Assembly: GCA_021848865.1 (NCBI GenBank)
Contig: JAJZTO010000001.1
Location: 1-28,785, forward strand
Reading direction: 5' to 3'
Length of the DNA stretch: 28,785 nucleotides
Source of the DNA: Myxococcales bacterium
GTDB lineage: Bacteria > Myxococcota > Myxococcia > Myxococcales > Anaeromyxobacteraceae
Part shown: piece after piece, positions 1 through 28,785 of the stretch
How positions within the stretch are numbered: the stretch's first letter is position 1
Layout of the letters: every line of letters begins with the position of its first letter
The notes under the pieces: generated by a model
Told to the model about the DNA's origin: nothing
Seen by the model: only the letters and a program-made list of their open reading frames with translations
Database searches by the model: none
Program-made: the position numbers and the translations under genes

Positions 1-1
1 G

Positions 2-616
2 GGGCGGATGACGGGAGAGCTGGAACGGGCGCGCGCCGCGGTGGAGCGTGCCCGGCGCGGCGCTCGCGTGGCCCTCGTCTCCTCGGGAGACGCCGGCATC
101 TACGGCATGGCGAGCCTCGCCCTCGAGGTCCTGCGCGAGGCCGGCTGGCGCCGCGGCACGCCGCCGGAGGTGACGGTGGTGCCCGGCGTGACGGCCCTCT
201 CGGCGGCCGCCTCCCTGGTCGGCGCGCCGCTCGGCCACGACTTCTGCGCCGTGTCCCTCTCCGACCTGCTCACGCCGTGGGAGGTGATCGCGCGCCGGCT
301 GGAGGCCGCGGCCATGGCCGACTTCGTCGTCGCCCTCTACAACCCGGCGAGCACGCGGCGGCGCCGACCGCTCGACGGCGCGCGCCAGATCCTGCTGCGG
401 CACCGCGCCGGCTCGACGCCGGTGGCGGTGGTCTCGGACGCCTATCGCGAGGGCGGGCGCCACGCGCTCACCGACCTCGACCACCTCCTCGACCAGGAGA
501 TCGGGATGACGACCACCCTCCTGGTCGGCTCGAGCCGGAGCTACGTCTTCGAGGGCCTGCTCGTCACCCCGCGCGGCTACGGTGACAAGTACGGCTGGAA
601 GGAGGACGCCCGGTGA
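2..616 (+). CDS. cobJ: Precorrin-3B C17-methyltransferase (CobJ/CbiH), 5'-truncated by window edge
   Basis: Motifs VALVSSGDAGIYGMA, VVPGVTA, APLGHDFCAVSLSDLLTPWEVI, VALYNP and VTPRGY. The frame is open back to base 2, and the ATG at 8 corresponds to the internal 'MT.E.ERA' motif, so the true start probably lies upstream. Stop TGA 614-616 overlaps the next GTG. Confidence 0.93.
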   Translation, partial: GRMTGELERARAAVERARRGARVALVSSGDAGIYGMASLALEVLREAGWRRGTPPEVTVVPGVTALSAAASLVGAPLGHDFCAVSLSDLLTPWEVIARRLEAAAMADFVVALYNPASTRRRRPLDGARQILLRHRAGSTPVAVVSDAYREGGRHALTDLDHLLDQEIGMTTTLLVGSSRSYVFEGLLVTPRGYGDKYGWKEDAR

Positions 617-1389
617 CGGTCCACTTCGTCGGAGCCGGCCCCGGTGCGCCGGACCTCCTCACGCTGCGCGCCGCGGATCTCATCGCTTCGGCGCCGGTCG
701 TCCTGTACGCCGGATCCCTGGTCCCGCCGGTGGTCGTCGCCCGCGCGCGCCCCGGCGCCGAGGTGCGCGACACGTCCGGCATGACGCTCGACGAGATCGT
801 CGAGCGCATGGCGGCGGCGCACCGAGCCCACCAGGACGTCGCCCGCGTCCACACCGGCGACCCGTGCCTGTTCGGCGCCATCGCGGAACAGATGCGCCGC
901 CTGGAAGCTCTGGGAATCCCCTACGACGTGGTCCCCGGCGTGTCCTCTTTCACCGCCGCGGCCGCCGCCCTGAAGCTGGAGCTCACCGTGCCCGGCGTCT
1001 CGCAAGCGGTGATCATCGCCCGCGCGCCGGGGCGCACCCCGGTACCCGACGGACAGCGGCTCGAGGAGTTGGCCCGCCACGGCGCGACACTGGCGCTGTT
1101 CCTGTCCGCCGGCTTGGTGGAGGAGGTGGTGGCGGCGCTCCTGCCGTCGTACGGCCCCGGCTGCCCGGTGGCGGTCGTGCACCGGGCGAGCTGGCCCGAC
1201 CAGCGGGTCTACCGCGGGACGCTCGCGAGCATCGCGGCCGAGCTCCGCCCGGCCGGCGTGGGGGCGACGGCGATGATCCTCGTCGGCCCCGCGCTGACCG
1301 CCCGGGACTTCCCCGACTCGCGCCTGTACGCGGCCGGCTTCGCCCACGGCTGCCGCCCGGCCCGCCTGCGCCCCGAGGAGTCGCCGTGA
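613..1389 (+). CDS. cobM: Precorrin-4 C11-methyltransferase (CobM/CbiF)
   Basis: HFVGAGPGAPDLLTLRA, VLYAGSLV, VARVHTGDPCLFGAIAEQM, VVPGVSSF, VVHRASWPDQ and SRLY..GF.H motifs; GTGA coupling at both ends. Confidence 0.95.
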   Translation: MTVHFVGAGPGAPDLLTLRAADLIASAPVVLYAGSLVPPVVVARARPGAEVRDTSGMTLDEIVERMAAAHRAHQDVARVHTGDPCLFGAIAEQMRRLEALGIPYDVVPGVSSFTAAAAALKLELTVPGVSQAVIIARAPGRTPVPDGQRLEELARHGATLALFLSAGLVEEVVAALLPSYGPGCPVAVVHRASWPDQRVYRGTLASIAAELRPAGVGATAMILVGPALTARDFPDSRLYAAGFAHGCRPARLRPEESP

Positions 1390-2744
1390 GCGCCGGCCGC
1401 CTCCGGATCGCCGTGACCGGCTCGGCCGGCGTGGGCAAGACCACGCTGGTCGAGGCGCTCGCGCCCGCGCTCGGGCTCTCGATCATCCCGGAGGAGACGC
1501 GGGCGCACTTCGAGCACGGCGGGCGCCTGCTCTCCGCCACGCCGCCGGGCGAGGTCGCCCCGGCCGTGGAGCGGCTCTGGGAGGACCGGCGGCGGACCGA
1601 GGCGCGGCTCACCTCGTTCGTCGCGGACAACTGCAGCCTCGACTTCCCGGCCTATGCCCTCCACCACGGGGCCACCGACGAGGTCCGGGTGGCCCGGCTC
1701 CTGGAGGAGGCCCAGGCGTCGTGCGCCGGATACGATGCCATCCTCCTCCTGCCCTGGAGTGCCATCCCGTACCGGCGCGACGGCGTCCGCGCCGACGCGC
1801 CGCTGGCGGAGCTCCGGTACCAGCTGGTCCTGGAGTCCCTCCTCGCCCGCCACGCCGACCCGCTCCGTGTCCACCGGCTTCCCGCCACCTGCTCCTCCCG
1901 GGAGGCCCGGCTCGCCTGGGCGTTCGAGCGGGTCACCGCGGCGCGCGCTCGACGCGCCGGCGCGCCGGACCGCCTCGGAGCGGGTCCCGAGCGGCGCGGA
2001 TTCGTGCACCTCGTCGGCGCCGGCCCGGGCGACCCCGGGCTGCTCACGCTGCGGGCGCTCGATCTCCTTCGCACCGCCGAGGTGGTAGCCCACGACGAGC
2101 TCGTCCCCGCCCCGGTCCTGGCCCTCGCCGGACCGCGAGCGGAGCTCATCCCGGTGGGACGCCGCCACCACGGCTCGTCGCGCCACCCGCTTCGGCTCCA
2201 TCCGGCGGTGCTGGAGCGAGCCGCCGCGGGCAAGGTGGTGGTGCGCCTCAAGTGCGGGGACCCGCTGGTCTTCGGGCGAGGCGGCGAGGAGGCCGAGGAG
2301 CTGACCGAGGCGGGCATCCCCTGGGACGTCGTCCCCGGCATCTCCGCGGCGCTCGGCGCGGCCGCGAGCGCCCACATCCCGCTCACGCACCGCGAGCTGA
2401 GCTCGGACGTCACCTTCGCCACGGGCCACGATCTCGGCTGCGGCCGCGCGAGCCGGAGCGACTGGCCCAAGCTGGCCGGGGGCGGCACGCTCGTGCTGTA
2501 CATGGCCTCGCGCGCGCTGGGGCCGAACCTGGCGCGGCTCGTCTCGCTGGGGCGATCCGCCTCGACCCCCGCGGCGTGGATTGCCAACGCCACCCGGCCC
2601 GACGAGCAGGTGGTCACCGGCACCCTGGGCGATCTCGCCGCGAAGGTGGCGGGCGCACCGGGCGACGGCCCGGCCCTGCTCGTGGTGGGCGAGGTGGTCT
2701 CGGTCCGCGAGAAGCTCGCCGCAGCCTCCCGAGGTCGGCCGTGA
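1386..2744 (+). CDS. cobA: Fusion protein: N-terminal NadR/AAA_28-type P-loop ATPase/kinase-like domain (~1404-1934) plus C-terminal uroporphyrinogen-III C-methyltransferase (CobA/SUMT, ~1995-2744), 452 aa
   Basis: GTG at 1386 overlaps the cobM stop. N-terminal part: IAVTGSAGVGKTT (Walker A), PEETR, FVADNCSLD, YDAILLLPW..IPY..DGVR. C-terminal part: VHLVGAGPGDPGLLTLRA, VVRLKCGDPLVFGRGGEE, VVPGISAA, PLTHR, TLVLYM. One continuous frame with no stop between the domains. Confidence 0.88.
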   Translation: MSAGRLRIAVTGSAGVGKTTLVEALAPALGLSIIPEETRAHFEHGGRLLSATPPGEVAPAVERLWEDRRRTEARLTSFVADNCSLDFPAYALHHGATDEVRVARLLEEAQASCAGYDAILLLPWSAIPYRRDGVRADAPLAELRYQLVLESLLARHADPLRVHRLPATCSSREARLAWAFERVTAARARRAGAPDRLGAGPERRGFVHLVGAGPGDPGLLTLRALDLLRTAEVVAHDELVPAPVLALAGPRAELIPVGRRHHGSSRHPLRLHPAVLERAAAGKVVVRLKCGDPLVFGRGGEEAEELTEAGIPWDVVPGISAALGAAASAHIPLTHRELSSDVTFATGHDLGCGRASRSDWPKLAGGGTLVLYMASRALGPNLARLVSLGRSASTPAAWIANATRPDEQVVTGTLGDLAAKVAGAPGDGPALLVVGEVVSVREKLAAASRGRP

Positions 2745-3265
2745 GCGCGCCGGAAGGGCTCCTGATCGTCTACACCGGCGACGGCAAGGGGAAGACGACC
2801 GCCGCGCTCGGGCTCGCCTTCCGCGCCCTCGGGCACGGGCTTCCGGTCGCCTGCGTCCAGTTCATCAAGGGGCGCTGGAAGACCGGGGAGCGGCTCTTCG
2901 CGGCCCATTTCTCCCGGCTCACGTTCCTGTGCATGGGCGAGGGCTTCACCTGGGAGGGCGGCGGACCGGAGGTGCACGCGGCCGCCGCCCGGGCCGCCTG
3001 GAGCCGCGCCCGAGCGCTCCTCGCCGCCGGCGAGCACCGGCTGGTGATCCTCGACGAGCTCACGCACGTGATCCGCCACGGGTTCGTGCCGGAGGCGGAG
3101 GTGCTCTCGGCGCTCGCCAGCAGGCCGCCGGGGATCACGGCCGTCGTGACCGGGCGCGGTGCACCGCCCGCGCTTCTCGCCGCCGCCGACCTCGCCACCG
3201 AGATGCGCGCCCTCCGCCATCCCTTCGAGCACGGGGCCGGCGCCGTGCGGGGGATCGACTTCTGA
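2741..3265 (+). CDS. cobO: Cob(I)yrinic acid a,c-diamide adenosyltransferase (CobO/BtuR)
   Basis: VYTGDGKGKTTAALG, VQFIKG, MGEGFTW, LVILDEL, VVTGR, ADLATEM...HPF and C-terminal GIDF; GTG at 2741 overlaps the upstream TGA. Confidence 0.95.
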   Translation: MSAPEGLLIVYTGDGKGKTTAALGLAFRALGHGLPVACVQFIKGRWKTGERLFAAHFSRLTFLCMGEGFTWEGGGPEVHAAAARAAWSRARALLAAGEHRLVILDELTHVIRHGFVPEAEVLSALASRPPGITAVVTGRGAPPALLAAADLATEMRALRHPFEHGAGAVRGIDF

Positions 3266-3267
3266 CC

Positions 3268-4641
3268 ATGGCCAGGGTCCTCTCCATCCCCCGGCTCGTC
3301 GTCGCCGCCGCGTCGAGCGGATCCGGCAAGACCACGGTCGCGGTGGCGCTCGCCCGCGCCCTGCGCGCGCGCGGACTGTGCGTGGCGCCGTTCAAGTGCG
3401 GGCCCGACTACCTCGATCCCACCTACCACGCCCGCGCCGCGGGCCGGCCCTCGCACAACCTGGACGGCTGGATGATGGGACGCGAAGCCTGCCTCGCCAC
3501 GTTCGCGCGCGCCAGCGCCGGCGCCGACGTGGCGCTGGTCGAGGGCGTCATGGGGATGTACGACGGGGCGTCCCCCGTCTCCGAGGAAGGCTCCACGGCC
3601 GAGCTGGCGAAGTGGCTCGACGCTCCGGTGGTGGCCGTCCTCGACGCCTCGGGGATGGCGCGGACCGTCGCCGCGGTGGCGCAGGGGCTCGCAGGCTTCG
3701 ACCCGGCGGTGCGCCTCGGCGGCGTGATCTGCAACCGGGTCGGGGGCGCGCGCCACCTCGCCCTGCTTCGCGAGGCGCTCGGCGCGCCGCCGGTGCTGGG
3801 CGGCTTCTTGGATCGGCCGGACCTCGCCTTCCCGGAGCGCCACCTCGGGCTGCGCACGGCGGACCCAGGCTCGGCGCCGGAGGCCCGGTTCGCCGCCTGG
3901 GGAGCGGCGGCGGAAGACGGGCTCGACGTCGATGCCCTGCTGGCCCTGGCGCGGGGCGCGCCGCCGCTCGACGCGCCCGGTGCGCCGAGCAGGTCTATCC
4001 CGCCGCGCTGCCGGATCGGGATCGCCTTCGACGAGGCGTTCCATTTCTACTACGAGGACAACCTGGCGCGGCTCGAGGCGCTGGGCGCCCGCCTGGTCCG
4101 GTTCTCGCCGCTCCACGACGCGGCGCTCCCGGAGGTGGACGGACTCTATCTCGGCGGCGGCTACCCGGAGGAGCACGCCGCCACCCTCTCCGCCAACCTG
4201 GACATGCACCGGGCGCTCCGTGCCTTCGCTGCGAGCGGACGGCCCGTGTACGCCGAGTGCGGCGGCCTGATGGCCCTCTGCGAGGCGATCCGCACCCGCC
4301 AGGGCGCCATCTTCCCGATGGCGGGCCTGCTCCCCGGGACGGCGGTCATGCAGGACCGGCTGGCCGCGCTCGGCTACGTCGAGGTCGAGACCCGCGCCGC
4401 GACGCCGCTCGGCCCCGCCGGACTGCGGCTCCGCGGGCATCAGTTCCGCTACTCGGAGCTGCGTGACGTCCCCGACGACGTCCCGCGCGCCTACGCGCTC
4501 CAGGGCCGCCGCGGCAGCCCGCCCGCGCTCGAAGGCTACGCTCGCGGCGGCGTGCTCGGCTCGTACGTCCACGTCCACTTCGCCTCCTGCGCGGGCGCCG
4601 CGGCGGGGTTCGTGGAGAGCTGCGTCCGGAGGCGCGGGTGA
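3268..4641 (+). CDS. cobB: Cobyrinate a,c-diamide synthase (CobB/CbiA)
   Basis: SGSGKTTV, FKCGPDYLDP, HNLDGW, EGVMGMYDG, GVICNRV, AFDEAFHFYY, YLGGGYPE, YAECGGLM and SYVHVHF; ATG 2 nt after the cobO stop. Confidence 0.95.
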   Translation: MARVLSIPRLVVAAASSGSGKTTVAVALARALRARGLCVAPFKCGPDYLDPTYHARAAGRPSHNLDGWMMGREACLATFARASAGADVALVEGVMGMYDGASPVSEEGSTAELAKWLDAPVVAVLDASGMARTVAAVAQGLAGFDPAVRLGGVICNRVGGARHLALLREALGAPPVLGGFLDRPDLAFPERHLGLRTADPGSAPEARFAAWGAAAEDGLDVDALLALARGAPPLDAPGAPSRSIPPRCRIGIAFDEAFHFYYEDNLARLEALGARLVRFSPLHDAALPEVDGLYLGGGYPEEHAATLSANLDMHRALRAFAASGRPVYAECGGLMALCEAIRTRQGAIFPMAGLLPGTAVMQDRLAALGYVEVETRAATPLGPAGLRLRGHQFRYSELRDVPDDVPRAYALQGRRGSPPALEGYARGGVLGSYVHVHFASCAGAAAGFVESCVRRRG

Positions 4642-5345
4642 CGCGGCGGCACCTCCCGCCCGTCGAGTTGCGAGAGCGGCAGCTGGTCGTCCGGCTCGGC
4701 GGACCGCATGCCGTCCTCTCCTGGGCGCTCGTGAACGGGGGCCGGCAGGACGCGAGCGAGGTCGTCTGGGCCGAGGTGCGCGACGGCGAGCTGCGTCCAC
4801 CCGTCGATGCGGCGGCGCTCCTGCGGGCGCGGCTCGCGGAGGCGGGCCTTCCCGAGGCGGTCGGCCTCCTCACGAGCCGCGCGCTCTCGCGCTACGTCTC
4901 GGTCGAGCGGCAGGCAGGTGACGCGATCGCGCGGTGCGTCGCGACGGTCGGCCTGGGCAACCTGCTCCGCGCCGGCGACCCGGTGAGTCGTTCCCGGGTC
5001 GGGACGATCAACCTCGTCTGCCAGCTCTCCTTCGCGCTCTCCGAGCTGGCGCTGGTCGAGGCGCTGTCGATCGCGACCGAGGCCCGCAGCGCCGCCGTGC
5101 TCGAGGCGGGGCTGCCCAGTGCCGCCAGCGGCGCCCCGGCGACGGGCACCGGCACCGACTGCATCGTCGTCGCCGCTCCGGCCGCCGCTGGCGGCGCGCC
5201 GTACGCCGGCAAGCACACCCTCGCCGGTCACCTGATCGGCGCCACCGTCCTGGAGGCGGTCCGCCGTGGAGTGGCGGGCTGGCTCCTGGAACACCCCGCA
5301 GCGTTCACCCGTACCCGGAACACCAGACCACGAGCCTGGCCATGA
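4638..5345 (+). CDS. cbiZ: Adenosylcobinamide amidohydrolase (CbiZ)
   Basis: LSWALVNGG, VGLLTS, ATVGLGN, GTIN, LVEALSIATEAR, ATGTGTDCIVV and YAGKHT..G..IG are CbiZ-family motifs; GTGA and ATGA coupling to cobB and cobT. Confidence 0.88.
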   Translation: MTRRHLPPVELRERQLVVRLGGPHAVLSWALVNGGRQDASEVVWAEVRDGELRPPVDAAALLRARLAEAGLPEAVGLLTSRALSRYVSVERQAGDAIARCVATVGLGNLLRAGDPVSRSRVGTINLVCQLSFALSELALVEALSIATEARSAAVLEAGLPSAASGAPATGTGTDCIVVAAPAAAGGAPYAGKHTLAGHLIGATVLEAVRRGVAGWLLEHPAAFTRTRNTRPRAWP

Positions 5346-6397
5346 CCCTCCTCGAGAAGACCCTCGCCGCCATCCCCGAGCCCGACCTTGCCGCCGCACG
5401 CGAGGCCCAGGCGCGCCTCGACCAGAAGACCAAGCCGCCCCGCAGCCTGGGCAAGCTCGAGGACCTGGCCTGCGCGCTCGCCGCGATCCGCGGCACCGCC
5501 GACCTCGAGCTCCCCCGCAAGGCCGTCGTGGTGATGGCCGGCGACCACGGCGTGGCCGAGGAGGGGGTCAGCGCCTTCCCCCAGGAGGTCACGGCGCAGA
5601 TGGTGCTCAACTTCGCGGCGGGCGGGGCGGGCATCAACGTCATCGCCCGTCAGGCCGGGGCCGAGGTGCTCGTCGTCGACATGGGAGTGAAGTCCCCGCT
5701 GCCGGAGAGCCCGGCCATCCGCTCGGTCCGGGTGGCGCCCGGGACGGCCAACCTGGCCCGCGGTCCGGCGATGACGCGCATCCAGGCCACCGCGGCCCTC
5801 GAGGCCGGGATCGCCATCGCGAACGAACTCGCCGACCGCGGCAGGACGCTCCTCGCCATCGGCGAAATGGGGATCGCGAACACCACGCCGGCGAGCGCCC
5901 TCACCGCCGCCTTCACCGGACGCCCCCCGGCGGAGGTCACCGGCCGCGGCACCGGCATCGACGACCAGGCCCACCGGCGCAAGGTCGAGGTGATCGCCCG
6001 CGCGCTGCGCGTGAACCGGCCGGATCCGGCCGATCCCCTCGGCGTGCTGGCCGCGCTCGGCGGGCTGGAGATCGCCGGGCTGGCGGGCGTGGTGCTGGGC
6101 GCCGCGGCCCGGCGCGTGCCGGTGCTGACGGACGGCTTCATCGCCACCTCTGCCGCCCTCTGCGCGGTCCGCCTCGCGCCGCGCGCCGGCTTCGCCGTCC
6201 TCGCCTCTCACCGGTCGGTGGAGGCCGGTCACCGGCACCTCCTCGCCGCCCTCGGGAAGGAGCCGCTCTTCGACCTCGATCTCCGTCTCGGCGAGGGAAC
6301 CGGCGCGGCGCTCGCGATGCACCTCGTCGAGGCCTCGGTGCGCGTCCTGCGCGAGATGGCCACCTTCGCCTCGGCCGGCGTCAGCGGCAAGGACTAG
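5342..6397 (+). CDS. cobT: Nicotinate-nucleotide--dimethylbenzimidazole phosphoribosyltransferase (CobT)
   Basis: KTKPPRSLGKLE, AGDHGV..EGVSAFPQEVT, GEMGIANTT, GRGTG, LGGLEI, DGFI, SHRSVE.GH and LRLGEGTGA; ATG 5342 overlaps the cbiZ stop. Confidence 0.96.
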   Translation: MTLLEKTLAAIPEPDLAAAREAQARLDQKTKPPRSLGKLEDLACALAAIRGTADLELPRKAVVVMAGDHGVAEEGVSAFPQEVTAQMVLNFAAGGAGINVIARQAGAEVLVVDMGVKSPLPESPAIRSVRVAPGTANLARGPAMTRIQATAALEAGIAIANELADRGRTLLAIGEMGIANTTPASALTAAFTGRPPAEVTGRGTGIDDQAHRRKVEVIARALRVNRPDPADPLGVLAALGGLEIAGLAGVVLGAAARRVPVLTDGFIATSAALCAVRLAPRAGFAVLASHRSVEAGHRHLLAALGKEPLFDLDLRLGEGTGAALAMHLVEASVRVLREMATFASAGVSGKD

Positions 6398-6403
6398 GGC
6401 GAC

Positions 6404-7333
6404 GTGGCCCGGCTCGCCGCCACCGTCGCGCTCGCCTTCGCGATCGATCTCGCGCTGGGAGAGTTCCCGGCCCCGCTCCACCCGGTGGTCTGGATGGGCC
6501 GCCTCCTCTCGCTGCTGGAGCGGGCGGCCCCGGCCGCCGGCCGCACCCGCCAGCTGGCCTGGGGCGCGCTGGTGGCGGTGTGCGTACCGGGGCTGTTCGC
6601 GGCGGCCGCGCTGGCGCTCGCCTCCGCGACCCGCCGGCTGGGCTGGGCCGGCGTGCCGCTCGACGCGCTGGCGCTCAAGTCGACGTTCGCGCTCCGCGCG
6701 CTCGGCGAGGCCGGCCGGTGCGTCCGCGACGCGCTGCGGGCGGGAGACCTCGGACGGGCGCGCGACGGGCTGCGCTCGCTCTGCAGCCGCGACCCGTCGC
6801 GGCTCGGTCCACGAGAGCTCGCCGCGGGTGCCGTCGAGTCGCTGGCCGAGAACGCGTCCGACAGCGTCGTCGCACCGCTGTTCTGGTTCGCGCTCCTCGG
6901 CCTCCCCGGCGCCTTCGCCTGCCGGGCGGTCAACACGCTCGACGCGCGCATCGGGTATCACGGCTCGTTCGAGTGGCTGGGCAAGCCGGCGGCCCGGCTC
7001 GACGACCTGTGGAACCTCGTCCCGGCGCGCCTCACCGCGGTCCTGCTCCTCGCCGCCGGCCTCCTCCTCCGGGCCGACGCGCGTGGCGGCGTCCGTGTGC
7101 TCCTGCGGGACGGTGGCGCCACCGAAAGCCCCAACGCCGGCCGTCCCATGGCCGCCATGGCCGGCCTCCTCGGAGTGGCGCTCGAGAAGCCTGGCCACTA
7201 CCAGCTGGGCCGCGAGGGGAGCCCGCCGAGCGCCGAGAGCATCGGGGCCGCCTGGCGCATCGTCCGCGTCGCCGCGCTCCTGGCCGCCGTCCTGTCGATC
7301 GTCCTCCCGGGAGGCCTGCGTGGCGGGCTCTAG
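6404..7333 (+). CDS. cbiB: Adenosylcobinamide-phosphate synthase (CbiB; CobD in the aerobic nomenclature), membrane protein
   Basis: DLALGE...[57 protein letters not shown] and [20 protein letters not shown]; hydrophobic helices. Confidence 0.94.
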
Positions 7334-8393
7334 CCGGAGGGCGCCGGCCTTCCGCCACCACGGCGGCGCGCTCGCGGCCGAGCTGGAGGCGCTCGCCCTC
7401 GGGCCGGACGACGTGCTCGACTTCAGCGTCAACGTGAATCCGTACGGGCCCTGTCCGGAGGTGCTGGCGGCGGTCCGGAGCGCACCGGTGCACCGCTACC
7501 CCGACCCGAGCGCGCTGGCGGTGCGGCGCGGCGTGTCCGCCGCCACGGGCGCGCACCCGGACGAGGTGGTGTTCGGCGCCGGCGCGGCCGACCTGCTCTG
7601 GACGGTCTGCCGCGCGCTCTTCGCCGGCGGAGGCACCGCGCTGGCGGTCGAGCCTTCGTTCTCGGAGTTCGGCGCCGCCGCCGATGCCGCGGGAGCGCGG
7701 CTCGTCCGGTGGACCGCGCGCGCCGAGGACGCCTTCGCGCCCGACCTCGACGGGGTCGCGGCGGCGGCGCGGCGCGAGCAGGCGGACGCCGTCTACCTCT
7801 GCGCCCCCACCACGCCCGTCGGAGCGCCCGTCCCCCTCGCCGCGGTGCGCACGCTCGCGCAGCGGCTCCCCGCCACGATCGTGATCCTGGACGAGTCCTT
7901 CCTCTCCCTCTCGGACGGGGCGGAGGAGTCGGCGCTCTCGCTTCCCGCGAACGTCGTCCGGCTGCGGTCCATGACGAAGGAGCACGCCATCCCCGGGCTG
8001 CGCGCGGGGTACCTGCTCGCCCCCGCCCCGCTCGCCCGGGCCGTCGAGGTTTCGCGGCCGGCCTGGAGCACCAGCAGCGTCGCGCAGGCCGCCGCGCTGG
8101 CGGCCCTGGGCGCGAGCGCGTTCGTCAGCGCGTCGCGCGAGCGGCTCCGCGCGGACCGGGAGGCGACCGCCACCAGCCTCCGCGCCCTCGGGCTCGCCCC
8201 CCTCTTCTCGGTCGCGCCCTACCTTGTGTTCCGCGCCGACGACGCCGCCGCCCTGCTCTTCGGCGTGCTCCCCCGCTCCGATCTGGTCCGCGACTGCGCT
8301 TCCTTCGGCCTCGCCGGCTTCGTCCGCGTGGCCGCGCGCCCCACCGCCGAGCGGGAGCAGCTCGTGGACGCGCTCGCGAAGGAGCTGGGATGA
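7320..8393 (+). CDS. cobD: PLP-dependent threonine-phosphate decarboxylase-like (CobD/CobC-type class I/II aminotransferase fold)
   Basis: HGG...[36 protein letters not shown] (PLP lysine) and LVRDCASFG; GTG at 7320 with GGGAGG at 7309-7314; position between cbiB and cobQ. Confidence 0.85.
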
Positions 8394-9973
8394 CCGCCCG
8401 CACCGTGATGGTCCAGGGGACCGCCTCGTCCGTCGGCAAGAGCCTCGTCACCACCGCGCTCTGCCGGCTCTTCCGCCGCGCCGGCCTCCGCGTCGCGCCC
8501 TTCAAGGCGCAGAACATGGCGCTCAACTCGGCCGTCTCGGCGGACGGTGGCGAGATCGGGCGCGCCCAGGCGGTGCAGGCCGAGGCCGCCGGCGTGGCCC
8601 CGACCGTCGACATGAACCCGATCCTCCTCAAGCCGGAGGGCGACGCCAGATCGCAGGTGGTGGTGCTGGGCAAGCCCATCGCCTCGATGGGTGCGGCCGA
8701 GTACCACGCCCGGAAGCCGGAGCTGCGCACGGTGGTGGCGGGAGCGCTCGCGCGGCTGCGTGCGGCGCACGACGTCGTCGTGATCGAGGGCGCCGGCAGC
8801 CCGGCCGAGGTGAACCTCAAGGACCGCGACATCGTCAACATGGACGTCGCCCGCGCCGCGGACGCCCCGGTGCTGCTGGTGGGCGACATCGACCGCGGCG
8901 GCGTCTTCGCCGCCTTCGTGGGTACGCTCGAGCTGCTCGATCCGCCGGAGCGGGCGCGCGTCGCCGCGTTCGTGGTGAACAAGTTCCGCGGCGACGTGGG
9001 GCTCCTGCAGCCCGGGCTCGACTTCCTCACCGGGCGCACCGGCGTCCCGGTGCTGGGGGTCCTCCCGTTCGTTCGCGGGCTGCGGATCGCGGACGAGGAC
9101 TCGGTCTCGCTCGACGACCGCCGGAGCCACCGCCTCCCCAGCGACGGGGAGCTCGGGATCGCGGTGATCCGGTTGCCACGCATCGCCAACCACGACGACC
9201 TCGAGCCGCTCGAGCACGAGGCCGGGGTGGCGGTGCGCTGGGTGGAGGATCCGCGCGGCCTCACCGATGCGGACCTGGTCGTGCTGCCGGGCTCGAAGTG
9301 CACCGCCGACGACCTCGCCTGGCTGCGGGCGACCGGGCTCGCGGCCGCGCTGGCACGCCGGGCTGCCCGGGGAGACCCGGTGCTCGGGATCTGCGGCGGC
9401 TGCCAGATGCTGGGGGAGTCGATCCACGACCCACTCGGCGTCGAGTCCCCGTTGGGCGTATTGGAGGGGCTCGGCCTGCTGCCGCTGCGGACCCACTTCG
9501 CGCAGGAGAAGGTGACCGCGCGCGCCCGGGCCCGCATCGCGACCAGCTCCTTCCTCGGCGATGCCGGCCCGGTCCGCTTCGACGGCTACGAGATCCACAT
9601 GGGCGCGGTCGAGCCTCTCGCTGGCGCTCGCCCCGCGTTCGAGGTGCTCGAGCGGAACGGCGCGGCCGCCGCGGTGGCGGACGGGGCCGTCTCGGACGAT
9701 GGGACGGTCGTCGGGACGCTGCTTCACGGGTTGCTGGAGAACGACGGGGTCCGCGCCGCACTGCTCCGCAACCTGCGGCACCGGCGCGGTCTCTCGGCCG
9801 AGCCCGGCCGGCGCATCGCCGCCCGTGAGGAGGAGTACGACCGGCTGGCGGACCACGTCCTCGCGCACCTGAACTGGGAGCTCCTCTGCCGGATCGCCGG
9901 CCTGGAGACTCCGCGTCCCGCCCCCGTCGCCACGCACCTCACCCACCCGAGCCGCCGGACGCCGGCGGCGTGA
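8390..9973 (+). CDS. cobQ: Cobyric acid synthase (CobQ/CbiP)
   Basis: MVQGTASSVGKS, PFKAQNMALNS, GEIGRAQ, MNPILLKP, EGAGSPAEVNL, DIDRGGVFA, NKFRGD, LPGSK, GICGG.QMLG, GYEIHMG and HG..EN; ATGA coupling to the upstream gene. Confidence 0.96.
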   Translation: MTARTVMVQGTASSVGKSLVTTALCRLFRRAGLRVAPFKAQNMALNSAVSADGGEIGRAQAVQAEAAGVAPTVDMNPILLKPEGDARSQVVVLGKPIASMGAAEYHARKPELRTVVAGALARLRAAHDVVVIEGAGSPAEVNLKDRDIVNMDVARAADAPVLLVGDIDRGGVFAAFVGTLELLDPPERARVAAFVVNKFRGDVGLLQPGLDFLTGRTGVPVLGVLPFVRGLRIADEDSVSLDDRRSHRLPSDGELGIAVIRLPRIANHDDLEPLEHEAGVAVRWVEDPRGLTDADLVVLPGSKCTADDLAWLRATGLAAALARRAARGDPVLGICGGCQMLGESIHDPLGVESPLGVLEGLGLLPLRTHFAQEKVTARARARIATSSFLGDAGPVRFDGYEIHMGAVEPLAGARPAFEVLERNGAAAAVADGAVSDDGTVVGTLLHGLLENDGVRAALLRNLRHRRGLSAEPGRRIAAREEEYDRLADHVLAHLNWELLCRIAGLETPRPAPVATHLTHPSRRTPAA

Positions 9974-10266
9974 TGGCACGCATGCATGCCGCCTTCCACA
10001 CGGAGAACGCGGAGGCCACGGAGCTGTATTCCGGGGAGCTGGGCGCCACCCGCCGCCACCCCAAGCTGGATGGGAGCCTCGGGTCACCGGTCGAGATCTG
10101 CCTCACCTGCGACCGGGACCGTGCTGGCCCGGTGGTGGCTGGGCGCACGCTCATCCGGACCACGGACCTCATGAGCTCGGTGCCCGCCGTCTCGAACCTT
10201 GACGCTCAACCCGCGGCGGCCGCCAGCAGGAATCCCAGCTCGGCGAGCTCGATACAGGCGCCGTAG
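9973..10266 (+). CDS. Small hypothetical ORF (97 aa), doubtful
   Basis: ATG overlaps the cobQ stop (TGATG). Third codon positions are mostly G/C over the first ~70 codons. No recognisable family; the 3' end overlaps cobS on the opposite strand by 61 nt. Confidence 0.3.
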   Translation: MARMHAAFHTENAEATELYSGELGATRRHPKLDGSLGSPVEICLTCDRDRAGPVVAGRTLIRTTDLMSSVPAVSNLDAQPAAAASRNPSSASSIQAP

Positions 10267-10943
10267 ACGTCTCCCGTGAGTCCGCCGAGGCGGCGGTGCA
10301 CGGCGAGCGCCGCCGCCCCGGCCGCGAGGAGCGCACCGATGACGGGCAGCACGGCGTGGCCGCGCATGCCGGCGGCCGCTGCGGCGGCGAAGGCACCCGC
10401 GGCGGCCACGTGCCAGCCTCGCCCTCCTCCGTGGAACGGCTTGCCGAGCCCCTCCGGGCGCGCGTACGGGAGCCAGACGACGAGGGGCACCACGGCGAAG
10501 CGTGCCACCGCCGGGAACGCGAGGAGCGCAAAGAGGTCGCCGCGGCCGAGCACCGTCACCAGCGCGGCGGCCTTGAGCATCAACACCAGGACCAGCGCCG
10601 CGGCGCCGTGCGCACCGATCCGGCTGTCCCTCATGATGGCGAGGGTGCGGGCACGATCCCCCGCGCCCCCGGAGAAGCCGTCGAACACGTCCGCGAGCCC
10701 GTCGAGGTGGAGACCTCCCGTCAGGAACGCGTGCACCGCGACCAGGAGCACCCCCCCGAGAAGCGGTGGCAGCGGCCCGGCGATCGCCGCCGCGAGCGCC
10801 GCCAGCGCTGCGCCGAGCAGCGCACCGGCGACCGGGAAGAACGGGAGGGAGCGCCCGAGATCCTCGCCGGTCACGTCCCCGACGCGCGCTGGGAACCGCG
10901 TGAGGAACTGCACGGCGACAGCGAGGGGCCGGGCGACGCTCAT
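10206..10943 (-). CDS. cobS: Adenosylcobinamide-GDP ribazoletransferase, cobamide synthase (CobS)
   Basis: QFLTRFP, FFPVAGALLG, TGGLHLDGLADVFDG, IMRDSRIGAHG and GGLTGDVYGA..E..E; ATG at 10943 overlaps the cobU stop (ATGA). Confidence 0.96.
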   Translation of the reverse strand: MSVARPLAVAVQFLTRFPARVGDVTGEDLGRSLPFFPVAGALLGAALAALAAAIAGPLPPLLGGVLLVAVHAFLTGGLHLDGLADVFDGFSGGAGDRARTLAIMRDSRIGAHGAAALVLVLMLKAAALVTVLGRGDLFALLAFPAVARFAVVPLVVWLPYARPEGLGKPFHGGGRGWHVAAAGAFAAAAAAGMRGHAVLPVIGALLAAGAAALAVHRRLGGLTGDVYGACIELAELGFLLAAAAG

Positions 10944-11500
10944 CCGCCCACCGCCGGGGTGAGCGCCGCCACCGGACCCGGCGACAGCCGCAGCACGACG
11001 CCCATGACCACGAAATGGACCTCGTCGGCGAGAACGGCGATCCGCTGGTGTCCCCGGCCCGCCAGATCGCGGAAGCGGCGCCCGAGCGCCGTCTCCGGGT
11101 GGACGCCCATTCCGACCTCGTTCGTGACCAGCACCACGTGACAGGGAGGGGCCGCGAGGACGCGGCACAGATCCTCCAGCCGCGCGTCGACCGCCGCGTC
11201 GTCCGCCCCGTCCACGAGGAGGTTCGAGACCCACAGCGTCAGGCAGTCGATCAGGGCGACGTCCGCCGAGTCGAGGGCCGCGAGGCGGCCGGGCAGATCC
11301 ACCGGCTCCTCGACCGTGGCGAAGTCCGCGCCACGCTCCTCGACGTGCCGGTCGATGCGGGCCGAGAGGTCGGCGTCGTACCGGCGCGCCGTGGCGATGA
11401 AGGTGCGCCGGGCGCCGAGCGAGCGTGCCAGGGCGAGCGCATGGGCGCTCTTGCCCGATCGCGCCCCTCCCCCGACGAGGATCACCTTCCGGTGCGACAT
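10940..11500 (-). CDS. cobU: Bifunctional adenosylcobinamide kinase / adenosylcobinamide-phosphate guanylyltransferase (CobU/CobP)
   Basis: GGARSGKS, FIATA, RI.RH..ER, EEP, DCLTLWVSN and VTNEVGMG.HP...LGRRFRD..G; TGATG coupling with the upstream gene at 11500. Confidence 0.95.
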   Translation of the reverse strand: MSHRKVILVGGGARSGKSAHALALARSLGARRTFIATARRYDADLSARIDRHVEERGADFATVEEPVDLPGRLAALDSADVALIDCLTLWVSNLLVDGADDAAVDARLEDLCRVLAAPPCHVVLVTNEVGMGVHPETALGRRFRDLAGRGHQRIAVLADEVHFVVMGVVLRLSPGPVAALTPAVGG

Positions 11501-12300
11501 CAACTCTCCGCCAGGAGTTCCTCGAGGACCGCCAGCGACTCCGCGAGATCGGCCTCGCCGAACACCTCCAGGGTGAGGACGCCTTGGTAGCTCACGGCGC
11601 GGAGCATGTCGAGGAGCTCCCGCAGGATGGCCGCCGGGACGTGACGCAGCGACCGGTGGTCGCGTCCGCCCGGCTCCACGCCATGGACCTGGACGACCCG
11701 CGCGCGGCACAGGTGGCGTTCCAGGAGCGGGCGCACCGGCCGTCCGTCGCGCAACAGGTGGCCCACGTCGAGCGCGGTCGAGAGCCCCAGCGCTTCCACG
11801 ACCGGCGCGATCGCCTCGAACTCGTAGTCCAGCGATTCCACGGACAGCACCTGGGGCGCGACGCCCCACTCGACGATCTCGGAGAGGGATCGCGCGGCAC
11901 GGCGACGGAACGCGGCGAGGTCGCGAGGGAGCGGATCGCCTTCCCGGTCCCCCGCGTAGACGTGGACCACGATGGCGCCAGGCACGACGCGCTGCGTCCT
12001 CTCGACCGCTCGCAGGACTCGCCGGACGCCGTCTCGCCGTCTCTCCTCGTCCTCGCTCGCGAGGCTCGCCTCCAGCGGCGTGTGCAGCGAGTAGGTGAGC
12101 CCGGTCCGGGCACGCAGGTCGGCGAGACCTGCGACCTCCTCGATCGAAGGAAGCGCGGCGGGGTCGCCGTCGAAGCAGAGCAGCTCCACGTCCTCGACCC
12201 GGGTCGCGAGCCTGGCGGCGTTCTCGAGCCAGCCGGCGCGATGGATGAAGGACGTCGTCCCCAGACGGCAGTGCAGGCCATGACGGGCGGCGGGCGCCAT
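11500..12300 (-). CDS. cbiR: Cobamide-remodelling phosphodiesterase CbiR-like (xylose-isomerase/AP-endonuclease-2 TIM barrel)
   Basis: RLGTTSFI, VEDVELL.F, TYSLHTPL, VVH, VESLD, LDVGH, VQVHG, DHRSL and LTLEVF match the metal-binding E/H/D residues of this barrel family. Translationally coupled to cobU-cobS. Start chosen at ATG 12300; no clear SD. Confidence 0.78.
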   Translation of the reverse strand: MAPAARHGLHCRLGTTSFIHRAGWLENAARLATRVEDVELLCFDGDPAALPSIEEVAGLADLRARTGLTYSLHTPLEASLASEDEERRRDGVRRVLRAVERTQRVVPGAIVVHVYAGDREGDPLPRDLAAFRRRAARSLSEIVEWGVAPQVLSVESLDYEFEAIAPVVEALGLSTALDVGHLLRDGRPVRPLLERHLCRARVVQVHGVEPGGRDHRSLRHVPAAILRELLDMLRAVSYQGVLTLEVFGEADLAESLAVLEELLAES

Positions 12301-12444
12301 GCTCGAGTTCGCGGTGGCACCGGGATGAACGCCCGGTTCGCACCCTGGTCGCACCGTACACCATCCGACCTGGGCCCCGGGAAGCGGCGGCGCGGCCCCG
12401 ATCGATGCCCGTGCGGCCGCCCCGCCTCCGCCACCACGTCCCCG

Positions 12445-12471
12445 GGGGGACCCGGCGCCCGGACGTCCCCC
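12445..12471 (-). terminator. GC-rich hairpin (GGGGGAC...GTCCCCC) just after the last gene of the catabolic operon; possible intrinsic terminator lacking a U-tract
   Basis: 7-bp stem 12445-12451/12465-12471 with an inner CCGG/CCGG pairing, 2 nt after the TAG at 12474-12476; no poly-U tail. Confidence 0.3.
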
Positions 12472-12473
12472 GT

Positions 12474-13394
12474 CTACGCGCCGCCCGCGAGCGACGCCAG
12501 GTAGCGGTGGATCTCGGTGTGGTCCGCGCCCGGCTCCAGCGCCTCCAGGGCCCGGTCCCAAAGCTGGCTGACGGCCTGGGCGGTCGGGGCGGCCACGTCC
12601 AGCTGCCCGGCCAGGGCGGCGGCGGTGCGCAGATCCTTGGCCATCAGCGCCAGCGAGAAGCCCGAGGCGAAGCTGCCCGAGAGGATGAACTGCCGGGCCT
12701 TGGCCTCGGTGCTGTTGTTGCGGCCGGTGGAGGCGTTGAGGATGTCCACCATCTTCCCGGGGTCCAGGCCGAAGCGGCCGCCGACGATCAGCGCCTCGCA
12801 GGTCGCCTGGAGGCCGGCGGCGGAGACGAAGTTGTTGAGCGCCTTCATGGCGTGGCCCGTGCCCAGCGCGCCGGTCTCGTGGACGACGCCGCCCATGGCG
12901 GCGAGCAGCGGCCTGCAGCGGGCCACCAGGCCCGGGTCGCCGCCGGCCATGATGGCCAGGGTGCGATCCCGGGCCCGCTTCACGCCCCCGGAGACCGGCG
13001 CGTCGACCAGCCCCAGCCCCCGCGCGGCCAGCTCCTCGCCCAGGCGCCGGGTGGCCAGGGGCGCAGAGGAGCTCATGTCCACCACCAGCGCCCCGCGCGG
13101 CAGGCCCTCCGCCAGCCCGCCGGGCCCGAACACCGCCTCCCGCACCGCGGCGCCGTCGGGGAGCATGGTGATGGCCGCCGCGGCGCCGGCGGCGGCCGCC
13201 GCGGGCGAGGCGGCCCGGACCGCGCCGGTCCCCGCGGCCGCGAAGCCGTCGAGGGCCGCCGCCGAGCGGTCGAAGACCCGCACCGTCCAGCCGCCGGCCG
13301 CGAGGTGGCCGGCCATGGGAGCCCCCATGCGCCCCAGGCCCACGAAGGCCACCGCCGCCGGCGGCCGCAGCCCGGCGTCGGGAGCGCCGCTCAA
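12474..13394 (-). CDS. NAD(P)-dependent beta-hydroxyacid dehydrogenase (3-hydroxyisobutyrate dehydrogenase / 2-hydroxy-3-oxopropionate reductase family)
   Basis: FVGLGRMGAPMA, ITMLPD, VDMSSS, VDAPVSGG, MKALNN (catalytic Lys) and GF.LALMAKDL; TTG start overlapping the upstream TGA. Confidence 0.9.
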   Translation of the reverse strand: MSGAPDAGLRPPAAVAFVGLGRMGAPMAGHLAAGGWTVRVFDRSAAALDGFAAAGTGAVRAASPAAAAAGAAAAITMLPDGAAVREAVFGPGGLAEGLPRGALVVDMSSSAPLATRRLGEELAARGLGLVDAPVSGGVKRARDRTLAIMAGGDPGLVARCRPLLAAMGGVVHETGALGTGHAMKALNNFVSAAGLQATCEALIVGGRFGLDPGKMVDILNASTGRNNSTEAKARQFILSGSFASGFSLALMAKDLRTAAALAGQLDVAAPTAQAVSQLWDRALEALEPGADHTEIHRYLASLAGGA

Positions 13395-13768
13395 ATGCCC
13401 GCCTCCCGGAAGGCCTCGCGGGCCACGCGGAAGGCGTCCACCGCCGCCGGCACGCCGCAGTAGATGGCCACCTGCAAGAGCACCTCGCGGATCTCCTCCT
13501 TGGTGAGGCCGTTGCGGATGGCGCCGCGCACGTGCAGCTTCAGCTCGTGGGGGCGGTTGAGGGCGCTGATCATCGCCAGGTTCATGATGCTGCGGGCCTT
13601 GCGGTCGAGGGTGGGCCGGCCCCAGACCTCGCCCCAGCAGTACCTCGTCACCAGCTCCTGGAGCGGGCGGCTGAAGTCGTCGGCGTTCTTGAGCGCCGCG
13701 TCCACGTACTCCGGCCCCAGCACCTCGCGGCGGATCTTCAGCCCCTTCTCGAACAGCTCGTCGGCCAT
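13391..13768 (-). CDS. Carboxymuconolactone decarboxylase (PcaC-like) family protein
   Basis: G.KIRREVLG.EYVD, LQELVT.YCWGEVW.R..LDRK.RS, LNRPHELKLHVRGA..NG and AIYCGVPAA; ATG 13768 with AAGGAG SD. Confidence 0.9.
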   Translation of the reverse strand: MADELFEKGLKIRREVLGPEYVDAALKNADDFSRPLQELVTRYCWGEVWGRPTLDRKARSIMNLAMISALNRPHELKLHVRGAIRNGLTKEEIREVLLQVAIYCGVPAAVDAFRVAREAFREAGI

Positions 13769-13808
13769 GGCTTGCTCCTTCACGTGGGTTGGTGCGGCGG
13801 TCGGGCGC

Positions 13809-14630
13809 TCAGCGCGCCAGCAACAGCGGGGTGGGCAGGGCCCGGAGGATCTCGCGGGCCTCGGTGGCGCCATGGCGGAGCGGGAAGCCGTGGCGCCCGG
13901 CCCCCATCACCGTCAGGTCGGCCTGGGACTCGAAGGCGTAGTTCCACAGCGCCTCGACCGGGCCGATGCCCTCGGAGGCCTGCACCGCCCGCTCCACCCG
14001 GGCGCGCACACCGTGCAGCGCCAGGTGGGCGCCGATGTCCGCCGGGGGCATGCGCAGCGCCGCCCCGCCGGGCACGGCCGCGCCCTGGAAGGCCAGCACC
14101 CCCACGAACTCGGCCCCGGCCAGCAGCGGCAGGGCGTCGTTGAGCGCCCGGGCCGCCTCCGGGCTGGCGTTCCAGCCGATGACCACCCGCCGGCCCAGCT
14201 CGCGCGAGCGCCAGCCCGCCGGCACCACCAGGAGCGGCCGGCCGCAGTCGGGCAGCACCTGCTCGACCAGGTCGGGGGGGACGCGGCCGCCCTCCTCGTG
14301 CTGGCCGAAGACGGCCAGGTCCACGTAGCGGCAACAGACCGCGGTGAGACCCACCAGGTCGGCGTGGCCCGCCGCCCCCACCAGCCACCAGTCGGCCTCG
14401 ACCCCGGCCTCGGCCACGGCCCGCCGGAAGGCGGCCTCGGCCCGGGCCGCGGCCGCCTCGAGCTGCTGCGGCGAGCGCTTGCCGACGATGCCCGGGCCCA
14501 GGGTGTCGGCCTCGGCGAAGAGCCCCACCAGCCGCGCCCCGTGGCGGCGCGCCAGCGCGGCGGCCAGCTCCAGCCTCGGCCCGGCCCCGTCGGTGGAGTC
14601 CACGTGGACCAGCAGGTGCTTGCAGGGCAT
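13809..14630 (-). CDS. Universal stress protein (tandem USP domains)
   Basis: KHLLVHVD, A.ALARRHGARLVGL, DLAVFGQ, GRPLLVVP, VVIGWNASPEAARALNDALPLL, DL.VMGA and PTPLLLA. Confidence 0.88.
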   Translation of the reverse strand: MPCKHLLVHVDSTDGAGPRLELAAALARRHGARLVGLFAEADTLGPGIVGKRSPQQLEAAAARAEAAFRRAVAEAGVEADWWLVGAAGHADLVGLTAVCCRYVDLAVFGQHEEGGRVPPDLVEQVLPDCGRPLLVVPAGWRSRELGRRVVIGWNASPEAARALNDALPLLAGAEFVGVLAFQGAAVPGGAALRMPPADIGAHLALHGVRARVERAVQASEGIGPVEALWNYAFESQADLTVMGAGRHGFPLRHGATEAREILRALPTPLLLAR

Positions 14631-14640
14631 GCCGCGTCCC

Positions 14641-15768
14641 CTAGCCGTTCGGCAGGAGGATCTGCCGCACCGCCTGGCCGGCGGCCAGGGCGTCGAAGGC
14701 GTCGTTGATGCGCTCGAGCGGCAGGGTGGCGGTCTGGAGCCTGTCCACCGGCATCTTCCCCGCCTTCCACAGGGCCAGGTAGCGGGGGATGTCCCGTTGC
14801 GGCGAGGCCGAGCCCATGTAGGAGCCGACCAGCGACTGTCCCAGCCCGGCGAAGGCCAGCGCCGGCAGCGTCACGGTCCTGGACGGGTGCGGCAGCCCCA
14901 CCGAGACCGCCATCCCGCCGCGGCGCAGCGCCCGGAAGGCCGCCTCCATCACCGCCGGCACGCCGGCTGCCTCGATGGTCACCTCGGCGCCGCCGCGGGT
15001 GAGATCCTTGATGGCCGCTTCCGCCTCCTCGGGCGCGAAGGCATGGGTCGCCCCCACCTCCAGCGCCAGCTTGCGCTTCGACGCCACCGGGTCGACGGCG
15101 GCGACGAAGGCCGCGCCGCCCGCCGCCGCCCCCATCACCGCGGCCTGGCCCACGCCCCCCAGGCCGAAGACCGCGACCGACTGGCCCGGCCGCACCGCGG
15201 CGGTGTTCAGCGCCGCCCCGGTCCCGGTGAGCACCGCGCAGCCGAAGAGCGCGGCGATGGGGTGCGGCACGTCGGCCGGCACCACCACCGCCGACTCGCG
15301 GGCCACCACCGCGTGGCGGGCGAAGCCGGAGACGCCCACGTGGTGGTGGATCACCTGGCCGGCGGCGTCGCGGAGCAGGGAGGGGCCGTGGAGCAGCGTG
15401 CCGGCGCCGTTGGCCGCGGCCGCCGGCGTGCACAGGGCCGGGCGCCCCGAGGAGCACTCCGGGCAGATGCCGCAGCTGGGCACGAAGGTCAGCACCACGT
15501 GGTCGCCCGGCTTCACGTCCCGGACCCCGGGCCCCACCTGCTCGACCACCCCGGCCGCCTCGTGGCCCAGGGCCATGGGCAGCGGCCGCACCCGCGAGCC
15601 GTCCACCACCGAGAGGTCGGAGTGGCAGACCCCGGCCGCCTCGATGCGGACCAGGAGCTCGCCCGCGCGCGGCGCCCCGAGCTCCACCTCCTCCAGCTTC
15701 ATGGGGGCGGAGGCGGCGTAGGGGCGCTGATCGGTGACGGCCCGGAGGACGGCGGCGACGGTCTTCAT
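14641..15768 (-). CDS. Zn-dependent alcohol dehydrogenase (MDR family), probably NAD-specific
   Basis: GVCHSD, GHEAAG, structural Zn C-x2-C-x2-C-x7-C (CGICPECSSGRPALC), FGCAVLTG and GLGGVG; acidic VDP at the end of the Rossmann beta2 strand. Confidence 0.93.
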   Translation of the reverse strand: MKTVAAVLRAVTDQRPYAASAPMKLEEVELGAPRAGELLVRIEAAGVCHSDLSVVDGSRVRPLPMALGHEAAGVVEQVGPGVRDVKPGDHVVLTFVPSCGICPECSSGRPALCTPAAAANGAGTLLHGPSLLRDAAGQVIHHHVGVSGFARHAVVARESAVVVPADVPHPIAALFGCAVLTGTGAALNTAAVRPGQSVAVFGLGGVGQAAVMGAAAGGAAFVAAVDPVASKRKLALEVGATHAFAPEEAEAAIKDLTRGGAEVTIEAAGVPAVMEAAFRALRRGGMAVSVGLPHPSRTVTLPALAFAGLGQSLVGSYMGSASPQRDIPRYLALWKAGKMPVDRLQTATLPLERINDAFDALAAGQAVRQILLPNG

Positions 15769-16145
15769 CGGCTCTCCCCTCCCGGGCCCGGCCCGGGGAT
15801 CGCGCCCGCGCTCGGCCGCACCACCGCCTCGGGGAGCTCGAGGTCGAGAAGCGGAGCGTGCTGCTGGGCGCCGTAGACGTCGGTCTCCCCGACGGCGCCG
15901 GAGACGACCGGGCGCACCAGGGTGGCCTTCACGGCGAAGGCCGGATCGTAGTGGACGAGCTTCAGCACCTTCTCGACGGGGACGCCGTAGAGCCGGGCCA
16001 CCAGCTCCCGGGTGAAGACCCCGGCCTCCTTCACCCGGCGATAGGTCTCGGCCTCGGGGAAGATCACGTCCAGGGTGAGCTCGTAGGGGCCGGAGTTCTT
16101 GCTGCGGATCACCCGGGCCACCTCGCGCAGCGGGACGGGGCTCAC
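15765..16145 (-). CDS. DUF4387-family protein (small partner of AtuA-like proteins)
   Basis: L.EVA.VIRSKNSGPYELTLDVIF and SG..GETDVYGAQQHAPLL; GTG 16145 overlaps the upstream TGA and its stop overlaps the ADH ATG. Confidence 0.85.
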   Translation of the reverse strand: MSPVPLREVARVIRSKNSGPYELTLDVIFPEAETYRRVKEAGVFTRELVARLYGVPVEKVLKLVHYDPAFAVKATLVRPVVSGAVGETDVYGAQQHAPLLDLELPEAVVRPSAGAIPGPGPGGESR

Positions 16146-17515
16146 GGTCCCACCTCCTCGAGGCGCACCGGGAAGAGGGCGCGCGGATCGTCCACCTCCA
16201 GCAGGTGGTAGACGCTGAACTCGTAGACTTCGCCGCAGGAGACGTCCGAGGGGCTGTAGAGCAGCGCCAGGTTGCCGGCGGTGGAGATGCGCCCCGGGTA
16301 GCCGTAATGCAGCAGCGTGCTTCGAACCAGCGAGCAGACGGTGTCGGCCTCGGCCGGCTCGGCGTGCACCGCCTCGATGACGATGCCCAGCTCGTGGGCC
16401 GGGGCGTCGCGCCGGGGCTCCAGCGGCCCCATGACCCCGTCCTTGCCGTAGACGTGGAAGAGCACCCGGGCGTCGCTGCCGGTGGAGGCCAGCACCTGTT
16501 TCCGGACCGCCTCCAGCACCGCGTCGACCTGCCCGATGAGGATGGGATCGCGCACCCCGGCGATGCTGATGGTGCGGTGGCCCACCTTGCGGGCCCCCTC
16601 CACCTTGACGGTGTAGGGAGCGGGCGAGAAGCGGGTCCCGCTGACCCGCACCCGGCCTCCGCCCAGGTCCTGGTAGGCGGTGTGGCGCAGGTCCAGGCTC
16701 CCGCCGGGTCCCGGCAGCTCGTAGGGGTCGGACTTCTCGTAGAGCGAGTGGGCCGCCGCCGAGACGGTGGTGAAGGCCCGGGCCTCGCTCAGCGTCTCCA
16801 GCTCGAAGCCGTCGCCGCGCAGCGTCGCCAGCACGCAGTCGCTGCCGCTCCCGGGGGTGGCGGCGATGGCGGCGCACTCCAGGATCTTGCCCATGTGCAA
16901 CGACAGGCCGGGATCGAAGCCGGCGCGGATGGCCGGGGCGGCGAACGGGCCCGGGTCGTAGGCGCGGCCGCAGAGCACCACCTGGGCCCCGGCGTCGAGG
17001 GCCGCCACCAGCGGCTCGTGGCCCATCTGCGCCACCAGGTGAGCGGAGGCGTCCACGTCGGCCTCGGTGAGCGCCGGAGCGCAGGGCATGGGGCGCACCC
17101 GCCCGGTCCGCAAGGCCGCCTTCAGCGTCGCGGGCGGGATGTCGGCGGGGATGACCCCCAGGCGGAAGCGCAGGCTGCCCTCGCGGGCCAGCTCCAGCAG
17201 GATCTCCCGGGTCCAGGCCAGGTGGGGCGCGGCGCCGGCGCCCCCCGCCGAGCCGACGAGCAGCGGAATCCCGAGGTCCAGCGCCCCGCGCAACATCAGG
17301 GACAGGTCGCGCTTCACCGCCTTGCGGCTGGTGAAGGACTTCCCGGCCCCCAGGTAGTAGGGGCCGGGGTCGGTGCTCCCGGCGTCCACGGCGATGGCCT
17401 GGGGCCGGCGGGCCAGGCCCCGCGCCAGCGAGGCCTCCGGGAAGCCGTAGCCGAGGATGGCGGTGGGCGAGAGCACCGACAGGCTCGCGCCGCTCCCGCC
17501 ATGGTCCTGGTTCAT
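16142..17515 (-). CDS. Acyclic terpene utilisation AtuA / DUF1446-family protein
   Basis: LSPTAILGYGF, DAGSTDPGPYYLG, GSAGGAG, VAQMG, GRAYDP, HMGKILECAA, HSLYEKSDP..LPGPGG.LD and G.RDP; GGAGG SD 5 nt upstream; followed by DUF4387. Confidence 0.85.
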   Translation of the reverse strand: MNQDHGGSGASLSVLSPTAILGYGFPEASLARGLARRPQAIAVDAGSTDPGPYYLGAGKSFTSRKAVKRDLSLMLRGALDLGIPLLVGSAGGAGAAPHLAWTREILLELAREGSLRFRLGVIPADIPPATLKAALRTGRVRPMPCAPALTEADVDASAHLVAQMGHEPLVAALDAGAQVVLCGRAYDPGPFAAPAIRAGFDPGLSLHMGKILECAAIAATPGSGSDCVLATLRGDGFELETLSEARAFTTVSAAAHSLYEKSDPYELPGPGGSLDLRHTAYQDLGGGRVRVSGTRFSPAPYTVKVEGARKVGHRTISIAGVRDPILIGQVDAVLEAVRKQVLASTGSDARVLFHVYGKDGVMGPLEPRRDAPAHELGIVIEAVHAEPAEADTVCSLVRSTLLHYGYPGRISTAGNLALLYSPSDVSCGEVYEFSVYHLLEVDDPRALFPVRLEEVGP

Positions 17516-17536
17516 GCGCGCCTCCGCCGGCCCGGG

Positions 17537-18286
17537 CTAGATGGTGCGGCCGCCGTCCACCGGCATGCAGACGCCGGTGACGAACTCGGCGTCGTCGGTC
17601 AGGTAGAAGACCGCGGCCTTGGCGATGTCGTCGGCCTCGGCCAGGCGCCCCATGGGGATGGTGGCCACGAACCGGGACCGGTTCTCCGGCGTGTCGGGCA
17701 TGCCCATGAACGACTCCAGCATCCCGGTGACGCCCATGACCGGGCAGAGGGCGTTGACCCGGATCTTGGACGGGGCCAGCTCCACCGCCATGGTCTTGGT
17801 GGCGAGGATGGCCGCGCCCTTGGAGGCGTTGTACCAGGAGAGGCCGGGGCGGGGCCGGATGCCGGCCACCGAGGCCACGTTGAGGAACGCGCCGCCGCCG
17901 CGCTTGCGGAAGACCGGCACCGCCGCCTGGGCCGCCCAGTAGAGCGACTTCACGTTGACGGCGAAGCACCGGTCGTAGGTGGCCTCGTCCACGTCCAGCA
18001 TGGGCTGGTTCTTGTGGGTGTAGCCGGCGTTGTTGACCACCGCGTCCAGGTCGCCGAAGGCCGAGAGGGCCTTGTCCACCATGGCCTTGACCTGGGACCC
18101 CACCGAGACGTCGACGGTGAAGGGCACGGCCTGGGGGCCGATGTCCCGGGCCACCTTCTCGGCCGCAGGGCCGTTGAGGTCGGCCACCAGCACCTGGGCC
18201 CCCTCCTTCACGAAGCGGCGGGACATGGCGGCGCCGAAGCCCGAGCCGGCGCCGGTGACGATGATCTTCTTCTTCGCGAGCCTCAT
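17537..18286 (-). CDS. Short-chain dehydrogenase/reductase (FabG-like SDR; resembles the TsaC-type subfamily)
   Basis: TGAGSGFG, VADLN, NNAG, catalytic S..YNASK, IRVNAL.P and VTG..MPVDGG. Confidence 0.93.
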   Translation of the reverse strand: MRLAKKKIIVTGAGSGFGAAMSRRFVKEGAQVLVADLNGPAAEKVARDIGPQAVPFTVDVSVGSQVKAMVDKALSAFGDLDAVVNNAGYTHKNQPMLDVDEATYDRCFAVNVKSLYWAAQAAVPVFRKRGGGAFLNVASVAGIRPRPGLSWYNASKGAAILATKTMAVELAPSKIRVNALCPVMGVTGMLESFMGMPDTPENRSRFVATIPMGRLAEADDIAKAAVFYLTDDAEFVTGVCMPVDGGRTI

Positions 18287-18313
18287 GGTTCCGATCCTTT
18301 CGCTGTCCGGCGC

Positions 18314-19750
18314 CTAGCCGTGATTGATGACGATGGTCTTCACGACGGAGAACTCGCGCATCGCCTCGAGCCCCTTCTCCCGCCCGTGGCCGCTGCGCTT
18401 GATGCCGCCGAAGGGCAGCTCGATGCCGCCCCCGGCGCCGTAGCCGTTGACGAACACCTGGCCGCAGCGCATGGCGTTGGCCACCCGCAGCTGCCGCGTG
18501 CCGTCCCGGGTCCAGATGCCGGCCGCCAGGCCGAAGGGGGTGCCGTTGGCGATGCGGACGGCATCGGCCTCGTCCTCGAAGGGGATGGCGGAGAGCACCG
18601 GACCGAAGACCTCCTCGCGGGCCAGGGTGTGGGTCGGGGGCACGTTGCCGAAGAGCACCGGCGCCGCGTAGTACCCGCCCGCGGGGAGGTTCGGCGCCAG
18701 CTGGGCCTCGGCCAGCACCGGGACTCCCTCCTTCCGGGCGGCCTGGACGAAGCCCTGCACCCGGTCGCGCTGCACGGCGCTGATGAGCGGGCCGCAGTCG
18801 AGGTCCATGTCGTGGGTCCCGACGCGCAGCCTGGCGAAGCGCTCGGCCAGCATCCCCATGAACCGGTCGTAGACCGAGCGCTGCACCAGCACCCGGCTGC
18901 CGGCCGAGCAGGTCTGGCCGGCGTTCTGGACGATGGCGTTGACCACCACCGGCAGGGCGGTCTCGAAGGGGGCGTCCTCGAAGACGATCTGCGGGGACTT
19001 GCCGCCCAGCTCCAGCACGCAGGCCCGGTGGTGCTCCGCCGAGGCCTTCTGGATCAGCGTGCCCACCCCGGGCGAACCGGTGAAGGCGATGAAGTCGATG
19101 CCCGGGTGGCTGGCCAGCGCCGCCCCCGCCTCCTCGCCGTAGCCGGTGACCACGTTGACCACGCCGGGCGGGAAGCCCACCTCGTGGACCAGCTCGGTGA
19201 TCCGCAGCACGGTGAGGCAGGCCTCCTCGGCCGGCTTGAGCACGGTGGCGTTGCCGCAGGCCAGGGCCGGGGCCAGGGTCCGGCCGAACATCTGGGCCGG
19301 GTAGTTCCAGGGGATGATGTGGCCGGTGACGCCGCGGGGATCGTGCTTGACCATCACCGTGTAGCCGGCCAGGAACGGGATGACCTCCCCGTGCACCTTG
19401 TCGGAGGCCGCGCCGTAGAACTCGAAGTAGCGGGCCGCGGCCACCATGTCGGCCCGGGCCTGCTTGAGCGGCTTGCCGGTGTCGCGAGCCTCGAGCTGCG
19501 CCAGCTCCTCGGCGTGCTCGGCGATCTTCACACCCACCTTCATCATCAGCCGGCCGCGCTCCAGGGCGGTGGTCTTGCCCCAGGGCCCCTCGTAGGCCCG
19601 CCGGGCCGCGGCCACCGCGGCGTCGACGTCGCCAGCCGTGCCGCGGGCGATGCGGGCGAACTCCTTCCCGTCGCTGGGGCAGACCACCGGGATCGTCTGC
19701 CCGGAGACGGGCTTGCGCCAGGCGCCGTCGATGTACAGCTGCTCGTTCAT
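18314..19750 (-). CDS. NAD(P)-dependent aldehyde dehydrogenase
   Basis: PWNYP, GN..VLKPAE, FTGS, LELGGKSP, NAGQTCSAGSR (catalytic Cys), EEVFGPV and PFGG.KRSG.GREKG; ATG 19750 with AAGGAG SD. Confidence 0.95.
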   Translation of the reverse strand: MNEQLYIDGAWRKPVSGQTIPVVCPSDGKEFARIARGTAGDVDAAVAAARRAYEGPWGKTTALERGRLMMKVGVKIAEHAEELAQLEARDTGKPLKQARADMVAAARYFEFYGAASDKVHGEVIPFLAGYTVMVKHDPRGVTGHIIPWNYPAQMFGRTLAPALACGNATVLKPAEEACLTVLRITELVHEVGFPPGVVNVVTGYGEEAGAALASHPGIDFIAFTGSPGVGTLIQKASAEHHRACVLELGGKSPQIVFEDAPFETALPVVVNAIVQNAGQTCSAGSRVLVQRSVYDRFMGMLAERFARLRVGTHDMDLDCGPLISAVQRDRVQGFVQAARKEGVPVLAEAQLAPNLPAGGYYAAPVLFGNVPPTHTLAREEVFGPVLSAIPFEDEADAVRIANGTPFGLAAGIWTRDGTRQLRVANAMRCGQVFVNGYGAGGGIELPFGGIKRSGHGREKGLEAMREFSVVKTIVINHG

Positions 19751-19770
19751 GGCTCGGTTTCTCCTTGGGT

Positions 19771-20484
19771 TCAGCTCAGGTAGACGCGCTGCAGGGTTTC
19801 CTGGTCGGCGCGGGCCGGCGGGGTGTGCATGACGATGTGGCCGCGGGCCAGCACGTAGACGTCGGTGGCCAGCTTGAGGAGCCGCGGCACGGTCTGCTCG
19901 GCCACCACCAGGGTCACGCCCAGCTCCCGGTGCATCCGCTCCACCACGTCGAAGACGGTCTGCACCATGGCGGGCGAGAGCCCCAGGCTGGGCTCGTCGA
20001 GCAGGAGCAGCCGGGGGGCGCTCATCAGCGCCATGCCGATGACCAGCATCTGGAGCTGGCCGCCGGAGAGGTGGCCGGCGGCCCGGTGGCGCATCTCCTT
20101 GAGCACCGGGAAGTACTCGAAGACCATGGCCAGGCGGGCGCCCGCGCCCTTCCGGGCCACCAGCGAGGCGGCCCGCAGGTTCTCCTCGATGGAGAGGCTG
20201 CGGAAGCACTGCCGCCCCTCCTGGACCAGGGCGATGCCGCGCCGGGCGATGGCGGCCGGGTGGACGCCCGCCAGGCTCCTGCCCTCGAAGGTCAGCTGGC
20301 CCTCCACCAGCTCCCCTTGCTCGAAGGGCAGGAGGCCGGCGATGGCCTTGAGCAGCGTGCTCTTGCCGGCGCCGTTGGGGCCCAGCAGGGCCACGAGGCC
20401 CCCCTTCTCGACCTGGAAGTCGATGCGGTCGACGGCCTGGATGACGCCGTCGTAGCGAAGGGAGACCCCGTGGGCGGCCAGCAT
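19771..20484 (-). CDS. LIV-type ABC transporter ATP-binding subunit (LivF-like)
   Basis: GPNGAGKST, LVQEGRQ.F..LSIEENL, LSGGQLQM, LLLDEPSLGL and VAEQ. Confidence 0.93.
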   Translation of the reverse strand: MLAAHGVSLRYDGVIQAVDRIDFQVEKGGLVALLGPNGAGKSTLLKAIAGLLPFEQGELVEGQLTFEGRSLAGVHPAAIARRGIALVQEGRQCFRSLSIEENLRAASLVARKGAGARLAMVFEYFPVLKEMRHRAAGHLSGGQLQMLVIGMALMSAPRLLLLDEPSLGLSPAMVQTVFDVVERMHRELGVTLVVAEQTVPRLLKLATDVYVLARGHIVMHTPPARADQETLQRVYLS

Positions 20485-20500
20485 GGCGGCTCCGGACGTG

Positions 20501-21670
20501 CTACTGCGCGTCGACCCAGGAGCCGACGGCCACGTACTTGCCGCCCTTGATCTCGGCCATGCGGGCCTGGGTGGGCCCCTGGTGGTTGGCGAAGGAGCAC
20601 GGCGGCGCGATGCCGCCCGAGTCCAGGTTCTTCAGGGCCACCATCTCGTCCCGGACCGCCTTGCGGAAGGCCTTGATGTCCGCCGGCGGCTTGCCGCCCG
20701 ACTTCTTGATGGCGTTGCCGATGGCGGCGGCGATGAACTTGCCGCCGAACCAGCCCTTCATGAAGTAGAGGTCCTCCTTCTCCACCTGGTTCTTGGCCTT
20801 GTAGGCGGCGATCTCCTTCATGGCCGGGACGTCGTCGCCGTAGTTGGCGTAGAGCTGGATGGCGCGGAAGCCCTCGGCGGCGGCGCCGAGCTGCTCCGGG
20901 ATGCTGGGGTGGATGTTGTACATGTTGCCGATGAAGAGCTTGGCCGGCAGGCCCACCTTGGCGGCATCGCGGAGGATGACCAGTGCCTGCGGGGTGGAGG
21001 CCTGGATGTAGACCACGTCGGGGTTCTTGGCCTTCACCCGCAGCAACTGGGCGGTGAGGTCCTGGGCGTCGTAGCGGAACTCGATGGTGTCGACGAGCTC
21101 CAGCCCCATCTTCTCGATGGCGCCGGACTTGCGGACCACCGTCACCGGGGCCCGCCCGTACTCGACGTCGCCGTGCATGAGCATGACCTTCTTGGCGCCG
21201 GCGGCCTTGGCGGCCCGCAGGCCGATGAGCATCTGCTGCTCGTAGGTGGCTCCCTGGATGAAGAGGTAGGGGTACTTGGCCGGGTCCAGCACCTCGCTGG
21301 AGAAGGTCTCGCTGATGAAGGGCACCGCGTCCTGCTGCACCTGCTCGCGCAGCGCCTTGGCCGAGCCGGTGGACCAGCCCTTGACCACCACCGCGTTCTC
21401 CTGGTCCACGCAGCGCCGGTAGATCTTGAGCTCCTCGTCCAGCTTGTAGCGGCCGTCGAGCAGGATGACGTGGATCTTCTGCCCGGCGATGCCGCCCTGG
21501 GTCTGGTTCAGGTAGTTGAGGTAGTCCACCGTCCCGTAGCTCATCCCGTTCACGCCGGCGTCCGGGCCGGTGATGGTGCCCCAGACGCAGACGTTGACGT
21601 CGGCGGCGGCGGGAAGGGCGAAGGCGAGGGCGGCGAGGATCGCGGGGACGCGGCTAGAGTGCCTTTTCAC
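20501..21670 (-). CDS. LIV-type ABC transporter periplasmic substrate-binding protein
   Basis: N-terminal signal peptide (MKRHSSR + hydrophobic + A-A-A), ITGP.A, GGIAG.KI, DGRYK, YEQQ, DLTAQLLRVK..NPD.VY; GTG start with GGAGG SD. Confidence 0.9.
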   Translation of the reverse strand: MKRHSSRVPAILAALAFALPAAADVNVCVWGTITGPDAGVNGMSYGTVDYLNYLNQTQGGIAGQKIHVILLDGRYKLDEELKIYRRCVDQENAVVVKGWSTGSAKALREQVQQDAVPFISETFSSEVLDPAKYPYLFIQGATYEQQMLIGLRAAKAAGAKKVMLMHGDVEYGRAPVTVVRKSGAIEKMGLELVDTIEFRYDAQDLTAQLLRVKAKNPDVVYIQASTPQALVILRDAAKVGLPAKLFIGNMYNIHPSIPEQLGAAAEGFRAIQLYANYGDDVPAMKEIAAYKAKNQVEKEDLYFMKGWFGGKFIAAAIGNAIKKSGGKPPADIKAFRKAVRDEMVALKNLDSGGIAPPCSFANHQGPTQARMAEIKGGKYVAVGSWVDAQ

Positions 21671-22697
21671 GGGTACCTCCTGGGGCTGGGGTGCGGGCGG
21701 CGACGACGGGAGAGGAGTCGGGGACGGGGTGCGGGAGGGCGATCCGGGAGACCCCGCGGGCCAGGCGGCGGAGGAGGGCCGCCAGGCCGCGAGGCTCGAA
21801 GAGCAGGAAGAGCACGATGAGCAGGCCGAAGGACATCTCGCGCATGGCCGAGAGCAGGTTGGCGACGTGGAGCGCCTCGCCCAGCCGCTGGATGGCCTCG
21901 GGGATCAGCACCACGAAGCCGGCGCCCAGCAGCGAGCCGGCCCAGACGCCCTGGCCGCCGACGATGAGCATGGCCACCTGATCGATCGAGAGCGAGAGGC
22001 CGAAGCCCTCGGGGCTGGCCAGCCGGGTCGTGAAGCCCACCAGGGCCCCGGAGACGCCGATGACGAAGCCGCTCGCCAGGAAGGCCCAGAGCTTCACGCG
22101 CACCACGTCGATGCCCATGCCCTTGGCCACCAGCTCGTTCTCGCGCACCACCAGGAAGGCCCGGCCCACGTTGGTGCGCATGAGCCGGGCCAGCCCCAGC
22201 CAGGTCAGGGCCAGGATGGCGATGGAGATGGCGGCCCAGGCCTGGTCGCTGGCCACCGGCCGCCCCAGCAGCACCAGCGGGGCGATGTTCATGCCCGAGA
22301 TGCCCTTGGTCAGCGGCTCGACGATCTTGAACAGGTATTCGAGGACGAACTGCGCGGCCAGGGTGGCGATGGCGTAGTAGAGGCCGCGCAGCCGCAGCGC
22401 CGGCAGCCCGATGACCACGCTGGCCACGGCCGCGGCCACGCCGGCGGCCAGGATGGCGCCGAGCCCCCAGCCGGCGTTGCCCAGGTTGCCGGCGGTGTAG
22501 GCGCCGATGCCGATGAGGGCGCCGGAGGCGAAGCTGATCTGGCCGGCGAAGCCGGTGAGCAGGTTCAGGCCCATGGCGGCGATGGCGGCGATGGCCACGG
22601 AGTGCACCAGGTACGCGCCGAAGCGGCCCAGGGCGAAGCTGCCGGCCGCCGCCAGGACGACGACCGCGAGGAGGGCGAGGCGGCGGCGGGCGGGCAT
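21654..22697 (-). CDS. LIV-type ABC transporter permease (LivM-like)
   Basis: GLNLLTGFAGQISF, GLPALRLRGLYYAIATL, GRAFLVVRENE.VAKGMGI, KLWAF and MLIVGG.G...G; ATG at 22697. Confidence 0.92.
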   Translation of the reverse strand: MPARRRLALLAVVVLAAAGSFALGRFGAYLVHSVAIAAIAAMGLNLLTGFAGQISFASGALIGIGAYTAGNLGNAGWGLGAILAAGVAAAVASVVIGLPALRLRGLYYAIATLAAQFVLEYLFKIVEPLTKGISGMNIAPLVLLGRPVASDQAWAAISIAILALTWLGLARLMRTNVGRAFLVVRENELVAKGMGIDVVRVKLWAFLASGFVIGVSGALVGFTTRLASPEGFGLSLSIDQVAMLIVGGQGVWAGSLLGAGFVVLIPEAIQRLGEALHVANLLSAMREMSFGLLIVLFLLFEPRGLAALLRRLARGVSRIALPHPVPDSSPVVAARTPAPGGTREKAL

Positions 22698-22699
22698 CG

Positions 22700-23614
22700 T
22701 CAGACGCGCTCCGTGCCGCGCTGGCCGAAGATGCCCTGCGGCCGCACCAGCAGCATGCCGCCCACCAGCATGTAGGGCACCACCTGCTGCAGGGCGCCGA
22801 CCGAGTAGATCGAGGTGTGGGCCCGCAGGAAGGACTCCAGCGCCGGGGTGAGCAGGCCGTCGGTGAAGGCCTCGAGCATCCCCAGGAGCAGGCCGGCCAC
22901 CAGCGAGCCCATCAGGCTGGTGAGGCCGCCGAGCACGATCACCGGGAAGGCCACCAGGCCGATGTTCGAGAGGGTGAGGGAGAGGCCGTTCAGGGTGGCG
23001 AGGAGCACCCCGCCCAGGCCGGCCAGGGCCGAGGAGACGGCCCAGGCCACGCTCACCTGGTTGGAGACGTGGATGCCCACCGCCAGCGCGGCGCGGGAGT
23101 TGTCCGCGGCGGCCCGCTGCATGAGCCCCATGGGCGTGAAGCGGTAGAAGGCCAGGAAGGCCAGGGACAGGACCAGGGAGAGGAGGGCGGCGGCCACGTA
23201 GTTGTAGGTGATGAAGATGCCGGCGATCTGCACCGCGCCCTGCGGGAAGATCTGCGGGAAGGCGATCTGGTCGGGCCCCCAGACGGCCAGGCACACGGCC
23301 CGGAAGAGGATGAGGAGGCCCAGGGTGACCATCATCACCGCGACCACCGGGGCCCTGAGCATCCGGCGGAGCACCAGGAGCTCGGTGAGCGCGCCGACCA
23401 CGCCCAGCACCAGCACCGCCCCGGCCGCGGCCAGCGGCGGGGAGAGGCCGGCGCGGGCCAGGGCGTAGGCGGCGTAGGCGCCGAGCATGGCGTAGCCGCC
23501 CTGCCCGAAGTTCACCACCCCCGAGCACTTGTAGATGAGGACGATGCCGATGGCGATGAGGGCGTACACGCTCCCGGTGGCGATGCCGGCGGTGGCGATC
23601 TGGAGCAGCAGCAT
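22700..23614 (-). CDS. LIV-type ABC transporter permease (LivH-like)
   Basis: GSVYALIAIG.VLIYK.SGVVNFGQG, R.TPMG..QRA.ADN, A.AVGI, FPVIVLGGL and LLVRPQGIFG; TGATG coupling at 23614. Confidence 0.92.
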   Translation of the reverse strand: MLLLQIATAGIATGSVYALIAIGIVLIYKCSGVVNFGQGGYAMLGAYAAYALARAGLSPPLAAAGAVLVLGVVGALTELLVLRRMLRAPVVAVMMVTLGLLILFRAVCLAVWGPDQIAFPQIFPQGAVQIAGIFITYNYVAAALLSLVLSLAFLAFYRFTPMGLMQRAAADNSRAALAVGIHVSNQVSVAWAVSSALAGLGGVLLATLNGLSLTLSNIGLVAFPVIVLGGLTSLMGSLVAGLLLGMLEAFTDGLLTPALESFLRAHTSIYSVGALQQVVPYMLVGGMLLVRPQGIFGQRGTERV

Positions 23615-24363
23615 CAGGGCTCCCCCAGGTAGACGCGCCGGACCTCGGGATCGGCCTGCACCGCGGGGCCGGTGCCCTCGAAGATCCTGGCCCCGGCCGC
23701 CATGACCGTGATGCGGTCGCAGGTGCTCATGACCACGTCCATCTTGTGCTCCACCATCAGGACGGCGCAGCGGCGGCGGTCGCGCACCTCGCGGATCACC
23801 GCCGCCATCTGCTGGCCTTCCTGGACGGTGAGGCCCGCCACCGGCTCGTCGAGCAGCAGCAGCTCGGGGCGCGAGGCCATGGCCCGCGCCAGGTCCACCG
23901 CCTTGCGCAGGCCGTAGGAGAGGGTCTGGACGGGCTGGGCCGCGATGTCGGCCAGCCCCAGCGGCTCCAGCACCGTCTCGTGCAGCTCCGCCTCCAGCGC
24001 CGCCTCGCCGCGCCAGAGGTCGGCGACCGCCGCCAGGCCGCGGCGGCCCCGGGCGGCTGCCCCGAGCTTGACGATGTCCAGCACCGTCAGGTCGTGCAGC
24101 GAGGCCACGTTCTGGAAGGTGCGGGCCACGCCCTGGCGGATGACGGAGTGCGGGGCCAGGCCGCGCAGCTCCGTTCCCTTCCATTGCACCGTGCCGCGCG
24201 AAGGGCGGTAGGCGCCCGCCACGCAGTTGATGAAGGTGGTCTTGCCGGCCCCGTTGGGGCCGATGAGGCCGACGATCTCGCCCGGCTCGATGGACAGGCT
24301 CATCCCGTTGACGGCCACGACGCCGCCGAAGCTGATGGTGAGGTCCGTGACCTGGAGCGCCAC
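23614..24363 (-). CDS. LIV-type ABC transporter ATP-binding subunit (LivG-like)
   Basis: L.ISFGGVVAV, GLIGPNGAGKTT, VARTFQN, LSYG..K.VDLARA, LLLLDEP.AGL, VEHKM and P.V..VYLG; GTG 24363 with GAGGGA SD. Confidence 0.92.
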   Translation of the reverse strand: MALQVTDLTISFGGVVAVNGMSLSIEPGEIVGLIGPNGAGKTTFINCVAGAYRPSRGTVQWKGTELRGLAPHSVIRQGVARTFQNVASLHDLTVLDIVKLGAAARGRRGLAAVADLWRGEAALEAELHETVLEPLGLADIAAQPVQTLSYGLRKAVDLARAMASRPELLLLDEPVAGLTVQEGQQMAAVIREVRDRRRCAVLMVEHKMDVVMSTCDRITVMAAGARIFEGTGPAVQADPEVRRVYLGEP

Positions 24364-24417
24364 CGACGTCCCTCGCACCGAACTGCGAGCCAACCTGCAT
24401 TGCCGCACGATTCTGCT

Positions 24418-24433
24418 TGTTGTGCGGACAACA
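24418..24433. promoter_or_regulatory. Inverted repeat TGTTGT-gcgg-ACAACA; candidate GntR/HutC-family operator
   Basis: Dyad seen in the sequence; core TTGT-N4-ACAA resembles HutC-type operators. It overlaps the putative -10/+1 of the - strand promoter, and a GntR/UTRA gene lies nearby. Confidence 0.5.
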
Positions 24434-24468
24434 TGACATCTTGACATCCGGATGTCAACGGTGCATGT
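24431..24468. promoter_or_regulatory. Symmetric divergent promoter/operator core containing the perfect palindrome TTGACATCCGGATGTCAA (24441-24458)
   Basis: Perfect 18-bp dyad giving TTGACA on both strands. ACATG (24431-35) and CATGT (24464-68) are symmetric about the same axis, placing CATGTT (- strand) and CATGTC (+ strand) 17 bp from each TTGACA. Lies in the AT-richer gap between divergent operons. Confidence 0.6.
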
Positions 24469-24566
24469 CTTGGCCCCAGCAGAAGCTTGTAAACCAGGGA
24501 AATTGCTTTGGTGGGGCGTGTTTTTCGCCCGGCCGCGAGCAACCCGAGAGGCAGGGAGGCCACCTC

Positions 24567-25307
24567 GTGAACCACGCCAGCGCCCTCGACCCTTCGTGCG
24601 GCAACTGCAGCGCCGTCCAGGCCAAGCTCGGCAAGACCAACTGCTCCGCCGGGACCTCCACCGACGCCCCTCCCCGCCCCGGTCACTGCCCCGCCGGCAC
24701 GCAGGAGCAGGTGGTGGCCGGCGCCCGGACCGAACTCGCCGGCGACGGGGAGGACGCCCGGCTGGCACGGGTGGCGGCACGGGTCGAGGGGCTCTGCTAC
24801 GAGAAGGGCGTGGCCCGCTGGACCCGCGTCGAGGACACCATCGCCTTCGCCAAGCTCATGGGCTACCGGAAGATCGGCATCGCCACCTGCATCGGGCTGC
24901 TGGACGAGACCCACCGGCTGGCGCAGGTCCTCGAGGCGCAGGGGCTCGACCCGGTGAGCGTCTGCTGCAAGGCCGGCGGCACCGACAAGACGGCGCTGGG
25001 CATCCGCGACGGCGACAAGATCCGGCCTGGCACGTTCGAGGCGGCCTGCAACCCCATCGCCCAGGCCCGGGTCTGCAACGAGCTCAAGACCGACCTGAAC
25101 CTCATCGTCGGCCTGTGCGTGGGGCACGACGCCCTCTTCAACAAGCACTCCGAGGCGCCGGTGACCACCCTGGTGGTGAAGGACCGGGTCACCGGCCACA
25201 ATCCGGTGGCCTCGCTGTACGGGGGACACTACTATCGGCGCCTGCGCTCGCCGCTGCCGGCGCTCCAGGCGCTCCGGCCCGCGGGGACGCCGCCGGACGG
25301 AGACTGA
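24567..25307 (+). CDS. DUF1847-like Cys-rich putative metal-binding protein
   Basis: TRVEDTI.FAK.MGYRKIGIATCIGL, VCCKAG, CNPIAQA, N..VGLCVGHD.LF and VTTLVVKDRV.GHNP...LY; GTG 24567 with GGGAGG SD. Confidence 0.85.
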   Translation: MNHASALDPSCGNCSAVQAKLGKTNCSAGTSTDAPPRPGHCPAGTQEQVVAGARTELAGDGEDARLARVAARVEGLCYEKGVARWTRVEDTIAFAKLMGYRKIGIATCIGLLDETHRLAQVLEAQGLDPVSVCCKAGGTDKTALGIRDGDKIRPGTFEAACNPIAQARVCNELKTDLNLIVGLCVGHDALFNKHSEAPVTTLVVKDRVTGHNPVASLYGGHYYRRLRSPLPALQALRPAGTPPDGD

Positions 25308-25334
25308 GGCCTCGCCGGGCCAGACGGGGGACCT

Positions 25335-26099
25335 GTGCCGCTGAGCGTCTTCGAGGACAAGCGCCCGCTCTACCAGACGGTGGCCGAGCAGCTCTCCGCC
25401 GCCATCCAGGACGGGACCTACCCGGTGGGCAGCATGCTCCCCACCGAGGCCGAGCTCTGCACCCGCTTCGGCGTGAGCCGCCAGACCATCCGCGAGGCGA
25501 CCCGGCTCCTGCTGCAGCTGGGGCTGGTGTCGCGCCACCAGGGGGTGGGGACGCGGGTGGAGCGGGCCCAGGTGGCCGAGGCCTACGTGCAGCGGCTCGG
25601 GGCCCTTCCCGACATCTGGCAGTACGTGAAGGAGACGCGGCGGAAGGTCCTGCGGGTGGCCGACGTCCCGGCCCGCCTGGCGACGGTGCCGCTCCCCGGC
25701 GATCCCGACCAGAGCTGGCGGATGATCGAGGGGCTGCGCTTCGTCGGCGACGAGTCGAAGCCCATCGCCTGGACGCAGATCTACGTGTTCCCGGCCTACG
25801 CCGCGGTCAGCGACGCCGAGGAGCGCGACGCGGTGCCCATCTACTCGCTCATCGAGCAGCGCCACGGCATCAAGACCCGCACCGTGCGCCAGGAGATCAG
25901 CGCCATGGCCATCTCCGGCGAGATGGCCGCGGTGTTGCGGGTGCCCGCGGGGAGCCCGGGGCTCTCGGTGCTGCGCCAGTACTCCTCGACGCAGAACGAG
26001 ATCTTCGAGGTGACGCTCAGCGTCCACCCGGCCGACCGCTACCACTACACCATGCAGCTCGACCTCTCCCTGGCGCCGGAGGGCCAGGAGGCGACGTAG
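25335..26099 (+). CDS. GntR-family transcriptional regulator, HutC subfamily (wHTH + UTRA)
   Basis: PLYQ.VAE.L...I..G.YPVGS.LPTE.EL..RFGVSRQTIREA, L.GLV.R.QG.GT.V; C-terminal UTRA-like segment (YSLIEQRHGI...V.QEISA, L.V..GSP.L.V.R). Confidence 0.92.
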   Translation: MPLSVFEDKRPLYQTVAEQLSAAIQDGTYPVGSMLPTEAELCTRFGVSRQTIREATRLLLQLGLVSRHQGVGTRVERAQVAEAYVQRLGALPDIWQYVKETRRKVLRVADVPARLATVPLPGDPDQSWRMIEGLRFVGDESKPIAWTQIYVFPAYAAVSDAEERDAVPIYSLIEQRHGIKTRTVRQEISAMAISGEMAAVLRVPAGSPGLSVLRQYSSTQNEIFEVTLSVHPADRYHYTMQLDLSLAPEGQEAT

Positions 26100-26122
26100 C
26101 GCGCCCCGCGCCGGGCGACGCC

Positions 26123-27532
26123 CTACCGCGCCGGCAGCAGCCGCCCCACCCGCTCGACCTCCTCGAGACGCCAGGCGCGGTCGAGGAGGGCGCGCATCTC
26201 GGCCTCGGTGGCGGCGCCCCGGAAGGCGGCCAGGCGAAGCGCCTTGTCCTCCAGCTCGGCGTGGGAGAGCGAGTTGCCCGGGTCGCCCTTGGGCACGTCC
26301 ACCCGGGCCGAGAGCGTCCGGCCGTCGCGGGTGCGCGCCTCCACCTTGCCGATCCAGCGCCGCGGGTAGGCACCGTTCACCTCGTCGTCGAGCACCATCC
26401 GCACCCGTTCGCGGAAGGCGGCCACCCGCGGGTCCTGGAGCGCCTGGGTCTCGAACGCCTGGAGGCTGGCGTTCCCGTGCACCGCGCACAGCCCCAGGAC
26501 CGTCCCCATGGAGAACTTGGCCTGGTGCACGGTGGTGGGCACCCCCACCGGCCCGAGCACGTCGATGGCCCCCTGGTGCACCCGGGCCACCACCTCGGCG
26601 AGGTCGCCGGCCGCGAGCTTCTCGCGCCGCAGCAGGAGGAGCAGCGCGTCGGCGGCCGGGTGGGTGTGGCGACAGGCGGCGTGGAACTTGTACGAGGTCT
26701 CCACGGTGGCCCAGCGAGTCCCGAGCCGGTCGGTGAGCCGGGCCGGGTCGGCGTCGCTGGACATCCCGGCGGCCATGCCCTGCGGCCCTTCCAGGATGTG
26801 GCGGGCACCGGTGAAGCCGGCCCGGGCCAGCTCGGCGGCCAGGAGCCCGTCGGAGGCCGCCTTGGCGGTGTGCAGCTGCTTGGAGTCGGCGGCGTCGCGC
26901 AGGAACTCCCACAGGCCGGCGGCCTGGGTGCCGGCCGAGCCCAGCGCCTGCTGCATGCCCTCGGCGTCGAGCCCCAGGAGCTTGCCCACCGCCACCGCCG
27001 CCGCCAGCGTCCCGGCGGTGCCGGTGGTGTGGAACACCTTGTAGTGGGAGCGGCCCAGGAACTCGCCGATGCGGATGCCGGCCTCGTAGCCGGCCACCGC
27101 CGCCACGAGCAGGTCCTTCCCCGAGCGCCCCTCCGCCTGGGCCGTCGCCAGCGCCGGCGGGAAGATCACCGCGGCCGGGTGGAAGACCGAGCCGTTGTGG
27201 ACGTCGTCCTGCTCCACCACGTGCGAGGCGGCGGCGTTGACCATGGCGGCGAGGAGCGGCGAGGTGGTGGAGCGGTCGGCCAGCACCTCGCTCGGGCCGG
27301 CGGCCGGCCCCATCTTGCGGGCCAGCCCCTGGAAGGCGCGGACCTGCGGCGAGCCGGTGCCGGCCAGGGCCGCCCCCAGCCAGTCCACGAAGAGGTCCTT
27401 GGCCATGGCGACCACCTCGGCCGGGAGGTCCGTGTAGCGCAGGCCGGCCAGGAACTCGGCGAGCTGCCGGGTCGGCGAGGCGGCCGGGCGGGCGGCGGCA
27501 ATGGAGGTGGTGGCGGTGGCGGTGGCTCCCAT
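26123..27532 (-). CDS. MmgE/PrpD-family protein
   Basis: LAEF...LRY.DLP.EV, DWLG.ALAG, VNAAASH.VEQDD.H.GSV.HP, VAGYE.GIR, FHTTGT.G, K.LH..KA, YKFH.ACRHTHP and P.GDPGN. Confidence 0.92.
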   Translation of the reverse strand: MGATATATTSIAAARPAASPTRQLAEFLAGLRYTDLPAEVVAMAKDLFVDWLGAALAGTGSPQVRAFQGLARKMGPAAGPSEVLADRSTTSPLLAAMVNAAASHVVEQDDVHNGSVFHPAAVIFPPALATAQAEGRSGKDLLVAAVAGYEAGIRIGEFLGRSHYKVFHTTGTAGTLAAAVAVGKLLGLDAEGMQQALGSAGTQAAGLWEFLRDAADSKQLHTAKAASDGLLAAELARAGFTGARHILEGPQGMAAGMSSDADPARLTDRLGTRWATVETSYKFHAACRHTHPAADALLLLLRREKLAAGDLAEVVARVHQGAIDVLGPVGVPTTVHQAKFSMGTVLGLCAVHGNASLQAFETQALQDPRVAAFRERVRMVLDDEVNGAYPRRWIGKVEARTRDGRTLSARVDVPKGDPGNSLSHAELEDKALRLAAFRGAATEAEMRALLDRAWRLEEVERVGRLLPAR

Positions 27533-27541
27533 GTCTTCTCC

Positions 27542-28720
27542 CTAGATGGCGCCCTGGGCGCGCATGGCGGTGATCTCGGCTGGCCCGTACCCGAGCCAGG
27601 CCAGGACCGAGTCGGTGTGCTGGCCCAGCGCCGGGACGTCGCCCATGGCGTAGTCCACGCCGTCGACGTTGGCCGGGGGCAGGAGCGCCTTCACCGGGCC
27701 GGCGCTGGTGCCCACCTCGCGCCAGCGGCCGCGGGCGGCCAGCTGCGGGTGGGCGGCGACGCCGTCCATGTCGTTGATGCGGCCGTTGGCGATCCCGGCG
27801 CGGTCGAGGAGCGCCACCACCGTCTCGGCGGTCATCCCGGCGAAGGCCTGCTCGACGATGGGGGTGAGGGCGGCACGGTGGGCCACGCGCTCGCTGTTGG
27901 AGCCGAAGCGCGGGTCGCGCGCCAGCTCCGGCTGCCGCAGCACCTCGCGGCAAAAGGTGGCCCACTCCCGCTCGTTCTGCAGCCCGAAGATGACCTCGCG
28001 CCCGTCGCCGGCCCGGTGCGGGCCGTAGGGGGCGATGGTGGGGTGGGTGGCGCCGTTGCGCGGCTGGGGCCGCTGGCCGTAGTGGACGTAGTAGAGCGGC
28101 TGGCCCATCCACTCCGCCAGCGCCTCGAGCATGGAGACCTCGACCCGGGCGCCGCGCCCGGTGCGCTCGCGGGCCAGCAGCGCGGTGAGGACGCCGCTGT
28201 AGGCGTACATGCCCGCGGCGGTGTCGGCGACGGAGACGCCGCAGCGCGAGGGGACCTCGGGTGTCCCGGTGACGCTGACCAGCCCGGCCTCGGCCTGGAT
28301 GAGGAGGTCGTAGGCCTTCTTGTCGCGGCAGGGGCCGCCGTCGCCGTAGCCCGAGATGTCGGCGACGATGATCCTCGGGTTGCCCGCGGCCAGGGTGGCG
28401 TGGTCCAGGCCCAGGCGCGAGGCGGCGCCGGGAGCCAGGTTCTGCACCACCACGTCGGCCCGGGCCACCAGCCGGGCGAGCACCCCGGCGCCGGCCGGCG
28501 TCTTGACGTCGACGGTGACGCTCTCCTTGCCGCGGTTCAGCCAGACGAAGTACGAGGCGAGCCCCTTCACCGTCCGGTCGTAGCCGCGAGCCAGGTCGCC
28601 GGCCCCGGGCCGCTCCACCTTGATGACCCGGGCCCCGTGGTCGGCCAGGTGGCGGGTGCAGAAGGGGGCCGCCACGGCCTGCTCCAGCGAGACGACGGTG
28701 AGCCCTTCCAGGAGCAGCAT
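27542..28720 (-). CDS. Family III CoA-transferase (CaiB/BaiF)
   Basis: LEG..VVSLEQAVAAPFCTR.LAD.GARVIKVERP..GD.AR.YD, NRGKES, QNLAPG, ISGYG.GP, YDLLIQAE.G and SVAD (catalytic Asp). Confidence 0.93.
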   Translation of the reverse strand: MLLLEGLTVVSLEQAVAAPFCTRHLADHGARVIKVERPGAGDLARGYDRTVKGLASYFVWLNRGKESVTVDVKTPAGAGVLARLVARADVVVQNLAPGAASRLGLDHATLAAGNPRIIVADISGYGDGGPCRDKKAYDLLIQAEAGLVSVTGTPEVPSRCGVSVADTAAGMYAYSGVLTALLARERTGRGARVEVSMLEALAEWMGQPLYYVHYGQRPQPRNGATHPTIAPYGPHRAGDGREVIFGLQNEREWATFCREVLRQPELARDPRFGSNSERVAHRAALTPIVEQAFAGMTAETVVALLDRAGIANGRINDMDGVAAHPQLAARGRWREVGTSAGPVKALLPPANVDGVDYAMGDVPALGQHTDSVLAWLGYGPAEITAMRAQGAI

Positions 28721-28785
28721 CGGGAGCCTAGGCGCGCGCGGAGGAAGCCATGGGCCACCTCGGCGCGCGCGCCGTGCGGGTGGAA

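Follow-up and report, generated by a model that had tools for sequence, protein, structure and literature searches.

A NadR-type P-loop kinase domain fused to uroporphyrinogen-III methyltransferase in a myxobacterial cobamide operon

Organization of the Locus

The window, the whole 28,785-nucleotide stretch of DNA analyzed here, carries a cobamide operon in which a single gene encodes both a P-loop kinase domain and a complete uroporphyrinogen-III C-methyltransferase (SUMT) (Table 1). The original prediction had read this gene as one stop-free frame coupled to both of its neighbors, and this is what we found: the GTG start of the 452-residue protein sits on the cobM stop to form a GTGA overlap (1386–1389), and the GTG start of cobO at 2741 sits on the stop of the fused gene to form a second one (2741–2744). 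An identical 452-residue gene call is present in a database entry. In some relatives (P0033, P0006, and P0017), cobO is located on the same polypeptide as the kinase and SUMT domains. The genes cobS, cobU, and a CbiR-like gene form a trio convergent to the forward-strand operon (10206..12189), which is kept in the relative G080 at another locus. The start codons were checked for the genes from cbiA to cobQ and for the trio. A link between the kinase and the CbiR-like gene was considered and rejected, since this gene is kept in G080, which has no kinase domain, and is missing from G107 and G118, which have one.

Table 1. Genes and sequence features of the cobamide locus in the window
Feature	Positions	Strand	Basis
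cobM/cbiF-like precorrin methyltransferase, upstream neighbor	613..1389	+	GTGA overlap with the fused gene
Complete kinase–linker–SUMT fusion gene (452 aa)	1386..2744	+	Single stop-free frame
NadR-RNK-like P-loop kinase domain, clade I, aa 1–185	1386..1940	+	Pfam AAA_28, AF2 model, fold matches, tree
Walker A GSAGVGKTT, aa 12–20	1419..1445	+	Aligns to NadR Walker A
EETR motif (E36, E37, R39)	1491..1502	+	Corresponds to EEYAREY in NadR
Walker B region FVADNCSLD (D81, D86)	1617..1643	+	Conserved columns, NadR profile alignment
Lid region LLPWSAIPYRRDGVR (Y129, D132, G133, R135)	1746..1790	+	Aligns to the L. lactis NadR lid (PMC7221760)
Arg/Ala/Pro/Gly-rich interdomain linker ARARRAGAPDRLGAGPERRG, about aa 186–205	1941..1997	+	Predicted disordered
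Uroporphyrinogen-III C-methyltransferase (SUMT/CobA) domain, aa 205–447	1998..2726	+	TIGR01469
cobO, ATP:corrinoid adenosyltransferase, downstream neighbor	2741..3265	+	Pfam CobA_CobO_BtuR, 196 bits; GTGA overlap
cbiA	3268–4641	+	Pfam
cbiZ	4638–5345	+	Pfam
cobT	5342–6397	+	Pfam
cbiB	6404–7333	+	Pfam
cobD, L-Thr-P decarboxylase type	7320–8393	+	Pfam
cobQ	8390–9973	+	Pfam
cobS	10206–10943	-	Pfam
cobU	10940–11500	-	Pfam
CbiR-like AP_endonuc_2 gene	11500–12189 or 11500–12300	-	Pfam

A Genuine and Conserved Fusion

Profile searches bore out the domain composition that had been proposed for the protein. Pfam AAA_28 (PF13521) matches residues 7–157 at 52.5 bits (E 8.5e-14, profile positions 1–150 of 164), above its gathering threshold of 27 bits, and the motif YDAILLLPWSAIPYRRDGVR quoted in the original prediction lies at residues 116–135. 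In the C-terminal half, Pfam TP_methylase matches residues 207–418 at 167 bits, and the NCBIfam SUMT model TIGR01469 matches residues 205–441 at 241.7 bits (243.9 bits in the genome scan), passing its equivalog-domain cut-off of 185 bits over the full model (positions 1–237 of 238). The fused copy is the only SUMT above the cut-off in this genome, which is 81% complete. The linker between the two domains has a pLDDT below 50 at residues 193–202, and both its length and its sequence differ between homologues. Pfam detected no CTP_transf_like (NMN adenylyltransferase) domain and no CobU (PF02283) domain in the 452-residue protein, nor the GHMP_kinases_N/C domains that, with motifs I–IV, define the GHMP L-threonine kinase family (PMC10906522).

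Full-length homologues of the same architecture share 81%, 78%, and 62% identity with the window protein. The genome contigs were searched with 12 closer sequences, and in all 18 related loci that have both domains, kinase and SUMT share one uninterrupted frame; these loci come, among others, from two complete genomes (Archangium minus and Cystobacter fuscus) and from isolates of Anaeromyxobacter soli, Pyxidicoccus fallax, and Vitiosangium. Because one frame recurs throughout, also in complete genomes of cultured myxobacteria, the fusion is neither a lost stop codon nor an assembly artefact, but is genuine and conserved. The original prediction knew of no account of it, and in the literature searched we likewise found no description of a kinase–SUMT fusion or of an N-terminal P-loop kinase partner of SUMT.

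Fold and Active Site of the Kinase Domain

The AF2 model of the kinase domain has a pLDDT of 92.7. Its best fold matches are the ribosylnicotinamide kinase (RNK) domains of NadR, with TM scores of 0.70–0.73, followed by thymidylate and deoxynucleoside kinases, with deoxyadenosine kinases among them; the kinase profile also matches the RNK domain of Lactococcus lactis NadR (E 8e-11). Among 36 relatives, G12, G17, E36, R39, D81, D86, D132, G133, and R135 are invariant and K18 is nearly so. All of these residues have counterparts in the Walker A, EExxR, Walker B, and lid DGxR elements of this proven nicotinamide riboside (NR) kinase, whose motif and lid positions have been described (PMC7221760). 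The N-terminal half is thus predicted, from its sequence and model, to be a catalytically competent small-molecule kinase of the NadR-RNK/nucleoside-kinase type. The full-length AF2 model has a pTM of only 0.47 despite confident individual domains, and gives no indication of a fixed kinase–SUMT interface.

Two Clades of Cobamide-Associated Kinases

The kinase subfamily, which was found in Myxococcota, Acidobacteriota, Planctomycetota, and Rhodospirillales, forms two sister clades that are well apart from other AAA_28 proteins in the tree. In clade I, which includes the window gene, the fusion partners are SUMT, HemD, SUMT-HemD, or SUMT-CobO; other members are standalone genes in cob clusters, some of them divergent from cbiZ-cobD-cbiB or convergent with cobD-cbiB. 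Clade II is fused or adjacent to a CobC-like phosphatase, a His_Phos_1 domain whose best NCBIfam model is TIGR03162, and some of its members share an operon with btuF or lie next to btu operons under cobalamin riboswitches; one CobC-kinase fusion overlaps btuF by 4 bp, and the genes adjoining the riboswitch-controlled operons are standalone kinases. The contexts examined are cobamide-related or non-specific and never NAD-related, with neither pnuC nor NMNAT near the kinase genes in any of them. The association of the homologues with cob genes, for which the original prediction had suggested an architecture search, is therefore upheld, and the subfamily is dedicated to cobamide metabolism; no description of a cobamide-associated AAA_28 kinase family was found in the literature searched. 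The ABC genes upstream of the L028 CobC-kinase fusion are an ABC-2 exporter-type system and not btu genes, two further CobC-kinase contexts being likewise non-specific, and P0055, an N-terminal PEPCK fragment joined to AAA_28, was set aside as a probable chimera or artefact.

None of the genomes tested carried both clades, which would agree with one function common to the two. They differ, however, at three conserved positions close to the active site (E37 in clade I for G in clade II, N82 for R, and Y129 for L), so that their substrates could differ.

These contexts bear on the first candidate of the original prediction, according to which the domain would, like NadR RNK, phosphorylate nicotinamide riboside or nicotinate riboside, so that CobT would receive its phosphoribosyl donor in the form of NMN or NaMN. 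The closest characterized homologues and structures are indeed NR kinases with all the catalytic motifs in common, and one homologue is annotated by JGI as a nicotinamide riboside kinase. We nevertheless consider such an activity quite unlikely, since the subfamily is a clade of its own and NAD-salvage genes are missing from every context examined. NaMN is, moreover, a standing intermediate of the NAD pathway, and with so small a flux into B12 there seems to be no need for a dedicated supply.

Co-occurrence with Nucleotide-Loop Genes

The co-occurrence of the kinase with cobamide genes was examined in 61 genomes of one order, in which all 27 kinase carriers belong to clade II. The kinase and CobS are both present in 23 genomes and both absent from 30, with each occurring without the other in four; for CobU, 22 genomes have both, 5 the kinase only, 2 CobU only, and 32 neither, and the Fisher values for such counts overstate independence because the sampled genomes are interrelated. 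CobT is present in 19 of the 27 carriers, which agrees with a donor-supplying NR kinase, but the kinase is retained in all four genomes that have CobS without CobT (compared with 19 of the 23 that have both), which speaks against it. In 17 of the 27 carriers, CobC is either the fusion partner or the neighbor of the kinase. Fifteen genomes with the clade II kinase and CobS have no CbiB. In four of the 27 carriers and in two other MAGs, CobS, CobU, and CobT were all undetected, perhaps because the MAGs are incomplete or because the kinase has a role independent of CobS.

The transport-linked contexts of clade II raise the alternative of a corrinoid kinase acting after BtuFCD uptake, which might, for example, duplicate the cobinamide kinase or phosphorylate a cobamide that is either complete or partly degraded. 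It would agree with the co-operonic btuF, with the neighboring riboswitch-controlled btu operons, and with the presence of the kinase in genomes of cobinamide salvagers (CobU and CobS without CbiB). The kinase does not, however, take the place of CobU but is found alongside it in 22 of the 27 carriers, and a carrier that has CobS and CobT yet lacks CobU was not encountered. The model, moreover, shows a compact domain of ~185 residues with a nucleoside-kinase fold; a corrinoid substrate is thus highly improbable.

Natural Deletion of the Kinase Domain in a Relative

The relative G080, whose genome is 99% complete, has the same operon at 84–90% identity and retains cobD and cbiB, but has lost the kinase domain through a deletion that keeps the frame. 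Since the operon is kept without it, the kinase domain is accessory, and dispensable in this relative. In G080, the kinase domain and CbiZ were lost together. No PduX-like kinase was found in G080, and neither of the two CbiB-containing genomes without the kinase (G080 and G095) has a PduX-like GHMP kinase.

This deletion weighs on another candidate of the original prediction, an L-threonine kinase. The domain would phosphorylate L-threonine or (R)-1-amino-2-propanol to feed CobD and CbiB, being non-orthologous to the GHMP kinases PduX and BluE. A PduX/BluE-type GHMP kinase is absent from the carriers examined: A. soli, Aerophototrophica, and Niveispirillum have IspE as their sole GHMP kinase, and those in Archangium are galactokinases, a cluster of three adjacent genes that presumably belongs to the mevalonate pathway, and one weak match of unknown type. 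The step is the only one of the loop/arm branch without an assigned gene in the myxobacterial operons, and the missing kinase is a recognized gap, pduX being missing from most verified cobamide producers (PMC6461909). Standalone clade I genes next to cobD-cbiB also point in this direction, as does the co-occurrence of CbiZ with the kinase in five of five CbiB-containing genomes of the window organism's own class; a CbiZ-linked role fails as a general rule, however, with CbiZ in only three of ten further clade I genomes. The 15 genomes with CobS and the sister clade have no CbiB, the sole consumer of the product, and G080 keeps cobD and cbiB with neither the kinase domain nor a PduX-like kinase, so that its L-threonine phosphate must have another source, probably shared by the genome of the window. 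The invariant residues are all those of ribosyl 5'-OH kinases, and the CobC fusions would be left unexplained. An L-threonine or aminopropanol kinase is accordingly disfavored, and we regard it as unlikely, though it may apply to clade I, some of whose standalone genes adjoin cobD-cbiB.

The dispensability in G080 would also agree with a regulatory or auxiliary domain, either a nucleotide sensor controlling SUMT or an adenosine kinase that pulls the breakdown of S-adenosylhomocysteine and relieves product inhibition of the methyltransferases. The domain is fused to the branch-point enzyme, no second SUMT was found in the genome, and the fold matches include deoxyadenosine kinases. On the other side, the two domains show no fixed packing across the disordered linker, the same domain occurs alone or with HemD, CobO, or CobC, clade II is found in CbiB-less salvagers that have no corrin-ring methyltransferase pathway, and the catalytic residues are all conserved. 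Such a role therefore seems very unlikely.

Proposed Function

The reading that fits best, which we put forward tentatively on the grounds of fold and context, is that the domain is a kinase of alpha-ribazole or a related lower-ligand riboside, analogous to CblS. The nucleoside-kinase fold and the invariant residues are in keeping with this activity, the remaining candidate of the original prediction, and so are the CobC fusions, the joint occurrence of the kinase with CobS and CobU, and its retention in all four CobS-containing genomes without CobT. The protein would then be bifunctional, a single chain made up of two enzymes that fold independently. Its C-terminal half is the SUMT of the cell, converting uroporphyrinogen III to precorrin-2, and its N-terminal half would phosphorylate the 5'-OH of a ribosyl compound in the nucleotide-loop branch, turning alpha-ribazole or another lower-ligand alpha-riboside into alpha-ribazole 5'-phosphate for CobS. 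The fusion to SUMT may be read as a fusion of operon neighbors rather than as a device for substrate channeling. The original prediction was right in taking the domain for a NadR-type kinase tied to cobamide metabolism, but its suggestion that the domain supplies a step with no gene in the window holds only in part; because the window encodes CobT, which makes alpha-ribazole phosphate, the kinase would serve salvage or bypass alongside CobT instead of filling a gap in the core pathway.

Several observations count against an alpha-ribazole kinase. The co-occurrence comes from clade II, whereas the window domain belongs to clade I, whose fusion partners are the first enzymes of the ring branch and not loop enzymes, and two standalone clade I genes adjoin cobD-cbiB. 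The window and other clade I clusters encode CobT, so that an alpha-ribazole kinase would be dispensable for de novo synthesis. The kinase-CobC fusion could set up a futile cycle if the CobC domain also dephosphorylates alpha-ribazole phosphate, and no CblT-like alpha-ribazole transporter was identified. A division of roles would accommodate both clades, with clade II being a non-orthologous alpha-ribazole kinase of CobT-less salvagers, clade I being a non-GHMP L-threonine or aminopropanol kinase in Myxococcota, Acidobacteriota, and Planctomycetota, and the E37/G, N82/R, and Y129/L differences setting the specificity; we consider this division rather improbable.

Cobamide biosynthesis is among the best-mapped long pathways, but its kinase steps are patchily assigned: most producers lack PduX and BluE, and CblS occurs largely in Firmicutes (PMC6461909). 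Here, a compact kinase family of ~185 residues is tied to B12 by independent fusions, operons, a riboswitch-regulated neighborhood, and co-occurrence, and the phyla that carry it abound in soils and sediments. Should it prove to be an alpha-ribazole kinase, genome-based predictions of lower-ligand riboside salvage and of CobT-free cobamide synthesis would need revision, alpha-ribazole would gain weight as a shared community metabolite, and pathway engineering would have a second, unrelated enzyme for the reaction. If it is instead a threonine or aminopropanol kinase, a long-standing pathway gap would be closed.

Comparison with Known Systems

The RNK domain of NadR (AAA_28; PDB 1LW7, 6GYE, and 8X7F) has the same fold as the window kinase and the same motifs, namely Walker A, EExxR following strand 2, the two Asp residues of Walker B, and DGxR in the lid. 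Compared with NadR RNK, however, the identity is only ~17–19%, the base-binding region is not conserved, the window kinase forms part of a separate clade and has neither an NMNAT nor an HTH domain, and its fusions and contexts are related to cobamides instead of NAD.

In the case of CblS, the alpha-ribazole kinase of Listeria and Geobacillus with its partner transporter CblT, the reaction would be the one proposed here, alpha-ribazole and ATP giving alpha-ribazole 5'-phosphate and bypassing CobT. To our knowledge, CblS is not a P-loop AAA_28 protein. Like CblS, which occurs mostly in Firmicutes, the kinase is found in CobS-containing genomes without CobT (PMC6461909), but its family belongs to four other lineages, most of its carriers also have CobT, and no CblT-like partner was seen. 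The GHMP L-threonine kinases PduX, BluE, and DabA are likewise kinases of the cobamide pathway; their genes lie within or close to cob clusters, and the step they fill is one for which the window has no gene. Their fold is unrelated, and the occurrence of clade II in CbiB-less genomes is ill-suited to an L-threonine kinase.

CysG, a dehydrogenase/chelatase–SUMT fusion, and CobA-HemD have the canonical C-terminal SUMT in common with the window protein, and some relatives combine the kinase with SUMT-HemD, but the kinase partner does not act on an adjacent tetrapyrrole step. The clade II fusions resemble 6-phosphofructo-2-kinase/fructose-2,6-bisphosphatase in carrying a P-loop kinase and a His_Phos_1 domain on one chain, although the domain order is reversed and the kinase is of another subfamily; the analogy applies to clade II and not to the SUMT fusion.

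The kinase-SUMT fusion and its operon

We found that the fusion gene runs through 452 codons in one frame with no internal stop; its GTG start shares GTGA with the stop of cobM, and its own stop shares GTGA with the GTG of cobO, as the original prediction had read them. The kinase motifs quoted there are present in the protein, and the expected Pfam order was obtained, with AAA_28 (52.5 bits, cut-off 27) ahead of TP_methylase; the NCBIfam SUMT model TIGR01469 matches with 241.7 bits (cut-off 185). The gene map draws on GC content at third codon positions, plotted by frame, and on Pfam scans. In it, the forward strand of the window (74% GC) carries in order a 5'-cut TP_methylase gene, cobM, the fusion, cobO, cbiA, cbiZ, cobT, cbiB, a cobD-type aminotransferase gene, and cobQ, and the reverse strand, converging on these, carries cobS, cobU, and a CbiR-like AP_endonuc_2 gene. 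The contig belongs to a MAG of 81% completeness, and the nearest homologues are those of Anaeromyxobacter. No CobC match (TIGR03162) above the cut-off was found in this incomplete genome, the best being a 35-bit partial match on contig C163; in Anaeromyxobacter relatives, cobC lies at the operon end, after cobS.

Coordinates of the features discussed (L, locus with local coordinates; C, contig; G, genome)
Feature	Location	Strand
Fusion gene, 452 aa	window 1386-2744	+
AAA_28 domain	fusion protein aa 7-157	
Disordered linker	fusion protein aa 193-202	
TP_methylase domain	fusion protein aa 207-418	
CbiR-like-cobU-cobS trio	window 10206-12300	-
Same trio in relative G080	C20:75484-77493	
SUMT gene of G080	L125:15413-16273 (contig C25)	
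btuF-like gene and CobC-kinase fusion	L082:9006-11389	
btuF-like gene and CobC-kinase fusion	L083:1857-4312	
192-aa ORF	L065:8552-9130	+
Clade II-like kinase genes	L025, L029, L035, L037, L052, L053, L057 (~10001-10540 each)	
378-aa GHMP-like ORF, Archangium minus	L081 (G001:C1:6634593-6637787)	

A word-indexed protein search recovered the window's own product and, from Anaeromyxobacter, Vitiosangium, and metagenomes, full-length homologues that have both Pfam domains and are 81%, 78%, 62%, or less identical to it. At the DNA level, scanning each species by a single genome yielded 62 loci, and both domains lie in one unbroken frame in all 18 two-domain loci. Among these are Archangium minus Cbm 6 and Cystobacter fuscus Cbf 10, whose genomes are complete, and, as isolates, Anaeromyxobacter soli, Pyxidicoccus fallax, Myxococcus sp., and Vitiosangium. 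Therefore, a lost stop or an assembly artefact, with two separate genes in relatives, is excluded. Public annotation calls the fusion proteins plain uroporphyrinogen-III C-methyltransferase, one JGI record names a homologue "uroporphyrinogen-III synthase/nicotinamide riboside kinase", and a kinase-SUMT fusion is missing from a systematic survey of fused metabolic genes, which does list the SUMT-HemD and CysG types.

Family and fold of the kinase domain

Searched exhaustively with HMMER, 1.84 billion cluster representatives contained only 284 proteins with E<=1e-3, of which 71 reached E<=1e-10; some are standalone (~180-210 aa) and some are fused, in Pfam scans, to SUMT, HemD, SUMT-HemD, SUMT-CobO, or an N-terminal His_Phos_1 domain. 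The best NCBIfam model for this last partner is, by a wide margin, CobC alpha-ribazole phosphatase TIGR03162, at 139-154 bits, slightly below the 162.9 cut-off. Over 36 aligned kinase domains, G12, G17, E36, R39, D86, D132, G133, and R135 are invariant, and K18 and D81 nearly so. The profile of these domains finds NadR of Lactococcus lactis (6GYE, RNK domain, E 8e-11) and of H. influenzae; the Walker A motif, both Walker B aspartates, the EExxR stretch, and the DGxR of the lid are all aligned. The AlphaFold model from the same alignment (pLDDT 92.7) is closest to NadR RNK domains (TM 0.70-0.73), with thymidylate kinases and deoxynucleoside kinases next. Profile, motifs, and modelled fold thus give the predicted kinase every feature of active enzymes that phosphorylate the 5'-OH of ribosyl compounds or nucleoside monophosphates. 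In the full-length model, each domain is confidently predicted, but the pTM is 0.47 and the linker is disordered; nothing in it points to a fixed interface, and we take the two domains to be independent.

P0137 and further Bacillota proteins carry AAA_28 N-terminal to CTP_transf_like (NMNAT-type), the reverse of the NadR order, and language-model features also place many viral (Uroviricota) AAA_28 clusters nearby. The 412-aa P0055 combines an AAA_28 domain of the subfamily with the N-terminal half of PEPCK_ATP, probably through a chimeric contig or a gene-calling error.

Two sister clades and their gene neighbourhoods

In the maximum-likelihood tree, the subfamily stands apart from other AAA_28 proteins and splits into clade I (support 99/95), with the window's domain, all SUMT, HemD, and CobO fusions, and a few standalone proteins, and clade II (95/92), with the CobC fusions and the remaining standalone proteins, those of Rhodospirillales included. 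The clades differ at three conserved positions near catalytic motifs: EE[MT]R versus E[GA]MR after strand 2, FVADN versus FVADR in the Walker B region, and PY..DGVR versus PL..DGVR in the lid. No genome tested carries both.

Clade I lies in cob clusters at every locus examined, which bears out the predicted association of homologues with such clusters. The order in Myxococcota is cobM, kinase-SUMT, cobO, cbiA, cbiZ, cobU, (cobT), cbiB, cobD, cobQ, (cobT), cobS, (cobC), and in Acidobacteriota cobM, kinase-SUMT(-HemD), cbiA. Standalone clade I genes follow cobM (L021), cobO (L113), or cbiA, there convergent with cobD-cbiB (L114), and another is divergent from cbiZ-cobD-cbiB. Clade II neighbourhoods are varied. 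At L082 and L083, a btuF-like binding-protein gene and a CobC-kinase fusion share 4 bp and are divergent from FecCD and ABC_tran genes, forming a compact uptake-plus-loop-finishing module. The Rhodospirillales standalone gene is divergent from a btu operon controlled by a cobalamin riboswitch, and other CobC-kinase neighbourhoods are non-specific. The order at L065 is a cobC-like gene, a standalone clade II kinase, a 192-aa gene, a cobalamin riboswitch, and btuD-F-C; the conserved-looking 192-aa ORF, over the 3' end of the kinase gene, has no match in Pfam or NCBIfam and may be a further B12-salvage gene. Seven clade II-like genes (FVADR[AS].YD) come from MAGs that bear the labels Enterobacterales, Pseudomonadota, or Myxococcota; each has a PP2C-type phosphatase region on one side and a DUF1015 gene on the other, with no cob genes nearby.

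A natural deletion in a relative

In G080, a 99% complete genome of the same family, the window's operon recurs, its proteins 84-90% identical. The SUMT gene there, beginning MSAARRLLAWTLERF..., is a natural allele of the fusion with an in-frame deletion: of the kinase domain it keeps ~6 codons at the start and the final helix, all between is lost, and the remainder matches aa 198-445 of the window's protein at 88% identity. The kinase domain is thus accessory. The G080 operon also has no cbiZ between cbiA and cobT. A link of the kinase to CbiZ, suggested by this co-loss and consistent in 5 of 5 CbiB+ genomes of the window's own class, is not general, as CbiZ occurs in only 3 of 10 further clade I genomes. 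The CbiR-like-cobU-cobS trio is kept in G080 at a separate locus (CbiR-like protein 76% identical), and no CbiR-like gene was found in G107 and G118, two relatives that carry the kinase; this distribution shows no tie to the kinase.

Candidate substrates

The profile sample comprised 61 related, partly incomplete MAGs from the order of one CobC-kinase carrier, with 27 kinases, all clade II. Kinase and CobS occur together in 23 genomes, kinase only in 4, CobS only in 4, and neither in 30; for CobU the counts are 22, 5, 2, and 32. None of CobS, CobU, and CobT was found in 4 of the 27 carriers and in two MAGs elsewhere. In the window's own class, only 3 of 5 CbiB+ genomes have the kinase.

An L-threonine kinase, one of three originally proposed functions, would agree with the lack of a PduX/BluE/DabA-type GHMP kinase in the carriers examined: A. 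soli, Aerophototrophica, and Niveispirillum have IspE as their sole GHMP kinase, and Archangium has two galactokinases, three adjacent GHMP-kinase genes, probably of the mevalonate pathway, and one weak unassigned match. A 378-aa ORF of Archangium minus, ~310 kb from the cob cluster, has a 26-bit GHMP_kinases_N match and no NCBIfam family. PduX, BluE, and DabA are all GHMP kinases (PMC10906522), and pduX is missing in most producers (PMC6461909), so this absence is not specific. Against this function, G080 retains cobD and cbiB with neither the kinase domain nor a PduX-like kinase; therefore, threonine phosphate in the window's family is probably made by something else. Furthermore, CbiB occurs in only 8 of the 27 carriers, and 15 are CobS+ but CbiB-, CbiB being to our knowledge the sole consumer of threonine-phosphate-derived aminopropanol phosphate. 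The invariant residues are also all of the ribosyl-5'-OH kinase type. L-threonine is thus disfavoured; for clade I, a different substrate, L-Thr or aminopropanol, is possible, because it differs at the three positions and its clusters are always de novo with cobD and cbiB, which the kinase sometimes adjoins.

Supply of NaMN/NMN for CobT is likewise a possible function, against which the kinase is kept in 4 of 4 CobS+ genomes without CobT, and NAD-salvage genes are absent from every neighbourhood examined. A cobinamide kinase is unlikely, because the domain occurs alongside CobU and not in its place.

We tentatively favour alpha-ribazole or a related alpha-riboside, at somewhat less than an even chance; the kinase would phosphorylate this lower-ligand riboside, as had been suggested for the supply of CobS. 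Such a substrate fits the nucleoside-kinase chemistry predicted from sequence, the physical tie to CobC (fused or adjacent in 17 of 27 carriers), the co-occurrence with CobS and CobU, the kinase in CobT-less cobinamide salvagers (CobU+ CobS+ CbiB- CobT-), and an accessory domain in a de novo producer having CobT; the co-occurrence support comes from clade II, and the window's domain is of clade I, which differs at the three positions. The original kinase interpretation is supported in part; that this is a genuine kinase domain dedicated to cobamides we hold to be very probable.

Comparison with known systems

We rate the domain as a known kinase fold recruited to cobamide metabolism, with a putative substrate. 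Compared with the NadR RNK domain, it is a Pfam AAA_28 member with a predicted RNK-like function, without the NMNAT domain or the NAD-related neighbours of NadR. Neither CobU nor the GHMP threonine kinases are related to it. The proposed reaction would be that of the alpha-ribazole kinase CblS, which is largely confined to Firmicutes (PMC6461909).

Follow-up and report, generated by a model that had tools for sequence, protein, structure and literature searches.

The question raised by this locus is what a long catabolic operon does when no described pathway accounts for its whole gene set. The window is a stretch of 28,785 nucleotides from a Myxococcales bacterium. GC3 frame analysis together with Pfam and NCBIfam scans of it place 13 co-directional genes on the minus strand between 12474 and 24363, in the order livG-livH-livM-SBP-livF-ALDH-SDR-AtuA-DUF4387-ZnADH-USP-CMD-HIBADH (Table 1). 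Neighbouring genes overlap by 1-17 nt or are separated by 2-27 nt, and from livG to ZnADH every junction is an overlap or a gap of at most 27 nt; the one exception is the 40 nt between USP and CMD. That figure applies if CMD starts at ATG 13768, to which we have re-set it and which is preceded by an AAGGAG RBS; the alternative start at ATG 13873 would give a 65 nt overlap with the USP ORF. livG begins with GTG behind a GAGGGA RBS and overlaps livH by 1 nt. Upstream, a control region at 24364-24566 (203 bp) faces a divergent DUF1847-GntR pair. The initial annotation was right in all of this: strand, order, families, junctions of 40 bp or less and the divergent control region. At the other end cobU-cobS, also co-directional, lies 109 nt beyond HIBADH, and because no terminator is detectable in that gap, sequence leaves the 3' end of the unit undefined.

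Table 1. Features of the operon and its surroundings (window coordinates)
Feature	Position	Strand	Domain evidence or content
HIBADH-family beta-hydroxyacid dehydrogenase, accessory	12474..13394	-	PF03446 + PF14833
CMD/PcaC-like protein, accessory	13391..13768	-	PF02627
USP-like protein, variable accessory	13809..14630	-	PF00582, weak
Zn-dependent alcohol dehydrogenase (class I/III-like), final gene of conserved core	14641..15768	-	PF08240 + PF00107
CmlB-like small subunit (DUF4387)	15765..16145	-	PF14330
CmlA-like large subunit (AtuA family), predicted citramalate lyase	16142..17515	-	PF07287
SDR dehydrogenase, ALDH partner	17537..18286	-	PF13561/PF00106
NAD(P)-aldehyde dehydrogenase (ALDH)	18314..19750	-	PF00171, 526 bits
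livF-type ABC ATPase	19771..20484	-	PF00005
Peripla_BP_6 substrate-binding protein (SBP)	20501..21670	-	PF13458
livM-type permease	21654..22697	-	PF02653
livH-type permease	22700..23614	-	PF02653
livG-type ABC ATPase, operon gene 1	23614..24363	-	PF00005 + PF12399
Operator-like array (33 bp)	24426..24458		perfect palindrome TTGACATCC|GGATGTCAA at 24441-24458
DUF1847 cysteine-rich protein	24567..25307	+	PF08901, 202 bits
GntR/HutC-type regulator (GntR + UTRA domains)	25335..26099	+	PF00392 + PF07702
MmgE/PrpD-family protein, cluster B	26123..27532	-	PF03972 + PF19305
Family III CoA-transferase, cluster B	27542..28720	-	PF02515

The conserved unit is not the set of 13 that had been proposed. It consists of the ten genes from livG to ZnADH plus the divergent DUF1847-GntR pair, and this 10+2-gene block is syntenic in three related loci (L005, L007 and L014) and partial in L107, an incomplete contig, with different flanks in each. 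USP occurs in two loci, the window and L007 of the sister genome G002, where the homologue is 53% identical. CMD and HIBADH are found only in the window among the operon loci compared: both are missing from the three related loci, and CMD was not found in G002 with the query used. CMD narrowly misses the TIGR02425 cut-off (152 against 155.7 bits), and HIBADH falls below every NCBIfam equivalog cut-off. Identities to the counterparts in the relatives are 77-81% for livG, 80-94% for livH, 69-79% for livM, 80-82% for ZnADH and 73-83% for GntR. All four full instances belong to organisms that are fairly closely related (69-94% identity), so their shared gene order is by itself little evidence of selection.

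The AtuA/DUF4387 pair, previously credited with an unknown AtuA-type reaction, calls for a change to the earlier interpretation. A PDB search matches the large subunit over its full length to 9ERQ_A/9EVF, "citramalate lyase subunit A" (E=6e-153), and the small subunit to 9ERQ_B, "citramalate lyase subunit B" (E=7e-29), so the reaction can now be predicted from a solved two-subunit enzyme, CmlAB. Here as in CmlAB the two families are encoded by neighbouring, translationally coupled genes, which in the window share a 4 nt GTGA overlap, and we estimate the identity of the large subunits at about 60%. Of 80 genome loci, 77 have a DUF4387 gene next to that of the large subunit, as do 73 of 80 loci from metagenomes. 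In about half of these 160 loci, which carry homologues of the pair at 55-66% identity, the pair is accompanied by methylaspartate ammonia-lyase, glutamate mutase and class-I fumarase; methylaspartase alone was counted in 40/80 loci from GTDB genomes and 42/80 from metagenomes. These methylaspartate-type operons hold no other candidate for citramalate cleavage. Among the methylaspartate-linked homologues 151 positions are conserved to 95% or more; the window protein retains 143 of these, the eight changes being conservative, and it is 59.6% identical to those homologues, which are 61.9% identical among themselves. [quoted passage not shown] The earlier statement that the set matches no described pathway survives for the set as a whole and fails for the lyase pair, half of whose close homologues lie in operons of a known one.

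The lyase kind is already known, and what is new is its setting: a CmlAB-type lyase joined to an ABC importer and an ALDH-SDR pair, in a genome without methylaspartase. The pair sits between SDR and ZnADH, downstream of the importer. It shares with the methylaspartate pathway (glutamate mutase, methylaspartase, mesaconase, citramalate lyase) the type of final lyase and, in all likelihood, citramalate as the last intermediate, but the upstream enzymes differ. Methylaspartase (PF07476) is absent from this genome and from G002, glutamate mutase and mesaconase genes are absent from the operon and its flanks, and the lyase would instead be fed by dehydrogenases working on an imported compound. In a tree the window lyase falls in a 20-member subclade (support 98/90), and since none of these 20 members is linked to methylaspartase, a shifted substrate is possible. 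Three substitutions, L143M, T257S and F281Y, are fixed in the operon clade. We infer citramalate as the substrate from homology.

The family name invites a different comparison. The atuABCDEFGH genes of Pseudomonas form an acyclic terpene utilisation cluster in which the namesake AtuA lies beside the SDR AtuB. An AtuA-family protein adjoins an SDR in the window as well, and both schemes involve the oxidation of alcohols and aldehydes. However, the operon lacks geranyl-CoA carboxylase, acyl-CoA dehydrogenase, hydratase and acyl-CoA synthetase, and it is CmlA that the large subunit matches from end to end, the Pfam AtuA hit (80 bits) being partial. Because the operon has an importer, its substrate is probably hydrophilic, unlike that of the atu cluster.

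The dehydrogenases are harder to assign, since every one of them scores below the NCBIfam equivalog thresholds. The closest PDB match of ALDH, 4YWE, is an uncharacterised protein; those of ZnADH, which overlaps cmlB by 4 nt, are class I/III alcohol dehydrogenases. ALDH and SDR form a module that is widespread: ALDH homologues of 58-72% identity adjoin TRAP transporters, and SDRs 53-63% identical to ours adjoin an ALDH homologue in ten alphaproteobacterial loci and in Luteimonas, with the pair downstream of TRAP (carboxylate) importers in seven of the ten. In Luteimonas (L078/L159) CmlAB is joined to an orthologous ALDH (61%) and SDR (58-60%), and a GMC oxidoreductase replaces ZnADH; the window ALDH is the best match in this genome of the L078 enzyme. 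Luteimonas has assembled ALDH, SDR, alcohol oxidase and CmlAB independently. Skermanella genomes carry ALDH(72%)-TRAP-ZnADH-CoA-transferase-HpcH lyase, in which oxidation of the same kind leads to a lyase that cleaves hydroxy-dicarboxylates as CoA derivatives. SDR has its best PDB match in TsaC (8SY8, 264 bits), and in the toluenesulfonate pathway the neighbouring SDR and ALDH, TsaC and TsaD, also oxidise the CH2OH of a charged substrate to a carboxylate; the similarity is moderate, though, the substrate there is aromatic, and the operon has no oxygenase. The logic of the earlier scheme, import followed by oxidation from alcohol through aldehyde to acid, is supported. ALDH may nevertheless be a generalist, since it belongs to a very large family in which some proteins 75% identical to it are encoded on their own (L106). 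SBP matches no NCBIfam equivalog. Its 68-70% identical homologues come from Acetobacteraceae-type contigs, with BKACE enzymes flanking the complete ABC cassette, and this link to BKACE and acid-sugar genes, not lyases, counts against the citramalate reading.

The operon had also been described as an orphan, and the control region argues otherwise. The array there (pattern TTGAC[A/G]TCC-N-GATGTCA...) is kept with one mismatch in the operon promoters of L005 and L007 and has a variant form in L014, and its half-site is found at no other place in the window. The array recurs in the divergent ACAD/MaoC promoter of cluster B in L012, L013 and C296, a contig of this same genome, with a chance expectation of about 0.003 per locus. 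GntR is presumably a repressor acting on this array, a pairing we infer. The sharing of the array between the operon and the adjoining CoA-dependent, itaconate-like cluster suggests one GntR regulon for C5-branched acids. Between array and regulator lies DUF1847, whose likeliest start is GTG 24567, behind a GGGAGG RBS; it is present in all four full loci with 10 invariant Cys, and has no match in the PDB or the literature.

Cluster B begins in the window with PrpD and the CoA-transferase and continues on C296, whose start overlaps the window end. It comprises a CitMHS transporter, CoA-transferase, ACAD, MaoC hydratase, HpcH lyase and PrpD, and resembles an itaconate/mesaconate-type CoA-dependent cluster. 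Itaconate is reportedly degraded by itaconate CoA-transferase, itaconyl-CoA hydratase and the citramalyl-CoA lyase RipC/Ccl, and the itaconate clusters of some bacteria are said to include ACAD and PrpD-family genes. Cluster B has the corresponding family III CoA-transferase, MaoC-type hydratase and HpcH/CitE-type lyase as well as the last two, but all its members fall below NCBIfam equivalog cut-offs (RipC 158 against 375; mesaconate CoA-transferase 187 against 700). The best matches of the CoA-transferase are oxalate, glutarate and mesaconate CoA-transferases. Cluster B is also a neighbour outside the 13 genes: PrpD is present in L005 and L007 and missing in L014, where the cluster is not beside the operon. 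The earlier guess of a branched short-chain acid fits here, because CmlAB is known to act on citramalate, a branched C5 acid, and cluster B next to the operon is of itaconate/mesaconate type. Overall, the initial annotation is partly supported.

We believe the best explanation is a catabolic operon under a HutC-type GntR in an Anaeromyxobacter-like host, and we give this reading an even chance of being correct. The LIV-type importer would take up a small hydroxylated carboxylate, whose CH2OH or CHO group SDR and ZnADH, then ALDH, would oxidise to a second carboxylate. This would yield (S)-citramalate, or else a 2-hydroxy-2-methyl dicarboxylate that closely resembles it, and the AtuA/DUF4387 pair would split this product, without CoA, into pyruvate and acetate. 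Through the common array the operon is probably co-regulated with cluster B, the two together forming a regulon for C5-branched acids. The order of steps is our reconstruction, and it counts against it that we know of no established natural source of a dihydroxy-methylbutanoate-type precursor.

The same genes could be read so that CmlAB mainly serves cluster B, which we consider unlikely but worth taking seriously. Itaconate, methylsuccinate or another C5 dicarboxylate would be the product of importer and dehydrogenases (from, for example, 4-hydroxy-2-methylene- or 4-hydroxy-2-methyl-butanoate), and the CoA-transferase would activate it with citramalyl-CoA as donor. CoA would then act catalytically, since the citramalate freed is cleaved by CmlAB. 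The two clusters are contiguous and share the array, and 8 of the 20 members of the lyase subclade are linked to CoA-transferase or PrpD. In Syntrophobacteraceae (L021, L022, L024) the gene immediately upstream of cmlA-cmlB encodes a family III CoA-transferase, with PrpD and a flavoprotein nearby; in L017 and L019 that place is taken by PrpD. Yet L014 has the full operon without adjoining cluster B, which is self-sufficient because it has its own HpcH lyase and CitMHS transporter, and the donor role is putative for a CoA-transferase that reaches no equivalog.

Two further readings give up either the substrate or the pathway. The subclade lyase might act on a hydroxylated analogue (2-methyltartrate to pyruvate and glycolate, or itatartarate to hydroxypyruvate and acetate), in which case the compound degraded would be a small branched polyol or acid-sugar, for instance of the 2-C-methyl-tetritol or -tetronate type. 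SBP-cassette homologues adjoin DUF1537 acid-sugar kinases, a RuBisCO-like protein and SDRs, and ALDH-SDR lies downstream of a tetronate-pathway operon (assigned per PMC10580937) in L223 and L224, although in only these two of ten loci. Two alcohol-oxidising enzymes and one or two ALDHs accompany the lyase in every CmlAB-linked cluster, a complement that suits the oxidation of two termini. T257S and F281Y could change polar contacts, and HIBADH resembles tartronate-semialdehyde and threonate dehydrogenases. But the near-invariant positions of the lyase are almost all kept, the LIV-type SBPs and TRAP systems point to import of a carboxylate and away from a neutral polyol, and the operon has no kinase, dehydratase or isomerase; we find this reading, conjectural throughout, quite improbable. 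It is highly improbable, in our view, that the operon is a mosaic of an amino-acid-type importer, generalist detoxifying dehydrogenases and a lyase, serving no single pathway and adjacent only through recent common ancestry. The full block is indeed known only from a narrow clade, with one instance among 40 genomes of relatives and others in a few MAGs and contigs, the 3' end differs between genomes, no dehydrogenase reaches an equivalog threshold, and importer cassette and ALDH-SDR pair each occur elsewhere without the lyase. Against this, cmlA/cmlB and cmlB/ADH are tightly coupled by 4-nt overlaps, the block is kept although its flanks differ in every genome, it has a dedicated conserved regulator and a putative operator, and Luteimonas has independently put ALDH, SDR, an alcohol oxidase and CmlAB together again.

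We believe the locus is best read, on sequence comparison, as a previously undescribed catabolic context for a CmlAB-type lyase. The initial annotation assigned the AtuA-like and DUF4387 genes an unknown AtuA-type reaction. That description can be replaced, as the pair matches CmlAB of PDB 9ERQ/9EVF over both subunits. The large subunit belongs to the AtuA family (PF07287) and is homologous to the solved CmlA over its full length (E=6e-153, 513 bits against 9ERQ_A/9EVF, query residues 12-457 aligning with chain residues 5-451). The DUF4387 gene lies directly downstream with a 4-nt GTGA overlap, and its product, the small subunit, matches PF14330 at 133 bits and 9ERQ_B at E=7e-29. The depositors of 9ERQ/9EVF title the chains 'Citramalate lyase, subunit A (cmlA)' and 'subunit B (cmlB)'. 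The activity of the family, (S)-citramalate to pyruvate and acetate, rests here on these PDB titles and one preprint, and the same cleavage is the candidate activity of the window pair. A literature search returned no papers for DUF4387, for 'citramalate lyase' with AtuA, or for CmlA with CmlB and citramalate, and no primary paper on CmlAB. Recognition of CmlAB as a citramalate lyase that works without CoA is very recent, and the settings found documented so far are glutamate fermentation, where it is the last step, and synthetic C1 metabolism, where it is a tool. The lyase assignment is not new; the novelty lies in the operon context alone.

The context of the pair elsewhere was surveyed at 80 loci from GTDB genomes and 80 metagenome loci with 55-66% homologues, the neighbours being clustered de novo and then assigned by Pfam. 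In the genome set 77 of the 80 loci have a detected DUF4387 gene next to the large-subunit gene, and in the metagenome set 73 of 80 do. Methylaspartate ammonia-lyase is encoded at 40 genome and 42 metagenome loci, where its gene as a rule directly precedes the pair (median gap 16 nt) and is joined by glutamate mutase E and S, MutL and class-I fumarase. Such operons are the methylaspartate pathway, and the sole step without a gene there is citramalate cleavage. An unexplained DUF1446 gene had already been reported 3' of mal in an older paper (PMC4682846). Two proteins without a Pfam family recur near the methylaspartase-linked pairs, one of ~315 aa that lies ~370 bp 3' of cmlAB at 27 loci (L068 and 26 others) and one of ~414 aa at 10 loci (L045 and nine others). 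Other homologues have other company. In three Syntrophobacteraceae MAGs (L021, L022 and L024) a family III CoA-transferase gene sits directly 5' of cmlA-cmlB in a conserved arrangement that also includes a PrpD-family gene and, in divergent orientation, a flavoprotein of the fumarate-reductase/succinate-dehydrogenase type; anaerobes may here be using CmlAB in a methylsuccinate/mesaconate route. In Syntrophobacterales-type genomes (L008-L011 and many of L015-L029) the genes, 60-66% identical to those of the window, are solitary in unrelated neighbourhoods, and one such pair adjoins a B12-binding radical SAM gene.

The large subunit of the window keeps 143 of the 151 columns that are near-invariant (at least 95%) in the methylaspartase-linked proteins, and its eight changes are all conservative. 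Its median identity to the pathway-linked proteins is 59.6%, against 61.9% for those proteins among themselves. Because these columns are kept and the similarity equals that found within the pathway-linked set, we read the pair as a probable isofunctional or nearly isofunctional citramalate lyase. The substitutions L143M, T257S and F281Y are fixed across the operon clade and may leave room for a shifted specificity. A role for the pair as the last step of the methylaspartate pathway is rejected here, because no methylaspartase (PF07476) was found in the window's own MAG (81% complete) or in the sister genome G002 (95% complete). Each of the two has one class-I fumarase, away from the operon, and the window CmlAB has no genomic tie to the citramalate-producing methylaspartase/mesaconase route. 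In the ML tree the window protein and three operon-type relatives form a clade (support 100/100) nested in a 20-member group (98/90) with no methylaspartase-linked members. When this tree is rooted at the midpoint, methylaspartase-linked proteins fall on both sides.

The window is a complete 28.8-kb contig from a MAG of 3.0 Mb. Because its G+C is ~75%, plain ORF lists are full of spurious frames, and genes were instead called by third-position GC analysis and start-codon inspection, with families assigned by Pfam and NCBIfam. The result is an unbroken minus-strand run in which all thirteen families first proposed are borne out in order: livG, livH, livM, SBP, livF, ALDH, SDR, AtuA, DUF4387, Zn-ADH, USP, CMD and a HIBADH-family dehydrogenase. 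The short or overlapping junctions hold up as well (overlaps of 1-17 nt or gaps of 2-27 nt, with 40 nt between USP and CMD when the better supported CMD start is used). The left flank is a cobalamin cluster, with cobU-cobS in the same direction 109 nt from the operon. No terminator was detected in these 109 nt between HIBADH and cobU-cobS, and it is possible that transcription runs on from the catabolic operon into the cobamide genes, in the window's strain only. A sigma-70 promoter scan gave no sites, and a terminator scan gave three terminator-like sites, all on the wrong strand and at a chance-level frequency. Hairpins 3' of HIBADH (z = +0.30) and Zn-ADH (z = -0.41) fold no better than shuffles, and an Rfam search of the window had no matches.

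Positions of the features discussed, in the window and in loci from other contigs
Feature	Sequence	Position	Strand	Remark
Catabolic gene run, livG to HIBADH	window	24363-12474	-	
CMD start codon	window	13768	-	ATG, AAGGAG RBS
Small subunit (CmlB)	window	15765-16145	-	
Large subunit (CmlA)	window	16142-17515	-	
18-bp palindrome	window	24441-24458		
Repeat array	window	24426-24458		
DUF1847	window	24567-25307	+	246 aa; best start GTG 24567
GntR/UTRA, PrpD-family gene, family III CoA-transferase	window			right flank, in this order after DUF1847
Sequence common to both contigs	window	28716-28785		
Sequence common to both contigs	C296 (L104)	1-130		
cobU	window	10206-12364	-	
CoA-transferase-cmlA-cmlB loci	L021, L022, L024	~6300-11700		
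~315-aa protein	L068	11689-12636		
~414-aa protein	L045	6808-8052		
USP-like gene	L225	7570-8358		

The thirteen genes were also taken to be a unit, and here the claim has to be narrowed. An AtuA-type gene occurs in only one of 40 relatives' genomes. The full block is found elsewhere in GCA_021806645.1 (L005/L012), in GCA_016214955.1 (G002, of the same genus; L007/L013) and on a JGI contig (L014). At L005, L007 and L014, DUF1847 and GntR are divergent from livG through Zn-ADH, with protein identities of 64-94%, and a truncated contig (L107) carries livH through AtuA. What lies 3' of Zn-ADH is different in each genome: toxin-antitoxin genes, USP with an MFS gene, or a polysaccharide deacetylase with nar genes. 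USP is present at two loci, those of the window and G002, and CMD and HIBADH at the window locus only; the window CMD as query found no CMD in G002. Because the 3' genes differ in this way, the conserved unit is the ten-gene core plus the divergent DUF1847-GntR pair, 10+2 genes and not 13. CMD and HIBADH, missing from all relatives' loci, are unsupported as part of a conserved system. All full instances of the operon fall in a narrow clade. Pieces of the lyase, ADH, USP and CMD regions at ~97% identity were found in soil and wastewater samples (four DNA runs, contigs of at most 1.6 kb).

The ALDH and SDR can be followed further. In a Luteimonas MAG (L078, repeated in L159) the genes run LysR, an outer-membrane channel with a GMC oxidoreductase, LysR, and then AtuA-DUF4387-ALDH-SDR-ALDH2. 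The ALDH of this MAG is 61% and its SDR 58-60% identical to those of the window, and their best matches in the window's genome are the operon genes (644 versus 244 bits and 316 versus 110 bits). Since orthologous ALDH and SDR stand there with a GMC oxidoreductase, a set of alcohol oxidase, ALDH, SDR and CmlAB was put together twice, with alcohol-oxidising enzymes that are not homologous. Five genomes of the Skermanella order carry ALDH (72%)-TRAP-ZnADH-CoA-transferase-HpcH lyase, and ten others have adjacent ALDH (~60%) and SDR (53-63%), in seven cases directly after an orthologous TRAP transporter. Nothing apart from TRAP-ALDH-SDR is conserved at these ten loci. The usual cargo of TRAP systems is carboxylates. 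The SDR's closest solved relative is TsaC, which acts with an ALDH (TsaD) in the toluenesulfonate pathway. Given the TRAP linkage and this likeness, ALDH-SDR would most simply be a module for converting a hydroxy- or oxo-carboxylate to a dicarboxylate. TRAP-ALDH-SDR is preceded in two genomes by a DUF1537/TIM-isomerase/dehydrogenase operon, and DUF1537 is a marker of a four-carbon acid-sugar pathway (PMC10580937). Tetronate genes as general companions of ALDH-SDR are rejected, being present at only two of the ten loci. In the alphaproteobacterial locus L225 a USP-like gene, 43% identical to the window USP, adjoins ALDH-SDR, perhaps by chance, perhaps as a weak sign that USP and the module are connected.

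The importer differs from the LIV-I branched-chain amino-acid transporter in that its SBP falls short of the LivJ/LivK family score (NF011933, 53.6 bits against a cut-off of 477). In the PDB this SBP is best matched by proteins labelled 'probable' LIV binders, none of them characterised. Acetobacteraceae-type contigs carry the five-gene ABC cassette as well, at 57-73% identity and with BKACE enzymes at its flanks; on one contig SDRs, a RuBisCO-like protein and a DUF1537 kinase flank it too. At L187 and L188 the BKACE (beta-keto-acid cleavage enzyme) genes are on one or both sides of the cassette, and the ligand of this uncharacterised importer-BKACE module may be the same as that of the window importer. 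Taken together, the Luteimonas, Skermanella-order and ABC-cassette comparisons suggest that what is imported is some small hydroxylated carboxylate.

The operon and its neighbours probably share a control element. The 203-bp divergent region contains a perfect palindrome with halves TTGACATCC and GGATGTCAA, extended by more GATGTCA-like repeats into an array. The palindrome was read directly and confirmed by pattern search; automated repeat search did not report it. Its half-site is absent from the rest of the window. Among the relatives, L005 and L007 each have the palindrome with one mismatch and L014 has a re-spaced variant. The same array lies in the divergent ACAD/MaoC-type hydratase promoter of L012 and L013 (chance expectation ~0.003 per locus), and also in C296, another contig of the window's own MAG. 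The GntR/UTRA protein is the obvious candidate for the binder of the array.

The end of the window and the beginning of C296 are the same sequence; the contigs are therefore contiguous and can be joined, the assembly break being inside the CoA-transferase/ACAD junction. The gene order of the neighbouring cluster can therefore be read across both: one strand carries PrpD, CoA-transferase and ACAD, and the opposite strand MaoC hydratase, HpcH/CitE-type lyase and CitMHS transporter. Family III CoA-transferase, MaoC-type hydratase and HpcH/CitE-type lyase are thus encoded together, as in the itaconate degradation cluster (Ict/Ich/Ccl), but none of the itaconate-enzyme equivalogs is reached (RipC_Ccl scores 158 bits against a cut-off of 375). 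The best NCBIfam matches of the CoA-transferase are oxalate, glutarate and mesaconate types, all under cut-off. Because no member has an equivalog score, we would say that the architecture resembles, and not that it belongs to, an itaconate/mesaconate-type CoA route.

We propose that the ABC importer would bring in the compound, that SDR and/or Zn-ADH followed by ALDH would oxidise a CH2OH/CHO group at its end to a carboxylate, so that citramalate or a close analogue is formed, and that CmlAB would split this product into pyruvate and acetate. Regulation would be shared between the operon and the CoA-dependent cluster, the latter handling related C5 dicarboxylates. The import and oxidation suggested at the outset fit the gene content and the neighbour comparisons; it is the AtuA step that has changed, to a CmlAB-type cleavage. 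Acyclic terpene utilisation (Atu) is a different system, in which geranyl-CoA carboxylase subunits, acyl-CoA dehydrogenase and hydratase sit with AtuA, and none of these is among the thirteen window genes.

The lyase could instead mainly recycle citramalate set free by the CoA-transferase. The CoA-transferase-cmlA-cmlB operons of Syntrophobacteraceae speak for this, and we consider it unlikely. A substrate that is hydroxylated and derived from a branched acid-sugar strikes us as very doubtful, and that the whole operon is a functionless mosaic as improbable. Import, oxidation and cleavage by CmlAB can also be carried into a more specific proposal, which we regard as speculative and quite unlikely to hold as it stands. 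The operon and the separately assembled Luteimonas version would then be an undescribed CoA-independent route that imports a small branched C5 hydroxy-acid or polyol-derived acid, oxidises its terminal carbons (SDR/ADH and ALDH) and cleaves it with a CmlAB-type enzyme. Candidate compounds would be dihydroxy-methylbutanoates or 2-C-methyl-tetronate-type compounds from plants, isoprenoid or isoprene oxidation, the lyase substrate would perhaps be a hydroxylated citramalate analogue, and DUF1847 would be a conserved accessory or sensor of the regulon.

The host, a facultative, Anaeromyxobacter-like organism of soil and mine drainage, is a different physiological setting for CmlAB, which is tied here to an importer and to a widespread, unstudied ALDH-SDR, probably in one GntR regulon with an itaconate-type cluster. 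If this is true, the operon is a new peripheral pathway leading into citramalate, and it offers a way to approach the function of DUF1847 and of the ALDH-SDR found with TRAP importers in several Alphaproteobacteria, as well as a candidate operator and regulator that respond to C5-branched acids. The database labels "acyclic terpene utilization AtuA family protein" and "DUF4387" are corrected for these genes.

DUF1847 is always divergent from the operon and 5' of GntR. No relative of it has been solved, and the literature search gave no papers on it. Ten cysteines are invariant in four orthologues, including a CxxC at 11-14 and a CC at 133-134, and some of its Atlas relatives carry a fused Nitro_FeMo-Co or rhodanese domain. 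A role as a sensor, or as a protein for a metal or redox cofactor, is conceivable. On the other side of the operon, cobU carries a fused N-terminal extension of ~290 aa that has no Pfam match.
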